Assembly: GCA_011525365.1 (NCBI GenBank)
Contig: WTGQ01000002.1
Location: 473,064 to 537,063, forward strand
Source: Acidobacteriota bacterium
GTDB taxonomy: Bacteria > Acidobacteriota > Thermoanaerobaculia > Multivoradales > Multivoraceae
DNA length: 64,000 bases
Direction of reading: 5' to 3'
Shown here: piece after piece, positions 1 to 64,000 of the stretch
How positions within the stretch are numbered: the stretch's first letter is position 1
Layout: every line of letters begins with the position of its first letter
Notes under the pieces: model-generated
What the model was told of the DNA's origin: nothing
Seen by the model: only the letters and a program-made list of their open reading frames with translations
Databases searched by the model: none
Made by a program: the position numbers and the translations under genes

Positions 1-10
1 CCACGAGACG

Positions 11-442
11 ATGCGGCAGGGCGGGAGCACCGAACGCCACGATGCCGTCCTGCCGTGGGGCTTCCTGTACGGCCTCCTGTCCATCGTCCTCTTCCTGGCG
101 GTGATGGCGCTGGGGCTCCGGCGCCGCGGCAGGTTGCCGGCGGGCAGCGGCCGCGCCCTGTGGTCCGGTCTTGCGCTGTACGCCCTCGTCTTCATGTTGC
201 TCGTCCTGAGCTACCGCGGCTACGTCGAGCCGGGCGCCGACCGCGCCCTGTTCGGCTCCTTCCCGCGGCCCTCCGCCTGGATGCTCTACGGCATCTGGCC
301 TCTTCCGCTCCTGTTCACCCTGCTCTACATGTGGCACTTCGATCGCTGGGTGATCAGCGAGGACGAGGTGGCGGAGTTCGAGCGGCTGGCGGCGGAGTCG
401 AAACGCGAGCGGGGGTGTGACGACGCAGGGGGCGACGGCTGA
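11..442 (+). CDS. Small multi-TM membrane protein, DUF4212-like, a putative small subunit associated with the downstream sodium:solute symporter. The true start may be internal.
   Basis: It has hydrophobic helices and a C-terminal 'HFDRWVISEDE' motif resembling the DUF4212 C-terminus. Its stop abuts the start of the SSS transporter gene at 442. Confidence 0.5.
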   Translation: MRQGGSTERHDAVLPWGFLYGLLSIVLFLAVMALGLRRRGRLPAGSGRALWSGLALYALVFMLLVLSYRGYVEPGADRALFGSFPRPSAWMLYGIWPLPLLFTLLYMWHFDRWVISEDEVAEFERLAAESKRERGCDDAGGDG

Positions 443-1923
443 TGGAGGGTGGCGGCAACACCATCATCCTGACCTGCATCGGCATCTACCTCGCCGTCTG
501 CATCGGGGTCGGCCTGTGGGCTCTGCGGCGCACGAAGTCGACCCACGACTTCTTCATGGCGGGGCGGGATCTCGGGATCATCGTCACCGCCCTGGCCGTG
601 TTCTCGAGCACGCTGTCGGGCTTCGGCTTCGTCGGCGGCCCCGGACTCGTCTACCGCATGGGCGTGAGTTCGCTCTGGATGGTCGTCTGCGCCTCGATCG
701 GCTACGTCATCGCCTTCTACCTGCTGGGCAAACGGCTCCGGCTGTTCGCCGAACTGCGGGACTCGATCTCGCTGCCCGACGCGGTCGCGGCGCGCTACCG
801 GAGCGACGCGGCCCGCCTGCTGACCGCCCTGGCCATCCTGCTCGGCGTCATGGGCTACCTGGGAACGCAGATCCTGGCGATGGCGACCGTCCTCCAGGAC
901 ATCCTCCAGACCACCCTGGGACCGGTCAGCATCGAGGCCTGCGTCGCCTTCTCCTGCGCCGTGCTCGTCTTCTACTGCGTCACCGGCGGCATCATCGCCT
1001 CGGTCTACACGGACCTGATCCAGGGCTTCGTGATGATGTTCGCGGCGGTGCTCGTTCTGCTCGCGGCGATCGCGGCCATCGACGGCGGTTTCGCCGGCAT
1101 GAGCGAGACGATCATGGCCGACGACGCGGAGTCGATGGGGCCCTGGGGCGCGGCGGGGATGATGACCTCGCTGTCCTGGTACTTCGTCTTCGCGCTGGGG
1201 CTCGCCGGCCAGCCTCACATCATCACGAAGATGATGATGTGCCGCCGGGTGCGGGACGCGCGCAGCATCCTGCCGATCTCGATCGTCGCCTACGCCGTCT
1301 CGGCGCTGCTCTGGATCAGCATCGGTCTGGTCATGCGGGCACTGGTGCTGCAGGGCGGCCACCCGGAACTCCCGGGCGCCGACGCCGCGGCGCCGCAGTT
1401 CCTGCAGGCGTTCACCCATCCGCTGCTCGCCGGCGTCGTCTTCGCGGGCCTGTTCGCGGCGATCATGTCGACTGCGGACGGCTTCCTGAACATCGGCGCC
1501 GCCGCGGTGATCCACGACATTCCGCGGGCCGTTCTCGGCCGATCGCTGAACAACGAGCTGCTGTTGGCCCGCATCGTCACCGTGATCATCGCGGTCGCCG
1601 CGTCCCTGTTCGCTCTCTACAGCGGCCAGGAGTTCGTCGCCCTGCTCGGCGCCTTCAGCTGGGGCACCTTCGCCGCCGCCCTCGTCCCCGCGGTCGCCAT
1701 CGGCTTCAACTGGAAACGCGCCACCGCCACCGCGGCCTGCGTGGCCATCGGCTCCAGTCTCGTCATCAACTTCTCGATTCAGGCGTTCGGCCTGCCCGTC
1801 CCCTTCGGCATCGACGGCGGGGCACTTTCGCTGCTCGTCTCCCTCACCCTCTTCTTCGGCATCTCGCTGCTTTCCGAGCCGCCGAAGCTGGACCGCGACA
1901 TCGCCGCGGTCATGGACATGTAG
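442..1923 (+). CDS. Sodium:solute symporter (SSS family) transporter
   Basis: 493 aa with about 13 TM segments. It carries the SSS signature region (GRDLG, FSSTLSGFGFVGGPG) and is in 4-nt coupling with the upstream small membrane ORF. Confidence 0.9.
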   Translation: MEGGGNTIILTCIGIYLAVCIGVGLWALRRTKSTHDFFMAGRDLGIIVTALAVFSSTLSGFGFVGGPGLVYRMGVSSLWMVVCASIGYVIAFYLLGKRLRLFAELRDSISLPDAVAARYRSDAARLLTALAILLGVMGYLGTQILAMATVLQDILQTTLGPVSIEACVAFSCAVLVFYCVTGGIIASVYTDLIQGFVMMFAAVLVLLAAIAAIDGGFAGMSETIMADDAESMGPWGAAGMMTSLSWYFVFALGLAGQPHIITKMMMCRRVRDARSILPISIVAYAVSALLWISIGLVMRALVLQGGHPELPGADAAAPQFLQAFTHPLLAGVVFAGLFAAIMSTADGFLNIGAAAVIHDIPRAVLGRSLNNELLLARIVTVIIAVAASLFALYSGQEFVALLGAFSWGTFAAALVPAVAIGFNWKRATATAACVAIGSSLVINFSIQAFGLPVPFGIDGGALSLLVSLTLFFGISLLSEPPKLDRDIAAVMDM

Positions 1924-1942
1924 TCAGGGAGAGGGCCGCCGG

Positions 1943-3067
<1,125 letters not shown>

Positions 3068-3208
3068 TTAGGAAAAATCAGGAAAGTTCAATGGTCCGGT
3101 GGCGATAACCGGACGCTACCATCGGTGCGGAAAGCGCCGCCGACTGGTCTCCGGCCGGGCGTAAACAAGGAGGAAGAGGCAGAAGTAGAACCAAGGGAGG
3201 AAAGGCAC

Positions 3209-3820
3209 ATGCGCAAGCTGCTCATGGAGTGCATCGGCACGCTGTTCCTGATGATGGCCGTGGCCCACAGCGGGAACAACCCCATTGCCGTCGGCCTGAT
3301 GCTGGCGGTGATGGTCTACAGCGGCGGACACCTGTCCGGCGCCCACTTCAACCCGGCAGTGAGCCTGGCCGCGTGGATGCGCGGCAAGCTTGGTGTCGCC
3401 GACATGGTCCAGTACATGGTGGCCCAGCTCGTCGGTGCCTGCCTTGGTTGGCTCGTCCACAGCTACCTCGTGGGCGGCAGCACGGCGCCGATGCCGACCG
3501 AGCATCCGGTCATGCACGGCGTGGTGGCCGAAGCGCTGCTTGCGTTCGCGCTCGTCACCGTCGTACTGAACATGATGTCCTCCCGGTCGGCCGGCAATCC
3601 TGTCGGCGGTCTGGCCATCGGCTTTACACTCTCGGCTGCCCTGTACACGGGCGCGGGTGTTTCCGGTGGTGCGTTCAATCCGGCAGTTGGTATCGGTCCT
3701 CAGGTCATGGAGGCGATCACGGGCGGCGGCTTCGACGCCAACACCCTGGCGCTCTACGGCGTCGGCCCGCTGGTCGGCGGCGCGGTGGCGGCCCTCGTCT
3801 ACAAGTACCTCAACGACTGA
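3209..3820 (+). CDS. aqpZ: Aquaporin (MIP family, AqpZ-like)
   Basis: Two NPA boxes are present (HFNPAVS and FNPAVGIG) across 6 TM helices. A GGGAGG RBS lies upstream of the ATG at 3209. Confidence 0.9.
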   Translation: MRKLLMECIGTLFLMMAVAHSGNNPIAVGLMLAVMVYSGGHLSGAHFNPAVSLAAWMRGKLGVADMVQYMVAQLVGACLGWLVHSYLVGGSTAPMPTEHPVMHGVVAEALLAFALVTVVLNMMSSRSAGNPVGGLAIGFTLSAALYTGAGVSGGAFNPAVGIGPQVMEAITGGGFDANTLALYGVGPLVGGAVAALVYKYLND

Positions 3821-3860
3821 GACTGCTGACGCCGGCGCACGCCGGCGTCTGAAACCGCAC

Positions 3861-5564
3861 GTGACCCGGGTCGCCCGACCGGGGCGCGTTGCGGTGCGTC
3901 TGGCGCTGCCGCTCCTTCTGGCCGCGGCTCCGGCCGCGCCCGCGTTGGCGCAACGGCCCGGAGCGGCGATCGACGTCCTCGACTACCGCTTCGAACTCGA
4001 AGTCTCGGATCGGAGCGACGAGATCGAGGGTCTCGCCACGATCGCCTTTCGCACCCTGCGGCCGGTCGCCGAGGTCGAGTTCGATCTCGATGACCCGGCG
4101 CCGAGCAGCGGCCTGGAAGCCGGCGGCAAGGCGGGCGACGGCCGGCCGGCGGGAGGCATGGTCGTCTCCTCGGCGACGCTTGCCGGCGCGGCGGCGGAAG
4201 CGGCGCAGTCCGGCCGCACTCTCCGGTTCCGGCAGCAGGACGACCGGCTGCTTGTGAGCCTGAACCGCGAGGCTGCGGTCGGTGAACGACTCCTCGTCGA
4301 GATCAGCTATCGCGGCGTACCGGCCGACGGCTTCACGATCGGCACCAACCGGCACGGCGAGCGCACGTTCTTTGCCGACAACTGGCCGAACCGGGCCCAT
4401 CACTGGCTGCCGGTCGTCGACCACCCGTCGGACAAGGCGACCGTGGCGTTCGTCATCACGGCGCCGGCGCACTACCAGGTCGTCGCCACCGGCGCCTTCG
4501 TCGAAGCGGTCGATCTGGAAGGTGGCATGCGTCGCACCGAGTGGAGTAGCCGGGCCCCGATCGCGACCAAGGTGATGGCGGTCGGCGTCGCGCGCTTCGT
4601 CCGGCAGCGCCAGGCGGACGCCTCTGGCGTGCCGGTCGAGACCTGGGTCTACCCGCAGGATCGGGAAGTCGGCCTGCGGGCGTTCGCGCCGGGACCGCGG
4701 GTGCTGGGGGCCTTCGAGCGGCGGCTCGGGGACTATCCGTACGCGAAGCTCGCCAACGTGCAGACGACGACCCGCTGGGGCGGCCTCGAGAACGCCGGCA
4801 ACGTCTTCTACGACGAGGACGCGGTCGACCGGGAAGGCGGCATCGAGACCCTGATCGCGCACGAGATCGCCCACCAGTGGTTCGGCGACGCGGTTACCGA
4901 GAGCGACTGGCCCCACGTCTGGCTCAGCGAGGGCTTCGCGACCTACCTGACCGCCTGTTACCTCGAGTGGACGTACGGCCGCGAACGCTTCCTGGAGCAG
5001 ATGGACCGGGCCCGGACGAGGGTCCTGAGCTATGCGGAGGAAGCCCCGGACTCGGTCATCGTGCCGGAGACGGTTCCCGATCCGAGGCGTCTGCTCAGCC
5101 CGAACGTGTACCAGAAGGCTGCCTGGGTGCTGCACATGCTGCGCGGGGAGGTGGGTGACGGCACCTTCTGGAAGGGGATGCGGACGTACTACGAACGCTT
5201 CCGGGACGGCAATGCCTCGACCGCCGATTTCGTGGCGATCATGGAGGAGGTTTCGGGCCGGAAGCTCGACGGGTTCTTCGATCAGTGGCTGCGACGGCCC
5301 GGCGTGCCGCAGCTCGGTGTCGCCTGGCGGTTCGATGAGGCGAGGTCGGCGGTGGAGATGACGGTGCGGCAGACGGGATCGACGACCTACCGGCTGCCGC
5401 TCGACGTCGAGGCGGTGCTCGGCGACGGCCGCGTCGTTCGTGGCCGGGTGGACGTCGCGGGCGCACGAACGGCGGGGTCGCTGCCCGTGCCGGCGCGGGC
5501 TGAGGAGCTGCGGATCGACCCGGACCGCTGGCTGCTGATGCGGTACGCGGTGGAGGAGAGGTAG
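3861..5564 (+). CDS. Secreted M1-family zinc aminopeptidase (aminopeptidase N-like)
   Basis: The N-terminal signal peptide is 'LALPLLLAAAPAAPALA'. It has the HEIAHQWFGD zincin motif followed by WLSEGFATY. The GTG start at 3861 was chosen to avoid overlap with aqpZ. Confidence 0.85.
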   Translation: MTRVARPGRVAVRLALPLLLAAAPAAPALAQRPGAAIDVLDYRFELEVSDRSDEIEGLATIAFRTLRPVAEVEFDLDDPAPSSGLEAGGKAGDGRPAGGMVVSSATLAGAAAEAAQSGRTLRFRQQDDRLLVSLNREAAVGERLLVEISYRGVPADGFTIGTNRHGERTFFADNWPNRAHHWLPVVDHPSDKATVAFVITAPAHYQVVATGAFVEAVDLEGGMRRTEWSSRAPIATKVMAVGVARFVRQRQADASGVPVETWVYPQDREVGLRAFAPGPRVLGAFERRLGDYPYAKLANVQTTTRWGGLENAGNVFYDEDAVDREGGIETLIAHEIAHQWFGDAVTESDWPHVWLSEGFATYLTACYLEWTYGRERFLEQMDRARTRVLSYAEEAPDSVIVPETVPDPRRLLSPNVYQKAAWVLHMLRGEVGDGTFWKGMRTYYERFRDGNASTADFVAIMEEVSGRKLDGFFDQWLRRPGVPQLGVAWRFDEARSAVEMTVRQTGSTTYRLPLDVEAVLGDGRVVRGRVDVAGARTAGSLPVPARAEELRIDPDRWLLMRYAVEER

Positions 5565-5598
5565 GCGTTCCGGGGGTGGGCGGTACCATCGATCCGCC

Positions 5599-6225
5599 AT
5601 GCCCGCAACGGCACCCACCGCAGCCGCCGACTTCGAGCAGGCTCACGCCGGCAGCGCCTTCGGCACGATCCTGGTTGATCCCCCCTGGCAGTTCACGAAC
5701 CGCACCGGCAAGGTGGCGCCCGAGCACCGTCGCCTGAGCCGCTACTCGACGCTGACGCAGGAGGAGATCGGAGCGATTCCGGTCGCCGCCGCCTGCGCTG
5801 AAGCCGCCCATCTCTACCTTTGGGTACCCAACGCCCTCCTTCAGGAGGGCCTCGACGTGATGAAGCGCTGGGGCTTCACCTACAAGACGAACCTGGTCTG
5901 GCACAAGGTGCGCAAGGACGGCGGTCCCGACGGCCGCGGAGTCGGCTTCTACTTCCGCAACACGACGGAACTCATCCTGTTCGGTGTCCGCGGCAAGCTG
6001 CGTACGCTCTCCCCCGGCCGCCGTCAGGTCAACATCATCCGCTCGCGCAAGCGGGAGCACTCCCGCAAGCCGGACGAGCTCTACGACATCATCGAGGCCT
6101 GCAGCCCGGGCCCCTACCTCGAACTGTTCGCCCGCGGCCACCACTCGGAACGCTGGACCGCCTGGGGCGATCAGAGCGCGGACTACGAGCCGGACTGGCC
6201 GACCTACTCGAACGCCGCCCGCTGA
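5599..6225 (+). CDS. MT-A70 family (beta-class) N6-adenine methyltransferase, orphan
   Basis: 208 aa. It has the canonical DPPW catalytic motif at residues 27-30 and a downstream 'TNLVWHK..GxG' SAM-binding region. No adjacent restriction endonuclease gene is present. Confidence 0.8.
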   Translation: MPATAPTAAADFEQAHAGSAFGTILVDPPWQFTNRTGKVAPEHRRLSRYSTLTQEEIGAIPVAAACAEAAHLYLWVPNALLQEGLDVMKRWGFTYKTNLVWHKVRKDGGPDGRGVGFYFRNTTELILFGVRGKLRTLSPGRRQVNIIRSRKREHSRKPDELYDIIEACSPGPYLELFARGHHSERWTAWGDQSADYEPDWPTYSNAAR

Positions 6226-6236
6226 AGGAGACGGCC

Positions 6237-6524
6237 ATGTGCAGGAACATCCGCGTCCTCTACAACTTCGAACCGCCTGCCAACGAGGGGGAAGTGCGCG
6301 CCGCGGCTCTGCAGTACGTGCGCAAGGTCAGCGGTTCGACGAAGCCGTCGCGCGCCAACGAAGCCGCCTTCGAACGGGCGGTCGACGCCGTCGCTGAGGT
6401 GACTACCCGGTTGCTCCAGGAACTCACGACGACCGCGCCGCCTCGCAACCGGGAGGCCGAAGCGGAGAAGGCGCGTGAGCGCTGGCGGCGGCGCCAGCAA
6501 CGGATCGCCGCGGCTTCGGCGTAA
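6237..6524 (+). CDS. DUF2277-like small protein
   Basis: 95 aa beginning 'MCRNIRVLYNFEPPANEGEVRAAALQYVRKVSGSTKPSRANEAAF', typical of the DUF2277 family. It starts 12 nt after the methyltransferase stop. Confidence 0.6.
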   Translation: MCRNIRVLYNFEPPANEGEVRAAALQYVRKVSGSTKPSRANEAAFERAVDAVAEVTTRLLQELTTTAPPRNREAEAEKARERWRRRQQRIAAASA

Positions 6525-7799
6525 CTAGCTCGACGCCGCGCCCGCCGTCTCCGCCGCCACCACCTCGTCGTAGTAGTCGATGACGCGGCGCACGTAGGCC
6601 CGCTTCTCGATGTAGCTGCCCGGGTAGAAGCTGCGCTTGAAGCCGTAGATGATCACGTTGCGCAGGTCCTCGAGCGACAGATCGAAGGCCTCGCAGGCGG
6701 AGGCGATCTCTCTGGTCACGGTGGTGCGGGACATGAGCCGGTTGTCGGTGCACAGGGTGACCGAGAGCCGGTCCTTCATCATGCGGCCGAAGGGGTGGTC
6801 CGAGAACCGTTCGAGGCGCTGGATGCTCTGCAGGTTCGAGGTGATGCAGACCTCGAGGGTGATCCGCCGGTCGCTGATGTACTGGGCCAGGCTGCGGATG
6901 TAGCGCTCCGGGTCCCTGGCCGCGGCCGAGTCCGGATGGTCGCGTCGGAGGCGGTCGGCCGCGTAGAGGTGTGTGCCGTGGCCGATGCGGTCGGCCTGAA
7001 GCAGCGTGATCGCCTGGAAGATGCTCTCCGGCCCGTAGGCCTCGCCGGCGTGGATCGTCTTCTTCAGGAAGTGTTGCTGCGCGTACAGGAAGGCGTCGCG
7101 GTGCACTGCGGCGGGGTTGCCCGCTTCGGCGCCGGCCAGGTCGAAGGCGACGACGGGCAGCCCGAGCCGGTCGCGGGCCTCGACGACGGAACGGGCCAGC
7201 GACAGCGAGGCGGCGGCGTAGATTTCCGGTTTGGTCCAGCCGTGAAGCGCGGTGAACAGCCCCCGGTAGTAGGGGCTGTGGCCGGGACCGAACATGCGCA
7301 GCGCGCAGGCGATGATCCCGTAGCGGAAGGGCGGCTCGGCGCCGTTCCGCACGTCTTCGGTCGCTTCGTGCTCGCGCTGGACGCGGGCGAGCCCGCGGTC
7401 GACCGCGGCCAGCACGCCGGCGATGTCGAGATCGGGCCCGGTGTGGAGCTGCGGCGCCAGCCGCACCTCCACGTAGCAGACGTTCTCGGCCAGGTTGTCG
7501 GCGCCGAGCTCGTAGGCGGCCCGTTCCAGTGCTTCAGCGGTGCACAGCGCGGGCGACGTGTAGGAAAAGGCGCGCAGATAGTCCTCGAGGTCGTCGTAGC
7601 GCTCCTTGAAGACGAGGTCGAGGAGACCCTCCGGCGTCCGGGACGGGAGTTCCAGGCCGGCGTCGCGCGAAAGCTCGATCAGGGTGTCGAGCCGGAGCGA
7701 ACCGTCGAGGTGAACGTGAAGGTCGGTCTTCGGCAGCTTGCCGATGAGATCGGCGCGAGAGAGCGGTGCGTTCAAGTCGGTAACATGCGCGGTCTGCAT
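6525..7799 (-). CDS. add: Adenosine deaminase
   Basis: Adenosine/AMP deaminase family motifs are present (DLHVHLDGS, ITLEVCITSN, TDN). The start was chosen at 'MQTAHVTDLNAPL'. The long upstream extension of the ORF is antisense to the neighbouring gene. Confidence 0.88.
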   Translation of the reverse strand: MQTAHVTDLNAPLSRADLIGKLPKTDLHVHLDGSLRLDTLIELSRDAGLELPSRTPEGLLDLVFKERYDDLEDYLRAFSYTSPALCTAEALERAAYELGADNLAENVCYVEVRLAPQLHTGPDLDIAGVLAAVDRGLARVQREHEATEDVRNGAEPPFRYGIIACALRMFGPGHSPYYRGLFTALHGWTKPEIYAAASLSLARSVVEARDRLGLPVVAFDLAGAEAGNPAAVHRDAFLYAQQHFLKKTIHAGEAYGPESIFQAITLLQADRIGHGTHLYAADRLRRDHPDSAAARDPERYIRSLAQYISDRRITLEVCITSNLQSIQRLERFSDHPFGRMMKDRLSVTLCTDNRLMSRTTVTREIASACEAFDLSLEDLRNVIIYGFKRSFYPGSYIEKRAYVRRVIDYYDEVVAAETAGAASS

Positions 7800-7838
7800 G
7801 GCGCAGTGTACAGCGGACTTCCGGCAGGGAGCGAGACG

Positions 7839-9209
7839 ATGACGACGACCAGGCGTTCCTTTCTTCACGGCATGGGCGGTCTCGGAGCCGTCGCTACCGG
7901 GCTCGGCGCGACGGGCGCCGCGTTCGCGGGACCGGTGCGCGGCAGGGCCGTGCCCGCGAGCGATCACATCCGGGTCGGCGCGATCGGCGTGAGGGGCATG
8001 GGCTCGAGCAACATGCGTTCGATGCTCGACATCGACGGGGTGGAGTGCGCGGCTCTCTGCGACGTCGACCGGAACGTCCTCGATGAACGGATCGAGGACT
8101 TCGAGAAGCTGACGGACAGCAGGCCGGACGGGTACACCGACTACCGCAAGCTGCTCGAGGACGACGAGATCGACGCGGTGATCATCGCCACACCGGACCA
8201 CTGGCACTGCAAGATCATGGTCGACGCCTGCGAGGCGGGGAAGGACGTCTACGTCGAGAAGCCGATGGCGAACTCGATCGAGGAGGTCCGCATCATGCAG
8301 CAGGCGGCCAGGGCCTACGGTCGGGTGGTTCAGGTCGGCCAGTGGCAGCGCTCGGGCAAGCACTGGCAGGACGCGATGGAGTACCTCTGGTCCGGTGAGC
8401 TGGGCCAGATTCGCACCGCCAGGGCCTGGGCCTACATGAGCTGGGACGCGCCGATGCCGGTGCCGGACTCGAAGCCGCCCAAGGGTGTCGACTACGACAT
8501 GTGGCTGGGCCCCGCGCCGAAGCGTCCCTTCAACGAACGCCGGTTCCACTGGGACTTCCGCTGGTACTGGGACTACGCGGGCGGCCTGATGACGGACTGG
8601 GGCGTCCACCTGATCGACATGGTGCTGATGGGCATGAAGGCGACGGCGCCCAAGTCCGTCATGTCCCTCGGCGGGCCGTTCGGCTATCCGGACAGCGCGA
8701 TGGAGACGCCGGACACGCAGCAGGCGATCTACGAGTACGACGACTTCACGATGGTCTGGGAGCATGGCGTGGGGATCGGCCTGGGCCCCCACCAGCGGGG
8801 ACACGGCGTGTCCTTCGTCGGCAACAGGGGGACCCTGGTCATCGACCGCGGCGGCTGGGAGGTGCTCCCGGAAGTCGGCCGCGAGGACGGCAAGAGGTTC
8901 TACAAGACGCCCGCCATCCCGGAGCGGGAAGCTTCCCGGAGCCAGCGGGGGCTGGCCCAGCACACCGAGGACTTCATCGACTGCATGAAGACCCGGGAGC
9001 AGCCGCGCTGCAACGCGGACGTCGGCGCTCTGGTCGCCGTGAACGCGCACCTGGGCAACATCGCGTTCCGCACCGGCCGGCGGGTCTACTGGGATCACGA
9101 GGCGGAACGCTTCGCGGGTGACGAGGAGGCGAACGCGCTGCTCCGGGCCGAGTACCACAACGGCTGGCGGCTTCCCCAGGTGACGGGCGCCGAGGCGTCG
9201 GCCGGCTGA
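7839..9209 (+). CDS. Gfo/Idh/MocA family oxidoreductase with Tat signal peptide
   Basis: A twin-arginine motif 'TRRSFLHGMGGLGAVATG' is followed by a Rossmann NAD(P) region 'IRVGAIGVRGMGSS' and an EKPMA motif. The start was chosen at the ATG at 7839. Confidence 0.88.
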   Translation: MTTTRRSFLHGMGGLGAVATGLGATGAAFAGPVRGRAVPASDHIRVGAIGVRGMGSSNMRSMLDIDGVECAALCDVDRNVLDERIEDFEKLTDSRPDGYTDYRKLLEDDEIDAVIIATPDHWHCKIMVDACEAGKDVYVEKPMANSIEEVRIMQQAARAYGRVVQVGQWQRSGKHWQDAMEYLWSGELGQIRTARAWAYMSWDAPMPVPDSKPPKGVDYDMWLGPAPKRPFNERRFHWDFRWYWDYAGGLMTDWGVHLIDMVLMGMKATAPKSVMSLGGPFGYPDSAMETPDTQQAIYEYDDFTMVWEHGVGIGLGPHQRGHGVSFVGNRGTLVIDRGGWEVLPEVGREDGKRFYKTPAIPEREASRSQRGLAQHTEDFIDCMKTREQPRCNADVGALVAVNAHLGNIAFRTGRRVYWDHEAERFAGDEEANALLRAEYHNGWRLPQVTGAEASAG

Positions 9210-9210
9210 G

Positions 9211-10116
9211 GTGACCGAACTCGAAGACCGACGGCTCGGCGCCGCGACCATCCTGTTCGGCGCCGGTGGCGGAAAGTACCCGGACAACAACGCCCTGCTG
9301 ATCGAGGGCGCCGAGTCGACGATGCTCGTCGACCCGTCGCTTGGCGTCCGGGTCCGGGGCCGGGGCGCTCTCCCGTCAGTCGACCTCGCCCTGCTCAGCC
9401 ACTGCCACGAGGACCACACGGCCGCGCTGCCGCTGTTCCGGGACGCTCCGGTGTACGTCCACGAGGAGGATCTGGCGGGGCTGCTCGACTTCGACGGCTT
9501 TCTCGCCATCTTCGGCGTCGAGCCGGAGCGCCGCGAGGAGTACGGCAACGCCCTGAAGACGACGTTCTTCTACGAGCCGCGGCCGGACGCCGTGCCGTTC
9601 CGGGACGGCGACCTGTTCGACCTCGGCGGCGGCGTCTCGGTCCGCGTCATCCACACCCCCGGCCATACCCGCGGCCACTGCGTCCTCCTGGTCGAGCCCG
9701 ACGGCGTCCTGTTCCTGGGCGACATCGACCTGACAGGGTTCGGCCCGTACTACGGCGACGCCTGGTCCGACCTGGAAGCGTTCGAACGTTCGCTCGAGCT
9801 CGTGCGCGGTGTGGACGCAGCGCACTACGTCACCGGCCACCACATCGGCCTGCTCGACGACCGCGCCGCCTTTCTCGACCGCCTCGACCGCTACGTGGCC
9901 CGCATAGCCGACCGCGAAGGGCGCCTGCTCGAGTACCTGGCGGAGCCGCGGACGATGGACGAGATCGTCGCGCACCGCTTCGTCTACCGTCCGCACGACC
10001 AGGGGGCCGGCATTCCGAAGGCCGAACGGCGTAGCGCGCAGCTTCATCTCGAACGACTCGATCGCGCCGGCCGCGTCGAACGGGAGGGGTCGAAGTACCG
10101 CGCGACGGCCCGCTAG
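9211..10116 (+). CDS. MBL-fold metallo-hydrolase
   Basis: An HCHEDH metal-binding motif is present (LLSHCHEDHTAALP), together with downstream TPGHTRGH. Confidence 0.85.
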   Translation: MTELEDRRLGAATILFGAGGGKYPDNNALLIEGAESTMLVDPSLGVRVRGRGALPSVDLALLSHCHEDHTAALPLFRDAPVYVHEEDLAGLLDFDGFLAIFGVEPERREEYGNALKTTFFYEPRPDAVPFRDGDLFDLGGGVSVRVIHTPGHTRGHCVLLVEPDGVLFLGDIDLTGFGPYYGDAWSDLEAFERSLELVRGVDAAHYVTGHHIGLLDDRAAFLDRLDRYVARIADREGRLLEYLAEPRTMDEIVAHRFVYRPHDQGAGIPKAERRSAQLHLERLDRAGRVEREGSKYRATAR

Positions 10117-10157
10117 ACTCCATAGCTGGCTGGACGGCCGCAACACGGAGGGCACGC

Positions 10158-10754
10158 GTGAAGGCAACGATCGGCTCCCTCACCAACCTGATCGTCATCC
10201 TGGCGATCGTCGGTCCCCTGGCAGTGGCGGGGTCAGCGGCCGGGGCCGAAGCGGAACCGGTCGACCGGAAGCTCCTCGAGCCGGACGATGTCTACCCGGT
10301 CACTTCGGACCAGTTTCGCGCCGTGCTGGACCACCATCGCGGCAAGGTGGTCATGGTGAACATCTGGGCCACGTGGTGCAAGCCTTGCCTGGATGAACTG
10401 CCGGCTCTCGACGGACTGCAGCAGACCTTCGCGGACCGGCTGAAGGTGCTTGCGGTCTCAGCGGATGATCCGAAGGCGATGAAGAAGATCCGGCGCTACT
10501 TCACGAAGAACGCTCCCGGTCTGATCTCGTACGTCGCGGTCGGGCCACCGCTTGAGCAAGGCCGAAAGAAGAAAAGGGAGCGGTGGGAGGAGGGAAGGGA
10601 GTTCATCCGCGCGTTCTACGAGAACTGGCCGTCCAAGTTCCCGACGACCCTGATCTACGATGCGGAGGGCCGGCTCGTGGAGACCGTGGTCGGCACGCGC
10701 ACCTACCTCCAGTTCGCGAGGCTGTTCGAAGGGGCGCTCGAAACCGAGCCCTAG
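10158..10754 (+). CDS. TlpA-family thiol:disulfide oxidoreductase (thioredoxin fold), membrane-anchored
   Basis: An N-terminal TM/signal is followed by the WATWCKPC active site (WCxxC). Confidence 0.85.
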   Translation: MKATIGSLTNLIVILAIVGPLAVAGSAAGAEAEPVDRKLLEPDDVYPVTSDQFRAVLDHHRGKVVMVNIWATWCKPCLDELPALDGLQQTFADRLKVLAVSADDPKAMKKIRRYFTKNAPGLISYVAVGPPLEQGRKKKRERWEEGREFIRAFYENWPSKFPTTLIYDAEGRLVETVVGTRTYLQFARLFEGALETEP

Positions 10755-10855
10755 ACCCGGGCGAAGCAGAGTAGCGGCGGCGACGGGTCTATACTGCGGG
10801 CCGGATAGAGCCTGCTCCCACGGAGTCGGGCGCCGCCGGGAACAGGAGGTTCGCA

Positions 10856-11416
10856 TTGTCCGTCAAGACACCAGTTGCGATTGTCGTCTCGGCGGCGGCG
10901 CTGCTGGCCGTGCTGCCTGCCGCAGCGCCGCCGGCGCTCGCCGAAGAGCCGGCGTCGGTGGAACATCTGCTCGAACCGGACACGATCCACCCGGCAACCG
11001 CCGAGCAGTTCAAGGCGGTTCTGGAGCACCATCGCGGCAAGGTGGTCGTCGTCAACTACTGGGCTACCTGGTGCATCCCCTGCCTCCAGGAGCTTCCGGA
11101 GCTCGATCTTCTGCAAGAGCGGTACGCCGACCGCGGCCTCGTGGTGCTGGCCGTATCGATGGACGACCCGGAGAAGCTCGAGGACCGAGTGCGTCCCTTC
11201 TTCGCCAAGCGGGCGCCTGGCCTCGTCTCGTACCTTGCGTCGGCCGGCGACAACTCGGTCGATTTCGTCATGGCATTCGATCCGGAGTGGCCCGGAGCGT
11301 TGCCGACCACGATGTTCTTCGACCGAGCGGGGGAGCTCGACAACATCCACCTGGGGCGGATGCTGTACTCGGAGTTCGAGGAAGCGGTGCTCGTGTTGCT
11401 CGGGGAGGACGCCTGA
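10856..11416 (+). CDS. TlpA-family thiol:disulfide oxidoreductase, tandem paralogue
   Basis: The active site is WATWCIPC. It is roughly 50% identical to the upstream paralogue over the whole length. A GGAGGT RBS precedes the TTG start. Confidence 0.85.
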   Translation: MSVKTPVAIVVSAAALLAVLPAAAPPALAEEPASVEHLLEPDTIHPATAEQFKAVLEHHRGKVVVVNYWATWCIPCLQELPELDLLQERYADRGLVVLAVSMDDPEKLEDRVRPFFAKRAPGLVSYLASAGDNSVDFVMAFDPEWPGALPTTMFFDRAGELDNIHLGRMLYSEFEEAVLVLLGEDA

Positions 11417-11522
11417 TCGCGCAAGCCAGGCGCGCGGAAGGCTGGCCCTGCCGAGAGCACGGGGCGGGAATCGGGAAGTAGTCGCATCCGATCGGTGTTT
11501 GGCGGTAGCGGGAGGAACGCCG

Positions 11523-12635
11523 ATGCCAGAACTTTCCTTTGACCACTTCGACTTCACGGATGACTTCGGTCCCGAGAAGGTCGTTACCGTCTACGAACCC
11601 CGCTGCGGCCTGGAGGGGATCGTCGTCATCGACAACAGCGCCGCCGGACCCACGATGGGCGGCATCCGCATGGCGCCGGACGTCAGCGTGGAGGAGGTGT
11701 GCCGGCTGGCGCGGGCGATGACCTGGAAGAACGCCATGGCGCGTCTGCGCCACGGCGGCGGCAAGGCGGGCATTCGGGCGAATCCGCGGACGGCGAACCG
11801 TGAGGCCCTGATCCGTCAGTTCGGCCGCGCGATCCGGCAGTTGACGGACTACATTCCCGCCCCCGACATGGGCACGAACGAGACCGCGATGGCCTGGATT
11901 CGCGACGAGGGGGGCCGCTCCGTCGGCCTGTCCAGGTCTCTCGGCGGGATTCCGCTCGACGAGAGCGGCTCGACCGGCTTCGGCCTCGCCATCGCCGCCG
12001 AGGTGGCCGAGGAGGCGGGCGTCGTCGCGCTCGAGGGCGCCACCGTCTCCATCCAGGGCTTCGGCAACGTCGGGAGGCCGGCGGCCCGGTTCCTGGCCGA
12101 GCGGGGCGCTCGCCTCGTGTCGGTCACCGATCTCGACGGCACGATCCACGACCGGGACGGCATAGACATCGACGAGCTCGTGGCGACGATGGATGCGACC
12201 GGCGGTGTCACGGGGTATCCGCGCGGCCACACGGTCGAAGGCGACGCCTTCCTGGACCTGGAAGTCGACTTCTTCGTGCCGGCCGCGCGCCCCGACGTGA
12301 TCGACAGCGGCAACGCCGGCCGCGTCGGCTGCAAGGTGGTGCTTCAGGGCGCGAACATCCCGGTGACCGCAGCGGGCGAACGGATTCTCCACGACCGCGG
12401 CATCCTCTCGATTCCCGACTTCGTGGCCAACGCCGGCGGCATCATCTGCGGCGCGGTCGAGTACGCGGGCGGCTCCGAGCGGCAGGCGTTCGAGAGGATC
12501 GAGGACACGGTGCGCCAGAACACGCGGGAAGTGCTGGACCTGGCCCGGACCGAAGGCTGCCTGTTGCGCGAGGCGGCGATGAGCATTGCCCAGCGCCGGG
12601 TCTCGGAAGCGATGGCTTTCCGCCGAGCCGACTGA
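11523..12635 (+). CDS. Glu/Leu/Phe/Val dehydrogenase family (glutamate dehydrogenase-like)
   Basis: The catalytic Lys-Gly region 'RHGGGKAGIRANP' is present, with the NAD fold 'QGFGNVG' and 'ANAGGI'. A GGAGGAA RBS lies upstream of the ATG. Confidence 0.88.
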   Translation: MPELSFDHFDFTDDFGPEKVVTVYEPRCGLEGIVVIDNSAAGPTMGGIRMAPDVSVEEVCRLARAMTWKNAMARLRHGGGKAGIRANPRTANREALIRQFGRAIRQLTDYIPAPDMGTNETAMAWIRDEGGRSVGLSRSLGGIPLDESGSTGFGLAIAAEVAEEAGVVALEGATVSIQGFGNVGRPAARFLAERGARLVSVTDLDGTIHDRDGIDIDELVATMDATGGVTGYPRGHTVEGDAFLDLEVDFFVPAARPDVIDSGNAGRVGCKVVLQGANIPVTAAGERILHDRGILSIPDFVANAGGIICGAVEYAGGSERQAFERIEDTVRQNTREVLDLARTEGCLLREAAMSIAQRRVSEAMAFRRAD

Positions 12636-12657
12636 TCCACGCTGTAGCCTCGGGCGC

Positions 12658-13608
12658 ATGAGATCGCCCGATTCCCGGAGTTCCCACAATGCACTGGCCG
12701 AACCGGCGGTCGATCGGCGTTCGGAGCGGCGCGGCGACGCCGACTGGCTGGCCCGGAGACTGGCGGATCCGAGCAGCCAGTTGACCGCGGTCTGGCGCGA
12801 GCGCAGCCTGGTCTTCGACGCTCACACCGGAGATCGGGGGCCGGTTCCCGGCACGGTGGCGACCGTCGAGGCGGTCGGGCTGGTCGGCGGGGCGGAGGAT
12901 GTCGTGTTCCTCGGCGAAGCGGAGGGCGTCGCCTACTTCTCGGTCGACCTCTCCGACCGGGAGGATCCGCTCGCCGGCCCGCTCAGGGGCGCCGGACGCT
13001 TCGTCGAGTTGCGCCAGGTGGGCGCTGCGATGAGCGGCCGTGGCGCCAACCTGCTCGCCTATGCGCGCGCCATGGCTACATGGCATCGCCGGCACCGCTT
13101 CTGCGGCCAGTGCGGTGCCGCGACCGAGAGCCGCAACGCCGGCCACCTGCGCGTCTGCACGGCCTGCGGCATCGAGCACTTCCCGCGCACGGATCCCGCC
13201 GTCATCATGCTGGTCCACACGGAGGCCGGCGACGGCGGCTCCTGCCTCCTGGGCCGGCAGGCGTCCTGGCCGCCGGGCATGTTCTCGGCGCTCGCCGGCT
13301 TCGTCGAGCCCGGCGAGAGCCTGGAGAGCGCGGTCGCGCGCGAGGTCCGGGAGGAGACCGGGATCGCGGTCGACGCGGTCCGCTACCACTCCTCCCAGCC
13401 GTGGCCGTTCCCGACCTCGATCATGCTCGGTTTCTACGCCACCTCGCCCGGCGGCGATGTGCAGGTCGATACCGAGGAACTGGAGCAGGCGGTGTGGGCG
13501 ACCCGCTCCGAGCTGGAGTACGCGCTCCGCGCCCGCGAGGTCCGCCTGCCGCCGCCGTTCTCGATCGCCCGCCGTTTGATCGACGACTGGTTGCGCGCCG
13601 AGCGCTGA
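12658..13608 (+). CDS. nudC: NADH pyrophosphatase NudC (Nudix)
   Basis: A zinc ribbon is present (CGQCG...CTACG). The Nudix box is 'GFVEPGESLESAVAREVREETG'. Confidence 0.88.
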   Translation: MRSPDSRSSHNALAEPAVDRRSERRGDADWLARRLADPSSQLTAVWRERSLVFDAHTGDRGPVPGTVATVEAVGLVGGAEDVVFLGEAEGVAYFSVDLSDREDPLAGPLRGAGRFVELRQVGAAMSGRGANLLAYARAMATWHRRHRFCGQCGAATESRNAGHLRVCTACGIEHFPRTDPAVIMLVHTEAGDGGSCLLGRQASWPPGMFSALAGFVEPGESLESAVAREVREETGIAVDAVRYHSSQPWPFPTSIMLGFYATSPGGDVQVDTEELEQAVWATRSELEYALRAREVRLPPPFSIARRLIDDWLRAER

Positions 13609-13632
13609 GCGCTCGCGTAGCATTGTCGGTCC

Positions 13633-14682
13633 ATGACCCTCGACTCCACGAGTGGCGGCACGTCTACGGTCGCGGTCAGCGACCGCCTCGGCCGGCCGGT
13701 GCGCGACCTGCGCATCTCGGTCATCGACCGCTGCAACTTCCGCTGCACCTTCTGCATGCCCGCGGACCGGGAGTACAGGTTCCTGCCCCGGCAGCAGTTG
13801 ATGACGTTCGAGGAGATCGAGCGCCTGGTCCGGCTGTTCGTGCAGCTCGGTGTTCGCAAGCTGCGGCTGACGGGCGGCGAACCGCTGCTGCGGCGGGACA
13901 TTGAGGATCTGGTTGGGCTCCTGTCCGCGGTGCCGGGAGTCGAGGACCTCGCCCTGACGACGAACGGCGCCCTGCTGGCGAAGAAGTCCCGGGTGCTTGC
14001 CGAGGCCGGCCTCAACCGGGTGACCGTCAGCGTCGAGTCCCTGCACGATGACGTCTTTGGTCGCGTCACAGGATTGGGCCACGGCGTCGGCCAGGTGCTC
14101 GAAGGCATCGACGCCGCGGCGGACGCCGGCCTCGGCCCGGTCAAGATCAACACGGTCGTCATGAAGGGAACGAACGAGGACGAAGTCGCCGACATCGCGG
14201 GCTACTTCAAGGAGCGCGGCCACATCGTCCGCTTCATCGAGTTCATGGACGTCGGCACGGTGAACGACTGGAGCCTCGACCAGGTCGTCACTGCCTCGGA
14301 GATCGCTGACCGCATCGCCGAACGGTGGCCCTTCGAACCCGTCGACCGCGCCCAGCGCAGCGACGTCGCCGAACGCTTCCGCTACCTCGACGACGGCGTC
14401 GAGTTCGGCGTCATCCCCTCGATCAGTCGCCCTTTCTGCGGCGACTGCGCCCGGGCCCGCCTCTCCTCCGACGGCCGGCTCTACACCTGCCTCTTCGCCG
14501 ACACCGGACCCTCGCTGAGGGACCGCCTCCGCGCCGGCGCCACGGACGACGAGCTACTCGCCTTCCTCGCCGCCCACTGGCGCCAGCGCGAAGACCGCTA
14601 CTCCGAGGTCCGCGCCGAACGCCTCCGCGCCGGCCTGCAGCCGGCTCCCCAGCGCGTCGAGATGTTCCGCATCGGCGGCTGA
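13633..14682 (+). CDS. moaA: GTP 3',8-cyclase MoaA (radical SAM)
   Basis: It has the CNFRCTFC radical-SAM cluster motif and the C-terminal CGDCARAR second-cluster motif. Full-length MoaA architecture. Confidence 0.93.
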   Translation: MTLDSTSGGTSTVAVSDRLGRPVRDLRISVIDRCNFRCTFCMPADREYRFLPRQQLMTFEEIERLVRLFVQLGVRKLRLTGGEPLLRRDIEDLVGLLSAVPGVEDLALTTNGALLAKKSRVLAEAGLNRVTVSVESLHDDVFGRVTGLGHGVGQVLEGIDAAADAGLGPVKINTVVMKGTNEDEVADIAGYFKERGHIVRFIEFMDVGTVNDWSLDQVVTASEIADRIAERWPFEPVDRAQRSDVAERFRYLDDGVEFGVIPSISRPFCGDCARARLSSDGRLYTCLFADTGPSLRDRLRAGATDDELLAFLAAHWRQREDRYSEVRAERLRAGLQPAPQRVEMFRIGG

Positions 14683-14892
14683 GCCGCGCGTCGGCGAAGC
14701 GACCCCCTGGGCACCCCTCCCCCCGGTCCCGCCGCGGGCTGGGCGTCGTCGACGTTCGTCACACGGACTGCCGGTGCGCCGGCCTTCTGGCCGGCTTCTG
14801 GAGCCGCGGGAACATGCAGAGATCGAGTACCCTCGCCGCTTCACGGACGGGCCGTGGTCTGAACTGCGCCTGGCAGAGTAGGGGATCGCAAA

Positions 14893-16481
14893 GTGCAGAA
14901 CCGGTACTTCGGCGACGTAGGCGACTTCGGAAAGTACGGCCTTCTCAGGAGGATCTGTGGCGTTAGCGCCGAGGACGCCGGTGAGGTGCTTTCCCTCGGA
15001 GTCGTCTGGTACCTCGTGGATGACGAGAACCACAACAAGGATGGTAAGCACACCACCTACCTCGATAAGCCTGAGGAGTACCGCGACTGCGATCCTGCGC
15101 TGTTCGACGGTCTGAAGAGTCTGCTCGAAGGGCCGGGTCCACGGGCCGTGAGCAAGATCGAGCGCTCAAGTCCGGAGCTTCTCCCGCATGGCACGAAGTA
15201 CGTCAGCGAACCTCTGACGCGCGAGGGCCGATCGGAGTGGCTCAGTCGGGCGATCGAGGAAGTTCGCGATCGTGATGTCGTCTTCCTGGATCCCGACATC
15301 GGGTTTCAGCCACCGTCTGTGCGGGCGGACAGCAAGAGCGCCGTCCAGTACGTCCTGTGGAAGGAGGCTGAGCGATTTGCTGAATCTCATCAGCAGCAGA
15401 CTTTGGTCTTCTACCATCACCTGAATCGCACGAAGGCCTGGCCGGATCAGATCGACGAGAAGATCCACGAGATTGGTTCGAGGGTCGCTGGGGGTGACGC
15501 CGCGGTACCCGTGCTGTTCAAGAGGGGTACAGGGCGAGTCTTCTTCGTGGTGCCGTCCGCCAAACACCGCGACTTGGTGACATCCCGAGTTCGTAGCATG
15601 GCTGAGAGTCCTAGTTGGAGGCGGCACTTGGGGATTGGCGCTGCGAAGAAGAGGGCCCGGACAGTTAAGGCGAACGGTCTCGTGCGGGTGGGCACCTGGA
15701 ACGTGGAGTGGGCGAAACACGGCTCCCTGAAGGCCAGACGGATTGAGCCGATCCTCGCGGCACCTGATTGCGATGTCCTCTGTGTGACGGAAGGAGGAGA
15801 CGCGGGCATCCTCCCCAAGAGCGGCCATGTGATCGACGCCGGTACGGATTGGGGCTATCCGATACCGAAGGCCAGTCCGGGGCGCAGGAAGGTGTTGCTT
15901 TGGAGCAAGCATCCGTGGACTCCTGTCTTCGAGCCCGGACAGCAAGACCTACCCGGAGGAAGGCTTGTGGCAGGTGTGACGGAGACCCCGATCGGGCGGC
16001 TCACGGTTGTGGGTATCTGCATTCCGTGGGGTGCGGCGCACGTAAGCAGCGGTCGTAGAACAGAAAGCGGTGGGAGGACCATCGCGCCTGGCTCACAAAG
16101 TTTGCAGATCTCGCCTACGCGAGAGCGCCGTCTCGGACGGTCGTGCTGGGTGACTTCAACCAGCGGATTCCGAGAAAGTCTGCGCCGGTGGGCGTGCACG
16201 GCGAGCTCTTGAAGGCCTTTGGGGGTCTGAGTACTGCGACCGAGGGGTTCTTCCAGTCGCCGTACCCGGCAGATGACTCCGGCGGTCCTTGGCAGGCTTC
16301 GTTGTCGGACGTGGCTTCCGCCGAGGAAATGCCCCAGTTCATCGACCACATCGCGCATTCGACGGATTTGGTCCTGGCCGAGCGAGCCGACCGGCGCGTT
16401 GGCGTCTTCCCGAAAAGGGTCAAGCCGGGCGACGGACTCCCGGATCACTTTGGGGCTTGGGTCGATCTCGCTGGGCGCTGA
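14893..16481 (+). pseudogene. Frameshifted two-domain gene: an uncharacterised N-terminal domain (~245 aa, motifs YFGDVGDFGKYGLL and VFLDPDIGF) fused to a C-terminal endonuclease/exonuclease/phosphatase (EEP) domain
   Basis: The EEP motifs are split over two frames. 'LVRVGTWNVEW' and 'VLCVTEG' lie in the 14893..16212 frame. 'VVLGDFNQ' and the terminal 'PDHFGAWVDL' (catalytic His) lie in the 16143..16481 frame. Homology continues right after a stop at 16056-58 in the second frame. A single missing base in the A-run near 16063-16066 would restore 'HVSSGRRTEKRWEDHRAWL'. GC and codon usage are clearly lower than in neighbouring genes. Confidence 0.6.
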
Positions 16482-16587
16482 CGGAGAAGGCGAGGGCTTT
16501 CTCGTCTAGATCCGTAGAGGGACGTGGCTGCGGCGGGTCCCGCCTCCAAGATCTTCACGCTGAACCGACTGTTAGGCTCCAACCCAA

Positions 16588-16854
16588 ATGACGACCTTCG
16601 ACACGCTTGCGGCGGCGCGGACTCTCGAAGGTGCCGGCATGGATCCGGCGCAGGCAGCAGCGGTGACCGAGACGATACGGTCCGCCGCAACGGAGGGGGT
16701 CGCGACTCGATCCGACTTGGCCGAGTTGCGCGGCGATCTGGCCGAACTACGCGGCGATCTGGGCGCGATGGAGGCTCGTCTCACGTGGCGCATGGTGCTC
16801 GTCGCCGGCGCAGTCACGGCCTTGGTTACCGCGCTGGATCGCCTGCTCGGTTGA
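16588..16854 (+). CDS. Small coiled-coil protein with a C-terminal transmembrane anchor (DUF1640-like)
   Basis: 88 aa. It contains a tandem heptad 'LAELRGD LAELRGD' followed by a hydrophobic tail 'MVLVAGAVTALVTALDRLL'. GC3 is high, consistent with coding. Confidence 0.5.
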   Translation: MTTFDTLAAARTLEGAGMDPAQAAAVTETIRSAATEGVATRSDLAELRGDLAELRGDLGAMEARLTWRMVLVAGAVTALVTALDRLLG

Positions 16855-17071
16855 GCACTTCGAGACCGCTCTCTTCGAGAACGCGGTCCATGATCCCCTG
16901 CTCACAGCAGCCCTCGATGAACAGGGCCAGAGCCTCCTGCAGCATGGTCATCGCTTCTTCGGCCGTGGAGCCTTGGCTGGCTACGTGAAGCTGTGGACAC
17001 GAGGCGACCCATGCGTCCCGCTCGCGGTGCAGTTTCGCGGGAAGTTCGTAACTGAGGTCGGTGCAGATCAC
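16826..17071 (-). CDS. HicB-like (UPF0150) antitoxin-family protein, no cognate HicA detected
   Basis: 'DAWVASCPQLHVASQGSTAEEAMTMLQEALALFIEG' matches the HicB N-terminal RNase H-like fold. A perfect AGGAGG RBS sits 6 nt upstream of the GTG at 17069-71. Its 3' end overlaps the convergent small ORF by about 29 nt. Confidence 0.65.
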   Translation of the reverse strand: MICTDLSYELPAKLHRERDAWVASCPQLHVASQGSTAEEAMTMLQEALALFIEGCCEQGIMDRVLEESGLEVLNRAGDPAR

Positions 17072-17248
17072 GCAGCACCTCCTGGGGGCGGGATGCAACC
17101 TAGCACGCGGCTGGTGTGGTGTCGGGACCACGTCCCAGTGGCCGCTTCGGGCGGGTCTCACGGAAGCCGCATCCGACCGTGAACGCTCCACTTACGCGAA
17201 TTCCGGTACAGTGCCGCGCATGTGTAGCCGCAAGATCGGGGCGGTCGC

Positions 17249-18292
17249 TTGAGTACCCGTCCGCTGCTGGCGGCGGCGGAGGGTGAGCGGGACCGCAAGG
17301 CCGAGCACATCCGGCTGGCGCTGGATCGGCGCATGCAGGTCGAGCGCAGCTACTTCGACGACTACCGGTTCGAGCACAGGGCGCTGCCGGAGATCGACTT
17401 CGACGACGTCCGGATCGGCTGCGGCTTCCTGGGACGGGAGCTCGAGGCGCCGCTGCTCATCTCGTGCATGACGGGGGGGACCGGCGCCGCGGAGGAGATC
17501 AACCGCCGCCTGGCTGAGGCGGCCGAGGCGAGGCGGGTCGCTCTCGGCGTCGGCTCGCAGCGCAAGGCGATCGACGATCCGGAGACCGCGGCGACGTTCC
17601 GGGTGCGGGAGTTCGCTCCCAGCGTGCCGATCCTGGCCAATCTGGGCGCGGTGCAACTGAACTACGGCTACGGCATCGACGAGTGCCGCGTGGCGGTCGA
17701 CATGATCGAGGCGGACGCGCTGGTGCTGCACCTGAACGCGCTGCAGGAGGCGCTGCAGCCGGAGGGGCAACTGAACTTCCGCGGACTGCTGCCGAAGATC
17801 GCTCGCGTGGTCGAAGCACTGGACGTGCCGGTGGTGGTCAAGGAGATCGGTTGCGGCATCTCGGCCACTGTCGGCCGGCAACTCGCCAACGTGGGCGTGC
17901 GGATCCTCGACACGGCCGGCGTCGGAGGCACGAGCTGGGCGCGGATCGAGGCGGCCCGGGCCGATGAGGTGGCTCTCGGCGAACGCTTCGCCGACTGGGG
18001 GGTGCCGACGCCGGAGTCGATCCGCCAGTTGGCGGCGGTGCCCGGCGTCCAGGTGATCGGCAGCGGCGGCATTCGCTCCGGCGTCGACGCGGCGAAGGCG
18101 CTGGCCCTCGGCGCCGACGTCGCCGGTATGGCATTCCCGTTCCTGGAGGCTGCCAACGCGTCGACCGAGGCGGTCGTCGACCGGATCTCCCGCACCGCCT
18201 TCGAGCTGCGTACGTGCATGTTCTGCACCGGCGCGGCCGACCTCACGGCGTTGCGCCGCGTGCCGCTCCTGAAGGAGACGGGCGATGGCTGA
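17249..18292 (+). CDS. fni: Type 2 isopentenyl-diphosphate delta-isomerase (FMN-dependent)
   Basis: An FMN-binding TIM-barrel enzyme with typical IDI-2 blocks 'ISCMTGGTGAA', 'NLGAVQL' and 'GSGGIRSGVDAAKALALGAD'. Confidence 0.9.
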   Translation: MSTRPLLAAAEGERDRKAEHIRLALDRRMQVERSYFDDYRFEHRALPEIDFDDVRIGCGFLGRELEAPLLISCMTGGTGAAEEINRRLAEAAEARRVALGVGSQRKAIDDPETAATFRVREFAPSVPILANLGAVQLNYGYGIDECRVAVDMIEADALVLHLNALQEALQPEGQLNFRGLLPKIARVVEALDVPVVVKEIGCGISATVGRQLANVGVRILDTAGVGGTSWARIEAARADEVALGERFADWGVPTPESIRQLAAVPGVQVIGSGGIRSGVDAAKALALGADVAGMAFPFLEAANASTEAVVDRISRTAFELRTCMFCTGAADLTALRRVPLLKETGDG

Positions 18293-19562
18293 TCGGCCGG
18301 TGTCCGGCTCTGAACTGGCTCCCGAACTCGAGGCTGCTGCGGCCGAGATCGCCGGCTCGGAGCGCGGCTTCCACAGGCCGCCGCCCGGTCTCGACGCGGC
18401 GGGGCAGGCCGCGGTGCGGCGCCGGGCTCTGGACCTGGCGACGGGCAGCGGTCCGCTCACGGCGATCGGCAGCTACGCCCTGGACGGCGAACGGGCGTCT
18501 ACCCAGAACTGCGAGAACTTCATCGGCGCCGCTCAGGTGCCGATGGGCGTCGCCGGACCGGTTCACGTACGCGGGAGCGAGATCGCCGGCACGGTGTGCG
18601 TGCCGATGGCGACCACCGAGGGGGCGCTGCTTGCCAGCGTGAACCGCGGCTGTCGCGCGATCACGGCCGCAGGCGGTGCCACCGTCTTCGTCGAGGACGT
18701 GGGCATGACCCGGGCGCCGGTCTTCCGCACCACGGGGATCGAGGATACCCGGCGGCTGCTCGAGTGGCTGGAAGCCAACGAGGAGAGGATCCGCGCCAAG
18801 GCGCAGGAGACGAGCCGCTACCTGAAGCTCCTGGAGATTCGCCCGTCGGTGGTCGGAAGCACCGTGTTTCTGCGCTTCCGCTTCGCCACCGGCGACGCGA
18901 TGGGCATGAACATGGTGACGATCGCCTGCGACCGGCTGGTGTCGGAGCTGATCGAGCCGGAGACCGGCGCCCAGTGCGTCGCGCTGTCGGGGAACTACTG
19001 TGTCGACAAGAAACCCTCCGCGGTCAACTACCAGCTCGGTCGGGGCAAGCGGATTCATGCCGAGGTCGTGCTGGACGAGACGACCGTGCGCAAGGTCCTC
19101 AAGTCGGAGGCGAAGGCACTCCAGGACGTGGCCTACCGCAAGAACCTGCTCGGTTCCGTGGCGGCCGGCGCGCTCGCCTTCAACGCGCAGTTCGCGAACG
19201 TGCTCGCGGCGGTCTTCGTCGCCTGCGGCCAGGATCTCGCGCACGTCGTCGAGGGCGCCATGGGCGTCGCCTCGTTCGAGGCGCGGGAAGACGGCTCGGT
19301 CTACGCGTCCGTCTACATGCCGGATTGCCCGCTGGCCGCGATCGGCGGCGGCACCGGTCTCGACACCCAGCGCGAGGCGCTCGAGGTGATGGGCGTGCGG
19401 CCGGACGCGGCGCGGCCGGGCGCCGCGGTGCGCCGGCTGGCCGAGATCGTCGGCGCGGTCGTCCTGGCCGGCGAACTCTCCCTGACCGCGGCGTTCACGT
19501 CGCGTGACCTGGCGCGCGCCCACGAGCGGCTGGGCCGCTCCAGCGCGGCACGCGCGGGTTGA
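18285..19562 (+). CDS. hmgR: Hydroxymethylglutaryl-CoA reductase
   Basis: HMGR catalytic blocks are present: 'ENFIGAAQVPMGVAGP', 'DAMGMNMVT', 'GNYCVDKKPSAVN' and 'GGGT'. Confidence 0.92.
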   Translation: MADRPVSGSELAPELEAAAAEIAGSERGFHRPPPGLDAAGQAAVRRRALDLATGSGPLTAIGSYALDGERASTQNCENFIGAAQVPMGVAGPVHVRGSEIAGTVCVPMATTEGALLASVNRGCRAITAAGGATVFVEDVGMTRAPVFRTTGIEDTRRLLEWLEANEERIRAKAQETSRYLKLLEIRPSVVGSTVFLRFRFATGDAMGMNMVTIACDRLVSELIEPETGAQCVALSGNYCVDKKPSAVNYQLGRGKRIHAEVVLDETTVRKVLKSEAKALQDVAYRKNLLGSVAAGALAFNAQFANVLAAVFVACGQDLAHVVEGAMGVASFEAREDGSVYASVYMPDCPLAAIGGGTGLDTQREALEVMGVRPDAARPGAAVRRLAEIVGAVVLAGELSLTAAFTSRDLARAHERLGRSSAARAG

Positions 19563-19587
19563 ACCGGAAGCACCGGCGTGGCTGCCG

Positions 19588-19762
19588 CCTGTCCACGGGC
19601 CGTTGGGGAGGGTCCCCAGCGGCCGCTCCCGCTCCCTGATTGGATGAGAGGTTGGCGCTCGCTCCGCTCCGCTCGCTTCGGTAGGGCTCGGTTTCGGGGG
19701 CGTTCGCGGAAGTCGCTCGCTCCGAGTCCGCTGGGAACCCTCCCCAACGGCCCGCCGACAGG
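19588..19762. repeat. Intergenic element (~175 bp) with 35-nt imperfect terminal inverted repeats; MITE-like or a long RNA hairpin
   Basis: The left arm is cctgtccacgggccgttggggagggtccccagcgg (19588-19622). The reverse complement of the right arm (19728-19762) matches it at 32 of 35 positions. The ~105-bp core is rich in cgctcgctccg-type direct repeats. Confidence 0.6.
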
Positions 19763-19792
19763 CTGGATACCGTCGGGCTTTCGGGTCGCTCG

Positions 19793-20947
19793 ATGACCGG
19801 GGATGTGGCGTCCGCGGTGCGGTTGAGCGTGCCGGGCAAGGTGATCCTGATGGGGGAGCACGCGGCCGTCTATGGAAGGCCGGCAGTGGTGGCGGCGGTC
19901 GGACGCCGGCTGGTTGTCGAAGGGGATCTCGGGCCGTCGGCCGTTGGTACGGACAAGGGCCGCGTGCGCCTCGACCTGCCCGACCTCGGTCTCGACGAGG
20001 AGCACTCATGGGGGGCGATCGACGAGTTCACCAGGCGGGCGCGCCGGCGGTGGCACGCTTTCCGTCGGGGTCAGGCGTCCTTTAGGCCGGCGGACGAACT
20101 GAGCGCTCTTGTCAGGATCGCGGTCGGGGAAGCGGTGGCTTCGCTGCCCGAAGTGGCCGTGAGCAGGCTGCGGGAGCAGACACTGGAACTGCGGGTGCAA
20201 TCAGCGATTCCGGTCGGTGCCGGCCTGGGCAGCTCAGCGGCGTCGGCGATCGGGGTGGTGGCGGCGGTGCGGTTTCTAGCCGGCGGGACGCGGTCGGTTC
20301 CGAGTCATGCAGGCGGCCTGAGCGAAGATGAACTGGCTGCAATCGAGGCGACGGCGCTCGAGGTCGAGCGCCGGCAGCACGGTTTCCCGTCGGGGATCGA
20401 TAGCGGTACGGTGCTCCGTGGTGGCGTTCTGCTCGTCCGCCGTATGGGTGACGAGTTGCGATTCGACGACTTGCCGCGGCCGAAGTGGCTTCGCCGCGCG
20501 GTCGAGATCCTCGACAGCGGGACTCCAAGCCAGACCACGGGTGCGGTGGTCACGGCGGTGCGACGGCGCTACGAGGAAGAGCCCGAGCGGACGACCGCCG
20601 TGTTCGACCGCATCGAAGCGGCGGTGGAGTCCTTTCGCGCGGCGCTCGGGGACGGCGGGCCGCGGGATGCGGCTGCCGCCATCGCCGACGGTCATCGCGC
20701 CCTGGTGGAACTCGGCGTGGTGCCGCCGGCGGTCGCTCGCCGGATCGCGTCGGTGGAAGCTGCCGGGGGCGCGGCCAAGATCTCCGGGGCCGGGACCCTT
20801 GAAGGGGAGTCGGCCGGTGCCCTGATCTGCATGCTCGCGGGCCGGTCGACCGGGACGATCGATGGAATCTCGGACCTCGAGTCTGTAAACGCGGCCATCG
20901 GCGCCGGCGGCCTGAGGTTCGAGAGTCCCGCCGCCGATCGACTGTAG
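19793..20947 (+). CDS. mvk: Mevalonate kinase (GHMP kinase)
   Basis: 'PGKVILMGEHAAVYG' is the N-terminal substrate motif. 'PVGAGLGSSAASAIGV' is the GHMP ATP-binding motif. Confidence 0.9.
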   Translation: MTGDVASAVRLSVPGKVILMGEHAAVYGRPAVVAAVGRRLVVEGDLGPSAVGTDKGRVRLDLPDLGLDEEHSWGAIDEFTRRARRRWHAFRRGQASFRPADELSALVRIAVGEAVASLPEVAVSRLREQTLELRVQSAIPVGAGLGSSAASAIGVVAAVRFLAGGTRSVPSHAGGLSEDELAAIEATALEVERRQHGFPSGIDSGTVLRGGVLLVRRMGDELRFDDLPRPKWLRRAVEILDSGTPSQTTGAVVTAVRRRYEEEPERTTAVFDRIEAAVESFRAALGDGGPRDAAAAIADGHRALVELGVVPPAVARRIASVEAAGGAAKISGAGTLEGESAGALICMLAGRSTGTIDGISDLESVNAAIGAGGLRFESPAADRL

Positions 20948-20959
20948 GCTCCGGGAGAG

Positions 20960-22012
20960 ATGAACTCCGCGTTGGAACCGGCCCATGAGCCTGGGCCCGT
21001 GACGGCCGAGGCGCCCTCGAACATCGCCTTCATCAAGTACTGGGGCGCCCGCGATCTCAAGGGTCCGGTTCCCTTCAATCGCTCGCTGTCGATGACCCTG
21101 GACGCCTGCCGGTCGATCTGCTCGGCGTCTCCCCTGGCCACTGGACAGGACGACGAGATCGTGTGGCTGGAAGAGCCGGCAGCTGGTCGAACCGAAGCCG
21201 CCGGCGAAGCGCCGCCGGCCTTCGTCGAGCGGACGCGGCGGCACCTGGACCGGCTGCGCGAGTGGTCGCGGCAGACGGCGGCGCCGTACAGGGGTGGGTT
21301 CCGGATCGCGACCGGCAACACGTTCCCGGCGGCGGCCGGGATCGCCTCTTCCGCTTCGGGCTTCACCGCCCTGACCCTCGCCGTGACGGCCGCCATGGGC
21401 TTCGACCTGCGGCCGCGGACCCTGTCCGCCCTGTCGCGGAGCAGCGGCTCGGGTTCGGCCGCCCGTTCGGCCTACGGTGGCTACGTGGAGTGGCCCGACG
21501 GGAACGACAACAGCGCGGTTCAGGTCCTGGACGAGGCCGCCTGGCCGCTCTGCGATGTGGTCGCCGTCGTCGAGACCGGCGCCAAGAAGGTGTCTTCACG
21601 CGACGGGCACCAGCTCGCGGTCAGCAGCCCGTACTTCGGGCCGCGTCTGGACGCGATCGAGGAGCGCCTGGAAAAGGTGCGCGTTGCGCTCAGGCAGCGC
21701 GACTTCGAGGCCCTGGGGCCGGCGATCGAGGAGGAGGGGATCGACCTCCACCTGATCGCGATGTCGTCCAGGCCACCGGTGTACTACTGGACACCGGGCA
21801 CGATCGAGGTGCTGGCCGCGGTGCGCGATCTGCGCGCGGAAGGCCTGGCGGCCTACGCCACGATGGATGCGGGCGCGAACGTCCACGTGATCTGCCAGCC
21901 GGCCGACGAATCGCGGGTAGCGGAACGGCTCTTGGCACTCGGCAGCGTCGAGCGGGTGCTGCGCGACTGCACCGGCGGCCCGCCGGCGTGGCGCCGCGGA
22001 GCCGGGCTTTGA
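20960..22012 (+). CDS. mvaD: Diphosphomevalonate decarboxylase family (MVD, or phosphomevalonate decarboxylase)
   Basis: 'APSNIAFIKYWGARD' and 'AAAGIASSASGF' are the GHMP/MVD hallmarks. Confidence 0.88.
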   Translation: MNSALEPAHEPGPVTAEAPSNIAFIKYWGARDLKGPVPFNRSLSMTLDACRSICSASPLATGQDDEIVWLEEPAAGRTEAAGEAPPAFVERTRRHLDRLREWSRQTAAPYRGGFRIATGNTFPAAAGIASSASGFTALTLAVTAAMGFDLRPRTLSALSRSSGSGSAARSAYGGYVEWPDGNDNSAVQVLDEAAWPLCDVVAVVETGAKKVSSRDGHQLAVSSPYFGPRLDAIEERLEKVRVALRQRDFEALGPAIEEEGIDLHLIAMSSRPPVYYWTPGTIEVLAAVRDLRAEGLAAYATMDAGANVHVICQPADESRVAERLLALGSVERVLRDCTGGPPAWRRGAGL

Positions 22013-22884
22013 GTGCGGCCGCCGCCGAGCGCGCCTGGGACGAGCGGCTGGACGTCACCCTGGTCAAGCTCGGCGGCAGCCTGATCACGGACAAGACGAA
22101 GCCGCGCACGGTCGCGAACGAACACCTGCGGCGGCTGGCGGCCGAGATCGCTGCCGGTTGGTCGGGGAACGGCCTCGTGGTCGGTCACGGCAGCGGTTCC
22201 TTCGGACACCCGGAGGCGCGCGCGGCCGGCCTGGCCGGCGGTGGCGGTGCCCGTCCGGACTCGGCCCTGGACCGGATGGGCGTTGCGCGCACGCAGTCCG
22301 CGGCCTTCGAGCTTCACCGGCTGGTCGTCGGAAGCCTGGTCGAGGCGGGTGTGCCTGCCTACTCGCAACTGCCGTCCGGCTTTCTGACCGCCTGTGACGG
22401 GGAGCCTGACGGACCGCCGCCCGCACCGCTGGCCGCGGCGCTGAGGCAGGGCCTGGTGCCGGTCACGATGGGCGATGTCGTCGTCGACCGGACGCGCGGG
22501 GCTTCGATCGCGTCGACGGAGACGGTGTTCGAGTTCCTTGCCCGCGCCCTCGTTCCGCTCGGTATCGAGGTGCGACGGGCGTTGTGGCTCGGTGCCACGG
22601 CCGGTGTGCTGGACGGCGCGGGCCGGCTCGTTCCCCGCATCGACGCGGCGAACATCGGCGCGGCGTCGGAGGCTGCCGGCGGCTCACCGGCGGTCGATGT
22701 CACCGGTGGCATGGAGCACCGCCTGGCGACTGCCTGGGCGCTGGCCCGGCGCGGCGTCGAATCGCTCATCATCGACGGGCGCCGGCCCGGCCTCCTCGAG
22801 TCGGCGCTTCGGCGCCCGAACGGGGAGGCGGAGAGCGCCGGTACACTCGTGCGTCCGAGCGAGGTGGAAGATGCGCGCCAGTAG
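22009..22884 (+). CDS. ipk: Isopentenyl phosphate kinase (amino-acid-kinase fold)
   Basis: 'VTLVKLGGSLITDK' is the AAK N-terminal glycine loop. 'VVGHGSGSFGH' is the IPK His-containing motif. The TTG start overlaps the mvaD stop. Confidence 0.8.
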   Translation: MSAAAAERAWDERLDVTLVKLGGSLITDKTKPRTVANEHLRRLAAEIAAGWSGNGLVVGHGSGSFGHPEARAAGLAGGGGARPDSALDRMGVARTQSAAFELHRLVVGSLVEAGVPAYSQLPSGFLTACDGEPDGPPPAPLAAALRQGLVPVTMGDVVVDRTRGASIASTETVFEFLARALVPLGIEVRRALWLGATAGVLDGAGRLVPRIDAANIGAASEAAGGSPAVDVTGGMEHRLATAWALARRGVESLIIDGRRPGLLESALRRPNGEAESAGTLVRPSEVEDARQ

Positions 22885-23548
22885 CACCGTCGAGGACTAC
22901 CTGAAGTGCATCTTCCTGGCGGAGCATGAAGCCCGGATGGAGGGTGCGGAGCTCGTACCGATGGGACGGATCGCGGCGCGCCTCAAGGTGGCTCCCGCCT
23001 CGGTCACGGCGATGATGAAGACCCTCGCCGAGTCCGGACTGATCGCCTACGAACCGTACAGCGGCGTCCGACTCCTGCCGGCGGGTCGCAAGCTGGCGAC
23101 TCACGTGCTCAGGCGGCATCGGCTGATCGAGCTCTTCCTGGTCAACGTGATGGGGTTCGACTGGAGCGAGGTCCACTCCGAGGCCGAGCTGCTCGAGCAC
23201 TCCGTTTCCGGGCGGATGATCGAACGGATGGACGAGATGCTCGGCCATCCGTCGGTGGATCCCCACGGCGATCCGATTCCGAGCGCCGACGGTCACATCG
23301 AGCTCGTCGATCATCCGAGCCTGTTGAAGTGTGCCTTGAACCAGGTCGTCGAGGTGGTCCGGGTGACGGACCAGAACGCCGAGTTCCTGCGCTTCGCGGA
23401 GCGCGAAGGGTTGATGCCCGGCAGCCTGGTTGAGGTGGCGGCGCGGGACGAGACGGCCGGCAGCGTTGCCGTGGTTTCGGATGCGCGCGAGTTCAGCCTG
23501 GGCTTTCCCGCCGCGTCCAAGGTGCTCGTGCGCGAAGCGGCGAGCTAG
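22871..23548 (+). CDS. DtxR/MntR-family metal-dependent transcriptional regulator with a C-terminal FeoA/SH3-like domain
   Basis: 'TVEDYLKCIFLAE' and 'VTAMMKTLAESGLIAYEPYSGVRLLPAG' form the DtxR HTH and dimerisation region. The metal-site His/Glu/Cys pattern is present. It overlaps the ipk 3' end by 14 nt. Confidence 0.88.
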   Translation: MRASSTVEDYLKCIFLAEHEARMEGAELVPMGRIAARLKVAPASVTAMMKTLAESGLIAYEPYSGVRLLPAGRKLATHVLRRHRLIELFLVNVMGFDWSEVHSEAELLEHSVSGRMIERMDEMLGHPSVDPHGDPIPSADGHIELVDHPSLLKCALNQVVEVVRVTDQNAEFLRFAEREGLMPGSLVEVAARDETAGSVAVVSDAREFSLGFPAASKVLVREAAS

Positions 23549-24054
23549 GCGTCGGCGCCGGCGGCGACGACGAAGAGCGGCTGGCCGCCGTCGACCGTCT
23601 GGCCGACTTCGACGAGGAGTTGCTCGAGCCGCCCGTCGATCTCCGACTGGATCTCGTTCTCCATCTTCATCGCCTCGAGCACGACGACGCCCTGCCCCGA
23701 AGTCACCTCGTCGCCCTCGGCCACGAGCACGGCCGTGACGCGGCCGGGCATGTAGGCGGTCGCCTCGAACGTGTCGGCGTCTCCTTGCTGGGTCGCCTCA
23801 CCGAGAGCCCGCGAGCGAGGGTCGATCACCCTCAGTTCGGCGCCGTCGACGTCGTAAACGCCGTTGCCGAGCGAGCGGACGCTTTGCGTCGCCTGACGCC
23901 CGTTGACGATCACGCTCAGGACGTCCGGCCGCCCCAGCGTGGCGGCGTCCACCCGGTATTCGCGGTCGTCAACGGCGACGGTCCAGTGGCCGTTCGCCTC
24001 GGCGCGGACCTCGACGCGGACCTCCTCGGCGGCGCGGGCGACGATCAGTTCCAA
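23545..24054 (-). CDS. Biotin carboxyl carrier protein (biotinyl domain) of an acyl-CoA carboxylase
   Basis: An 'EAMKMENEI' biotinylation motif sits in the C-terminal lipoyl-like domain. It is encoded immediately downstream of the biotin carboxylase. Confidence 0.85.
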   Translation of the reverse strand: MELIVARAAEEVRVEVRAEANGHWTVAVDDREYRVDAATLGRPDVLSVIVNGRQATQSVRSLGNGVYDVDGAELRVIDPRSRALGEATQQGDADTFEATAYMPGRVTAVLVAEGDEVTSGQGVVVLEAMKMENEIQSEIDGRLEQLLVEVGQTVDGGQPLFVVAAGADA

Positions 24055-25613
24055 GTCGTGCCTCTCCGGGCGTCGTGACGCGCCGCGAGCCGCCAGTTCG
24101 ACGGCGGGGCGCCGCCGCCGGCCGCGGTCGCGGTTCCGTTCGCGCCGGCGCGCTCCAGGTGGGCGAGGACGACGGCGAGGACAGGCAGGTCGGTCTCCAG
24201 GGCGTCGTCGTCCGGCGCCGGCGGCCGCAACTCGCCGTTCTCGAGCTTGCGATCCAGCATCGAGATGTCCATGTTGCCGGTCACGAAGTCCTCGTCCTCG
24301 AGCAGTCGCTCGAAGAGGGCGAGGTTGGTGCGGATACCCTCCACCCGGGTTTCGGCGAGCGCCCGCCTCAGCCGAGCCAGAGCGTCGCTGCGGTCGCGTC
24401 CCCAGACGATCAGCTTGGCCAGCATCGGGTCGTAGTGGATCGTCACCTCGGCGCCTTCGTAGACGCCGCAGTCGTTGCGGACGCCCGGGCCCTCGGGCAG
24501 TTGTAGCAGTTCGATCCGGCCGGGCGAGGGAGCGAAGTTGCGGAATGGATCCTCCGCGTACAGGCGGACCTCGACCGCGTGCCCGCGAGGCTCCATGCCG
24601 TTCTCCAGCGTCTCAGGCAGCGGTTCGCCGGCCGCGATGTCGAGCTGGGCGGCCACGATGTCGACGCCGGTGACCAGCTCGGTGACCGGATGCTCGACCT
24701 GGATCCTCGTGTTCATCTCCAGGAAGTAGAACTCTCCCCGGGGATCGAGCAGGAACTCCACCGTGCCCGCGCCGACGTAGTTCACGGCGGCCGCGGCGCG
24801 GACCGCGGCTTCGCCCATGCGGCGGCGGAGATCCGCGTCGACGACGGGCGACGGCGCCTCTTCGACCACCTTCTGGTGCCGCCGTTGCAGGGAGCACTCC
24901 CGTTCGCCGAGGGAGACGATCCGGCCGTGCCGGTCGCCGAGGACCTGGATCTCGACGTGGCGCGGCCGCTCGACGAAGCGCTCGATGTATACCGAGGCGT
25001 CATCGAAGCTGGCGCCGGCCTCCGAGGTCGCGCCCCGGAATGCCGCTTCGAGTTCGCTCTCCTCCCGTACCAGCCGCATTCCCTTGCCGCCCCCGCCGGC
25101 GGAGGCCTTGAGCATCACCGGATAGCCGATCTTGCTTGCCGCGTCGCGAGCCGCCTCGGCGGACGGGAGGGGATCCGTTCCTCCCGGCACGATGGGTACG
25201 CCGGCCGCGGTCATCAGGCGCCGGCTCTCGATCTTCGAACCCATCGCGGCGATCGCCGCGGAGGGCGGCCCGATGAAGGTGATCCCGCGTTCCTCGCAGA
25301 GGCGCGCGAAACCGGCGTTCTCGGACAGGAAGCCGTAGCCGGGGTGGATCGCGTCGGCGCCGATGGACGCGGCGAGGTCGACGATTCTCTCGGCCCTGAG
25401 GTAGCTCTCGATCGAGGGCGCGGGGCCGATGCAGTGGGCCTCGTCCGCCATCTGTGTGGCGAGACCGGCGCGGTCCGCCTCCGAGTAGACGGCGACCGAG
25501 ACGATGCCGCGCTCGCGAAGCGCCCGGATCACCCGCACCGCGATTTCACCGCGGTTCGCGACGAGCACCTTCTTCAGGCCGTTCTTCATGGTAGAGGGGC
25601 GCATCCTAGCCAA
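24045..25613 (-). CDS. accC: Biotin carboxylase subunit of acetyl/propionyl-CoA carboxylase
   Basis: ATP-grasp biotin carboxylase blocks: 'KVLVANRGEIAVRVIRA', 'GYPVMLKASAGGGGKGMR' and 'EMNTRIQVEHPVTE'. It is not fused to BCCP. The exact start (M1 versus M9) is uncertain. Confidence 0.92.
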   Translation of the reverse strand: MARMRPSTMKNGLKKVLVANRGEIAVRVIRALRERGIVSVAVYSEADRAGLATQMADEAHCIGPAPSIESYLRAERIVDLAASIGADAIHPGYGFLSENAGFARLCEERGITFIGPPSAAIAAMGSKIESRRLMTAAGVPIVPGGTDPLPSAEAARDAASKIGYPVMLKASAGGGGKGMRLVREESELEAAFRGATSEAGASFDDASVYIERFVERPRHVEIQVLGDRHGRIVSLGERECSLQRRHQKVVEEAPSPVVDADLRRRMGEAAVRAAAAVNYVGAGTVEFLLDPRGEFYFLEMNTRIQVEHPVTELVTGVDIVAAQLDIAAGEPLPETLENGMEPRGHAVEVRLYAEDPFRNFAPSPGRIELLQLPEGPGVRNDCGVYEGAEVTIHYDPMLAKLIVWGRDRSDALARLRRALAETRVEGIRTNLALFERLLEDEDFVTGNMDISMLDRKLENGELRPPAPDDDALETDLPVLAVVLAHLERAGANGTATAAGGGAPPSNWRLAARHDARRGTTWN

Positions 25614-25678
25614 CGCACCTTCCCGGCAGGCGAATGGCGATAGTGTCTGACGAGGCCAACGGAACAGGAGGTATGTCC

Positions 25679-27040
25679 ATGCAATGCAGTCCCGAACCGG
25701 GAGCTTCGGCCAGGGGCAACTGGGGTCCCCTGGTCACCAGGAAGTCCGTGATGCGGTCCGGGTTGGCCGCGCTGCTCGTCGCTCCCTTCACGGCGTCGTC
25801 GCTGGTTGCGGGGCGCGGCCAGGAATCCGGAGAGGCGGAGGCCGAGTCGTCGGACCGGGCGGAAAGTCGCGGCGCTACGGATGAAGAGATCGTCCTCGGT
25901 GTGTCGGCCGCGTTCTCGGGTCCTTCAAGGGGGCTCGGCACGGAGCTCTACCGTGGCGCCATGGCGTACTTCAACCACGTGAACGAAAACGGCGGCATCG
26001 AGGGCCGCGGGGTCAGCCTGAAGTTGTACGACGACGGCTATCAACCCGATCCCTGCGTTCAGAACACGATGAGGCTGATGCTGGAGGACAAGGTGTTCCT
26101 CCTGTTCGGCTACGTCGGGACGCCGACCGTGACCCGGGTACTGCCGATCCTGAAGAAGTTCCAGGACGAGAGTATCTTCCTCTTCTTCCCGTTCACCGGC
26201 GCCCAGCCGCAACGGGAGCCGCCCTACGGCGAGTTCGCGTTCAACCTGCGTGCCTCCTACAACCAGGAGACGGCGGGGTTGGTGGACAACCTGGTGCAGA
26301 TCGGCAGGCGGCGAATCGCAGTCTTCTACCAGATCGACGCGTACGGCCGGAGCGGCTGGGCCGGCGTCAGGGCGGCGCTGGAGAAGCACGGCGAACGGCT
26401 CGCGGGCGAGGCGACCTACAGCCGGGGCGAGAAGTTCACGGGCAGCATGAGAAAGCAGGTCGAGATCCTGCAGGGCGTTTCGCCGGACGCCGTTATCTGT
26501 ATCGGCGCCTACGCCGCCTGCGCCGCGTTCGCCCGCGACGCCGTCGACCTCGGGCTCGACGTGCCGATCGCGAACCTGTCCTTCGTCGGCAGCGAGAACC
26601 TGCTGAAGCTCCTGACCGAGGGGCAGGACGACGCCGAGAGATACACCCGGCAGTTGATCAACTCCCAGGTGGTTCCCAGCTACGAGGACACTTCGATACC
26701 GGCGGTCCGGGAGTACCGGGACCTGATGGCTCGCTACGACCCCCAGATTCCGGCCGACCTGGTGCAGGAGGAGTACGCGCCGTTCCCGCACAGCTTCGGA
26801 AGCCTCGAAGGGTTCCTGAATGCCAAGCTGATGGGGGAGATTCTGCGGCGGCTGGGGCCGAACCCGGACCGGGCGGGCCTGGAAGAGGCGGTCTTCTCCA
26901 TCGAGGACTTCGATCTCGGGATCAGCGAACGCGTGTCCTTCGGTCCCGACCGACGCCAGGGACTCCAACGCGTGTACCACACCGTCGTCGAGGACGGCCG
27001 GTTCGTTCCCCTCGACGATTGGGGCGCCAGGTTCGGCTGA
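25679..27040 (+). CDS. Periplasmic substrate-binding protein (type I PBP, branched-chain amino acid/amide-like)
   Basis: A signal peptide is followed by a Leu/Ile/Val-binding-protein-like fold. The start is ambiguous among 25673, 25679 and 25751. Confidence 0.8.
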   Translation: MQCSPEPGASARGNWGPLVTRKSVMRSGLAALLVAPFTASSLVAGRGQESGEAEAESSDRAESRGATDEEIVLGVSAAFSGPSRGLGTELYRGAMAYFNHVNENGGIEGRGVSLKLYDDGYQPDPCVQNTMRLMLEDKVFLLFGYVGTPTVTRVLPILKKFQDESIFLFFPFTGAQPQREPPYGEFAFNLRASYNQETAGLVDNLVQIGRRRIAVFYQIDAYGRSGWAGVRAALEKHGERLAGEATYSRGEKFTGSMRKQVEILQGVSPDAVICIGAYAACAAFARDAVDLGLDVPIANLSFVGSENLLKLLTEGQDDAERYTRQLINSQVVPSYEDTSIPAVREYRDLMARYDPQIPADLVQEEYAPFPHSFGSLEGFLNAKLMGEILRRLGPNPDRAGLEEAVFSIEDFDLGISERVSFGPDRRQGLQRVYHTVVEDGRFVPLDDWGARFG

Positions 27041-27041
27041 G

Positions 27042-27782
27042 ATGAGAATCCGCAGGCTGTTCAAGTGGACGAGGTTCGGCATCTTCGCCGTCTTCGGCCT
27101 GATCGTCCTGTCGACCTCGATTCTCTGCATCTACACCGTCGACACCGAGCTGTCGGCGGAGTACGAGGTCAACACCCAGAACATCGCCAAGACGATCGCG
27201 GACTCGAGCGCCGGCATTCTCCTGAACCAGAATCTCGCGACGCTGCAGTCGCTGGTCGACCAGTTCCTCGAGGTTCAGGGCATCCGGTACATCTACATCA
27301 CCAGCGAGACCGGCGAGTTCCTGGCGCACACCTTCGTTCCCGGCATCCCGGAAGAGATTCTCGAGAGCGATCACAGCAACACGGCGCCGGTTGAACGGAG
27401 CCTGCCCGGAATGGGCGACTTCATCGAGGTCGGCAGCCCGATCCTGGCCGGAGTCGCCGGGACCGTTCATGTCGGTATGGACCTCGATGTCGTCGCGCTC
27501 AAGATCCAGCGGGCGATCGGCCAGCAGGTCTACCTGATCAGCGTCATGCTGGTCCTCGGCGTGCTGGCGTCGATCTGGTTCGTCAACCTGGCCGCCAAGC
27601 CGCTGGGCGAACTCCTCGCCTACGCGGTGGAACTGGCCCGGGACGGAGAGAACGACGAGCTGGGCGAGCGCGACCTCCTGGCCCGCGACGACGAGGTGGG
27701 CCACCTGGCGCGGCTGTTCCTTCACGTGTCGCGGCAAGGCGCCGGCCGGGGCCTGCCGGCGAGCGTCTCCGGCACGGAGTAG
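27042..27782 (+). CDS. Membrane sensor module (TM, periplasmic domain, TM, HAMP) lacking any output domain
   Basis: An N-terminal TM helix is followed by a ~150-aa extracytoplasmic domain, a second TM helix and a HAMP-like segment 'AAKPLGELLAYAVELARDGENDELGERDLLARDDEVGHLARLF'. The protein then terminates. It starts 2 nt after the binding-protein stop. Confidence 0.6.
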   Translation: MRIRRLFKWTRFGIFAVFGLIVLSTSILCIYTVDTELSAEYEVNTQNIAKTIADSSAGILLNQNLATLQSLVDQFLEVQGIRYIYITSETGEFLAHTFVPGIPEEILESDHSNTAPVERSLPGMGDFIEVGSPILAGVAGTVHVGMDLDVVALKIQRAIGQQVYLISVMLVLGVLASIWFVNLAAKPLGELLAYAVELARDGENDELGERDLLARDDEVGHLARLFLHVSRQGAGRGLPASVSGTE

Positions 27783-27789
27783 CTTCGGC

Positions 27790-29103
27790 GTGCGGGTCCC
27801 CAGAACCGTCATCGCGCTGCTCTGCACGACGCTTCAGCTGTGCTTCGGCACGGTGTATGCCTGGAGCTTCTTCCAGACGATGCTGGTCCGGCAGGCGGGG
27901 TGGACCTTCTCGCAGACGGCCTGGGCCTTCAGCATCACGATCTTCACCCTGGGCGTGTCGGCGGCCTGGGCCGGGCAGGTGCTGCCGCGGCTGGGGCCCA
28001 GGAAGCTCGCCGTGATCGGCAGCATCCTGTTCTCGGGCGGCTACGTGATCGCGGCAGCCGCGCTCCGCCTGGACATGCTGCCGCTGTTCTACGTCGGCTA
28101 TGGCGTGGTCGGCGGCGCCGGCATCGGTCTCGGCTACGTGACGCCGGTCGCGACGGTGGCCAAGTGGTTCCCGGACCACAAGGGGCTGGTCACCGGGATC
28201 GTGGTCATGGGTTTCGGCGTCGGCGCCTTCCTGCTCAGCAAGGGACTGGCACCGCTGCTGGTGCTGCGCACGGGCGAGGACCTGTCCCAGGTGTTCCTCT
28301 GGCTGGGTATCACCTTCGCCTGCCTCCTGATCCCCTGCAGCCTGTTGCTGAGCGATCCGCCCGTACCCTCGGATCTGGTGAAGTCCGTCGCCGGGCCCGC
28401 CGCCGAGACGGCGCCCGCGGAAGACGACACGGCCGTCAGGACCTACCTCGGTTCCCAGCAGTTCGTGTTCATGTGGATCGTCTTCTTCTTCAACATCGCG
28501 GCCGGCATCACGGTGATCAGCTTCCAGTCCGAGCTGCTCCAGGAGGTCTGGGGGCTCTCCGACCCCTCGCTCGAGCCGGCGACCCTGGCGGGGTACGGGG
28601 CCACGCTGATCGCGATCAGTTCGCTGTGCAACGGGGTGGGGAGGCTGTTCTGGGGCCTGCTGTCGGACCGTATCGGCCGGGTGAAGGTGTTCCGGATCCT
28701 GCTCGCGAGCCAGATGGTCGTGTTCGGCGTGCTGATGACCGAGACGAATCCCTGGATCTTCTCGATACTCGTCTGCTACGTGCTGCTCTGTTTCGGCGGC
28801 GGGTTCGCCACGATGCCGCCCTTCGTCCTGGACGTGTTCGGTTCGCGGAAAATGTCCTCGATCTACGGCGCCGTGCTCACCGCGTGGGCGGCCGCCGGGA
28901 TCGTCGGTCCGGTCTACCTGGGCTACCTCAAGGACGTCTACCCCGACCGCGCGGTCATGTACTGCTTCCTGGTCGGGATCCTCATGCTGGGTGGCGGCTT
29001 CCTCTTCTCCTACCTGCTGACCGACGACCGGATGCGCCTGGGACGACCGACGCTGGAGGGAACCCTCCGCGAGTTCGGGATACCCGTCTCCGGCCGGGGC
29101 TGA
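27790..29103 (+). CDS. MFS transporter (oxalate:formate antiporter-like subfamily)
   Basis: 12 TM helices with MFS motifs (GRLGPRK, LSDRIGR). Confidence 0.88.
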   Translation: MRVPRTVIALLCTTLQLCFGTVYAWSFFQTMLVRQAGWTFSQTAWAFSITIFTLGVSAAWAGQVLPRLGPRKLAVIGSILFSGGYVIAAAALRLDMLPLFYVGYGVVGGAGIGLGYVTPVATVAKWFPDHKGLVTGIVVMGFGVGAFLLSKGLAPLLVLRTGEDLSQVFLWLGITFACLLIPCSLLLSDPPVPSDLVKSVAGPAAETAPAEDDTAVRTYLGSQQFVFMWIVFFFNIAAGITVISFQSELLQEVWGLSDPSLEPATLAGYGATLIAISSLCNGVGRLFWGLLSDRIGRVKVFRILLASQMVVFGVLMTETNPWIFSILVCYVLLCFGGGFATMPPFVLDVFGSRKMSSIYGAVLTAWAAAGIVGPVYLGYLKDVYPDRAVMYCFLVGILMLGGGFLFSYLLTDDRMRLGRPTLEGTLREFGIPVSGRG

Positions 29104-29110
29104 AGCCCCG

Positions 29111-29995
29111 GTGCCGCTCTTCAGGTCGCTCCGGCCGGCGCAGTGGAGCAAGAACGTATTCGTCCTGGCGCCGGCGACGTTCGCCGGCAGCCTCCTGGAT
29201 CGCGGCACGCTGGAGGCGTCGGCGATCGCCTTCGTCTCGTTCTGCGCCGCGGCCAGTGCCGTCTACCTGTTCAACGATCTCCGCGACCGCGAGCAGGACC
29301 GCCGCCATCCGCGCAAGCGCCTGCGGCCGGTGGCGTCCGGCGCCCTGGGAACTGCGCCCGCCGCCGCGATGGGCGTCGCCCTTGCCGCCGCCGCGCTCAT
29401 CGCGGCCTGGACGCTCAACCGGGAGACGGCGCTCCTGGTCGGCCTCTACCTGTTGGCGAACCTCCTGTACAGCCTGTGGCTGAAGGAGATCGTGATCGTC
29501 GACGTGATGGTGCTGGCGAGCGGCTACGTCATCCGGGTGTTGGTTGGAGCGGCCGCGGTCGGGGTCACGGTTTCCGCCTGGCTGCTGCTCTGTACGGTCT
29601 TCCTGTCGCTGTTCCTGGGCTTCTCCAAGCGCCGCCACGAACTCGTGCTGCTTCCGGATGACGCCGGTGAGCAGCGGGCGGTACTCGATCACTACAGCCC
29701 GACGTTCCTGGACCAGATGATGAACGTCGTGACGGCTTCGACCTTGCTGTCCTACGCCCTCTACACGACCGCCGACGACACGGTCATGCGCTTCGGCGAC
29801 TACGGCCTGGTGTGGACCGTTCCGTTCGTGCTGTTCGGCATCTTCCGTTACCTGTACCTGATCCACCAGGCCGACAATCCGAAACAGCGGAACCCGACCG
29901 AGCTACTCCTCTACGACGTTCCCTTCCTGGTGAACGTGGGGCTCTACGCCCTGGCTGTCTTCGCCATCGTTTACCTGCCGGGGCCGGCGCAGTAG
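29111..29995 (+). CDS. UbiA-family prenyltransferase, resembling decaprenyl-phosphate phosphoribosyltransferase
   Basis: 'SLRPAQWSKN' N-terminus. 'YLFNDLRDREQDRRHPRKRLRP' is the NDxxDxxxD Asp-rich motif plus the HPxKxxRP block characteristic of DPPR-synthase-like UbiA enzymes. Confidence 0.85.
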   Translation: MPLFRSLRPAQWSKNVFVLAPATFAGSLLDRGTLEASAIAFVSFCAAASAVYLFNDLRDREQDRRHPRKRLRPVASGALGTAPAAAMGVALAAAALIAAWTLNRETALLVGLYLLANLLYSLWLKEIVIVDVMVLASGYVIRVLVGAAAVGVTVSAWLLLCTVFLSLFLGFSKRRHELVLLPDDAGEQRAVLDHYSPTFLDQMMNVVTASTLLSYALYTTADDTVMRFGDYGLVWTVPFVLFGIFRYLYLIHQADNPKQRNPTELLLYDVPFLVNVGLYALAVFAIVYLPGPAQ

Positions 29996-30949
29996 CGACA
30001 GCACCCAGGGCATCGCCAGCAGGCCGACCGCGACCGCGAACCAGAGCGTGGCGGCGCGGACGATGACGGTCGAGGCCATCGCGGCGTCGAGAGCGACGCC
30101 CTGGCGTTCCAGCAACAGGACGAGCGATCCCTCCGCCGCGAGCAGGCCGCCGGGGATCATCGAGGCGGCGCCCGCTACGCTGGAGGCCGCGTAGTCGAAC
30201 ACCGAGGCCAGCACGGGCACCGAGGGCGCGTAGTGGCGGACGACGAGCGCGCAGCCGATCCCCTCCGCCGCCCATGCCGCGGTGGACAGGGCGAGCCCCG
30301 GAAGCAGCATCCTGGGCTCCACCAGTTTCGTGAATGCCTGGTGAATGTCGATCAGCACGGCGGCGCGGCCTTTGGCGAGTCGGGTCTTCGCCAGCAGGGG
30401 CAGCAGTCGTTTCGTCAGGGGGCCGTAGGCAACCGCGACCACGGCGCCGGCCGCGACGAGGACGATGGGAGCGACGAATGAGCGCTGGCCGGTGAAGACG
30501 AAGACCGACGACAGGAGCAGCAGCAGGACGGCGAGCACGTCGAGCAGCCGTTCGGTGACGACGACGGCGATGACCGGACGGGCCCGTCCGCCACCGAACT
30601 CGCGTGCCAGCCAGGCCTTGGCGAGCTCGCCGGCCTTGCCCGGGGTCACCGCGAGCAGGAAGCCGGTCAGGAAGATCGCGAGGCTGCGGCTCCAGCGCAG
30701 GCGGACGTCGAGTTGCCGCAGGTACATCTGCCAGCGAACGAAGCGCAGCCAGTAGTTGACCGCGGACAGCAGCAGCACGACGACCAGCGTCGAGACGCTG
30801 AAGTCCCGGATCAGATCGCGGATCTGCTCGAAGTCGCCGACAAAGCCGAGCGCGGCGAAGGTGACCGTGCCCAGCAGGAGCAGGATCAGCAGGCCCCTTC
30901 CGATGCCGCGGAACGGCTGGTGGTTGGAGAGCTGCACGAGCGGCGGCAT
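29903..30949 (-). CDS. Flippase-like / lysylphosphatidylglycerol-synthase-TM-domain family (UPF0104) membrane protein
   Basis: About 8 TM helices. 'LTGFLLAVTPGKAGELAKAW' is the conserved UPF0104 block. Its 3' end overlaps the convergent UbiA-family gene by 93 bp. Confidence 0.7.
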   Translation of the reverse strand: MPPLVQLSNHQPFRGIGRGLLILLLLGTVTFAALGFVGDFEQIRDLIRDFSVSTLVVVLLLSAVNYWLRFVRWQMYLRQLDVRLRWSRSLAIFLTGFLLAVTPGKAGELAKAWLAREFGGGRARPVIAVVVTERLLDVLAVLLLLLSSVFVFTGQRSFVAPIVLVAAGAVVAVAYGPLTKRLLPLLAKTRLAKGRAAVLIDIHQAFTKLVEPRMLLPGLALSTAAWAAEGIGCALVVRHYAPSVPVLASVFDYAASSVAGAASMIPGGLLAAEGSLVLLLERQGVALDAAMASTVIVRAATLWFAVAVGLLAMPWVLSLLRRPRQVNDGEDSQGVEPHVHQEGNVVEE

Positions 30950-31009
30950 GGACGGTAGCAGCTTCAGGACCGTACAGCTCAGGTGGGAGGCGCTAAGCTG
31001 ATTCCGCAG

Positions 31010-32464
31010 ATGTCGAGCGCGAAGTCGAAGGCGCGGCACCGCCTGGCTGCCCGGATCGTGCTCTATGGAGCGTTGCTCGCGGCCGTCGCGTTCGCCGTCG
31101 TGTTCTCCCGGCGGACGGCCCCGCCTCCGGTCTTCGACACGAGCTGGCAGGACGTCGACTTCGAGGCGGACGAGAACGTCCGGCGCCTTCAGGATCTGGT
31201 GCGGATCGATACGACGCCGGACACGGGTCGCGAGATCGATGCCGCGCGCTACCTCGCCGGCATCCTGGAGGAGGCGGACATTGCCGTGGAGATCGAGCGG
31301 CACGAGGGCGCCAGGGCGAACCTGTGGGCGATCCTCGAAGGCGAGAGCCGCGAGGCGCTGGTGCTCCACAACCACCTCGACGTCGATCCGGTGCGGCGCC
31401 CGGAGGAGTGGGCCGTGCCCCCCTTCGAGGGGAGGATCGAGCCGCCATGGATGATCGGCCGTGGCGTCTTCGACATGAAGAGCGTGACGGTGGCTCAGCT
31501 CGCGGCCACGCTGGCGGCCCGGGAACGGATGGCGGCGACCGGCCGCCGGCCGCGGCGGTCGCTGATCTTCCTCGCGACGAGCAGCGAAGAAACCGGCAGC
31601 GATCTGGGGACGCGTCACATCCTGAACAACCGCCCGGAACTCAGGGACCGGTTTTGGACCGTGCTGACCGAGGGCGGTGTGCTGGAGGCGACCTGGACGA
31701 ACGACGTGAAGTACTGGGGCACCTCCTTCGCCCAGAAGCAGTTCCTGGAGGCGATGGCCACGGCGCCGTCGGCGGAGCGGCTGGAGCGGCTCCGCGCTGA
31801 TCTGCTCGCCGCGCTCAGCACCGCGAAGCCGGTAGCGGTGGTCCCCGAGGTGGCGGCGTTCGTGGCGGCCTACGGGCCGTCGCGCCAGCATCCGGACTAC
31901 CGGGCAGCGCTGGCCGAGCCGGAACGTCTGCTCGAGGAGCCGGAACTCTTCGACGGTCTGCCGGACCTGCTCAAGGCGTTGTTCCGCAACGAGGCTCACC
32001 CCTTCTTTGTCGAAGCCGCTTCCACTGGCGGCTACCGGCTGCGCATCGTCCTCCACGTGCTGCCCGGACTGGACGCCGACGTCGCCGCGGCCGAACTCCT
32101 GCCCGCCCGGCTGCTGCACGGCGTGGAGATTCGCATCCACGAGCGGCGGGGAGCGGCACACGGCAGCCCCCTCGATCACCCGGCGTACCTGCGGTTGACC
32201 GAATCGCTGCGCCGGCGCACCGGCGTCGAGCCGGAGCGGATCGGTCCCTACCTGCTGGCGCGCTACGCCAACGACGCCCGCTTCTTCCGGCTCCACGGCA
32301 TTGCCGCGTACGGATTCACGCCCTTCCGGTTTCTGGCCGTCGACTCGATGACCGTGGCCGGCCCGAACGAGAAGATCGCCCTGCCCGCCTTCGTGGACGG
32401 CGTCGATCTCTACCGGCAGGTCGTACTGGACCTTGTCGACCTGGCGCCGGAGGCGGCCCGGTGA
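31010..32464 (+). CDS. Secreted M20-family metallopeptidase (ArgE/DapE/CPG2-like)
   Basis: A signal/TM segment is followed by M20 motifs 'LVLHNHLDVDP' and 'GRGVFDMKS'. Tandem paralogue of the next gene. Confidence 0.85.
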   Translation: MSSAKSKARHRLAARIVLYGALLAAVAFAVVFSRRTAPPPVFDTSWQDVDFEADENVRRLQDLVRIDTTPDTGREIDAARYLAGILEEADIAVEIERHEGARANLWAILEGESREALVLHNHLDVDPVRRPEEWAVPPFEGRIEPPWMIGRGVFDMKSVTVAQLAATLAARERMAATGRRPRRSLIFLATSSEETGSDLGTRHILNNRPELRDRFWTVLTEGGVLEATWTNDVKYWGTSFAQKQFLEAMATAPSAERLERLRADLLAALSTAKPVAVVPEVAAFVAAYGPSRQHPDYRAALAEPERLLEEPELFDGLPDLLKALFRNEAHPFFVEAASTGGYRLRIVLHVLPGLDADVAAAELLPARLLHGVEIRIHERRGAAHGSPLDHPAYLRLTESLRRRTGVEPERIGPYLLARYANDARFFRLHGIAAYGFTPFRFLAVDSMTVAGPNEKIALPAFVDGVDLYRQVVLDLVDLAPEAAR

Positions 32465-33948
32465 GGGCGCCGGGCGCGTGGCGAACCTGGCGTCGGTGCG
32501 CCGGCCTTCCGGCCGGCTTCCGGCGGGTGCTCGGCGCGTGGCGAAATGGGCTTCTTGCAGCCTCCGCCGCGGTTCTGCTGGCGGCGGGACCGGCGTTCGC
32601 CGGCGCGGGTCCGGTTGCCTGGCTCCAGACCTATCTCGCGTTCGACACCAGCAATCCCCCGGGCGGGGAGCTGGCCGCCGTCGAGTACCTGGCCTCGCTG
32701 ATCGGGCGCCGCGACCCGGAGGGGGAGATCGACGTTCGGGTGCTGATCAGCCCCAACGGTCGGGCCAACCTCTACGCGCGGCTGCCGGCGAACGTCCGCG
32801 ATGCCGGGAGCGGCGCACTGGTGCTGCTGCATCACGTCGACGTGGTCCCGGCGGGAGAGGGCTGGAGCCGGCCGCCCTTCGGCGGCACGATGCACGACGG
32901 GAAGATCTGGGGTCGTGGCGCCCTCGACGCGAAGAGTCTCGGCATTGCCCATCTGGGCGCGATGCTGCACCTGCTCGAGAGCGGCCAGCCGCGGCGCCGG
33001 GACCTGATCTTCGTCGCCAGCGCCGACGAGGAGGCGGGCGGCGCCGACGGTGTCGGCTGGCTGCTGGAGGAGCATTCGGGTCTGTTCGACGATGTCGAGG
33101 CGGTGCTGAACGAGGCGGGCGTCAACCGTGTGGCTGGGGACCGCCTGCTGTGGTGGGGTATCGAGACGGCGCAGAAGCAGGTGCTCTGGCTCCGCGTCAC
33201 GGCCACCGGGCGCGGCGGGCACGGTTCGGGATTCAATCCCGCCAGCCCCACGCACCGGCTGGTGCGGGCGCTGAACCGGGTTCTCGAACTGGAGCATCCG
33301 TGGCGGATCACCGCCGCGGCGCACGAGGCCTACCGGGGGCTCGCGGCGTTCCACTCGGACGAGTTCGCCGAAGTCTTCGATCAGCCGATCGAGGCCGTGC
33401 AGGACGAACTGGACCGGCGCCTTCGGGTCGGCGGCCTGGACCGGGTGCTGCTGCCCGGCATGTCGGCGAGCTTCCGCGACACCGTTCAGATCACCCGGAT
33501 CGACAATGGCGGCGGACCGGTCAACGTGGCGCCGGCCGAGGCGGCGGCGCTGATCGACGCCCGCCTGTTGCCGGACACCGATGCCGAGGCCTTCCGCCGG
33601 CGCGTCGACACTGTCCTGGGTACCGGCATTCACGTCGAGGAACTCCTGCGCTCGGGCGCCAGCCCGGCGTCGAGCACGGACAGCGACGTGTACCGGACGC
33701 TGGAACGCGTCCTCGGCGTGCGCGCGCCGGTGGCGCCGGCCATGATCGCCGGCGCGACGGACTCGCGCTTCTTCCGCCGGCGCGGTGTGGACGCCTACGG
33801 TTTCTCCCCCTTCGTCGTAGCCAGCGGGGACGCCGCCGGCATCCACGGGCTCGACGAGCGGATACCGGTGGACGGTTTCCTTCGCGGCTGCGAGATGATG
33901 AAACGGGTCGTCGCCGCGCTCGTTCGGGGGAACGGCGGGCAACCATGA
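32461..33948 (+). CDS. Secreted M20-family metallopeptidase, tandem paralogue
   Basis: 'LVLLHHVDVVP' and 'GRGALDAKS' are present. A signal peptide is 'AVLLAAGPAFAGAG'. There is a 4-nt overlap with the upstream paralogue. Confidence 0.85.
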   Translation: MRAPGAWRTWRRCAGLPAGFRRVLGAWRNGLLAASAAVLLAAGPAFAGAGPVAWLQTYLAFDTSNPPGGELAAVEYLASLIGRRDPEGEIDVRVLISPNGRANLYARLPANVRDAGSGALVLLHHVDVVPAGEGWSRPPFGGTMHDGKIWGRGALDAKSLGIAHLGAMLHLLESGQPRRRDLIFVASADEEAGGADGVGWLLEEHSGLFDDVEAVLNEAGVNRVAGDRLLWWGIETAQKQVLWLRVTATGRGGHGSGFNPASPTHRLVRALNRVLELEHPWRITAAAHEAYRGLAAFHSDEFAEVFDQPIEAVQDELDRRLRVGGLDRVLLPGMSASFRDTVQITRIDNGGGPVNVAPAEAAALIDARLLPDTDAEAFRRRVDTVLGTGIHVEELLRSGASPASSTDSDVYRTLERVLGVRAPVAPAMIAGATDSRFFRRRGVDAYGFSPFVVASGDAAGIHGLDERIPVDGFLRGCEMMKRVVAALVRGNGGQP

Positions 33949-34736
33949 CCGCTGAAGCGGTGCCGGCGACGTTCGCCCTCGGAGCGGTGTACGCCGCGGT
34001 GGTCGGGTTGTGCGTCGGCAGCTTCCTCAACGTGGTCGCCTGGCGCCTGCCGCGTGGCGAGTCGATCGTTCGGCCGCGGTCGCGCTGTCCCCATTGCAGC
34101 GCCGGCATTGCCGCGCGGGACAACGTACCGCTGTTGAGTTTCGCGATGCTCCGCGGCCGCTGCCGGACCTGCGGCGAGGCGATCGCGTGGCGCTATCCGG
34201 CGGTCGAGGCAGGCAGCGGTCTCCTCTGGCTCACGTCCTGGCTCGTGTTCGGGCCGACGTTCGACGGTCTTCTGGCTGCCGTCTTCTGCAGCCTCATGCT
34301 GGTGCTGGCGCTCATCGACGCAAGCCACTTCCTGCTCCCTGACCCGCTGACCTGGGGCGGGATCGGTCTCGGTCTGGCCGGCTCCTTTGTAGTTACCTGG
34401 ACAACGCCCCGGGGCGCGGTGTTCGGCGCGGCGATCGGGGCGGGAGCGCTGCTGCTGCTGATCGGGCTCTGGTACCTCCTTCGCCGGGTACGGGGCATGG
34501 GGCTCGGGGACGTGAAGATGCTCGCCGCGGTCGGCGCTTTTCTCGGCGTCGGCGGAACGCTCCTGACGCTGTTTCTCGCGTCACTGATCGGCGCCCTGGC
34601 CGGTCTCCTGTTCCTGGTCCGCGGCCGGCTGGGCTGGAGTTCCAGGCTCCCCTTCGGCGTCTTTCTCGCGGTGGGCGCCGTCGTGTCGCTGTTCTTCGGC
34701 GCGCGGCTGATCGCCGCCTACACCTCCCTGCTTTAG
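33945..34736 (+). CDS. pilD: Prepilin peptidase (A24 family, PilD/GspO-like)
   Basis: The N-terminal zinc motif is CPHC...CRTC. 'GLGDVKMLAAVGAFLG' is the catalytic Asp region. ATGA overlap with the upstream gene. Confidence 0.88.
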   Translation: MTAEAVPATFALGAVYAAVVGLCVGSFLNVVAWRLPRGESIVRPRSRCPHCSAGIAARDNVPLLSFAMLRGRCRTCGEAIAWRYPAVEAGSGLLWLTSWLVFGPTFDGLLAAVFCSLMLVLALIDASHFLLPDPLTWGGIGLGLAGSFVVTWTTPRGAVFGAAIGAGALLLLIGLWYLLRRVRGMGLGDVKMLAAVGAFLGVGGTLLTLFLASLIGALAGLLFLVRGRLGWSSRLPFGVFLAVGAVVSLFFGARLIAAYTSLL

Positions 34737-34808
34737 ATCTGCCCACACTGGGTGCGCCGGCGTACCGGCCGGCTCCGTGTTCCGCCCACCAATTCCGTCC
34801 TGGTCAGT

Positions 34809-35246
34809 ATGAACAGGACCCGCCTCGCTGCTTTCGCCGCGCCCCGGCACGCTGGCTTCAGCCTCGTCGAAGTGCTCGTCTCCCTCGCGCTGCTGGGCCT
34901 GACGGCGGCCACCGTGCTCGCGCTGCTAGTTCGATCCGGGCTGAACAACCTTGAGGCGCGCCGCGCGGAGGCTCTCGCGGCGATGGCGCGCGCGTCGCTT
35001 CCGGATCTCGACGGCGCCGAGGACCTGGAACAGGTCTGGTGCCCCTCCGCGGCGGCCTGGCAGGCTGCATGCGCGGCCGAGTCTCCCCGCTACCGGCGCG
35101 TCGTCCGTTCCGTTCCCGTGGCCGAACCCGGGCGCCCGGGTGAGTCCCTGGAGGTCGCCGAGGTCACGCTCCAGGTGACCGCCCTGCAGGCGGGGCGGGC
35201 CGCGGGCGAAAGGACCATCACCGTCGTCACCCTGCGCGTTCCATGA
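34809..35246 (+). CDS. Type IV minor pilin/pseudopilin (PilV-like)
   Basis: The prepilin leader plus class-III signal is '...APRHAG|FSLVEVLVSLALLG'. G is at -1, F at +1 and E at +5. Confidence 0.7.
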   Translation: MNRTRLAAFAAPRHAGFSLVEVLVSLALLGLTAATVLALLVRSGLNNLEARRAEALAAMARASLPDLDGAEDLEQVWCPSAAAWQAACAAESPRYRRVVRSVPVAEPGRPGESLEVAEVTLQVTALQAGRAAGERTITVVTLRVP

Positions 35247-36259
35247 GGACCGCCGCGGGTGTCCCGAAGACGACCGAAGGGGGCGCCAGCCTGCTCGAGA
35301 CCCTCGTCGCGTTCGGCCTTACGGTTGCCGTGTCGGCGTTCGCACTCTCCCTGTTCACGTTCCATCAGCGTCTGGCGCGGGCCCAACTGGACGACGCGTT
35401 CCTTCAGCAGGCGCAGCGGACGGCACACCGGGAGCTGCGGCGGAGTCTGCGCGGCGCCGGCCGCGGCGGCATCGTGCGGCGGATGCCGGGCCAGGAGCGG
35501 CGCCCGGAGCTCGCCGCTTTCGTCGAGAAGGACGTGGCGCCAGGCCATCCGGTCGGCGCGCTGACCGCGGCCGAGGGCACCGACGTCCTGGTCGTTCGGG
35601 GCGTGATGAACGGGCCTCTGTACTGGGTGGAGGATTCAGCCCTCGATCCGGCCAGCGGACGCGGTTGGGTCGAAGTGCGGGCGGAGACCGCGAACGGCGT
35701 TTCACAACCGCTCGCCATGCTGCAGGACGCGGGCGCGGCGGGTGACGACGCTCTGCTCCTGGTCGCGGCGGCCGGGGCGGCTCATGCGGTCGCTCCGATC
35801 ACGGACATCGAGGCCAGCGGCCGCGGTCGCGGCCGCATGCTGAAGGTCCACTTCCACGGCGATCCCTCGCGGGGGCCGATCGCGACAGCCTACGTCGGCA
35901 TGTCGAGTGGAGGCGTCTGGCCCGCCGGCCCAATGATGGTGGTCGACCGCGTCGGCGTGCTGGAGGAGTGGCGGTTCTACATCCGGCCGGGCGATTCGGG
36001 GGCCGGCCAGGGACCGCAGCTCGCGAAGGCGCGCTTCTACCCCGGGACGGAGATCGCCTGGCGGCGACGCAACTCGAGCCTGTTGCAGCCGATCGCCGAC
36101 GACATCGTCGACCTCGACGTGACGATCGTGCGCACCGCGGATGGAGGGCCCTTCGCCGCGAAACTGACCAGTAGGGCCCGCGCCGGCGAACCGGCCGCTA
36201 CGGCACTGCGCATGGAGCGGACGGCGTCGTCCGTCGTCCGGTTGAGGAACCTCCGGTGA
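35243..36259 (+). CDS. Type IV minor pilin (PilW-like)
   Basis: An atypical prepilin N-terminus 'TEGG|ASLLETLVAFGLTV' has E at +5 but A at +1. It is translationally coupled to the flanking pilin genes. Confidence 0.55.
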   Translation: MRTAAGVPKTTEGGASLLETLVAFGLTVAVSAFALSLFTFHQRLARAQLDDAFLQQAQRTAHRELRRSLRGAGRGGIVRRMPGQERRPELAAFVEKDVAPGHPVGALTAAEGTDVLVVRGVMNGPLYWVEDSALDPASGRGWVEVRAETANGVSQPLAMLQDAGAAGDDALLLVAAAGAAHAVAPITDIEASGRGRGRMLKVHFHGDPSRGPIATAYVGMSSGGVWPAGPMMVVDRVGVLEEWRFYIRPGDSGAGQGPQLAKARFYPGTEIAWRRRNSSLLQPIADDIVDLDVTIVRTADGGPFAAKLTSRARAGEPAATALRMERTASSVVRLRNLR

Positions 36260-37953
36260 AGAGGCCGGCGTCGGCTCAGGGCAGTTCCACCCTGCTGGTG
36301 ACGCTCATCCTGCTTCTTCTGAGCGGCTCCTGCCTGGCGTTGCTGATGGCGACGCAGACGGAACTGCTGGTCGCTTTCCAGGACAAGGTCCAGGTGCGTC
36401 TGCTCGCCGCGGCGGACGGCGGCCTGGAGCTTGGAGTGGCGCGCGGCATCGCCGGCGCCGGGGAGCCGACGATGCGAACCCTCGGCGGCTCGCTGCCCGG
36501 CGCCGAGGTCCGGGTCGAGCTGTCCGGCTTCGTCCCCATGGCGCACGGCGCCTGCCACCTGTGCATGACGAACCTGGAGGGAACGCTGGGATCGCTGGGC
36601 GGCTTGAGGCGGGTGAGCCACGCCGTCTCGGCTACGGCGACCGCTCCGCGCCGTTCGGACGGTCTCCCGCCGCCCCTGCGCTCCGTGTCCGCCGTGGTCG
36701 ACCTGATGCCCTGGCCGGCGGGAAGCCGGGACCGGTGGGACCTGGCTGCGACGATGGCGGCCGCGCGGCGGCGGATCCGGCAGATTGCCCTTGCCGGGGC
36801 CGGCGACTACGAGGAAGGAGCGCCGCTCGCGGTGACGAGGTTGGAAGACAGCGATGGCGATCCGCCGCGCACCGTGGCGGTCGGTAGCTCCGGCCGATCG
36901 CTTCATGCCGTCGAGATGGCACCAGGTGCGGGTCCGCTCTGGTCGTTCGCCGACGTGACCGACGAGGACGGCAACGGTGCGCCCGATCTCGGCAGCTCGC
37001 TGGCGCCGCCGGCGATCGTGAGGCTGCGTCTGGGGGAAGGTGGCCGTCCGGTGGTGCTCTTCGGCGGCGGTTACGATCCCGAGCTTCCGGACGACGTCGG
37101 CAACTGGCTCTACATCGTAGGAGTCGACTCCGGCACGCTGCTCTACAAGCGCCGGCTGGACGCTCCGGTCACGGCGTCGCTGGCCGCGGCCGACCTCGAC
37201 GGCGATGGCATGGCCGACCGGATCTACGTCGGCACACTCGCCGGCAGCCTGTACCGCGTCGACGTGTCGACTCCCGCGCGACTCGCCGCCGGCCGGGTCG
37301 CGGCGGACGTCTGGGCGCCCCGGCGGGTGTTCGAGACCGGCGGGCGGCCGATCCGCCAGCCGCCCGCGGTGGTGCCGGCGCCGGAGGCCGGTGCGGAGGT
37401 GCTGGCCTTGGGCGCGGACGGGCGAGTCGACGTCCGGGCGTCGCCCGAGGAGGCGGCCGGCCGGTTCTTCGTCCTGGTCGACCGCGGATCGGAGCGCGTC
37501 GACCCAGCCTGGTCGCTCGCTCTTGAGCAGGGCGAGGAGATCGCCTCGCCGCCTTTGGCGGCCGCCGGCCTGCTGACCTTCCTGACCTTCAGGCCGACCG
37601 GGCTCGACGGCGGGGAGATCCATCGCTACTCGCTCCGGCTTCGTTCCGGCGATGCCGCCGCCGGTGGAGTGCGCGGCGTGCAGATCGCCAGCGGCGCCTC
37701 GCGGCCCTCGGTCGACTTCGGTGCGCCGACCCGGCTGGAGGTGGACCGTCCGGGGAGCGCCTTCGCGCCCCTGCTTTCACCTGGCGAAGAACGCGTCGTG
37801 GAGACGCTCCGGGCCGGTATGCCGTCAAGTTGTCGGTTCGCCGGCGCCCGCCTGCGCATTGTCGGCGCGGGCCTGGACGCCGAGCCGCTTCGTCTGGCGG
37901 TCCTGCCCGTATGCCGGATCGACATCGACTGGTTCGAGAACGGGAGGTTCTAG
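36256..37953 (+). CDS. PilX-N-terminal-domain / PilY1-like fusion protein (type IV pilus tip or minor pilin-associated)
   Basis: The N-terminus 'MKRPASAQGSSTLLVTLILLLLSGSCLALLM' is PilX-N like. The C-terminal half has a 'DLDGDGMAD' calcium-binding-type loop and Gly-rich beta-repeat character typical of PilY1-like domains. Confidence 0.6.
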   Translation: MKRPASAQGSSTLLVTLILLLLSGSCLALLMATQTELLVAFQDKVQVRLLAAADGGLELGVARGIAGAGEPTMRTLGGSLPGAEVRVELSGFVPMAHGACHLCMTNLEGTLGSLGGLRRVSHAVSATATAPRRSDGLPPPLRSVSAVVDLMPWPAGSRDRWDLAATMAAARRRIRQIALAGAGDYEEGAPLAVTRLEDSDGDPPRTVAVGSSGRSLHAVEMAPGAGPLWSFADVTDEDGNGAPDLGSSLAPPAIVRLRLGEGGRPVVLFGGGYDPELPDDVGNWLYIVGVDSGTLLYKRRLDAPVTASLAAADLDGDGMADRIYVGTLAGSLYRVDVSTPARLAAGRVAADVWAPRRVFETGGRPIRQPPAVVPAPEAGAEVLALGADGRVDVRASPEEAAGRFFVLVDRGSERVDPAWSLALEQGEEIASPPLAAAGLLTFLTFRPTGLDGGEIHRYSLRLRSGDAAAGGVRGVQIASGASRPSVDFGAPTRLEVDRPGSAFAPLLSPGEERVVETLRAGMPSSCRFAGARLRIVGAGLDAEPLRLAVLPVCRIDIDWFENGRF

Positions 37954-39287
37954 GCCAAGGCCCGTTCCACCGCGCCAGCCAGTGCCTCGTCATCCTCCCG
38001 AGCCACCGTGCGCAGATCGAGGAACAGGCGGCCCTCGCGCTGGTAGCCGACGATCGGCGGTTCGCCCTGTCGGAGCCGGGCGGCGACGCCGGCGGGAACC
38101 GTGAGGGCCACCACCCAGCCCTCGATCTCCTGCTCCGGCGCGGAACCGCCGCCGATGTAGGCGCTGCCCCGGACAGCCTTGCCGCCAAGCCGGGCTGCCA
38201 ACGTCTCGACGCGGCGACGATGCTCTTCGTCGTCGCGCCACAGAGCCGCGATCGGCATGGGCAGCGCCGCCAGGTGCCTCCGGAGCACCGCGTCCAGAGC
38301 CGTCAGAACCAGCCTTCCCGGCCGGATTGCCCGGTAGAGCGGCGATTCCCGGAGCCGCGCGACGATCTGCTCCCGACCCGCGATCAGTCCTGCCTGCGGG
38401 CCGCCGAGGAGCTTGTCGCCGCTGCCGCAGACCAGGTCGCAGCCGGCTTCGATCAGGTCGTGGAAGCTCCGGTGGCGACGGAGTTGGGGCGCCGCCTCCG
38501 GTCGCAGCATGCCGCTGCCCTCGTCGACCAGGAGCGGGAGGCCGTGGCGGTGGGCGAAGTCGGCGAGAGCCGCCGGATCGACCTCTTCGACGAAGCCCTG
38601 GATCCGGTAGTTGCTCGGATACACCTTGAGCACCAGGGAGACGCCTGGACGGATGGCGCGCTCGTAGTCGGAGATGCGCGTGCGGTTCGTGGTGCCGACC
38701 TCGATCAGACGTGCGCCGCTCGCCTCGAGGATGTCCGGAATCCGGAACGAGCCGCCGATCTCGACCAGTTCGCCCCGGGAAAGCAGGACCTCGCGGCCGG
38801 GCGCCAGACTGGATAGAGCCAGGGCGAGCGCGGCGGCGTTGTTGTTGACGACCAGCGCCGCCTCGGCGCCGGTGAGGGCGCGGACCAGGTTCTCGACTCG
38901 TCGGCCGCGGTCGCCGCGGCGGCCGGTCTCGAGGCTCATCTCCAGATCGCAGTACGCGTCCAGGCGACCTGCCAGGTCGGCGATGACTTCGCGGGGCAGA
39001 GGCGCCCGGCCCAGGTTCGTGTGGAGGAAGACGCCCGTCGCGTTGAGCACCCTTCGGAGCGGCGGCGCTTCCGCTTCCAGGGCGGCGCGGATACGTCCCG
39101 GGATCCCGCGGATCCTCTCCGCCAGTTCGTCGTCGTCGATTCCGGCCAGAACCTCGGCCCTGACCGCGTCGAGAACGCGCGTCGCTTGGACCCTCAGCGC
39201 TTCCCTTCCGTATAATCCAGTGAGTTCGGCAAGCGGGCTCTCCTGCAGCAAGTGTCCGACTGCAGGTAGTCGTCGCAGTTGACTCAC
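37950..39287 (-). CDS. selA: L-seryl-tRNA(Sec) selenium transferase
   Basis: Full-length SelA with the PLP-lysine region 'LVCGSGDKLLGGPQAG' and the characteristic N-terminal 'LPAVGHLL'. Confidence 0.92.
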   Translation of the reverse strand: MSQLRRLPAVGHLLQESPLAELTGLYGREALRVQATRVLDAVRAEVLAGIDDDELAERIRGIPGRIRAALEAEAPPLRRVLNATGVFLHTNLGRAPLPREVIADLAGRLDAYCDLEMSLETGRRGDRGRRVENLVRALTGAEAALVVNNNAAALALALSSLAPGREVLLSRGELVEIGGSFRIPDILEASGARLIEVGTTNRTRISDYERAIRPGVSLVLKVYPSNYRIQGFVEEVDPAALADFAHRHGLPLLVDEGSGMLRPEAAPQLRRHRSFHDLIEAGCDLVCGSGDKLLGGPQAGLIAGREQIVARLRESPLYRAIRPGRLVLTALDAVLRRHLAALPMPIAALWRDDEEHRRRVETLAARLGGKAVRGSAYIGGGSAPEQEIEGWVVALTVPAGVAARLRQGEPPIVGYQREGRLFLDLRTVAREDDEALAGAVERALA

Positions 39288-39351
39288 GTCCTGCAGATCC
39301 TAAACCGGCAACTCCGATCCCGCGCGCCGCGCGAAGAGAGCCACGACTGCC

Positions 39352-40569
39352 ATGAAGACGATGTCCAGAGCGACGGTGCTGACGCTGGTCTGGCTGATCG
39401 TGGGGCCGGGTCTGCCGGTGGGCGGTGTCCCGGAGGCCGCGGCTCAGACGTTCGAGCCTGTGCCGGCGGGAGTCCGGAATCTCGACCGGGCGATCGCGGC
39501 GCAGCGCAAGCGGGTGGACGAGCAGACCAGGTCTGCGGATCGCGCGAGCGCGCTGAACGACCTGGCGAACCTGCTGGAACTTCGCGGGGATGTCGAGGGA
39601 GCGCTGGAGCACTACCTCGCCGCGATCGCCGAGCACAGAGCCTGGGCGCCAGCGCACTACAACCTGGCGCTGCTTGCGTACACGACCGGCGACCCTGAGC
39701 TGGCCTCGACCCACCTGGAAACGGCCATCGAACTGGATCCCGGGAACGCATGGGCACACTACCAACTCGGCCGGATCGCGGACGATGCCGGAGACGCTGT
39801 CGAGGCCGTGAAGCACTACGTGCACGCCCTGAGCCTGGACACCCGTCTCGCCTTCACCGATGTGAACCCTCACTTCGCCGTCAACCGGTACGCCACCGAG
39901 GTGCTCCTCAAGGCGGACCGAAGCCGGGTGGAGGCCCTGCCACCGCGGACCTACTCCGAGCCGGGGCGAATCAGCAGCCTGCTGCTGCCGAGGATAGAGG
40001 AGGAAGCGGTGGCCGTGGATCCGGCCGGCGTCGTGGAGGCAACCGAGACGCTCGAGCCGGACCGGGACTTACTCCGGAGAGCGATCCCGTTGCCCGGAAG
40101 CGAGGGCGCGAGCGCCGAGGGCTTCACGCAGGCGAACCAGTCGCCGGGTAGCCTCCCCACAGGTGGCCAGGCAGTAGCCCGGAAACTGGATCGTGCCGAT
40201 GCCGTCGAAACGGAGTGGACGGCCGCCGACACCGGCCGCGCGACCGCAGGCCCTGCGACCGATTCCGACGAGGCGCACGCCGGGGAGCGGCCGCGGGTTT
40301 TCACACGGGAGCACCTGCGGACGCGTACCCTCGGAGGCGGCAGCGTGGCGGTCGGGGCACCAGCGGGCGGCGCGCCGTCACAGGTGAGCCCCGCCGGGGG
40401 TTCGGGTGGCGGTGTCCAGCCCGGAACCCCCGTCGGCCCCGGGGGCAGGCAGCCGACTCAGCCCGCGGCCGGGACCTTCCGCGGCGGCGGTGAACGGTTC
40501 CAGCCAAGCGCTCGCAGCAGCGCGCAACTCGAGACGACGATCCGCCGGCGCACCGTGCCTGCACCCTAG
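39352..40569 (+). CDS. Secreted TPR-repeat protein with a disordered Gly/Pro-rich C-terminal region
   Basis: A signal peptide is followed by three or four TPR motifs (WAPAHYNLALLAY..., AWAHYQLGRIA...). The last ~120 aa are low-complexity G/P/A. Confidence 0.75.
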   Translation: MKTMSRATVLTLVWLIVGPGLPVGGVPEAAAQTFEPVPAGVRNLDRAIAAQRKRVDEQTRSADRASALNDLANLLELRGDVEGALEHYLAAIAEHRAWAPAHYNLALLAYTTGDPELASTHLETAIELDPGNAWAHYQLGRIADDAGDAVEAVKHYVHALSLDTRLAFTDVNPHFAVNRYATEVLLKADRSRVEALPPRTYSEPGRISSLLLPRIEEEAVAVDPAGVVEATETLEPDRDLLRRAIPLPGSEGASAEGFTQANQSPGSLPTGGQAVARKLDRADAVETEWTAADTGRATAGPATDSDEAHAGERPRVFTREHLRTRTLGGGSVAVGAPAGGAPSQVSPAGGSGGGVQPGTPVGPGGRQPTQPAAGTFRGGGERFQPSARSSAQLETTIRRRTVPAP

Positions 40570-41960
40570 CCGATCGCTTCGACCTCCAGCCCGGTCAACA
40601 GCAGGGTCGGGGCGCCGACTGGCCCGGGCGCGGGCAGGAAGCGGAGGTCGTCGCCGATGGCGCGAATGCCCTGGAGCAGCTGCCGCAGGGAGCCGGTCAG
40701 CCTCACCCTGGGGGCTTCGCCCAGGATGGCGCCGCGGCGAATCACCAGACCGATCGCGTCGACCTCGAAACGACCCTCTTCCACACGTCCTGCACCGCCG
40801 TTCGTCGAGGGTTCGAACGTCGCATGGCACCGCCCGTCATGCGCTCTGTCCAGCAGGTAACAGCCATGCACGATGCCGCTCCGGATCGATTCGGCGGGTT
40901 CGGAGGCGCCGGCGATGTAGAGGTGGGAGTGGCAGAGTTCCGGTAGTGCTCGCCATCCCGACCTGCGCCGGCAGCCGGCGGCGGCGAAACCCGACCACCC
41001 GTCGTCCTCCCAACTCAACAGCGGCTCGCCGGGTTCGCCGTCGCGTACGAGGGCCACAGCCCGGGTCGGGACGCCCTCGTCGTCGAGGGCCGCGCTCATC
41101 CAACCGGCATCGAGGCCGCCGTCGTCCACGATCTGCAGTTGGGGCGGCCCGAGCGGCCGGCCGGCGCCGAGTTTCCGCAACCGCCGCCAGCCGTCGCGCC
41201 CTCGCAGCAGGGGCGCGAGGAGTGCCAGCAGGGTGCAGCCTAGCGCCGGGGACACCGCGACCTCGCCGGCCGGCAGGAAGGGCGGAGCGGAGGCCGTCGC
41301 CAGCGTCAGGCGTTCCGCGATCTCACTCGCGATCGAGTCGGCGCTGAGCAGTTCGAGGTTCGAGGCCGCGCGGTAGAGCCTGCAGTGTCCCCGGCGACCG
41401 TCCCGTGAAGCGGCGAAGTCCAGTTCAACGGTCACGAGCCGCCGCGCGCTCCGTCCGGTGACGCCGGTCGTGCTCGCGAGCACCGCGGCGCTGGCTCCGC
41501 TGTCGAGCCGGCCCCGGACAAGACGGGCCTCGGGCATTTGCTCACCGAGACGCCGCAGAAGGTCATGCAGGAAAGCCAGGCCTGCCGTTTCCTTGTCGCC
41601 CGCCGAGTGTTCGCCCGCATCGGCGGCCGGAGACGGCAACGTCCTGGAGCAGGGCGACGGCAGCCTGAGGGTTCCCGGCCGCAAGGAGTGGCGATTGAGC
41701 CGCCTCCAGCCGTTCGGCTCCAGGAGGGGGCCGGAGTCGGCTAGAAAGATGGCGCGGCTGGCGCTTCCCGCCCGCAGCGCCCATCCCCGCTCGTCAAGGA
41801 CGGACACCTGTGCTTGCAGGCCGTCGGGGTCGGCCGTCACTGCCGCCATCCAGGGGTCGATCTCGATCCGGCGAGTGTTTCCGACCTTGACGTAGAGTTC
41901 GGCGCTGGTCGCGCCGGTGCGTTCACGCACAGCGCCTAGCGCCAGCTTGAGGCTCCGCAT
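40566..41960 (-). CDS. pmbA: PmbA/TldE-like protein (TldD/PmbA family, non-catalytic partner)
   Basis: It has the TldD/PmbA fold (a C-terminal 'GGxGxVxxG'-like region) and lacks HExxH. It is encoded 20 nt downstream of tldD. The start was chosen at 'MRSLKLALGAV'. Confidence 0.8.
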   Translation of the reverse strand: MRSLKLALGAVRERTGATSAELYVKVGNTRRIEIDPWMAAVTADPDGLQAQVSVLDERGWALRAGSASRAIFLADSGPLLEPNGWRRLNRHSLRPGTLRLPSPCSRTLPSPAADAGEHSAGDKETAGLAFLHDLLRRLGEQMPEARLVRGRLDSGASAAVLASTTGVTGRSARRLVTVELDFAASRDGRRGHCRLYRAASNLELLSADSIASEIAERLTLATASAPPFLPAGEVAVSPALGCTLLALLAPLLRGRDGWRRLRKLGAGRPLGPPQLQIVDDGGLDAGWMSAALDDEGVPTRAVALVRDGEPGEPLLSWEDDGWSGFAAAGCRRRSGWRALPELCHSHLYIAGASEPAESIRSGIVHGCYLLDRAHDGRCHATFEPSTNGGAGRVEEGRFEVDAIGLVIRRGAILGEAPRVRLTGSLRQLLQGIRAIGDDLRFLPAPGPVGAPTLLLTGLEVEAIG

Positions 41961-41980
41961 TCCGGGGAGCCGCGCGGAGT

Positions 41981-43321
41981 TCAATCGGCCACCTGCAGTC
42001 CTTCCAGGCGGATCGACGGGCAGCGGGCCCAGACCGGCATCAGGGCGCCGTCCTTCGCGCACCAACCGGCGCCGCCCGCGAGCGGACGGTCCGCGACCGC
42101 GGTGACCGCGGCGAGAAGATCGACGGCCCGCGACCGGATCTCGATCGGGCCCGTGTAATCGGCCGGGCCGCTTGCTCCGATTCGCCGGCCGCACGGCGCC
42201 CGCAGCACGCAACGGCCGTCGAGTGGATCCAGGTTGCCTCTGTCGAACTCTCCCAGGTAGAGGCCGCCGACGGCCTCGGCGAAGAGTTCCCTCTCAGGAA
42301 CGGTGCCGGGAAGCAGTTCGAGATGGGTGGTGCGCGGTCCGGGCAGCCGATGTCGGCTCGCGCGGCGGGCGGCGCCCGGGATCATGCTGGGGCAGCGCTC
42401 GGCCCAGGCCAGGTCGGCGAGGGGTTGCCGGACCCTGCCGCGTCTGAGCAGCCAGCGGCTGATGACCGGGGTGCCCTCGTCGTCGTTCGAGCGCTTGCAG
42501 GCCAGCGGAGCGGAGCGCGGATCGTCGACCACATCGAGTTCCGGGCCGCCCAGCTTCAGCCCGACGACCTGGTCGGGAACGCCGGAGAGGCCGAGGGTGT
42601 CCGCCTCCAGCGCGTGGGCGACGACTTCGTGGAGGAGGACCGCGGCGGCGTTCGGCCCGAGGACGATGACGCCGGGAGCGCGTCGGTGGGGCGGCAGGCC
42701 TCGCGAACGCAGCCGGTCGACGAGGCGGAGGGCGACCGGGTCCAGGTCTTCATCCGCGAGCGACGGCAGGAGACCTCCCCAGACGCCCCACGGCGTCGTC
42801 ACCTGCAGGCTGAAGTACTCCTCGAACTGCGGCGCCGCCGCGATCGGACTGCGGATGACCTGTACCTGGCGGCGATGGCGGCGCGCGGTGATCTCCATCG
42901 GGAATCCGACGCGCCGCCGGTTCACGGCGCGGTTGAGCCTGGACTCGGCCTGTTCGAGTTCGGCCAGGCGCAGCGCGGGCCAGCTACCCGTCCTGATACG
43001 CGGCGGCACCGTGCCGATCGAGCGGGCGGTTCCCGCAACCCGGTCGCAGCATGCGGCGAAAGCAGGCCCCGAGATCGTGTCGGCGGCCGCCAGACGGCTC
43101 CTGCCATTCTCGGTCTTCCTCACCCCGAGGCCCTGTTCTCTCCGCAGGCGGACACGGTTGGGAGCGCTCAGCGGCAGCAGCTCGACAGTCTCGAGGCGCT
43201 CGAAGAAGGCCTCGAGCTGTTGGTCTCCGGGCCCGACCAGGCGGCCTAGCGCGTCGGCCGGGGCGGCAACGTCGGAGGTCAGCAGCGGCCGCGGATCGGC
43301 TCCGTTGGCGTTCGACCTCAT
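41981..43321 (-). CDS. tldD: TldD-like zinc metallopeptidase
   Basis: 'LHEVVAHALEAD' is the HExxxH motif. 'GWCAKDG' is the TldD Cys motif. The start is uncertain (43321 versus 43381). Confidence 0.85.
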   Translation of the reverse strand: MRSNANGADPRPLLTSDVAAPADALGRLVGPGDQQLEAFFERLETVELLPLSAPNRVRLRREQGLGVRKTENGRSRLAAADTISGPAFAACCDRVAGTARSIGTVPPRIRTGSWPALRLAELEQAESRLNRAVNRRRVGFPMEITARRHRRQVQVIRSPIAAAPQFEEYFSLQVTTPWGVWGGLLPSLADEDLDPVALRLVDRLRSRGLPPHRRAPGVIVLGPNAAAVLLHEVVAHALEADTLGLSGVPDQVVGLKLGGPELDVVDDPRSAPLACKRSNDDEGTPVISRWLLRRGRVRQPLADLAWAERCPSMIPGAARRASRHRLPGPRTTHLELLPGTVPERELFAEAVGGLYLGEFDRGNLDPLDGRCVLRAPCGRRIGASGPADYTGPIEIRSRAVDLLAAVTAVADRPLAGGAGWCAKDGALMPVWARCPSIRLEGLQVAD

Positions 43322-43353
43322 CGGTGGGATTCTAGGGCGACTTCGCCTGTGGT

Positions 43354-44955
<1,602 letters not shown>

Positions 44956-45018
44956 GTGAGCGGGGTCGCGGCCGACATCTCAACACCTCACCAGCGGCAA
45001 GGCGGAGATCAGGAGCGA

Positions 45019-45528
45019 ATGAGCGACATCAGAGTGGGTATCGTCATGGGCAGCGACTCGGACTGGCCGACGATGAAGAAGGCGGCGAAGGTCTGCGCCG
45101 AGTTCGGCGTCGGCTGCGAGTCGCGGGTTCTCTCGGCCCACCGGACTCCGCGGGAGACGGCCGAGTGGGCCGAAGGCGCGGCCGAGCGCGGTATCGGCGT
45201 GCTGATTGCCGGCGCCGGCGTCGCCGCGGCGCTTCCGGGGGTCGTGGCGGCCGCGACCACCCTGCCGGTGGTCGGCGTCCCGGTGGCGAGCGGCCCGCTG
45301 AACGGTGTCGACGCCCTGCTGGCGATCGTTCAGATGCCGCCCGGGATCCCGGTCGCTACGGTGGGTGTGAACCGCGCCGACAACGCCGGGTTGCTGGCTC
45401 TCCAGATCCTGGCGCTCGGCGATCCGGATCTCGCCGCCGCCTTGAAGGCTTACCGCAGTCGGATGGGAGAGCGCGTGGCCGCGGCGGACGAGCGTGTCCG
45501 GCAGGATGCGGTTACGCTCCAGGAATGA
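45019..45528 (+). CDS. purE: N5-carboxyaminoimidazole ribonucleotide mutase
   Basis: 'VGIVMGSDSDWPTM', 'SAHRTP' and 'AGAGVAAALPG' are the PurE class I motifs. An AGGAGCG RBS is present. Confidence 0.92.
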   Translation: MSDIRVGIVMGSDSDWPTMKKAAKVCAEFGVGCESRVLSAHRTPRETAEWAEGAAERGIGVLIAGAGVAAALPGVVAAATTLPVVGVPVASGPLNGVDALLAIVQMPPGIPVATVGVNRADNAGLLALQILALGDPDLAAALKAYRSRMGERVAAADERVRQDAVTLQE

Positions 45529-45758
45529 GAGAAAAGGACCGCAAACTTCGTCGTCGCCGCCAGCGCCGGCTGAAGCGCCTCAAGCAGCGCCGCCGGCAGG
45601 AGGCCGCGACCCGGGTGGCGGCGCCGCGGCCGGTGAAGGTGCGGCGGACCAAGGCCAAAGCAAAGACGAAGACGTCGAGGAAGAAGGCGTCGAGTAAGAA
45701 GACCAAGGCGTCGCCCGCGCCGGCCGAGCCGGAACCGGAAACCGGGTCCGAGGAGTAG
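45525..45758 (+). CDS. Hypothetical small highly basic protein (Arg/Lys-rich, 77 aa)
   Basis: Its ATG overlaps the purE stop (ATGA). GC3 is strongly biased as in real genes. There is no recognisable domain. It could also be a chance ORF in the purE-rpiB spacer. Confidence 0.35.
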   Translation: MREKDRKLRRRRQRRLKRLKQRRRQEAATRVAAPRPVKVRRTKAKAKTKTSRKKASSKKTKASPAPAEPEPETGSEE

Positions 45759-45766
45759 CGGGGCCG

Positions 45767-46204
45767 ATGAAGTTCGCGGTCGGCGCGGATCACGCCGGAG
45801 TCGAGCTGAAGAACCAGCTCGGCGAAGTGCTGCGGGAGCGCGGCATCGAGTTCGTGGACTTCGGCGCCGACGGTTCCGCGCCGGTCGACTACCCCGACAA
45901 GGCGGTCCAGGTCGCGCGCGCCCTGGCCGCCGGGGAAGTGGACCGTGGCCTGCTCGTCTGCGGCACGGGAGTCGGCATGGCGATGTCGGCGAACCGGTTC
46001 GCGGGCGTCCGGGCCGTCAACCCCGCCGACAGCTACACGGCGCGCATGTCCCGCGCCCACAACGACGCGAACGTCCTGGCCCTCGGCGCCCGCGTCCTCG
46101 GCGCCGGCCAGGCCACGGAACTGCTCGAGGTCTTCCTCGACACTCCCTTCGACGGCGACCGTCACACCGCCCGCGTGGCGAAGATCGACGGCGCCGCGAC
46201 GTAG
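45767..46204 (+). CDS. rpiB: Ribose-5-phosphate isomerase B
   Basis: 'MKFAVGADHAG', 'LLVCGTGVGMAMSANR' and the catalytic Cys are in RpiB/LacAB context. Confidence 0.92.
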   Translation: MKFAVGADHAGVELKNQLGEVLRERGIEFVDFGADGSAPVDYPDKAVQVARALAAGEVDRGLLVCGTGVGMAMSANRFAGVRAVNPADSYTARMSRAHNDANVLALGARVLGAGQATELLEVFLDTPFDGDRHTARVAKIDGAAT

Positions 46205-46240
46205 CTGCTGCTGCCGTAGCCGGGTCAGGGGACGCCGAAG

Positions 46241-47584
46241 CTAACGGCGGAACCCTGTGACGAGTTCCCGCGCCGCGACTGGGACGCCATAGCGGTCGCG
46301 CAACGCGGATCGGACTTCTCCCACGAGATAGAGGGAGCCCGTCACGACCAGGGCATGGGCTGGACTCGAAGGTGCTGCGAGGCAGTGTTGGAGAGCGTCC
46401 CCGGCGTCACCGTTCACGACGGCTCGGCCGGCAGGAAGCAGCGGTGCCAATGTTCCAGGCGCGGCTGCCCGGGGATGGTCGAAGTCCGTCAGCACGATCC
46501 GGTCCGCTTTCTTGGCCAACCGGGGGAGGCACTGTTCAGGGTGCTTTTCGGCGAGAGACCCGTACAGGAGATCGAACCGGAGTCCTGTCTCCTCGAGGTA
46601 CGAGTGGAGCGCGGCCGCGCCCGCCGGATTGTGGGCGGCATCGAAGAGGATCCGGCGGGACCCATCGCGGGCTTCGACGTCGACCCACTCCAGCCGACCC
46701 GGCCAGTGGACCGCCTCGAGGCCATGCCTGACGGCCTCCGGGTCGAGGTTTCGTCCGACGAGGGCGCAGAACTCCTCTGCAGCGCGTACCGCCAGGGCGA
46801 GGTTTGTGAGCTGGTGGCCGCCGGCCAGGGGCGCCCGGAAACGGTACTGGGCGTTCGGCGTGGTCAGCGAAAGATGCCCGACTGCGAGCCGGAGGTCGAA
46901 CACGACCCCATCCCCGGCGTCGACGAGCTGCGCGCCGCAGACCGCCGCGCAGCGGCGAAGCTCCCGCTCCACCTCCGGCCGGCCGGGCCAGGTCAGGCAG
47001 GCGCGGCCGGGCCGCATCACGCCGGCCTTCTCGCCGGCGATGGAGGTCAGGGTCCAGCCCAGTTGCGGCGCGTGGTCGCGCGCCACCTGGGTGATGACTG
47101 AGAGCAGGGGGTCCGAGACGTTCGTCGCGTCGAGCCGACCGCCCAGGCCGACCTCGAACACCGCGGCGTCCACGCCGTGATGGGCGAAGTGCAGCCAGGC
47201 CGCCGCGGTCAGGCTCTCGAAGTAGGTCGGCGGCGCCTTGCGGGCGGCGTCCAGCACCCGCCGAAGCCAGTGCCCGAGTTGAGCTTCCGCTATCGCTACG
47301 CCGTCGATCCGCAGCCGCTCCTCGACGTGCTCGAGGTGAGGCGAAGTGTAGAGACCGCAGCGGAAGCCGGCGGCGCTCAGGATCGAGGCGAGGGCGGCGC
47401 TGGTCGAGCCTTTGCCGTTGGTTCCCGCGACCAGCACCGTCGGCACCCGGTGCTGCGGCCTGCCGAGTACGTCGAGCAGGCTGCGGGTGGCCTCGAGGCC
47501 CAGCTTCTGCCCCCAGACTTCGAGGCGGTCGAGGATCTCGCTCGCCGAAGGTTTGGTCGCGCCGGTCACGTGGCGGCGCAGCAT
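46241..47584 (-). CDS. folC: Bifunctional folylpolyglutamate synthase / dihydrofolate synthase
   Basis: 'VAGTNGKGST' is the P-loop. It has Mur-ligase-family architecture. Confidence 0.9.
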   Translation of the reverse strand: MLRRHVTGATKPSASEILDRLEVWGQKLGLEATRSLLDVLGRPQHRVPTVLVAGTNGKGSTSAALASILSAAGFRCGLYTSPHLEHVEERLRIDGVAIAEAQLGHWLRRVLDAARKAPPTYFESLTAAAWLHFAHHGVDAAVFEVGLGGRLDATNVSDPLLSVITQVARDHAPQLGWTLTSIAGEKAGVMRPGRACLTWPGRPEVERELRRCAAVCGAQLVDAGDGVVFDLRLAVGHLSLTTPNAQYRFRAPLAGGHQLTNLALAVRAAEEFCALVGRNLDPEAVRHGLEAVHWPGRLEWVDVEARDGSRRILFDAAHNPAGAAALHSYLEETGLRFDLLYGSLAEKHPEQCLPRLAKKADRIVLTDFDHPRAAAPGTLAPLLPAGRAVVNGDAGDALQHCLAAPSSPAHALVVTGSLYLVGEVRSALRDRYGVPVAARELVTGFRR

Positions 47585-47598
47585 AAGATAAACCCGCC

Positions 47599-48363
47599 AT
47601 GTCGGGTCACAGCAAGTGGAGCACGATCAAGCACAAGAAGGCGGCGCAGGATGCCCGTCGCAGCAAGGTCTTCACGCGGATCCTGAAGGAGGTCTCGGTC
47701 GCCGCCCGGCTCGGCGGGGGCGATCCCACGGGCAACCCGAGGCTTCGTCATGCCTTGTCGGAGGCGAAGGCGCAGAACGTGCCGGGAGACAACATCGACC
47801 GGGCGATCAGGAAGGGCACCGGAGAGCTCGAAGGCGTGTCCTACGAGGAAGTCACCTATGAGGGGTACGGCCCCGGTGGCGTGGCGGTGCTGGTGGAAAC
47901 CCTCACCGACAACCGGAACCGGACCGTGTCGGAGGTCAGGCACCTGTTCACCAAACACGGCGGCAACCTGGGCGAGAACGGCTGTGTCGCCTGGATGTTT
48001 CATCGCCGCGGCTTCTTCGCCTTCGATCGGGCTGTCCTCGAGGACTCCGGGGTAGACGAGGAAGCGCTGGTCGAACTCGCCCTCGAACTCGAGGCCGAGG
48101 ACTTTGCGGTCGAGGACGAGAGCTACAACGTCTATACGTCGGTCGAGGCGTTCCATGCGACGAAGGACGCGATCGAGGAGCGCGGCCTGACCGCGACCGT
48201 CGCGCAACTGACCATGGAACCCCAGAACCTGGTCCAGGTCGACGAAGGGGGGGCGGGTCCGCTCATGCGCCTGATCGATGCGCTGGAGGATCAGGACGAC
48301 GTGCAGAACGTCTGGGCCAACTTCGACCTCGACGACGAACTGCTCGAGCGGCTGGCGTCCTGA
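47599..48363 (+). CDS. yebC: YebC/PmpR-family DNA-binding transcriptional regulator
   Basis: 'MSGHSKWSTIKHKKAAQDARRSKVFTRILKE' is a near-invariant YebC N-terminus. Confidence 0.93.
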   Translation: MSGHSKWSTIKHKKAAQDARRSKVFTRILKEVSVAARLGGGDPTGNPRLRHALSEAKAQNVPGDNIDRAIRKGTGELEGVSYEEVTYEGYGPGGVAVLVETLTDNRNRTVSEVRHLFTKHGGNLGENGCVAWMFHRRGFFAFDRAVLEDSGVDEEALVELALELEAEDFAVEDESYNVYTSVEAFHATKDAIEERGLTATVAQLTMEPQNLVQVDEGGAGPLMRLIDALEDQDDVQNVWANFDLDDELLERLAS

Positions 48364-48382
48364 CCGTCTCCGGGGCGCCGCC

Positions 48383-48898
48383 GTGATCGTCCTCGGGATC
48401 GATCCCGGGAGTCGCTACACGGGCTTCGGCGTGGTGGAGCAGGATGGGTCGAGGGTTCGGCAGCTTGATGCGGGCCGGATCGCCCTCACCTCCGAGCCGA
48501 CGCCGGCGGCGCGCATGGCGCGGTTGGCCGAGGGCCTGGAGGAGACGCTCGAACGCTGGCAGCCGGCGGCGGCGGCCCTGGAGACTCTGTTTCACGGCCG
48601 CAACAGCCGCTCCCTGATCGCGCTGGCCCAGGCCCGGGGCGTCATCCTGTCCGTCCTCGGGCGCCATGGCCTGGAAGTCGAGGAGTACTCCCCGGCCCAC
48701 GTCAAGCAGGCCGTCTGCGGTACAGGTCGAGCCGACAAGACCCAGGTCTCCCGGATGGTCGACGTGCTCCTGGGGCCAGCGCCGGTGCGGCGCAGCGCCG
48801 ACGCATCCGACGCCCTGGCCGTCGCGCTCTGCTACGTCCACCGGCGGCCCCTGGAGCGGGTCATGGAGGCGGCCGGAGCGTCGCCGGAACGCGGTTGA
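48383..48898 (+). CDS. ruvC: Crossover junction endodeoxyribonuclease RuvC
   Basis: 'VLGIDPGSRYTGFGVV', 'LETLFHGRNSRSLIALAQARGV' and the C-terminal 'DASDALAVALCY' acidic catalytic residues are present. GTG start. Confidence 0.9.
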   Translation: MIVLGIDPGSRYTGFGVVEQDGSRVRQLDAGRIALTSEPTPAARMARLAEGLEETLERWQPAAAALETLFHGRNSRSLIALAQARGVILSVLGRHGLEVEEYSPAHVKQAVCGTGRADKTQVSRMVDVLLGPAPVRRSADASDALAVALCYVHRRPLERVMEAAGASPERG

Positions 48899-48906
48899 TC
48901 GGGCGG

Positions 48907-48934
48907 TTCCAATGCCGAACCCGTGTGCTATATT
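48907..48934 (+). promoter_or_regulatory. Putative sigma70-type promoter for the exbB-exbD-exbD-tonB operon, followed by a ~120-nt structured leader
   Basis: An AT-rich TATATT (-10) lies 16 nt downstream of TTCCAA (-35), which is unusual in 70%-GC DNA. The downstream leader contains two GC-rich stem-loops (around 48950-48985 and 49004-49020) before the GGAGG RBS. Confidence 0.35.
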
Positions 48935-49065
48935 GCTCCACCGTTCCAAGGTGAGCCAGGCACCCCTCCCGGTGTAGGGGTCACCGCATGTCCAGAATCG
49001 CGTCCGCCTTCGGCGGGCGGTTCAACCAGGCCCGTCGGCGGGCGCAGTTCTGAGGAGGTAGCTAG

Positions 49066-49731
49066 GTGAACATTGGTGGCACGTTCTGGAAGTTGATGAA
49101 CGAGGGCGGCCCCGTCATGTGGCCATTGCTCGCTTTCTCCGTCATCGCGGCAGCGGTGGTGGTAGAGCGACTGATTGCGCTGCGACGGGCTCGGATCAAC
49201 GTTCACGAGTTCCTCCCCAAGGTGCGGAAGGCGCTGGTCGTGAACCGGTCGATTCGTGAAGCGGTCAAGGTATGCGAGGAGTACCGCGGTCCGGTCGCCT
49301 CGATCCTCAAGGCCGGTCTGATGAAGTACGGCCAGCCCAAGGAAGACGTCGAGAAGACCATCGAGAACGCGGCGCTGTTCGAGATGGGCCGCCTCGAGCG
49401 CGGCCTCGCGGTGCTGGCGACGACGGCCAACGTCGCCCCGCTGCTCGGGTTCTTCGGCACGGTTACGGGCATGATGGCCGGCTTCGACGCCCTGGCGGCA
49501 CAGGGTCTGTCGAACCCCGGCGCGGTCGCCACCGGCATCAAGGAGGCGCTGACCACGACCGCAGGAGGTCTCGCGGTCGCCATTCCGACCCAGTTGGCCT
49601 ACAACTACTTCATGAGCCGGATCAACAAGTTCGTCCGCGACATCGAGACCTCGGCGAACATGCTGCTCGAGACGTTCGGCGAGATGGAGCGCAGCGGCAT
49701 CCCGCCGGAGTCCGGCGGCGACGCCGGCTAG
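49066..49731 (+). CDS. exbB: MotA/TolQ/ExbB proton-channel family protein
   Basis: Three TM helices. 'LLGFFGTVTGMMAGF' and 'GLAVAIPTQLAYNYF' are ExbB/TolQ signature blocks. Confidence 0.9.
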   Translation: MNIGGTFWKLMNEGGPVMWPLLAFSVIAAAVVVERLIALRRARINVHEFLPKVRKALVVNRSIREAVKVCEEYRGPVASILKAGLMKYGQPKEDVEKTIENAALFEMGRLERGLAVLATTANVAPLLGFFGTVTGMMAGFDALAAQGLSNPGAVATGIKEALTTTAGGLAVAIPTQLAYNYFMSRINKFVRDIETSANMLLETFGEMERSGIPPESGGDAG

Positions 49732-49766
49732 CGGGCGTTCTTCCGGTTTCAGCCGAGTAGATCGAC

Positions 49767-50195
49767 ATGAAGCTCAAGGCAACCATCGAACACAAGCCGA
49801 ACATCCCGACGGCGTCGATGGCGGACATCGCCTTCCTGCTGATCATCTTCTTCATGCTGACGATCACCTTCGAGGTCGACAAGACCCAGGTGCAGTTGCC
49901 GAAGACGACGCTCAGGTACGAGATTCCGAAGCAGTCCGCCTACGTCTCGATCGATCCGAACGGGCGCATCCGGGTCTCCGACGGCACCGAGCAGAGCGCC
50001 CTGGTCAGCGCGGCCGACGAGGTTCTCTCGATGGCCGCGGGCGTCATCGCGATGGATCCGACGAAGGTCTTCGTCGTCAAGTCCGACGGCAACGTGACGT
50101 GGGACAAGGTCGACGAGGTGATCGACGCCTTGAAGCGGGCCAAGGTCCGGGACGTGTACCTGCTGTCGGATCAGGTGACGGTCGACGACCTGTAG
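49767..50195 (+). CDS. exbD: ExbD/TolR biopolymer transport protein
   Basis: 'MADIAFLLIIFFMLT' is the N-terminal TM helix, followed by a periplasmic domain. Confidence 0.9.
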   Translation: MKLKATIEHKPNIPTASMADIAFLLIIFFMLTITFEVDKTQVQLPKTTLRYEIPKQSAYVSIDPNGRIRVSDGTEQSALVSAADEVLSMAAGVIAMDPTKVFVVKSDGNVTWDKVDEVIDALKRAKVRDVYLLSDQVTVDDL

Positions 50196-50270
50196 GTTTG
50201 ACGAGGCGCTGTAAACTCGAAGAGGTGAGGGGATCAGAAACCCGATGCAGCGGATGGATGGAGGCGCAAG

Positions 50271-50708
50271 ATGAGACTTGACCGTGATCGCCCGGACGAT
50301 GAAATCCCGACCTCGTCGATGGCGGATATCGCCTTCCTGCTGATCGTCTTCTTCATGGTGACGACGACGTTCACCGCGACGCGTGGACTGGACTTCGCGC
50401 TTCCCGAGGACGACGACGATCCGCCGGTGGTCGAAAAGGAGGAATCGGTGCTGGTCGAGATCCTGCCGAGCGGCGAGTTGATCGTCGACCAGGATCCGAT
50501 GCCGTTGCACGAGATCATCCCCTACCTGAAGCCGAAGCTCGAGCGGAACCCGAAGAAGCCGGTGATCATCCGCCCCGATACCGCGACGCCGTACCGCTAC
50601 ATGGTCGAGGTCTACGACGAGCTGCGCCAGTGGGAGGACTACGGGCTGGAACAGCCGATCAACATCTCGGTTCCCACCCAGCGCGAGATCCAGAGCTTCT
50701 GGTACTAG
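50271..50708 (+). CDS. exbD: ExbD/TolR biopolymer transport protein, second copy
   Basis: 'MADIAFLLIVFFMVT' TM helix. Paralogue of the upstream gene. Confidence 0.88.
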   Translation: MRLDRDRPDDEIPTSSMADIAFLLIVFFMVTTTFTATRGLDFALPEDDDDPPVVEKEESVLVEILPSGELIVDQDPMPLHEIIPYLKPKLERNPKKPVIIRPDTATPYRYMVEVYDELRQWEDYGLEQPINISVPTQREIQSFWY

Positions 50709-50800
50709 AAGTCGGAATAGGCCGAGACCGGCTGGACGTTGAACTCAGACATACGCGACAGAACACCTGACCGAGAACCTGACCGAAGAGGGGTAACCGG

Positions 50801-51544
50801 ATGAGTGACGAGAACCTCGAACAGGCTGCATCCCCCGCGGAGGAGCCCACGAAGGACGAACCGACCGCGCTGACCTCCGCTGAACAGGGCCTGCTGACCT
50901 ACGTGCAGGAGACCCGCGAGGACAACAAGACGTTCCGCTACTCGTTGGGGCTGGCGGTCATCCTGCACGGGATCCTGCTGATCGTGAAGCTGCCCGACCT
51001 GTACGGCGACACAGTGGCGCCGCCGCCGAAGCCCAAGGTCTTCGTCGTGCAGCAGGTGCGCTTCAAGCCGCCGCCGCCGAAGGAAGAGCAGCAGATTCCG
51101 AAGCCGAAGTCGAAGAAGGTTCCGATCCCCGATCCCACGCCCGACGAGCCGGAGCCGATCCGGATCGACGAGCCTGAGGAGATCGACATCCCCGAGGTCG
51201 ACGATCTCGATCTCTTCGACCTCCCCGAGGCGCCGCCTCCGCCGGAACCGACCGGGCCGATCTACGTCACCGGCGACGTGACGAAGCCGGAGAAGATCAA
51301 CGAGATCCAGCCCCAGTACACCGAGATCGCGCGCAAGGCGCGGATCCAGGGTGTCGTCATCCTCCAGGCGACGATCGACAAGAACGGCGACATCACCGAC
51401 ATCAAGGTTCTGAAGCCTCTGCCGATGGGTCTTGCCGAAGCCGCGGTGTCGGCGGTGCAGCAGTGGAAGTTCAAGCCGGCGACGCTGAACGGCAAGCCGG
51501 TCGCCGTGTACTACAACCTGACCGTCAACTTCCAGCTCCAGTAG
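50801..51544 (+). CDS. tonB: Energy transducer TonB
   Basis: A TM anchor is followed by a Pro/Lys/Glu-rich spacer (PPPKPKV...) and a TonB C-terminal domain '[33 protein letters not shown]'. Confidence 0.85.
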   Translation: [247 protein letters not shown]

Positions 51545-51567
51545 AGCTGAGGAACTACGGCCCAATC

Positions 51568-52740
51568 ATGACTACTCGCCGATCCGTACTCGCACTTACT
51601 ACGGTCTGCGCGCTGCTGACCGCATCGGTGGCCTTCGCCGGCTGGGACGAAGGCGTCGCCGCGTTCAAGTCCGGCAACTACGCTCAGGCGATCGCCGAGT
51701 TCCAGCAGTTCGTCGAGGAGCGCCCCGACCAGCAGGCCGGTTACCAGATGCTGGGCCGTTCCCTGCTCCGGGGCGGCAAGGCCGGCGAAGCGGTTGCCGC
51801 GTTCCAGAAGGCAATCGAAATGAAGACCGACGACATTGGGAGCCAGGTGCTTCTGGGCCAGGCCTTCTACCAGAGCGGCAAGCCCAGGGAGTGCATCTCG
51901 ACGCTGAGCAGGCTGAACATCGGCGCGTTGCCCGCGAACATCCAGGTCGGGGTGTATGAGACGCGCGGAGCCAGCTACGCGCGGCTGGGTAACACCGGCA
52001 GCGCGGCGGCTGATCTGGGCAGGGTCGCCGACCTGAAGCCCAGCGACGCCGCGGCCCGCTTCGAGTACGGCCAGATGCTCCATAGCGATGCGCAGCTTGA
52101 TCCCGCGATTGCCGCCTACGAGCGGGCGATCTCGATGGACGGCAGCAAGTCGGAGTGGAAGAAGGTCCTCGTGAATGCCCTGAAGGTCAAGGGACGGAGT
52201 ACCCAGGGTTCCGGAAAGGCCGGCATCTACCGCAAGGCTGAAGACGTGGCGCGGAGCCTGGTCGGGAGCAGCCCCTCGTACGACAACCTCCTCCTGCTCG
52301 GCGAGGTGCAGCTTGGCGGCAAGAACTACGACTCGGCGGCATCGACGTTCCAGCAGGCGATTTCGAAGAGGCGCAACGACTGGCACTCCTACTTCTACCT
52401 GGGGCAGGCCTACGGCTCGCTCGAGCGTTTCAACGACGCCGAAGCGCCGCTGAACGACGCGCTAGGCCTCGCGTCGGGCGATGCCGAGAGGCAGATCCTC
52501 GACTATCTGGGCTTCGTGCTCTCGAAGCAGAACAAGTACGACCCGGCGATCTCGGCGTACGAACGGGCCGGGAACGCTGCTGGTGCCGCGCGGGTGCGTG
52601 AGAACAAGCAGATCGCGCAGGACAACAGGGACGCGGACGAGCACAACGCCCAAGTCGCGGAGTTGGAGCGCAAACGCGAGGAACTCCGCCAGCAACTCGA
52701 AGAGGTTCCCGGAGCGACGAACGAGCCTCCGCGGCGGTAA
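51568..52740 (+). CDS. Secreted TPR-repeat protein (Tol-Pal/TonB-cluster-associated)
   Basis: A signal peptide 'VLALTTVCALLTASVAFA' is followed by multiple TPR units and a C-terminal coiled coil. Confidence 0.75.
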   Translation: MTTRRSVLALTTVCALLTASVAFAGWDEGVAAFKSGNYAQAIAEFQQFVEERPDQQAGYQMLGRSLLRGGKAGEAVAAFQKAIEMKTDDIGSQVLLGQAFYQSGKPRECISTLSRLNIGALPANIQVGVYETRGASYARLGNTGSAAADLGRVADLKPSDAAARFEYGQMLHSDAQLDPAIAAYERAISMDGSKSEWKKVLVNALKVKGRSTQGSGKAGIYRKAEDVARSLVGSSPSYDNLLLLGEVQLGGKNYDSAASTFQQAISKRRNDWHSYFYLGQAYGSLERFNDAEAPLNDALGLASGDAERQILDYLGFVLSKQNKYDPAISAYERAGNAAGAARVRENKQIAQDNRDADEHNAQVAELERKREELRQQLEEVPGATNEPPRR

Positions 52741-52745
52741 CACAG

Positions 52746-52767
52746 TCGGCGTTCGCAGAACGCCAAC
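52746..52767. terminator. GC-rich hairpin between convergent genes (candidate bidirectional terminator)
   Basis: ggcgttc-gcag-gaacgcc is a 7-bp stem located between the TPR gene end and the gatB end. Confidence 0.35.
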
Positions 52768-52826
52768 GGTTCACACTGGGTGCGACGGCGTCCACGCCTT
52801 CCAGCTCCCGTCGCTCCGCCGCGCCG

Positions 52827-54320
<1,494 letters not shown>

Positions 54321-54331
54321 GGCCGTCCCCA

Positions 54332-55039
54332 ATGGCCGCGGCATCCTACAGCAGGCGCAATGTCGCACTCGCGGCCTACCGCCGCCAGCCGGTGTGGGCC
54401 GCCTTTCTCGGCGTGGTGCCGCAAGAGGGAGAAGCCGGTCCGGAGGACGCGTTCAGAGTTCTGGCGGACCAGGTGCCCGCGGCGGCGGCGGTAGCACCTG
54501 CCTGGCTTCGCCAGCGGCACGGCACCGACGTGCTGAGAGCGACGACGCCCGGACCGACCGGCGATGGGGATGCTCTGATCGTCTCGGAGTCCCGAGTTGC
54601 GGCCACGGTCTTCGTCGCCGACTGTGTGCCCGTGCTGATCGCCGCCGGCGATTCGGTGGCCGCGGTTCACGCCGGCTGGCGTGGGCTCGCGAGCGGCGTT
54701 CTGGCCTCTGCCATCCACGAGTTGAGCCGTAGTTCGTGCCGCGATGGGTCGTCGCCCGAGGCCTGGATCGGTCCGGCGATCGGACCCTGCTGCTATGAGG
54801 TCGGCGAAGACGTCGCCGCCCAGGTGGAGTCCCGGAGCGGTCCGGAGGTGGTTACTCGAAGGCCCGGCCGGAAGCCGCGCCTCGATCTTCCGCTGGCCGC
54901 GTCGCGTCAACTTGCCGGCCTGGGCGTGGTCCGGGTCTCGACCGTGGAACGCTGCGTACGCTGCAGTCCGGACTGGTGGAGCTATCGTCGAGACGGCGCT
55001 CGCGCCGGCCGCAACTACGGGTTCATCTGGCGCGAGTAG
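54332..55039 (+). CDS. pgeF: Purine nucleoside phosphorylase/laccase-domain protein (YfiH/PgeF, DUF152)
   Basis: 'FVADCVPVL' and 'AAVHAGWRG' carry the conserved Cys/His residues of the PgeF family. Confidence 0.85.
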   Translation: MAAASYSRRNVALAAYRRQPVWAAFLGVVPQEGEAGPEDAFRVLADQVPAAAAVAPAWLRQRHGTDVLRATTPGPTGDGDALIVSESRVAATVFVADCVPVLIAAGDSVAAVHAGWRGLASGVLASAIHELSRSSCRDGSSPEAWIGPAIGPCCYEVGEDVAAQVESRSGPEVVTRRPGRKPRLDLPLAASRQLAGLGVVRVSTVERCVRCSPDWWSYRRDGARAGRNYGFIWRE

Positions 55040-55046
55040 TTGAGCG

Positions 55047-55349
55047 CTAGTCGGCCTGACGGGAAGTGCGGCTTCGCGCCTTGCGCGTGGGGTCGATCCC
55101 CACGGACCGGAGGAAGGCGAGGTCGCGGCCGTTGATCCTGAAGGGCGGGGCCGGTTGAGGCGGTTTCGTGTCGTCCTCCGTCTCGGCTTCGTCGGCACTC
55201 TCGAACGGCTTGCAGTCGAGGAACAGATTCAGCGTGTAGCCTTCGCGCCGAATCGACTCGAGCCGGTCGTGGACTTCAGGCGACTCTGCGATCGCCTCGC
55301 ACAGGGAGCGGGTGAGATCTTCGAGCAGTTGCTTGAGCCGGGGTTCCAT
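55047..55349 (-). CDS. Hypothetical small acidic protein
   Basis: GC3 is about 80%, consistent with coding. No recognisable domain. Its start codon shares a CCATGG palindrome with the divergent gene. Confidence 0.4.
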   Translation of the reverse strand: MEPRLKQLLEDLTRSLCEAIAESPEVHDRLESIRREGYTLNLFLDCKPFESADEAETEDDTKPPQPAPPFRINGRDLAFLRSVGIDPTRKARSRTSRQAD

Positions 55350-56400
55350 GGCACCGAGAGCATTATCCCAGACAGACACTCCGCGCGACAGTCCGGGTTC
55401 GTCACCGGCCGATCGGGAGCTCTGGAGGCCGGTCGTCGAAGAGCTTGGAGCCGCGGGTTTCCGGCCCGTTTCGTTCGAGCCGTTGGCGGGCGACGTCTCC
55501 GCGCGGCGCTACGCGCGGCTGCGCCTCGAGAGCGGCGAGAAGTTCGTCGTCTGCGCGTACCCGGACGACATGGCCGACGTGGCGTCACGGTTCCTGGCCG
55601 CGACGGAACTGCTGAACTCGGTCGGGGTGCCGCTGCCACGAGTTGAACGGCACTCGCTCGGCGAGCCCGTCTGGATCCTTCAGGAAGACGTGGGACCGCA
55701 GACGGTCTTCGACCGATGGGAGGGAGGCGGTCTGAGTCCGGCGGCACTTGACCGGTGCCTGGCGCAAGCGATGGAGCACGTTGACCGAATCCACCTCCTG
55801 TCGCCCGACAGCGTGCGCGCTCTGGGCTCGCCCCCGCTCGACCGGAACCTGCTGATGGCGGAACTCGACCTGACCTGGGAGCGCTTTCTCGAGCCGCGCG
55901 GACTGGTGCGAGACCGGACGCTGGCCGAGCAACTGCGCGCTATGTGCAACGTCGTGTGCGAGCGTCTCGGTTCGGCGGCGCCTGTGCCCTGTCATCGCGA
56001 TTTCATGGTTCGTAACCTGATGCTGCGGGCCTCGGCCCGGGAGGAGTCTGAACCGGAGGTCGTCGTGATCGATCACCAGGACCTGCGTCTGGGGCCGCCG
56101 CACTACGACCTGGCTTCGCTGCTGAACGACAGTCTGACCCTCTCCGCCGGTCGGCGGTGTGGTCACCTGGCAGTCCTGGGAGAAGACACCGACGAGCTTG
56201 CCCTGTACAACGCCGCGGTTTCACAGCGGATGCTCAAGATCGCCGGCACGTTCGCCCACTTCGCCGCGCTCGGCAACGACCGTCACCTGCCGTTGATCCG
56301 GCCCGCCCTGCGGCGGTTCTTCGACGCTCTGGACGGTCTTCCCGAAGGCCGTGAACTCGCACCCCGCCTGCGGCGGGAGTGGACGGCGTCTAGCTGCTAG
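55348..56400 (+). CDS. Phosphotransferase enzyme family (APH/ChoK-like kinase)
   Basis: The catalytic loop 'PCHRDFMVRNLM' (HxDxxxxN) and 'VVIDHQD' (the DxD metal-binding region) are present. The start is uncertain and likely downstream of 55348. Confidence 0.75.
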   Translation: MAPRALSQTDTPRDSPGSSPADRELWRPVVEELGAAGFRPVSFEPLAGDVSARRYARLRLESGEKFVVCAYPDDMADVASRFLAATELLNSVGVPLPRVERHSLGEPVWILQEDVGPQTVFDRWEGGGLSPAALDRCLAQAMEHVDRIHLLSPDSVRALGSPPLDRNLLMAELDLTWERFLEPRGLVRDRTLAEQLRAMCNVVCERLGSAAPVPCHRDFMVRNLMLRASAREESEPEVVVIDHQDLRLGPPHYDLASLLNDSLTLSAGRRCGHLAVLGEDTDELALYNAAVSQRMLKIAGTFAHFAALGNDRHLPLIRPALRRFFDALDGLPEGRELAPRLRREWTASSC

Positions 56401-56437
56401 ACTCGCTTGTTGAGCCCGACGTCAACAGGAGAACCCC

Positions 56438-56632
56438 ATGCCTTCCATTGGCATCCAAGAGCTTCTCATCATCTTCGTCATCCTGATGGTCATCTTCGGC
56501 GGCAGCAAGCTGCCGCTGCTGGGGCGGGGGATGGGTGAGGGCATCCGCAACTTCAAGCGGGGGCTGCGGGGCGACGACTCCTCCGAGCTGGAGGAGGAAA
56601 ACGCGTCTTCGTCGGGCGCCAAGAGCAGCTAG
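56438..56632 (+). CDS. tatA: Twin-arginine translocase subunit TatA/E
   Basis: 'MPSIGIQELLIIFVILMVIFGGSKLP' TM helix plus an amphipathic helix 'GEGIRNFKRGL'. Confidence 0.9.
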   Translation: MPSIGIQELLIIFVILMVIFGGSKLPLLGRGMGEGIRNFKRGLRGDDSSELEEENASSSGAKSS

Positions 56633-57378
56633 CCGCCCGCCAGCACCGCGAAGTCGAGCCCGTCAGGGTTGATGGCGGCCCAGGCCGCGCGGTGGTGCGC
56701 GATGTAGACGCGGAGCACGCTGTTGGCGAACCCTCGCGTCTCGCGGAAGGGAGGCAGGCCGCCGAAACGGTCGACCGCGCCGGGACCCGCGTTGTAACCC
56801 CCGAGAGCCAGGATCAGGTCGTCGTCGAAACGGCGCAACAGGTAGGCCAGGTAGCTCACGCCCGCGTGGAGGTTCTGGCTGGGGTCGTAGGCATCGGCGA
56901 CTCCCAGCTGTTCGGCGGTCGTCGACATCATCTGCATCAGGCCGAGGGCGCCCCGGGGCGAGACCGCTTCCGAGTTGAACGAGGATTCGGCCTGGACGAT
57001 GGCCGCCACGAGGAGCGGGTCGACGCCGTGCCGCTCGGCGGCGCCGAGGATCAGGCCACCATACGGAACACTCTGCATCCGGTCGCGGACCGCGTGCTCG
57101 TCGGCGGCGCCGATGAACAGCTCGAAGCTCTCCCGGCGCGACTGAATGCACTCGTACAGTGGACCCTCTCCAAGGTACGCCGTGGCGGCGTCGGCCGACG
57201 GTTCAAGCCAGGCCCGGATCTGCTCCAGAAGCACGACGTCTTCCAGAGGAGGCGACGTCGGCAACGCTGCCATGTGCCGACCGGGCGCGGTTTCGCGCGG
57301 CGTGGCGGTCAGAATGGCCGCCGTAGCCACGGTTATCGCAATCGTCCGGTACCGGAGACTGAGCTTCTGGAAGGTCAT
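56629..57378 (-). CDS. Lytic transglycosylase (SLT domain), secreted
   Basis: 'AIVQAESSFNSEAVSPRGALGLMQMM' is the catalytic Glu-Ser motif. 'YNAGPG' is present. An N-terminal signal is predicted. Confidence 0.85.
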   Translation of the reverse strand: MTFQKLSLRYRTIAITVATAAILTATPRETAPGRHMAALPTSPPLEDVVLLEQIRAWLEPSADAATAYLGEGPLYECIQSRRESFELFIGAADEHAVRDRMQSVPYGGLILGAAERHGVDPLLVAAIVQAESSFNSEAVSPRGALGLMQMMSTTAEQLGVADAYDPSQNLHAGVSYLAYLLRRFDDDLILALGGYNAGPGAVDRFGGLPPFRETRGFANSVLRVYIAHHRAAWAAINPDGLDFAVLAGG

Positions 57379-57485
57379 TGGGACGTGTGCTGGAAGGCGT
57401 TTCGTTTGCTCTTTGGCGGAGGTCGCCGCTTGAACCCTGATCTGCGCCGGGGAATCGCTGGCAGATGAGTACGTTGCTTGACGGC

Positions 57486-57519
57486 GTCAGGCGCTTCGCT
57501 GCCAGGGGGAGCGCCTGAC
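57486..57519 (-). terminator. GC-rich hairpin downstream of the fis-like gene (candidate intrinsic terminator, no U-tract)
   Basis: gtcaggcgct ... agcgcctgac is a 10-bp perfect stem with a 14-nt loop. Confidence 0.3.
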
Positions 57520-57604
57520 CACGTTTCGAACTGCAAGCTGTATGCCGGTCTGATTCAGGTCGGATGAAGGTCCGAGCCGGCTAGCCTGCGATGCGTTTCG
57601 GGCG

Positions 57605-57898
57605 TTATCTCGACTGAATCCTCTTGCCGGAGCCTCGGTAGTCGGTGGCTTGTATCTGAAGCGTGGCGACCTTGTTCCGCAGCGTGTTGCGATGGAGCCC
57701 CAGGTGGTTTGCCGAGTTGGTGATGTTGCCGTGGTTGAGTCGTAGGGAAGCGAGAATGAACTGCCGTTCGAAGATCTCGCGGGCCTGCGCCAGGGTGACG
57801 CCCTGGGAAGCCAACTGACTCACCAGGCGATCAAGTTGGCCGTTGAGATCCTCGGTTGCGTCGTCCGGAAGGCGGTAGTCTGGGCTGAGTGGCTTCAA
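57605..57898 (-). CDS. Fis-family DNA-binding protein
   Basis: The C-terminal HTH 'GNITNSANHLGLHRNTLRNKV' matches the Fis/NtrC-type HTH. Confidence 0.75.
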   Translation of the reverse strand: MKPLSPDYRLPDDATEDLNGQLDRLVSQLASQGVTLAQAREIFERQFILASLRLNHGNITNSANHLGLHRNTLRNKVATLQIQATDYRGSGKRIQSR

Positions 57899-58030
57899 CG
57901 CGAGTCACATGCCGAAACGTCTATTTTAGCACAAGGTTCCGGCATTCCGGACCTTCGCAAGGCCAGAATCTCCAGGCGAAATCGACGGTGCTGGCGGTCG
58001 TCCGGGTAGCGCGCTGGCGAGGGATCCGGC

Positions 58031-58900
58031 TCAGTTGTCGGCGTTCTCTTCGGCGGGGCGACCCTGTCGATTCCTGTCCGGGCGGATGGGCGTGGCCGGC
58101 AGCTTGCTTCGGAGTTTCCGGAGCTGCTCCTCCGAAGGCGCCTTCTTGAGCCACGGGCTGCCCGGAAACTCGTTCCGCAGCCGATCGCAGGCTTCGTTGA
58201 GGTACTCATAGCGGTCGAGTCCAAGCCTGCTCGGAATCTGCTGGAGCACCAGGCGATACGTGAGGCACATGTGGGCAAGGATCTTGTCGGGCTCCGGGTA
58301 GTCGGGGTACTGCTCGAGCATCTCCCTGAAGCGGTTGCCGGCGGCGGTGGGGGTACGGAAACGGTAGTAGAAGGCTCCGACGACGAACTCGTGTTCCGCG
58401 AGGTGGTTGCGGACCTCGACGATCCGCTGGGCCGCCTGCCCCGCGAACTGGCTGGTCGGGTACAGCCGGCGGACGTTTTCGAACTCGTTCAGCGCCAGTC
58501 GGGCTGTCTGCTGATCGCGGTCCGGCTTCTCCATTCGTTCGGCGAGCGAGGCCGCGAGACGGAACTGGGCGTAGGCCGCCTGGTCGGAGGTCGGGAACCG
58601 GTTCAGGAAGTCCCGGTAGCGCTGCTCGGCCTCGACGTACGACTGGTAACCGCCGCGCAGAAACAGGGCGTCCGCGGCCAGCAGCAGCCCTTCGCGACCG
58701 GTCTCGGAGTTCGGCTCGACCTCGAAGGCGTGGACGAGGTGTTCGCGCGCCTGCGTGAACTTCTCCTCCTCCAGCAGTTGCTTGCCGATCTCGAGGGCCT
58801 CCGCCGACGAGAGTCGAAGGATGGGGTCGTCCCTGACGCCCCCGCATCCGACGAACAGGGCCAGCGCGGCCGCCAGCAGGAGCGTGCGGCGACGGTTCAT
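58031..58900 (-). CDS. bamD: Outer membrane protein assembly factor BamD (lipoprotein)
   Basis: The lipobox 'LFVGCGG' is present. TPR-like BamD blocks 'AAYAQFRLAASL' and 'AQRIVEVRNHLAEHEFVVGAFYY' are present. Confidence 0.85.
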   Translation of the reverse strand: MNRRRTLLLAAALALFVGCGGVRDDPILRLSSAEALEIGKQLLEEEKFTQAREHLVHAFEVEPNSETGREGLLLAADALFLRGGYQSYVEAEQRYRDFLNRFPTSDQAAYAQFRLAASLAERMEKPDRDQQTARLALNEFENVRRLYPTSQFAGQAAQRIVEVRNHLAEHEFVVGAFYYRFRTPTAAGNRFREMLEQYPDYPEPDKILAHMCLTYRLVLQQIPSRLGLDRYEYLNEACDRLRNEFPGSPWLKKAPSEEQLRKLRSKLPATPIRPDRNRQGRPAEENADN

Positions 58901-59550
58901 TCGCCCGCCTGCCGTCGGAGGGCGACCAGGGTTTCGACGGGCTGCTGCGCCGCGAAGACGCCGGAGCCGACGACGGCGACGTCGACACCGGCGGCGGCCA
59001 CCTCGTCCAGGTTGCCGGGCTTGATTCCGCCGTCCATTTCGATGCTCACGGGCAGTTCCCGTTCCTCGACCAGGGCGCGGAGGCGCCGGGCCTTCTCGAG
59101 CACTTCGGGGTGGAAGGCCTGGCCGGCGAAACCGGGCACGACCGACATCAGCACGACGAAGTCCAGTTGATCCAGGTAGGGCAGGAGTTCGTCCAGCGGG
59201 GTCGCCGGGTTGATCGCCACGCCGGCGCCGGCGCAGCGCTCGCGGATGCGCGCCGCAAGCCGTCCCGGCTCGTCTGTCACCTCGTGGTGGATCGACACCC
59301 AGGCCGGCTCGCTGTCCAGATACCGGTCGAGCAGCGCTTCCGGGTTCGAGACCATCAGGTGGATGTCGAAGCCGACGCCCGTTCGCCTGGCCAGATCGGC
59401 GATCACCGGCGGGCCGAAGGTCAGGTTGGGTACGAAGTGACCGTCCATCACGTCGACGTGGATCAATTGCGCGCCGCCGTCCTCGCAGAGCTTGACTGCG
59501 GAGGCCAGGTCGGCGAGGTCCGCCGCCAGGATCGAAGGCGCGATCTTCAT
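58897..59550 (-). CDS. rpe: Ribulose-phosphate 3-epimerase
   Basis: 'MKIAPSILAADLADL', 'HVDVMDGHFVPN' and 'MSVVPGFAGQAF' are present. Confidence 0.93.
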   Translation of the reverse strand: MKIAPSILAADLADLASAVKLCEDGGAQLIHVDVMDGHFVPNLTFGPPVIADLARRTGVGFDIHLMVSNPEALLDRYLDSEPAWVSIHHEVTDEPGRLAARIRERCAGAGVAINPATPLDELLPYLDQLDFVVLMSVVPGFAGQAFHPEVLEKARRLRALVEERELPVSIEMDGGIKPGNLDEVAAAGVDVAVVGSGVFAAQQPVETLVALRRQAGE

Positions 59551-59597
59551 CGTTCAGGTTCTTGCGGGCGGCCGTGCTTGCGGGCGGACTGGCGGGT

Positions 59598-60374
59598 TCA
59601 GCGACGGTCTTGCGCGGCTACCACGAGGGCGATCGAATCGCTCTGCCGCAGGGGGTGTCCCGGAAGCGGGTATTGACGCAGGATGATCCCGGCTGGGACG
59701 CCTTCGTAGGGTTCGTACTTTACCCTTCCGAGCCGGAATCCGCGCGTCTCGAAGAAGTCGCGGACCGGCTCCTCGGGCAGGTCGATCAGGTCAGGCATGA
59801 CGTACATCGCGCCGGGGTTGGCCAGGCTGACCATCAGGTCGACCTGGGACGAGGGGTCGATCGGGCTGCCGGCGGGGGGATCCTGCCGGACGACGGTGCC
59901 CGGTTCACCGGACTCGGCGAACACGCTCCTGCTCCTGCCCATTTGCAGCCCCGAGGCCGTGAGACTTACCTGGGCCGTCTGCAGAACCTGGCCGCTCAGG
60001 TCCGGCGTCTCGACGAGCTCCCGACCCCGCGAAAGGTAGACGACCACGCCGCTGCCCTCCTTGACCGAGCTGCCGGCGGGAGGGTCCTGTCGGAGCACGT
60101 GGCCCGCTGGAACCGCCTCGTCGTGACGGTCGTCCTCCACCCGCTGCAGTACCAGGCCCGCGGTGGCGAGGCCGGCTTCGGCCTGGCCTTGCTCGAGGCC
60201 GACCACGTCGGGTACGGCGATGACGCCGCTGCGGACGAAGTTCGAGAGCGCCAGGTAGGACGAGGCGCCCAGCAGCGCGACGAGCAGGCCCCCGTAGGCG
60301 GCGAAGAGGACGCCCCGTTTGAGCCAGGGGTGGCGAACTGCCTTGCCGATCCAGTCAAGGAGCTTGCCGGCCAT
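59598..60374 (-). CDS. Membrane-anchored PASTA-domain protein (three PASTA repeats, no kinase domain)
   Basis: An N-terminal TM is followed by three ~65-aa repeats, each starting 'VPD/TPD/MPD..G' with the PASTA pattern. Confidence 0.75.
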   Translation of the reverse strand: MAGKLLDWIGKAVRHPWLKRGVLFAAYGGLLVALLGASSYLALSNFVRSGVIAVPDVVGLEQGQAEAGLATAGLVLQRVEDDRHDEAVPAGHVLRQDPPAGSSVKEGSGVVVYLSRGRELVETPDLSGQVLQTAQVSLTASGLQMGRSRSVFAESGEPGTVVRQDPPAGSPIDPSSQVDLMVSLANPGAMYVMPDLIDLPEEPVRDFFETRGFRLGRVKYEPYEGVPAGIILRQYPLPGHPLRQSDSIALVVAAQDRR

Positions 60375-60390
60375 CGTCGTCGAGCCGCCT

Positions 60391-61701
60391 TCAGCGCCCG
60401 AGGCCGGGCAGGTTCTTCACCAGGTCGAAGTAGATCGCGAACAACATGATGGCCACGACCACCACCAGGCCGAACTGGGTGACCAGGTTCTTGATCTGGA
60501 TCGAGAGGTCGCGGCGCAGGACGCTCTCGAGCAGCAGGATGACGAGTTGGCCGCCGTCGAGCATCGGGATCGGCAGCAGGTTCAGGATGCAGAGGTTCAG
60601 GCTGATCAGGGCGATCAGGAACACCAGGTCGCTGAAGCTCCTGCGAGCCGCCTGACCGCTGATCCGGCCAATCTCGATCGGGCCGGCCAGCGCGCTCTGC
60701 GGTGAGACCCGGCGTTCCATCAGGCCGCCCAGGAAGCCGAAGATCTCGGTCGTCGTTTCCCAGTTGATCCGGGCGCTCTCCACGATCGCCGCGACCGGGC
60801 CGACGCGCTGATAGGAGAAGTGGCTGATCGCGATGCCGGCTCGGCCGACCCCGGCTTCGTTCGCCGGCACGAGTTGCACGACCAGACGGTCCTCGCCGCG
60901 GCCGATCTCGACTCTGACCTCCTCGCCCGCCCGCGGCTCGACGAGCCGGCGGAAGTCGTCGGCGTCGGCGACGGGATGACCGTCGACGGCGTACAGCGTG
61001 TCCCCGTACCGCAGCCCTGCCTGTTCCGCCGGAGTGTCCTCGAATACCTGGCGCACCCGCGGCAGAAGGCTGGCGTAGAGCCCCGCGTCGCCCAGCTCGT
61101 AGCGCGGCATCCGGTGAGGGACGAGCACGGTGCTCAGGGCTTCGCCGTCGCGCTCGAAGTCGATCTCGAGCCGGCGTTCCGGCGACATCAGGATGGTGTT
61201 CGAGAGCTCCCGCCAGTCAGACACGTCCTCGCCGTCCAGGCGCAGGATCACATCCCCCGCCGTGAGCCCGGCTTCGGCCGCGGCCGAATCGGGCGCCACG
61301 GCGCCGATCTCGGTGCTCAGGTCTCGCGGTCCGGCCAGCTCGGTCCCGGCCATCAGTACCGCCGCGATCAGCGCGATCGACAGTACGACGTTCGCCGCCG
61401 GGCCTGCCAGGAGCACGATCACTCGCTGCCAGCGCGGTTTGGCGGTGAAGTCGCCCGCGTCGCCGGTCGGGTTCGTGGCGTCGATTCCCGAGAAGGCGAC
61501 ATAGCCGCCCAGCGGGATCATGGCCAACCGGTACTCCGTGCCGCCGCGCTCGAAGCCCCAAAGCCGGGAACCGATGCCGATGGAGAAGACCCGGACCCGG
61601 ATCCGGAACAGCCTCGCGGCCACGAAGTGCCCCAGTTCGTGGACGAAGATGATCACTCCGACCACGACCAGGAAGGCCAGTATGTTGCTCAGGAAGGTCA
61701 C
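60391..61701 (-). CDS. rseP: RIP metalloprotease RseP (site-2 protease)
   Basis: 'FVHELGHF' is HExxH. A PDZ domain is present. The C-terminal 'LNLLPIPMLDGG' block is present. GTG start chosen 20 aa before HELGH. Confidence 0.9.
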   Translation of the reverse strand: MTFLSNILAFLVVVGVIIFVHELGHFVAARLFRIRVRVFSIGIGSRLWGFERGGTEYRLAMIPLGGYVAFSGIDATNPTGDAGDFTAKPRWQRVIVLLAGPAANVVLSIALIAAVLMAGTELAGPRDLSTEIGAVAPDSAAAEAGLTAGDVILRLDGEDVSDWRELSNTILMSPERRLEIDFERDGEALSTVLVPHRMPRYELGDAGLYASLLPRVRQVFEDTPAEQAGLRYGDTLYAVDGHPVADADDFRRLVEPRAGEEVRVEIGRGEDRLVVQLVPANEAGVGRAGIAISHFSYQRVGPVAAIVESARINWETTTEIFGFLGGLMERRVSPQSALAGPIEIGRISGQAARRSFSDLVFLIALISLNLCILNLLPIPMLDGGQLVILLLESVLRRDLSIQIKNLVTQFGLVVVVAIMLFAIYFDLVKNLPGLGR

Positions 61702-61712
61702 CGCTAGCGATG

Positions 61713-62909
61713 CTAACCGCGAAGCTGCGCGAGGACTTCCCGGGCGTGGCGTCGGCCCCAGGAATCCCACTCCAGGGCCTCGTCGATCGTCGCCGGCTCC
61801 GTGCCGCCGGTTTCCCGCCCGTGGCGGTCGAGCACTTCCGCCACGGCCGGCACGATGGCGGAGAAGGGCGCCGCGCCGCCGAGGAACGCAGCCACCGCCG
61901 TCTCGTTTGCCGCGTTGAGCGCCGCCGGCGCGCCGTTCCCCCGGATGAGCGCCTCGCGGGCGAGGGACGGCGCCGGGAAGACTTCCGGGTCGACTCGTCG
62001 GAACTGAAGCTCGGAGGCCGCCTCCAGCAGTTCACTCAGTCCGTTGGCGGCGCCGTCGTCGGGGCGCGGCCAACGTTCGGGATGGGACAGGGCGTACCGG
62101 ATCGGATACTCCATGTCGTTGGCCGAGATCTGGGCGATCGAGTTGCCGTCCCGGAACTCGACGATCGAGTGAACCAGGGACTGTGGGTGGATCAGGATGT
62201 CGATCCGCGATCCGGGAACGTCGAACAGGTAGCTCGCCTCGATCAGTTCCAGACCCTTGTTCATCAGCGTCGCGGAGTCGACGCTGATCTTGGCCCCCAT
62301 GTTCCAGGTCGGATGGTCCGTCGCCTCGGCCGGCGTGACAGTGTCCAGGGTTGCCGGGTCACGGTCGAGGAACGGACCGCCCGAGGCGGTCAACACGAGG
62401 CGCCTGACCTCGCGGCGCCGACCCGCTCGCAGCGCCTGGTGGATCGCGGCGTGTTCGCTGTCGACCGGCAGGATCTTCGCGTCCGACTCGGCCGCCAGCC
62501 GGCGCAGGTGAGGCCCGGCGGCAACCATCGCCTCCTTGTTCGCCAGCGCCAGGTCGGCGCCTGCGGCAAGGGCCGCCGCGGCGGGCTTGAGACCGGCCGC
62601 GCCGACGATCGCGGTCAGCACGAGGTCGTTGTGGCCGTCCCCGACCGCGTCGACCAGGGCGTCTTCGCCCCAACCGACGTCTGTGCCCGGGGGCAGGTCG
62701 GGACGCAGGCGTCCCGACGCCTGCTCCGTCTCGACGACCACTCGGCGAGGCCGGAACTCGCGCGCCAGCTCCGCGAGCCGCGCGGGCTTCGTGCCCCTTG
62801 CCGCCAGGACGCACACCTGGAGCTTCTCGGGGTGCCGGCGCGCGACGGCGAGGGCCGCCTCGCCGACCGAGCCGGTGGCGCCAAGCACGGCGAGCCTGCG
62901 TACGCTCAC
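61713..62909 (-). CDS. dxr: 1-deoxy-D-xylulose-5-phosphate reductoisomerase
   Basis: 'LAVLGATGSVG', 'DSEHAAIHQ' and 'LTASGGPF' are present. The 5' end overlaps the cdsA 3' end. Confidence 0.93.
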   Translation of the reverse strand: MSVRRLAVLGATGSVGEAALAVARRHPEKLQVCVLAARGTKPARLAELAREFRPRRVVVETEQASGRLRPDLPPGTDVGWGEDALVDAVGDGHNDLVLTAIVGAAGLKPAAAALAAGADLALANKEAMVAAGPHLRRLAAESDAKILPVDSEHAAIHQALRAGRRREVRRLVLTASGGPFLDRDPATLDTVTPAEATDHPTWNMGAKISVDSATLMNKGLELIEASYLFDVPGSRIDILIHPQSLVHSIVEFRDGNSIAQISANDMEYPIRYALSHPERWPRPDDGAANGLSELLEAASELQFRRVDPEVFPAPSLAREALIRGNGAPAALNAANETAVAAFLGGAAPFSAIVPAVAEVLDRHGRETGGTEPATIDEALEWDSWGRRHAREVLAQLRG

Positions 62910-63754
62910 GGCAGGAGCGACGGCGTCGCACCGGCCTGGACGGCGACGTAGCACACAGGCGTCGCCAGCAGGACGCTGTCGAGCCGGTCCAGCAGCCCGC
63001 CATGCCCGGGCAGAAGGGCCCCCGTGTCCTTGACCGCCACCGCCCGCTTGAGCATCGATTCGACCAGGTCTCCGGCCTGTCCCGCGCCACCGCAGAGCAG
63101 CGCCAGGACGGGGACGTCCAGGCCGAGGGCATCGGGACCGCGCCACACCAGGACCACCGCGACGCCGGCGGCGCAACTGGCGGCCAGACCGCTCACCGCG
63201 CCGGCGATCGTCTTCTTCGGGCTGAGCACCGGCGCCAGAGGTCGGCGTCCGAGCAGGCGGCCGCCGTAGTAGGCGCCGATGTCACCGAGGGAGGCGACGA
63301 CCAGTACCCAGAAGAGGAGCACCGGTTCGACGACATGGAGGTTGATCGCGGCGACCAGGAACAGGCCGAGCCAGAGGGCGCCGTAGGTGAACAGCGCCGA
63401 GGTCAGGAGTCGATCGCGGATGTCGGCATGGCTGGCGAGGCCGACCGCCGTCGCCAGGGCGAGCACGAGGGCCGCCGCGGCGAACCAGGTGCCGGCGCCG
63501 GTCAGGCCGGCCGGCAGTTGTACGTCGATCAGTTCGTTCGCGGTCGTGTCGGCCAGGGCGAGGACGCCGACCGCGAGCCAGAGCGCCCAGTTCACGGTCC
63601 GCGAAACGACGATCCGCTGCACCAGCGCGCTGTACTCGGCGGCTGCCACGAGAACCACGAGCGTGACCGCCACTCCGAACAGGACGGGGTCGAGGTATAG
63701 GACGAGGGCGGCTGCCAGCGCCGCGGTCACGACGCCCGTGACGACGCGTTTCAT
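62906..63754 (-). CDS. cdsA: Phosphatidate cytidylyltransferase
   Basis: Multi-TM. 'SPKKTIAG' and 'PGHGGLLDRLDS' are CdsA signatures. Confidence 0.88.
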   Translation of the reverse strand: MKRVVTGVVTAALAAALVLYLDPVLFGVAVTLVVLVAAAEYSALVQRIVVSRTVNWALWLAVGVLALADTTANELIDVQLPAGLTGAGTWFAAAALVLALATAVGLASHADIRDRLLTSALFTYGALWLGLFLVAAINLHVVEPVLLFWVLVVASLGDIGAYYGGRLLGRRPLAPVLSPKKTIAGAVSGLAASCAAGVAVVLVWRGPDALGLDVPVLALLCGGAGQAGDLVESMLKRAVAVKDTGALLPGHGGLLDRLDSVLLATPVCYVAVQAGATPSLLP

Positions 63755-63999
63755 TTGGCGTGATCGTATTCCACGCGGTCCAGGCAAAGGCCCCGGGCCG
63801 GCGCGTTCGGGCCCGCCTCGGCGCGCGGCCGACCAGCGAGCAGCGCGGTCAGATCATCCAGCGATCGGCGGCCGAGGCCGACCTCCAGGGTCGTGCCCAC
63901 CAGGGCGCGAACCATGCCGCGGAGGAACCCGTCGCCGGCGACGCGGAACCGGATCTCGTCTCCCTGTTCGGTCCATCGGGCTTCGCGAATCGTCCGCAC
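63751..63999 (-). CDS. truA: tRNA pseudouridine synthase A, C-terminal fragment (gene continues beyond the window edge)
   Basis: 'FLRGMVRALVGTTLEVGLG...APARGLCLDRVEYD' matches the TruA C-terminus. The ORF is open at the window boundary. Confidence 0.75.
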   Translation of the reverse strand: MRTIREARWTEQGDEIRFRVAGDGFLRGMVRALVGTTLEVGLGRRSLDDLTALLAGRPRAEAGPNAPARGLCLDRVEYDHAK

Positions 64000-64000
64000 C

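Follow-up and report, generated by a model that had tools for sequence, protein, structure and literature searches.

The two halves of the fusion gene described here resemble enzymes that are known from other settings. The N-terminal half is nearest in fold to RlmJ, the 23S rRNA m6A2030 methyltransferase of ribosome biogenesis, and to Legionella LPL1258 (PDB 6qe5 and 2oo3). The C-terminal half is nearest to the exonuclease III/AP-endonuclease branch of the EEP family (PF03372; PDB 2voa and 1ako) and to the uncharacterized EEP protein 4ruw. Two small genes that lie beside the fusion gene recall DUF1640/CCDC90-like proteins and HicB antitoxins/DUF7387, respectively. The operons that hold homologues of the N-terminal domain in other bacteria resemble, in their enzyme types, the MazZ, PurZ, and kinase logic of the PurZ or archaeal-type short PurA clusters in the phage 2-aminoadenine pathway. 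The fusion gene and its two small neighbors occupy a single interval between the housekeeping genes moaA and type-2 idi in an uncultured Acidobacteriota bacterium, within a stretch of 64,000 nt that was analyzed as a whole (here called the window). The moaA-idi interval is probably an old, lineage-specific slot for accessory genes, found at the same locus in related MAGs, and its three genes probably do not operate as a module.

The ORF list places the end of moaA at 14682 and the start of idi at 17249, with a spacer from the moaA stop to the start of the fusion gene (14683 to 14892). Homology to relatives is lost at about 14704, the left edge of the variable slot, and blastn finds collinear homology with L095 only to position 14703. 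The fusion gene lies on the forward strand and begins with the N-terminal domain (residues 1 to 250; 14893 to 15642), followed in the same frame by a linker and the 5' part of the EEP domain up to the frameshift (15643 to 16058, from three-frame translation and a PF03372 match at residues 267 to 348). The 3' part of the EEP domain continues in a shifted frame (16059 to 16481, stop codon at 16479 to 16481). Downstream, a forward-strand gene for an 88-aa small coiled-coil protein (16588 to 16854) is convergent with a reverse-strand gene for an 81-aa, single-domain HicB-like/DUF7387 protein (16826 to 17071, GTG start), and the two overlap by 29 nt. A sequence-only reading of this DNA had described a frameshifted gene with an EEP half, low GC3, two small genes, and the 29-nt overlap, and its account of coordinates and content was borne out, as was the accessory, variable character of the interval. 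The slots of relatives hold other cargo as well, namely, a weak Mrr-like gene of 451 aa (L100), a second small coiled-coil protein, and a 71-aa ORF that has a Phd-like N terminus by eye and matches no family. Some of this cargo is TA-like and restriction-like.

Two ORFs, 14893 to 16212 (439 aa) and 16143 to 16481 (112 aa), represent a single gene read in two frames, and joining the frames at about 16057 produces a repaired protein of 529 aa. A multiple DNA alignment with L099, L100, and L001 places the inactivating lesion within 16054 to 16062 on the forward strand. Compared to intact orthologues, 1 nt has been deleted at about 16057 to 16060, and at the break intact orthologues have CGTAGGGAC or CGCAAGAAC in place of the window's CGT-A-GAAC. 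At least six independent assemblies carry the same 4,660 nt with 100% identity; therefore, the frameshift is not an assembly error, and the broken gene that had been proposed at 14893 to 16481 is real. The Pfam EEP score rises from 25.6 bits for the 439-aa ORF (residues 267 to 348) to 47.6 bits for the repaired protein (residues 267 to 494), with a gathering cutoff of 24.5 bits for PF03372 (Exo_endo_phos), and the assignment of the C-terminal half as an EEP domain thus stands once the frames are joined. The motifs LGDFNQ, IDHIAHS, and PDHFG are found in the 3' part. The EEP model is a four-layer alpha/beta sandwich with the catalytic N, E, D/N, D, and H motifs and is closest to DNA-acting ExoIII-type enzymes, consistent with a putative ExoIII-like, Mg2+-dependent phosphodiesterase. 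The window's EEP reading frame is interrupted by the 1-nt deletion, which splits the domain and would abolish EEP activity in this genome. The largest product still possible would be 439 aa long, with the N-terminal domain intact.

An intact orthologue of 532 aa (P0282) is found in the same moaA-idi slot of L105 and is 68% identical to the repaired protein in one alignment over residues 1 to 526. No other full-length fusion was among the best 150 matches listed from a search of 1.84 billion representatives. The combination of an RlmJ-like domain with an ExoIII-like EEP domain is therefore rare, being intact in one 50%-identity cluster among those 150 matches. The gene has fared differently in each of the other relatives: L001 carries a 22-nt deletion, L100 has a frameshift in the N-terminal domain at about residue 160, L099 has lost the N-terminal domain and retains an intact EEP gene of 280 aa, L101 has a stand-alone EEP gene beside the 88-aa gene, and L095 has only two remnants. 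The fusion gene is inactivated in the window and has independently decayed in most relatives. Ka/Ks values were 0.13 to 0.43 for segments of the fusion gene versus 0.03 to 0.14 for flanking genes, which indicates past function followed by recent loss. It is likely that the fusion gene encoded a two-domain enzyme restricted to this clade and that the copy in the window was inactivated recently. Costly defense or toxin genes, too, are typically inactivated repeatedly and independently.

The sequence-only reading had called the N-terminal domain unassignable, and this held for named families. Pfam found nothing other than EEP in the repaired protein even at E values of ≤10, no NCBIfam model (RlmJ included) matched the domain at E values of ≤1, PHROGs and PADLOC returned no matches, and a profile search against the PDB produced only chance matches (E ≥ 0.48). 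It did not hold for the fold, which is that of an RlmJ-like class I methyltransferase. The domain contains the motifs MQNRYFGDVGDFGKYGLL and VFLDPDIG. Motif IV reads FLDPDNG in the family (consensus DPDNG) and FLDPDIG in the window, with D133, P134, D135, and G137 invariant. In contrast to the DPPY of RlmJ, this motif lacks the aromatic residue, identity to RlmJ and LPL1258 is only ∼10%, and the genomic contexts of the family are unrelated to ribosome biogenesis. The domain may act on a base of a nucleic acid or nucleotide, either by binding or by modifying it, and the EEP domain would cleave a phosphodiester or phosphomonoester bond of that substrate.

The unnamed family to which this domain belongs comprises at least 1,200 clusters in bacteria and archaea, with Methylobacterium mesophilicum R14E and Bradyrhizobium sp. 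strain C9 among its cultured carriers. Approximately 70% of family members stand alone amid housekeeping genes, and ∼30% adjoin PurA/PurZ-like and dCTP-deaminase-like genes, often together with a nucleotide kinase gene. The operons encode a short PurA/PurZ-like enzyme that scores below the NCBIfam cutoffs of both PurA and PurZ, a protein of the dCTP-deaminase/dUTPase fold, and, in many cases, a P-loop nucleotide kinase. These clusters are chromosomal and occur in Dehalococcoidia and Alphaproteobacteria; none of their PurA/PurZ-like, dCTP-deaminase-like, or kinase genes is present in the window's islet. Some homologues on viral or prophage contigs adjoin Macro, McrBC, or GmrSD genes, which fits a role in host-parasite conflict. 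The domain was found in none of 50,697 cultured phage records and in three plasmid matches, all annotated as hypothetical. Full-text literature searches returned nothing relevant on adenylosuccinate synthetase or PurZ with dCTP deaminase, or on RlmJ gene neighborhoods. Because an operon with genes for a PurA/PurZ-like synthetase and a dCTP-deaminase-fold protein, joined in many loci by a nucleotide kinase gene, recurs around these genes, we tentatively raise the possibility that the family provides the signature enzyme of a new pathway of nucleotide or DNA base modification and that the Acidobacteriota EEP fusion is a derived, conflict-related version of it. If so, the fusion would couple a modifying or recognizing domain to a phosphodiesterase, and its repeated inactivation would reflect the cost of carrying it.

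In the 88-aa protein, DLAELRG forms a heptad repeat, and the hydropathy profile shows a hydrophobic segment at the C terminus (residues 66 to 84), in agreement with the coiled coil and C-terminal anchor that had been read from the sequence downstream of the fusion gene. It matches phrog_17872 over its full length (E = 3.4e−9) and Pfam PF07798 (DUF1640/CCDC90-like) over the N-terminal 36 residues only (23.7 bits, E = 5e−5). The Pfam score is below the cutoff of 33.5 bits, but the architecture fits that of DUF1640/CCDC90-like proteins, in that a coil precedes a hydrophobic anchor at the C terminus. The gene is present in every relative (L095, L099, L100, L101, and L105), with or without the fusion gene or the HicB-like gene, and its Ka/Ks is 0.06 to 0.09 as measured in L095, L099, L100, and L101. 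A phage origin was considered and rejected because no relative was found in IMG/VR.

The HicB-like protein falls below the Pfam cutoffs of both DUF7387 (27.4 bits, cutoff of 27.9) and HicB_lk_antitox (18.9 bits, cutoff of 27) and matches the HicB-like phrog_497 with an E value of 4e−7. Its GTG start at 17071 predicts 81 aa and is preceded at a distance of 6 nt by an AGGAGG ribosome-binding site on the reverse strand, read directly from the sequence (CCTCCT at 17078 to 17083). Unlike HicB antitoxins, the protein has no HicA partner and is too short for a C-terminal DNA-binding domain. Only 177 nt separate its start from idi, with no suitable HicA ORF among them, and of the annotated genes in the gene tables of the relatives, none beside the homologues is HicA-like. 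The gene was correctly described from the outset as convergent, with an AGGAGG site, and without HicA. It is found in four of six relatives, and the homologues in L099, L105, and L100 gave Ka/Ks values of 0.22 to 0.26. Purifying selection acts on the small genes for the 88-aa tail-anchored and the 81-aa HicB-like proteins, which are probably separate genes that happen to occupy one slot.

The islet has a GC content of 0.60 to 0.64 versus ∼0.70 in its flanks, and includes the lowest-GC 1.6-kb stretch of the 64-kb window. GC3 is 0.72 to 0.75 in all islet genes compared to 0.90 to 0.91 in NUDIX, moaA, idi, and HMGR; composition is therefore not uniform, and the codon usage that had been called atypical is so. 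The only other equally low-GC patch of the window, exbB-exbD-tonB (49 to 51.5 kb), keeps a GC3 of 0.88 to 0.95, so that only the islet shows the codon-usage anomaly. The low values are in line with recent horizontal acquisition of a fresh genomic islet; horizontal acquisition had been suggested at first. However, the same genes in the same slot already have low GC3 (0.72 to 0.79, intact copies included) in relatives at Ks values of 0.2 to 0.5, and the usual marks of a mobile islet are lacking: there are no tRNAs in the 64 kb, there are no bounding repeats but only short ones at chance level, and no integrase or transposase is found among the genes called within ∼5 kb of it in identical assemblies. 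An Rfam scan of the islet returned no matches. Recent acquisition is thus unlikely; acquisition long ago, or weak expression that lets the genes escape the GC3 drive of the genome, fits better. Pseudogene decay as the cause of the low GC3 was rejected, since GC3 is the same in the intact orthologues and in the 88-aa gene, which is strongly conserved.

The decay of the fusion gene would be only apparent if a programmed frameshift, or the expression of two polypeptides, still gave a working EEP enzyme. The equal net frame offset of L001 at this position, Ka/Ks below 1 downstream of the break (0.30 to 0.43), and the fact that the third codon position is still the highest in GC in both gene parts are in line with this, but we regard it as extremely unlikely. 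L099, L100, and L105 cross the site in one frame, the window has a plain 1-nt deletion, the 22-nt lesion in L001 is a different one, no slippery heptamer is present at the site, and the break cuts the EEP fold between catalytic motifs. The frameshift common to the window and L001 was also rejected as proof of shared descent or of programmed shifting, since deletions of 1 nt and 22 nt happen to yield the same offset. A very unlikely alternative to an inactivated accessory gene is that the three genes form an active defense or toxin module, as the sequence-only reading had supposed, with the nuclease fusion as effector, the small membrane protein as its partner, and the HicB-like protein as antitoxin or regulator. 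Atypical codon usage, tight packing, the presence of all three genes together in the window, L099, L100, and L105, and the weak Mrr-like gene in the L100 slot are all compatible with a module. Against this, the window's EEP domain is broken, and the 88-aa gene persists regardless of the others: L095 has it alone, and L101 has it together with a stand-alone EEP gene. The HicB-like gene is missing from both of these relatives, and in L100 and L105 it flanks the 88-aa gene on the opposite side. The expected linkage was not found elsewhere: in a survey of N-terminal domain homologues outside the clade (82 loci, ±5 kb around each gene), none adjoined an EEP gene or an 88-aa homologue, and a HicB-like gene was nearby once. 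Similarly, a search of PADLOC-DB v2 at E values of ≤1 gave no matches for the repaired fusion, the 88-aa protein, or the HicB-like protein, and none was found for a stand-alone N-terminal domain protein (P0010). Nothing shows that the fusion, 88-aa, and HicB-like genes form a working defense or toxin module. Within the clade, the EEP gene and the 88-aa gene, usually with the HicB-like gene, keep together in the slot, and this may reflect a functional link among them. The fusion on its own could also resemble a restriction-modification system, with the RlmJ-like domain methylating host DNA and thereby shielding it from the fused EEP nuclease. The nearest fold of the N-terminal domain is an N6-adenine methyltransferase, the EEP model is nearest to DNA-acting ExoIII-type enzymes, and the window has lost the nuclease and kept the methyltransferase-like part, the usual route by which such systems decay. 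This arrangement is nevertheless improbable. The EEP gene is intact without the N-terminal domain in L099 and L101 and intact beside a broken N-terminal domain in L100; therefore, the EEP enzyme is not self-toxic in the absence of a working N-terminal domain. In addition, the family motif DPDNG lacks the aromatic residue of DPPY, and ∼70% of family members are alone among housekeeping genes.

On balance, the interpretation offered by the sequence-only reading is supported only in part. We favor the view that the fusion is an accessory gene in decay, located in a variable slot of long standing, and it is likely to carry little weight for the biology of this organism. The persistence of low GC3 in such a slot is a caution against reading atypical composition as recent transfer. 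The N-terminal domain family, in comparison, is large and widespread but not represented in Pfam, NCBIfam, PHROGs, or PADLOC, and its PurZ-like, dCTP-deaminase-like, and often kinase neighbors suggest unexplored nucleotide or DNA modification chemistry.

The interval between moaA (13633-14682) and the type-2 idi gene (17249-18292) contains two overlapping ORFs of 439 aa (14893..16212) and 112 aa (16143..16481) that are two frames of one gene, which combines an N-terminal domain of RlmJ-like methyltransferase fold with a C-terminal EEP domain (Pfam PF03372). Frame 1 reads ...GICIPWGAAHVSSGRR, and frame 0 carries on NRKRWEDHRAWLTKF...LGDFNQ.... Joining the frames at ~16057 yields a 529-aa protein, and the Pfam EEP match, which scores 25.6 bits over residues 267-348 before the repair, then reaches 47.6 bits over residues 267-494 (cut-off 24.5). 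A relative, L105, has an intact 532-aa orthologue (P0282) in its moaA-idi slot; it is 68% identical to the repaired protein in a single alignment over residues 1-526. A DNA alignment with two further relatives intact at this site, L099 and L100, places the lesion at one missing base (CGTA-GAAC versus CGTAGGGAC and CGCAAGAAC), and another relative, L001 (91% amino acid identity), has lost 22 nt at this position. An assembly error does not account for the frameshift, since at least six assemblies from ENA, JGI, and Logan show 100% identity across the 4,660 nt that span moaA through idi. No slippery heptamer was found at the site. The frameshift noted in the sequence-only reading is therefore real; it is also recent and not programmed. 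Proteins of the same 90%-identity clusters bear names that place the organism among Acidobacteriota/Holophagales MAGs.

The fusion gene is in a different state in each relative. It is intact only in L105, while the EEP domain carries the 1-nt deletion in the window and the 22-nt deletion in L001. In L100, the N-domain is frameshifted at approximately residue 160 and the EEP part is intact; in L099, no N-domain is left and an EEP gene of 280 aa is intact. Only two remnants persist in L095, one matching window positions 15292-15499 and the other the 3' end (from 16457), and the more distant L101 has the order moaA, 88-aa gene, stand-alone EEP gene (278 aa), idi. Ka/Ks values were 0.13 to 0.43 in the fusion segments versus 0.03 to 0.14 in moaA, idi, HMGR, and NUDIX, which indicates that purifying selection acted through most of the divergence and that the losses came recently and independently. 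Together, these comparisons indicate that decay is under way throughout the clade in a gene that was functional until recently. The loss of either domain was seen with the other still intact, which speaks against one domain strictly depending on the other, as toxin and immunity or restriction and modification would.

Total GC in the islet (14683-17248) drops to 0.60 to 0.64, and GC3 is 0.72 to 0.75 in all of its genes versus 0.90 to 0.91 in four flanking genes, which bears out the low-GC, atypical-codon islet described earlier. The only other patch of the window with similarly low GC (~0.62) is the exbB-exbD-exbD-tonB operon (49066-51544), where GC3 is 0.88 to 0.95, so that low GC there reflects membrane-protein amino acid composition and not foreign codon usage. 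In the islet, unlike the exb-tonB patch, low GC stems from codon usage. Since GC3 is 0.72 to 0.79 in all slot genes of all relatives, intact genes included, decay does not explain the anomaly, which is old. The slot is not marked by a tRNA, an Rfam element, or bounding repeats, and no integrase or transposase was among the genes called within ~5 kb of the islet in the identical assemblies.

The fusion gene shares the slot with two small genes. The 88-aa gene (16588-16854) encodes a DLAELRG heptad repeat and a hydrophobic C terminus, was found in every relative examined, and has a Ka/Ks of 0.06 to 0.09 in the four relatives measured (L095, L099, L100, and L101); it is the conserved resident of the slot. 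Its product weakly resembles DUF1640/CCDC90-like proteins and phrog_17872, and no relative was found in IMG/VR. Convergent to it, with a 29-nt overlap, is a HicB-like gene of 81 aa on the minus strand that starts with GTG at 17071, 6 nt from an upstream AGGAGG. This gene is 83% identical in L099, with the same convergent overlap, and 71 to 73% identical in L105 and L100, where it lies on the opposite side of the 88-aa gene; L095 and L101 lack it. Its Ka/Ks is 0.22 to 0.26. The protein scores just under the DUF7387 cut-off and far under the HicB cut-off, is too short for a DNA-binding domain, and has no HicA partner.

Relatives carry further cargo in the slot (L100:7201-8912 and L105:10529-11104), namely, a shorter paralogue of the coiled-coil membrane protein (73 versus 88 aa), a 451-aa protein that weakly matches the restriction endonuclease domain Mrr_cat (E value of 0.009), and a 71-aa ORF whose N terminus (MKRASVSETKNNLSGLL) is Phd/YefM-like by eye but matches no family. 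This extra cargo marks the moaA-idi interval as a variable accessory slot. A second presence/absence polymorphism lies a few kilobases away: an ELFV (Glu/Leu/Phe/Val) dehydrogenase gene (~11500-12635), with a second AhpC-like gene upstream of it. Of two AhpC/Redoxin genes located upstream of NUDIX-moaA, one shares the distribution of the dehydrogenase gene: both are found in the window strain and L099 and are absent from L095, L100, L101, and L105 (compare L087 with L095, L100, and L105). Approximately 6 to 7 kb upstream of moaA, relatives encode a small MT-A70-family (PF05063) methyltransferase, DUF2277, and adenosine deaminase (L095:1-417 and L105:517-1143).

The N-domain had no match in Pfam, NCBIfam, PADLOC, or PHROGs, nor by sequence in the PDB. 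Its homologues form 1,194 clusters, the best 120 of which are nearly all stand-alone proteins of ~257 aa, unnamed or annotated as "hypothetical protein," and at least 555 genomic matches come from the Dehalococcoidia, Alphaproteobacteria, Acidobacteriota, Firmicutes, and archaea. Sequence conservation within the family is strong, with the motifs MQNRYxGDxGDFGKYGLLR, FLDPDNG, YHH..R, and RG..R.FF, but motif IV (DPPY) is missing. In the window copy, all 32 family-invariant residues are retained, Ile replaces the nearly invariant N136, and a segment of ~16 residues is absent.

Among 82 N-domain loci examined elsewhere, none lay near an EEP gene or a homologue of the 88-aa gene, and one (L018) lay near HicB-like genes, in three tandem copies. 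On that Desulfitobacteriia MAG contig (JBMNGP010000027.1, also L017), the tandem HicB-like ORFs are ~700 nt apart just downstream of a stand-alone N-domain homologue (L018:9041-10583), with a second homologue ~10 kb off. Directly adjoining the N-domain gene were a short PurA/PurZ-like gene in 26 of the 82 loci and a dCTP-deaminase-fold gene in 24, often with a P-loop nucleotide kinase alongside; the rest had assorted housekeeping neighbors. The recurrent cluster of PurA/PurZ-like synthetase, dCTP-deaminase-fold protein, and 257-aa RlmJ-like protein, with the kinase in many loci (L007:5856-8765, L011:5943-9396, and L082:6576-11691; also L002, L008, L012, L013, L015, L020, L023, L026, L036, L045, L046, L060, L065-L068, L072, and L075), spans the Dehalococcoidia and Alphaproteobacteria, and two of its carriers, Methylobacterium mesophilicum R14E and Bradyrhizobium sp. 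C9, are in culture. Some of these loci, in the Alphaproteobacteria, also hold a 640- to 800-aa RNase_H_2/DUF429/kinase protein. The PurA-like protein is closest to archaeal short PurA and to PurZ, yet falls under the NCBIfam cut-offs for both. The cluster is not in PADLOC, and we found no literature on it. N-domain homologues also occur on 16 IMG/VR contigs beside terminase/portal genes or Macro, McrBC, or GmrSD genes, never beside a PurA-like or dCTP-deaminase-like gene, and none was found in cultured phages. On two viral or prophage contigs (L108:4982-6699 and L120:987-2804), the gene for a Macro-domain protein (338 to 362 aa) shares 3 to 13 nt with the start of the N-domain homologue in an operonic arrangement.

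The sequence-only reading thus described the locus correctly (frameshift, EEP domain, small genes, and less GC-biased codons), but its interpretation as a defence or toxin module of an uncharacterised kind finds no support here. The locus is a two-domain gene, restricted to this lineage and inactivated recently, in an old variable slot that also houses two small genes, each conserved independently. Our best guess is that the intact enzyme would have tethered an ExoIII-like phosphodiesterase to an RlmJ-like domain that may bind or modify a base, with both acting on nucleic acid or a nucleotide. A lead of greater interest is found outside the window: the RlmJ-like family, which has no name, and the cluster in which it recurs together with a PurZ-like enzyme, a dCTP-deaminase-like protein, and often a kinase.

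Follow-up and report, generated by a model that had tools for sequence, protein, structure and literature searches.

A mevalonate operon predicted to run through isopentenyl phosphate kinase in an uncultured Acidobacteriota bacterium of the class Thermoanaerobaculia

A mevalonate operon found in the window analysed here (the whole 64-kb stretch of DNA) likely encodes the haloarchaea/Chloroflexi-type ('alternative I') mevalonate pathway, with isopentenyl phosphate kinase (IPK) in place of phosphomevalonate kinase (PMK), as judged from its gene content and from the residues of its decarboxylase. The host is an uncultured Acidobacteriota of the class Thermoanaerobaculia, near Candidatus Multivorans. 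To our knowledge, the route through IPK and a decarboxylase of mevalonate 5-phosphate (PMD) has been shown experimentally so far only in haloarchaea and Chloroflexi. The cluster is best explained as a six-gene operon for type 2 isopentenyl-diphosphate isomerase (IDI-2), class-I HMG-CoA reductase (HMGR), mevalonate kinase (MVK), a PMD-type decarboxylase, IPK and an MntR/DtxR-like regulator (Table 1). HMGR would convert HMG-CoA to mevalonate and MVK would convert mevalonate to mevalonate 5-phosphate (MVAP); the MVD-family enzyme, by its predicted specificity, would phosphorylate the 3-OH with ATP and decarboxylate MVAP to isopentenyl phosphate (IP), IPK would turn IP into IPP, and IDI-2 would equilibrate IPP and DMAPP. 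The supply of HMG-CoA is presumed, the genes for HMG-CoA synthase and thiolase not being nearby in the window.

Table 1. Features of the mevalonate operon and its surroundings, in window coordinates
Feature	Position	Strand	Profile match or description
Type 2 isopentenyl-diphosphate isomerase (IDI-2, fni)	17249-18292	+	TIGR02151 389 bits, cut-off 281; PF01070
Class-I (NADPH-type) HMG-CoA reductase	18285-19562	+	PF00368 382 bits, full profile
Palindromic element in the 230-nt HMGR-MVK spacer	19587-19763		two 36-nt arms
Mevalonate (5-)kinase, GHMP family	19793-20947	+	TIGR00549 138 bits, below cut-off 163
MVD-family ATP-dependent decarboxylase, predicted PMD	20960-22012	+	TIGR01240 213 bits, cut-off 171
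Isopentenyl phosphate kinase, amino-acid-kinase fold	22009-22884	+	NF040647 129 bits, cut-off 120
DtxR/MntR-family metal-dependent repressor	22871-23548	+	PF01325, PF02742, PF04023
1-deoxy-D-xylulose-5-phosphate reductoisomerase (Dxr, MEP pathway)	61713-62900	-	TIGR00243 360 bits, cut-off 315.7

The five enzyme genes all lie on the + strand between 17249 and 22884, where the first-pass annotation had placed them, and profile and PDB matches bear out the five functions that it had assigned. None of their reading frames is disrupted, the domain matches are full-length, GC3 of the operon genes (0.80-0.91) is like that of the remainder of the window, and adjoining genes overlap or are closely spaced in the order IDI-2-HMGR-MVK-decarboxylase-IPK. 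The stop of IDI-2, the first gene, overlaps the HMGR start by 8 nt in the junction sequence. HMGR consists of the soluble catalytic domain only, and scored 425 bits against the class-I model TIGR00533, slightly below the cut-off of 441.8, versus only 33 bits against the class-II model TIGR00532. The pathway through PMD and IPK calls for a mevalonate 5-kinase, and the best family and PDB matches of the GHMP kinase are indeed to MVK: it carries the motif PGKVILMGEH at its N-terminus, within the PDB it matches rat and human MVK best (E 1.8e-17), and it reached 18.7 bits with the PMK model TIGR01220. Purpose-built HMMs gave it 372 bits as MVK and 24 bits as PMK, values like those of genuine MVKs from Firmicutes.

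This gene order is kept in relatives with long enough contigs, down to 49% identity, comprising at least 10 species-level genomes (49-85% protein identity) and about 120 clusters at 90% identity. The databases contain the arrangement in many genomes of Thermoanaerobaculia and also in single MAGs that bear the labels Planctomycetota and CPR. Both TonB (50801-51544) and BamD/YfiO (58031-58900) were found, as expected for the diderm host that had been proposed. The combination had also been called rare in bacteria, in agreement with the literature (PMC6107057, PMC11052028); published surveys name Chloroflexi as the only bacteria in which PMD plus IPK is known to be used (PMC6107057, restated in PMC11052028).

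The TTG start of IPK overlaps the decarboxylase stop by 4 bp (TTGA), and the translation contains VKLGGS and HGSGSFGH, the motifs by which the gene had first been recognized. Six IPKs of the PDB match the protein (E 6e-26 to 4e-19), and alignment to 3ll9 revealed that KLGGS..K, the catalytic-histidine motif GSFGH and DVTGGM, taken from the published list of conserved residues (PMC3857490, Table 2), are all retained. An IPK-decarboxylase fusion protein is also known (P0131). Downstream, the repressor gene overlaps the IPK stop by 14 nt; its product scored 182 bits against the MntR model NF047407, below the cut-off of 350. Homologues directly follow IPK in three relatives (L005, L006 and L007) and follow IPK and SQS in a fourth (L004), and because of this conserved position the DtxR/MntR-family repressor is probably co-transcribed with the operon.

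Sequence and model comparisons support the prediction that the decarboxylase acts on MVAP. Its best PDB sequence match is the PMD of Anaerolinea thermophila (6n0x/6n0y, E 3.4e-57), E. faecalis MDD giving 6e-46. The A. thermophila structures 6n0x, 6n0y and 6n0z reportedly come from Thomas et al. 2019. Comparison with this PMD yielded 197.6 bits, 37-38% identity and TM 0.86/0.93, versus at most 160 bits and 30-32% identity with any classical MDD, and the top 17 Foldseek matches of the AlphaFold model (pLDDT 93.6) were all A. thermophila PMD chains. The entry 6n0z, titled 'N20K H194M mutant' in the PDB, points to two positions, which we read from a HMMER alignment of the decarboxylase to 6n0x, 6n0z, 6e2s and 3qt5. 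At the first (N20 of A. thermophila, Lys21 of S. epidermidis) the enzyme has Ala30 instead of the classical Lys, and at the second it keeps the PMD histidine as His217, whereas the MDDs of E. faecalis and S. epidermidis have Lys and Met; the alignment with characterised enzymes that the first-pass annotation had suggested as a check thus returned PMD-like residues. Lys21 is one of the residues with which MDD binds the phosphate groups of its substrate, and it is replaced in MPDs (Dellas et al., PMC3857490, Table 4), and Chloroflexota enzymes lack the DMD Lys and retain the PMD His (Zhu et al., PMC11052028). None of 120 homologues with at least 54% identity has Lys at the first site, which is Ala in about 110 of them and Thr, Ser, Ile or Val in the others that could be read; at the second site nearly all showed His. 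The second-site His is also present in many Lys-bearing homologues, and therefore only the Lys site discriminates.

The decarboxylase has all the invariant columns of alignment A1, which include the GHMP ATP-binding stretch (G127, A129, S130-S132), the loop Lys209 and the DAG Asp303. In a rough neighbour-joining tree the Thermoanaerobaculia decarboxylases formed their own long branch, not nested among Chloroflexi PMDs; this placement and the low score with the haloarchaeal PMD model speak against the PMD reading. Four other assignments were rejected: the haloarchaeal PMD equivalog NF040704 (MvaD), with 122.7 bits against a cut-off of 475; the Thermoplasma-type mevalonate 3-kinase NF040848 (39 against 440 bits), a family recognized by loss of the catalytic Asp, Asp303 being invariant in A1; the Thermoplasma-type bisphosphomevalonate decarboxylase NF040847 (21 against 560 bits), recognized by loss of the ATP site, the GHMP ATP-binding stretch being invariant in A1; and the classical MDD/DMD, which is defined by a diphosphate-contacting Lys, here replaced by Ala30, together with a PMK partner gene, none being seen in the 64 kb.

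A neighbourhood survey of 80 GTDB species loci compared the Lys-site residue of the decarboxylase with the adjacent kinase gene. The residue (Lys versus non-basic) divides PMK-linked from IPK-linked decarboxylases perfectly: Lys-bearing loci had a PMK-like neighbour in 20 cases, IPK in none and neither in 7, and loci with a non-basic residue had IPK in 18, PMK in none and neither kinase in 29 (Fisher p = 3e-11, or 3e-8 when the eight loci of the clade that were scored as IPK neighbours are left out). Arg at this site was found with either type of neighbour. PMK, where present, was never more than 5 kb away from the decarboxylase, and it occurred together with IPK in none of the 80 loci. The proposal that the cluster works through PMD and IPK is thus supported at sequence level by the proximity to A. 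thermophila PMD, the missing Lys and a residue pattern typical of IPK-linked enzymes.

An enzyme accepting both MVAP and mevalonate 5-diphosphate (MVAPP), the route being set only by the kinase present, is an unlikely alternative that nonetheless has precedents. PMD-type enzymes can bind the diphosphate, since wild-type A. thermophila PMD was crystallised with MVAP (6n0x) and also with MVAPP (6n0y), dual activity has been described for Chloroflexota enzymes (Zhu et al., PMC11052028), and the Ser-Ser-Arg stretch of classical MDDs is retained in our decarboxylase. On the other hand, activity with MVAPP could not be detected for the MPD of Roseiflexus castenholzii (PMC3857490, Table 3), and with IPK present and PMK unseen the effective route would still be MVAP to IP to IPP, so that this alternative differs in enzymology only.

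Quite improbable, in our judgement, is a classical pathway with an unlinked PMK, in which the decarboxylase would be an ordinary MDD and IPK would merely salvage IP. CPR bacteria do carry IPK beside classical genes (Hoshino and Gaucher, PMC6107057), and the decarboxylase scores above the cut-off of the generic MDD model TIGR01240 and bears the name 'diphosphomevalonate decarboxylase' in NCBI and JGI records; the PDB gives the A. thermophila PMD chains this same label, and the name therefore cannot separate MDD from PMD. HMMs for MVK, PMK (based on eight PMKs of Firmicutes) and the decarboxylase, run on window ORFs of at least 100 aa, detected one MVK and one decarboxylase, the sole match of the PMK model being MVK itself. 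Pfam scans of about 60 window ORFs found no PMK of GHMP or P-loop type, HMG-CoA synthase or thiolase, and a PMK-like gene was not found within 10 kb on either side in any of the relatives L004-L015. The claim that a second GHMP kinase is absent therefore holds for the 64 kb in which it was checked, MVK being the only one there, and this limited span leaves some room for an unlinked PMK; absence from the rest of the genome is presumed. Against the classical pathway speak the loss, here and in 120 of 120 close homologues, of the Lys shared by all 20 PMK-linked decarboxylases, the proximity of PMK to the decarboxylase and its exclusion of IPK across the surveyed loci, the IPK gene filling the PMK slot and overlapping the decarboxylase gene, and a PMD as the nearest characterised relative. 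A recently acquired, non-functional passenger in a bacterium with an MEP pathway is very improbable: an intact dxr in the same window, HMG-CoA synthase and thiolase not found nearby, a palindromic insertion in the HMGR-MVK spacer and about 2.5 kb of additional sequence just upstream would fit it, but the five intact frames with full-length domains, the order kept across species and clusters, the A1 invariant columns and the unexceptional GC3 argue against decay.

The closest precedent for the PMD plus IPK reading is R. castenholzii (Dellas et al. 2013, PMC3857490), with MVK, a Lys-less MVD-family decarboxylase, a histidine-motif IPK, no PMK, as here within the 64 kb, and the same logic of MVAP to IP to IPP, which in our case is predicted from the genes. 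That organism belongs to the Chloroflexi, whereas our host is a diderm of another phylum, and the Lys site holds Leu in its MPD but Ala here. Chloroflexi genes are mostly dispersed (PMC6107057; 29 of the 47 non-basic loci had neither neighbour) and are reported with HMGR-II (PMC6107057), in contrast to one tight operon with a class-I HMGR. A. thermophila PMD shares the non-Lys residue and the His and is the best match in both sequence and structure, but it is only about 38% identical, falls in a separate clade of the tree, has Asn instead of Ala at the first site and Gly-Ser-Thr instead of Ser-Ser-Arg before the His. The PMD and IPK of Haloferax volcanii represent the haloarchaea-type pathway (VanNice et al. 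2014, cited in PMC6107057) and would catalyse the same two terminal reactions as predicted here, although our decarboxylase falls outside the haloarchaeal PMD subfamily. The classical mvaK1-mvaD-mvaK2 operon (e.g. Enterococcus, Staphylococcus) likewise has MVK followed by a GHMP-fold decarboxylase acting by ATP-dependent decarboxylation; its third gene encodes the GHMP kinase PMK, in contrast to an IPK of amino-acid-kinase fold, and its MDDs have Lys and, where ours has His, Met.

The dxr gene, which lies outside the mevalonate operon and had gone unmentioned in the first-pass annotation, encodes all three Dxr Pfam domains and sits between cdsA and rseP (M50 protease). The MEP pathway thus probably operates in the organism as well, and because this intact dxr is in the same window the mevalonate operon probably adds a second IPP supply to it rather than providing the sole one. 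In several relatives the operon adjoins squalene-synthase-family or hopanoid genes, a context suggesting that this second supply possibly feeds squalene or hopanoid synthesis. It is tempting, if doubtful as a whole, to speculate that the Thermoanaerobaculia decarboxylases are a separate PMD-type lineage, with Ala at the Lys site and a branch apart from Chloroflexi PMDs, in a diderm that retains MEP, the operon being a dedicated second IPP supply for squalene/hopanoid synthesis under a metal-responsive MntR/DtxR-like regulator, and MVK-PMD-IPK a portable module spread among Acidobacteriota, Chloroflexota, Planctomycetota and CPR.

With the Acidobacteriota operon, conserved in a widespread clade, a known pathway has likely gained a further host lineage; the pathway itself is not new. 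Were this so, the known distribution of the PMD plus IPK branch would widen, which bears on the debate over how it arose and spread horizontally, the automatic name 'diphosphomevalonate decarboxylase' would probably be wrong for the Thermoanaerobaculia clade, and a compact five-gene module would be available for pathway-engineering trials. Lys versus a non-basic residue at one position, checked against the gene neighbourhood, also offers a practical rule for re-annotating MVD-family proteins, and the coexistence of dxr and the mevalonate operon leads one to ask why two IPP routes should be retained.

The arms of the palindrome in the HMGR-MVK spacer (19587-19622 and 19728-19763) are 92% complementary, with 105 nt between them, and the arm sequence has only two copies in the 64-kb window. 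The spacer folds with -143.9 kcal/mol and is small or missing in most relatives, as read from ORF calls or source gene calls; the palindrome probably represents an inserted repeat or a structured spacer, and the pathway reading is independent of it.

In the window, whose G+C content is ~70%, the five genes that the first-pass annotation had placed at 17249-22884 as a mevalonate operon were recovered as described, together with the motifs quoted for them (see table). The junction sequences revealed overlaps of 8 nt between the genes for IDI-2 and HMG-CoA reductase (HMGR) and of 4 nt (TTGA) between those for the decarboxylase and isopentenyl phosphate kinase (IPK), as well as a spacing of 12 nt between the mevalonate kinase (MVK) and decarboxylase genes, the sole real gap in the operon being the 230 nt that separate HMGR from MVK. 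The route proposed in that annotation, in which a mevalonate 5-phosphate decarboxylase (PMD) acts with IPK as in haloarchaea and Chloroflexi, is quite probably what the operon encodes. The closest solved structure, the residues at engineered positions (the Lys site in particular), the conservation within the clade and a gene-neighbourhood test all agree on a decarboxylase predicted to be of the PMD type.

Coordinates of the features discussed (positions in the window unless a locus from another genome is named)
Feature	Position	Strand	Match or remark
Probable insertion, moaA to IDI-2	14683-17248		~2.5 kb, lower G+C
Type 2 IPP isomerase (IDI-2)	17249-18292	+	TIGR02151, 389 bits (cut-off 281)
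Class-I HMG-CoA reductase	18285-19562	+	PF00368, 382 bits; TIGR00533, 425 bits (below cut-off, 441.8)
Inverted repeat, 36-nt arms	19587-19622, 19728-19763		92% complementary, 105 nt apart
GHMP kinase (MVK)	19793-20947	+	
MVD-family decarboxylase	20960-22012	+	TIGR01240, 213 bits (cut-off 171)
Amino-acid-kinase-fold protein, IPK	22009-22884	+	NF040647 (isopentenyl phosphate kinase), 129 bits (cut-off 120)
DtxR/MntR-family metal-dependent repressor	22871-23548	+	start overlaps IPK stop by 14 nt
Biotin carboxylase and separate BCCP-like protein	23545-25589	-	right after operon; syntenic in L005
UbiA-family protein	29111-29995	+	NF008977, 281 bits (cut-off 234)
MprF-like flippase-domain protein	29903-30949	-	
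Selenocysteine synthase SelA	37950-39287	-	PF03841, 351 bits
mmdA/propionyl-CoA-type carboxyltransferase	43354-44955	+	18 kb from biotin carboxylase
rseP	60391-61770	-	flanks dxr
dxr, DXP reductoisomerase, intact	61713-62900	-	TIGR00243, 360 bits (cut-off 315.7)
cdsA	62906-63787	-	flanks dxr
Hopanoid-type genes	L004 1-6296; L012 142-2884		flank operon; squalene-hopene cyclase and HpnH-like gene just upstream
Squalene/phytoene-synthase-family gene	L004 11944-12852; L012 13472-14464		
Classical-type cluster	L070 6575-10961		

The closest solved relative of the decarboxylase is the PMD of Anaerolinea thermophila (197.6 bits), classical diphosphomevalonate decarboxylases (MDDs) reaching at most 160 bits, and the top 17 Foldseek matches of its predicted model (pLDDT 93.6) are all chains of the same enzyme, which has been crystallised with both mevalonate 5-phosphate and its diphosphate counterpart. 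The PDB also holds what is titled an 'N20K H194M mutant' of this PMD, and we read the mutated positions from the PDB sequences and titles. In HMMER alignments the wild type shows YWG-N and G-H at these sites, the mutant YWG-K and G-M, the Enterococcus faecalis and Staphylococcus epidermidis MDDs also YWG-K and G-M, and the window protein YWG-A (Ala30) and G-H (His217); aligned with characterised enzymes, it thus lacks the MDD lysine and carries the PMD histidine. This lysine (Lys21) is among the MDD residues binding the substrate phosphate groups and is replaced in mevalonate phosphate decarboxylases (Dellas et al., PMC3857490, Table 4), and the Chloroflexota enzymes lack it and have the PMD histidine (Zhu et al., PMC11052028). 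None of 120 database homologues (at least 54% identity) has Lys at the first site, where Ala prevails with a few Thr, Ser, Ile and Val, and nearly all gave a readable His at the second site. In the decarboxylase alignment, Lys209 of the loop, Asp303 of the DAG motif and the stretch that binds ATP in GHMP enzymes are among the invariant columns. His217 alone was discarded as a mark of PMDs, since His also occurs in many Lys-bearing homologues, and the Lys site is therefore the discriminating one. A Thermoplasma-type role is unsupported, as the protein scores far below the cut-offs of both the mevalonate 3-kinase and the bisphosphomevalonate decarboxylase models.

The Lys-site marker was set against gene neighbourhood by scanning a single genome for each GTDB species, which yielded 80 decarboxylase loci with 10 kb on either side. 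Loci were sorted by their Lys-site residue and searched for IPK or PMK-like (phosphomevalonate kinase) genes within 5 kb, IPK being counted only at 250 bits or more because ORFs over-extended by high G+C had entered the IPK HMM. Loci with Lys had a PMK-like neighbour in 20 cases, IPK in none and neither in 7, those with a non-basic residue had PMK-like genes in none, IPK in 18 and neither in 29, and those with Arg gave 3, 1 and 1, respectively (Fisher's exact p = 3e-11, or 3e-8 when the 8 window-clade loci scored as IPK neighbours are left out). The non-basic loci with neither neighbour are mostly from Chloroflexi, in which the pathway genes are dispersed (PMC6107057). The decarboxylase gene is directly followed by IPK in MAGs labelled, by binning only, as Planctomycetota (L038), Gammaproteobacteria (L030), CPR (L044 and L046) and Gemmatimonadota (L012), with a non-basic Lys site in all of these loci except L044, which has Arg. 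Moreover, in the 608-aa database protein P0131 (from a 212-kb NCBI contig) IPK (residues 4-261) is naturally fused to an MVD-family decarboxylase (269-606) whose Lys site is occupied by Arg; the fusion connects the two activities in the manner of a 'Rosetta stone'.

The kinase complement was examined with HMMs built from the window genes and from 8 Firmicutes PMKs of the retrieved loci, run on all ORFs of the window with 100 aa or more. The GHMP kinase of the operon scored 372 bits with the MVK model and 24 bits with the PMK model, to which genuine Firmicutes MVKs give 27-41 bits; it therefore behaves like an MVK, and in the PDB it is matched best by the rat and human MVKs. Beyond this kinase and the one decarboxylase, no further match to the MVK, PMK or decarboxylase HMMs was detected among these ORFs, and Pfam scans of ~60 ORFs found no PMK of either type, HMG-CoA synthase or thiolase in the 64 kb. 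The reported absence of a second GHMP kinase is thus borne out within the window. The IPK in turn aligns to structures of archaeal IPKs with E values of 6e-26 to 4e-19. It retains the motifs KLGGS..K, GSFGH (with the catalytic histidine) and DVTGGM, all given among the conserved residues of IPKs (Dellas et al., PMC3857490, Table 2).

A decarboxylase identical to that of the window is encoded on a 534-kb JGI metagenome contig and on a 506-kb ENA scaffold. The nearest species-level decarboxylases belong to a Thermoanaerobaculia bacterium (85% identity) and a Candidatus Multivorans sp. (77%), the latter placed by NCBI taxonomy in the Acidobacteriota, class Thermoanaerobaculia, order Candidatus Multivoradales; the diderm nature noted earlier agrees with the TonB/ExbBD and BamD found in the window. 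Relatives keep the order IDI2-HMGR-MVK-decarboxylase-IPK down to 49% decarboxylase identity, with no PMK-like gene within 10 kb of the operon on either side in any of them, and MVK-decarboxylase-IPK recurs in MAGs labelled Chloroflexi (L016), Planctomycetota (L038) and CPR (L046). In a rough neighbour-joining tree the window clade forms a separate long branch outside the Lys+Met clade that holds the E. faecalis MDD; the A. thermophila PMD lies in an Asn+His group in which the window clade is not nested, and the haloarchaeal PMD equivalog (cut-off 475 bits) gives the window protein 122 bits. The decarboxylase thus appears PMD-like by every available sequence criterion, yet belongs to neither characterised PMD subfamily. 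In the papers searched, we found none linking Thermoanaerobaculia or Acidobacteriota with a mevalonate and isopentenyl phosphate route, and regard it as a well-supported prediction that the known pathway occurs in this new bacterial lineage. The Acidobacteriota-labelled MAG M_MetaBat.94 (L070) has a classical-type cluster of, in this order, a decarboxylase, a PMK-like gene (153 bits) and a 750-aa protein matching the MVK model, so this phylum holds both pathway types; MVK-matching proteins of ~750-800 aa also occur in L052, L060, L061, L067, L076 and L080.

Besides the mevalonate operon, the 64 kb encode an intact dxr, which the first-pass annotation missed. The MEP and mevalonate routes to IPP are probably both present in this organism, a combination called unusual for bacteria in the literature, and the operon likely serves as a further source of IPP. 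Its distant relatives L004, L008, L009, L010, L012 and L015 carry a squalene/phytoene-synthase-family gene after or near IPK, and in L004 and L012, whose decarboxylases are 54-57% identical to that of the window, squalene-hopene cyclase and an HpnH-like radical SAM gene stand just upstream, and other hopanoid-type genes also flank the operon. Homologues of the cyclase, HpnH or HpnA are also near the decarboxylase in L042 (Chloroflexota label), L067 (Rhodanobacteraceae) and L085 (Proteobacteria). This context in relatives suggests one use of operon-derived IPP; the window itself has no hopanoid/squalene genes. A supply of HMG-CoA from leucine through the adjacent biotin carboxylase, BCCP and the carboxyltransferase was rejected, the proteins matching accC-type and mmdA/propionyl-CoA-type enzymes and not specifically methylcrotonyl-CoA carboxylase.

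The HMGR-MVK spacer contains an inverted repeat and folds at -143.9 kcal/mol. It is small or absent in most relatives and ~1.1 kb long in L006, and the repeat resembles a small palindrome inserted at a site where insertions recur. The sequence between moaA and IDI-2, reduced to 41 nt in L005, contains ORFs without Pfam match, one weak match to Exo_endo_phos and, on the opposite strand, a HicB-like/DUF7387 ORF, and its content and the L005 distance indicate that it is probably an insertion. No RNA families (Rfam) were detected in the window, nor did scanning the operon for promoters and terminators return anything above chance. In the window, L004, L005, L006 and L007 the operon is followed by an MntR/DtxR-like gene; the pairing of mevalonate genes with a metal-responsive regulator has no obvious explanation. 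Elsewhere in the window, the UbiA-family gene, which matches decaprenyl-phosphate phosphoribosyltransferase and adjoins the gene for the MprF-like protein, is missing from the otherwise syntenic L005, and the presence of SelA indicates that the organism probably uses selenocysteine.

Follow-up and report, generated by a model that had tools for sequence, protein, structure and literature searches.

A probable family of dispersed hairpin-forming repeats with a copy between hmgR and mvk in an acidobacterial mevalonate operon

Bacterial genomes hold several described kinds of small palindromic repeat that resemble the element reported here. REPINs, doublets of REP sequences mobilised by RAYT, are non-coding and intergenic, measure ~70-110 nt, and consist of two inverted halves that form a long hairpin in single-stranded DNA or mRNA; their ends are a conserved REP of ~16-25 nt and their spacer is poorly conserved. 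They persist vertically for long periods at orthologous sites and leave degenerate singlet remnants; their hairpins show compensatory changes, and their asymmetric excision leaves ~6 bp of the right end behind (PMC3116915). Correia elements (CREE/NEMIS) of Neisseria are AT-rich, ~100-160 bp long, with conserved terminal inverted repeats of 26 nt around a conserved, directional core, TA ends with TA target duplication, and an IHF site. They are often co-transcribed with their neighbours, their presence varies between close strains, and in mRNA they are bound or cut by RNase III at the inverted-repeat stem, which changes the fate of the transcript (PMC2649163; PMC10969869). The ERIC or IRU repeats of Enterobacteria are imperfect palindromes in transcribed intergenic regions, including within operons, whose presence at the same site varies among species; ERIC, 127 bp long and found in Gammaproteobacteria only, affects mRNA decay, an effect reported to act through an RNase E site (PMC10969869). 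Classical MITEs, which derive from insertion sequences by deletion, are small (<~500 bp) and intergenic; they lack a transposase gene, carry terminal inverted repeats and occur several times in a genome.

The locus that we describe lies in a 64-kb window, the whole stretch of 64,000 nucleotides analysed (69% G+C), whose proteins recur on sponge-type metagenome contigs and have as their closest named homologues proteins of MAGs labelled Holophagales or Acidobacteriota. Within its idi-hmgR-mvk-mvaD-ipk-dtxR operon, a spacer of 230 nt (19563-19792) separates hmgR (HMG-CoA reductase, 18285-19562, + strand; Pfam PF00368, E 2.7e-114) from mvk (GHMP-family kinase, 19793-20947, + strand; Pfam PF00288, homologues annotated as mevalonate kinase), whose start position is conserved among relatives. 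This is the sole long junction of the operon: idi and hmgR overlap by 8 nt, mvaD and ipk by 4 nt, and ipk and dtxR by 14 nt, and a gap of 12 nt separates mvk from mvaD. The spacer holds a long inverted repeat with a left arm at 19587-19622 and a right arm at 19728-19763 (+ strand, 36 nt each), 33/36 positions (92%) being complementary and 105 nt separating the two. No other long, widely spaced inverted repeat is present in the window, and the two arms are the only matches there to a 25-nt arm probe, with 0 expected from shuffles.

The operon as a whole (17249-23548) comprises a type-2 idi (FMN_dh fold), hmgR, a GHMP kinase, a diphosphomevalonate-decarboxylase-like gene, an amino-acid-kinase-fold gene of the isopentenyl phosphate kinase type, and a DtxR-family repressor with an FeoA domain, a gene set that may point to the alternative mevalonate route through isopentenyl phosphate. 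Between 19834 and 20330 its mvk shows mosaic identity to the loci of relatives (L numbers throughout): identity to L089 is 51-60% at 19884-20080 and 91-97% further on, and identity to L085 reaches 95% at 20234-20380, where that to L007 is 67-87%. Set against the uniform 90-98% identity of hmgR to relatives, this pattern suggests recombination among lineages within mvk.

An nhmmer profile built from 11 copies delimits the whole element at 19579-19772 (+ strand, E 2.5e-51), ~195 nt in which the family orientation is that of the operon, and a covariance model (R1) matches 19578-19773 at 196 bits, the next best match in the window scoring 17 bits with filters off. Its 105-nt core (19623-19727, + strand) contains the blocks GGCGCTCGCT, CGCTTCGG, TCGGTT and GTCGCTCG, which fall in invariant columns of the family alignment (A5), and three copies of the motif CGCTCGCTCCG (19656-19666, 19670-19680 and 19714-19724, + strand; repeat families D2 and D4). 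Outside the arms, the octamer TGGCTGCC on the left (19579-19586, + strand) aligns with the conserved left terminus GCACCCGCC; compared with the spacers of the element-free relatives L009 and L087, it is either the outer edge of the element or a direct repeat, now decayed, of the octamer on the right. The right octamer, TGGATACC (19764-19771, + strand), is the counterpart of TGGACGGC in relatives and is a portion of the conserved right terminus CAGGCTGGAC that is still present in element-free relatives. A preliminary description of this DNA had singled out the same junction as the only one neither overlapping nor short, together with a 35-nt inverted repeat (32/35 matches, 19588-19762) that is our feature shifted by one base, and both claims are borne out. 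The 175-bp element that it delimited exists and is longer, ~195 nt by the profile, and the core that it called repeat-rich is so only in the small way of the three copies of CGCTCGCTCCG.

Folding, a check that the same description had proposed, finds the hmgR-mvk spacer (233 nt folded) far more stable than shuffles, with -143.9 kcal/mol (z -5.8) for the + strand and z -7.0 for the - strand. The long stem is extended by an outer helix (19564-19785, + strand) in which 19564-19578 pairs with 19772-19785, with 14 pairs, 89% of cells paired and 0 compensatory changes; its 5' side starts just after the hmgR stop and its 3' side lies 8-21 nt before the mvk start. The sequence of this helix also exists in element-free relatives, and its pairing is predicted for the L009 spacer, where it is no better than in shuffles. 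Folded alone, the 105-nt core is no more stable than shuffles (z +0.2 to +2.4), and because of this we make no claim for inner structure: the inner helices that RNAalifold proposed, G-U-rich on the + strand and 97% paired vs 78% in the mirror structure, were dropped. Rfam gave no match at gathering score anywhere in the window, and a search at E <=10 across 19300-20100 returned a single chance match, to sR19 (11.7 bits vs a threshold of 45).

A small protein gene could in principle occupy the spacer, since a 72-codon ORF (19578-19796) is open in 5/5 orthologous copies and its stop overlaps the mvk start as ATGA, an arrangement typical of this operon. The TGA of this overlap, however, is the second codon of mvk itself and is present in element-free relatives too, and a G+C content of 69% would by itself leave all six frames across the element largely open, as they are. 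The 13 base changes that separate the window from L007 amount to ~11 amino-acid changes in the sole fully open frame; in L088 a 1-nt deletion shifts that frame, and its only internal ATG is not conserved. ORFs crossing the element have no Pfam match, and its six-frame translation found no match among 5.8 billion proteins, a query that is weakly informative because gene callers skip ORFs there and GSGSG linkers probably filled part of the candidate list. On the substitution pattern and the frameshift we reject the coding reading, to which we give practically no credence; the preliminary judgement that coding ORFs here were implausible agrees with the lack of a conserved reading frame.

Loci of relatives, found through contigs encoding close MVK homologues, carry the same element in the hmgR-mvk spacer: L007, L008 and L052 (one species), L085, L088, L089, and L086, whose assembly has a run of N across it. 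A further copy was revealed by the peptide that it adds to an over-extended mvk call (P0010). The distant MVK homologues P0055 and P0068, 64% and 61% identical to the window MVK, have N-terminal extensions that translate element-like sequence; they led to the 21-kb loci L090 and L091, whose copies seeded the family profile. With this profile, nhmmer recovers full-length copies at the hmgR-mvk site in L007/L052, L085, L088, L089, L090 and L091. It also places copies in the mvk-mvaD spacer, in the opposite orientation and with perfect 27-nt arms that differ in sequence (L090 11410-11603, L091 11401-11594), and downstream of moaA at the same syntenic site in two loci (L091 6522-6719, L052 7368-7564). 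Another L052 copy lies just upstream of idi (~6273-6522) and carries a nested insertion of ~75 nt, both extra L052 copies having been found by the profile within 2.5 kb upstream of idi. Copy number per locus is 3 in 8 kb for L052 and 2-3 in 21 kb for L090 and L091, and the arms of these other copies are 22-38 nt long and 85-100% complementary.

Copies at such unrelated sites bear on the idea that the spacer is a dedicated cis-regulatory RNA of the mevalonate operon, for example a riboswitch or attenuator sensing a pathway intermediate. Its location between hmgR and mvk, at the only long junction, and its retention there across a deep phylogenetic split would suit such a role. Paralogous copies downstream of moaA, upstream of idi and, inverted, between mvk and mvaD do not suit it, however; close relatives manage without the element, and no Rfam family matches it. 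We regard this reading as highly improbable and, on the positions of the paralogous copies, as already largely refuted.

The 11-copy alignment gives the conserved family termini as CACCCGCC[T/C]G ... C[A/G]GGCTGGAC, also written CACCCGCCTG (left) ... CAGGCTGGAC (right), and the conserved core blocks as GGCGCTCRCT, CGCTYCGG, TYGGTT and GTCGCTYG. Only ~8-10 nt are invariant at each terminus, and the longest invariant blocks are in the core. The arms are 56-78% identical between sites and retain their complementarity: 14/54 pairs show a compensatory change and 92% of cells are paired, against 36-56% in slid controls; the covariation score is reached by 0/500 shuffles. Among the five orthologous copies, 5 stem pairs have a compensatory double change, and 97% of cells in the long stem are paired.

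Searches beyond these loci recovered little. An exact 22-nt arm pattern found both arms, among 185,579 representative genomes, only in L052, the orthologous locus of the L007 species. The same pattern, GGCCGTNGGGNAGGGTNCCCAG, gave 36 single-arm chance matches in JGI metagenome contigs, a collection from which the source contig itself is absent, and none extended past the pattern. Exact arm patterns are too strict, because arms vary between copies of the family. Neither blastn of the element against plasmids and phages nor the core pattern in viral contigs (0 matches) gave a match, and a literature search for the clade and pathway returned nothing relevant. The window itself, 64 kb from a genome with a longest recorded contig of 3.88 Mb, has no second copy by nhmmer or by the covariance model (<=17 bits elsewhere). 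The preliminary description had read the element as a MITE-like mobile insertion, with further copies in this and related genomes as the check; the window shows none, whereas relatives carry them at further loci, and with presence or absence varying among relatives and no conserved reading frame, the MITE-like character holds in substance. We conclude, with high confidence, that the sequence at 19579-19772 belongs, as one copy, to a dispersed family of non-coding repeats that form hairpins, of the MITE/REPIN type, in a clade of sponge-associated Acidobacteriota. The family is previously undescribed, a new one within the known kind of MITE-like palindromic intergenic repeats.

Several sequences around these loci recall parts of the element. 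In the window, a match to the joined termini at 62928-62945 is a chance one inside a CdsA-like coding sequence (judged by eye, without a domain search). Downstream of moaA (13633-14682), where L052 and L091 carry the full element, 14686-14772 may hold a remnant: by eye, CTGGGCACCCCTCCCC...GGGCTGGGCG within it is collinear with a right arm and terminus, but the alignment scores are not significant (p ~0.06 and 0.47). At 17118-17143, the site of the ~250-nt L052 copy upstream of idi, the window has only ~15 nt, GCCGCTTCGGGCGGG (+), a small hairpin the reverse complement of which contains CCCGCCCG, resembling the family left terminus. The stretch around 16588-17071, also upstream of idi, is variable, and relatives differ there in element content; it holds a small convergent gene pair, one member of which matches DUF7387 and, below the Pfam threshold, a HicB-like antitoxin, and the corresponding stretch of L091 contains a gene for a HicA toxin. 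In L090, directly 3' of the hmgR-mvk element (10117-10176), the right-terminus motif recurs in tandem with a 15-nt period as GGGCTGGACGCCGCA, GGGCTGGGCGGCGGT, GGGCTGGACGGCGCT and GTGCTGGCGGGCTGA. Farther along L090 (20130-20783; also L091 ~20100-20430), an array of 6.7 copies of a 98-nt unit (99% identity) stands just upstream of a UbiA-family gene, overlapping a 246-codon ORF on the opposite strand that has no Pfam match; the unit begins CGCTCGCTCCGG, the conserved core block motif, and the family profile gives weak periodic matches along it. The ~75-nt insertion nested in the L052 copy (~6310-6385) is a palindrome in its own right, CATGTGGCGC AGGGAC GCGCCACATG, and perhaps represents a second family of small repeats.

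The element also leaves traces in public assemblies and annotations. Assemblies break at it: L086 has its run of N across the element (~1888-1980, GCA_009844385.1), and the first position of a Logan contig (L006 1-36) falls within the right arm. Gene callers have extended mvk 13-78 codons into it in P0003, P0005, P0010, P0011, P0055 and P0068.

Element-free hmgR-mvk spacers in two relatives, 44 nt in L009 and 49 nt in L087, share the junction GGC|TGGACGG. A neighbour-joining tree built from hmgR plus mvaD groups both of these loci with carriers: it places L009 together with the window and L007 at 95.5% bootstrap, pairs L087 with its sister L085 at 100%, and has as its outgroup L090 and L091, which carry the element. 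Since carriers surround both element-free loci, and the outgroup has the element too, two losses are more parsimonious than several gains at one site; the tree points to a hmgR-mvk copy that was ancestral to the group and was lost twice, independently and precisely, at the same junction. The “empty” sites were accordingly rejected as pre-insertion sites in favour of secondary loss, and the mobile insertion of the preliminary description, if taken as a recent one into the source genome, does not survive, the copy being ancestral at this site by the gene tree. Both losses retain the last bases of the conserved right terminus. They resemble the asymmetric excision described for REPINs (PMC3116915), or could instead have arisen as a deletion between CGGCGTGG and CAGGCTGG, which are short direct repeats.

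The octamers TGGCTGCC and TGGATACC are identical at 6/8 positions, and both align with conserved family termini. A reading of the two as an 8-bp target-site duplication of TGGACGGC was dropped after the family alignment, because paralogous copies show GGCTGGAC to be the conserved end of the element. At four other copies the flanks match GGACG at 4-5/5 positions, which those of the window copy do not, and no clear target-site duplication was found among the copies compared.

How strongly the element is conserved was judged against fourfold-degenerate sites of idi, hmgR, mvk and mvaD, and in every pair examined the element diverges less. The divergence is 7.0% vs 21.5% at fourfold sites between the window and L007 (p 1e-6), 5.9% vs 26.2% between the window and L085 (p 7e-11), and 28% vs 38.5% between the window and L090 (p 0.009); it is 1.1% vs 11.0% for the mvk-mvaD copy of L090 and L091 (p 1e-6), and 10.1% vs 40% for the moaA copy of L091 and L052 (p 2e-16). 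We take these comparisons to show that the copies are under constraint. For the same pair of clades, identity is 89% in the moaA copy and 70% in the hmgR-mvk copy, a difference for which we offer no explanation. Conservation above the synonymous-site level, together with the compensatory changes in the stem, argues that a force other than neutral decay acts on the copies.

Such conservation has to be weighed against the view that the element is a dead relic of a mobile element without any role, whose hairpin and conservation are by-products, for example of quasi-palindrome correction by template switching. The element is evidently dispensable, two lineages having lost it with the operon intact; family copies are found in either orientation; folding the core by itself gives nothing significant; and single-sided transitions in the long stem give, on the sense strand, mostly C-A mismatches and not G-U pairs. 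As these mismatches show no sense-strand wobble tolerance, they give no positive sign of selection on the sense RNA, and the concerted changes of the two arms could come from correction of the quasi-palindrome at the DNA level. In the core, however, identity between the window and L085 is 98%, as against 74% at fourfold sites, and identity between the window and L007 is 93%; because the unpaired core shares the conservation, arm-to-arm correction cannot be the whole explanation. Nor does a relic sit well with a moaA copy that stays 89% identical across the split while fourfold sites fall to 60%. We consider this explanation rather unlikely.

The same conservation could instead mark a family of self-contained small RNA genes, each transcribed independently and closed by a long stem, whose conserved single-stranded core would bind a protein or a target. 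A covarying stem with conserved loop blocks is the pattern of functional RNAs, conservation exceeds that of synonymous sites, and the copies stand in either orientation relative to neighbouring genes. Against this, neither promoter-like nor terminator-like signals lie at the element, Rfam yields no match to it even at E 10, its core is not thermodynamically structured, and its copies undergo precise loss and differ in presence from one close relative to another. Independent small RNA genes are, in our estimation, very unlikely.

Among the described systems, REPINs and Correia elements come nearest to the element in how it works, yet it qualifies as neither. With REPINs it shares a non-coding intergenic position, two inverted halves predicted to form a long hairpin in single-stranded DNA or mRNA, compensatory changes in that hairpin, long vertical persistence at orthologous sites, candidate degenerate singlet remnants, and losses that leave right-end bases behind, here the TGGACGG of L009 and L087 (cf. 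PMC3116915). In contrast to REPINs, it is about twice as long at ~195 nt, its 105-nt core has conserved blocks, its arms lack an invariant 16-mer, its sequence is not similar to known REPs, and no RAYT gene was seen in the window and the short loci; nor was any other partner transposase identified there. Its resemblance to Correia elements lies in the terminal inverted repeats around a conserved directional core, in its probable co-transcription with neighbours, in its presence or absence between close relatives, and in a stem that would be an RNase III substrate in mRNA, cleavage that is demonstrated for Correia elements (PMC2649163; PMC10969869) and only predicted for this one. Unlike them it is GC-rich and unrelated in sequence, lacks TA ends, a TA target duplication and a recognisable IHF site, and has arms of 36 nt that vary between copies. 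It is like ERIC in being an imperfect palindrome in a probably transcribed intergenic region within an operon, with presence at the same site varying among species, but differs in sequence, in length and in its host phylum. Classical MITEs are matched by its small size, its terminal inverted repeats, the lack of a transposase gene, its intergenic location and the presence of several copies in the genomes of relatives (L052 has 3 within 8 kb); they are not matched by its arms, which vary more than expected of transposase-binding sites around a conserved interior, nor in target-site duplication, which is not established, nor by a parent insertion sequence sharing its ends, the exact arm pattern having matched only the orthologous locus among the representative genomes.

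As a whole, the explanation that we favour, and consider probable, is that the window holds an ancestral copy of a dispersed MITE/REPIN-type repeat that is likely to be transcribed with the operon and would then form a large hairpin in its mRNA. The family would have spread once through a single-stranded hairpin intermediate or a transposase recognising its ends, in the manner of REPIN/IS200 or of a MITE transposase, and the precise losses would be excisions that left the last bases of the right end behind, as for REPINs. The copy lies in sense orientation in a tightly packed operon whose other junctions leave no room for promoters, and for this reason is probably transcribed with it; no promoter-like or terminator-like sites were predicted at 17-24 kb around the element. 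In the transcript it would form a stem of at least 36 bp, the spacer being predicted at ~-144 kcal/mol. That stem would most likely act as a site for an RNase III-type double-strand RNase or as a barrier to 3' exonucleases, and the hairpin, whose outer helix comes within 8 nt of the mvk start, would also occlude the mvk initiation region. The outcome would be differing levels or stabilities of the idi-hmgR and mvk-mvaD-ipk-dtxR parts of the transcript. By analogy with the Correia, ERIC and REP elements, a real effect on operon expression, whether by the processing or attenuation that the preliminary description had proposed or by altered stability, is plausible, though we hold it tentatively and think it somewhat less likely than not.

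A more ambitious version makes the family more than selfish DNA, namely a mobile structured-RNA module, in which a covarying stem presents the conserved single-stranded core of ~105 nt and which has been domesticated to cut the polycistronic transcript. The host would have kept such a module for very long in or near the mevalonate operon, with transcript units that differ in stability or translation; in the L090/L091 clade, elements bracket mvk on both sides. We judge this unlikely; if true, an uncultured symbiont lineage would have used a domesticated repeat to shape the architecture of an operon.

The dispersed-repeat reading has a practical side, in that the element breaks assemblies and has led gene callers to over-extend mvk in public MAGs. 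If it is right, a GC-rich family from an uncultured symbiont phylum joins the hairpin repeats of bacteria, such as REP/REPIN, ERIC and Correia. The operon genes involved surround the rate-controlling step of isoprenoid synthesis, and the relatives offer a natural experiment, in which the same operon has zero elements (by precise loss), one, or two (in L090 and L091, with the second in the mvk-mvaD spacer). This series allows a direct test of whether such repeats tune relative gene expression within an operon.
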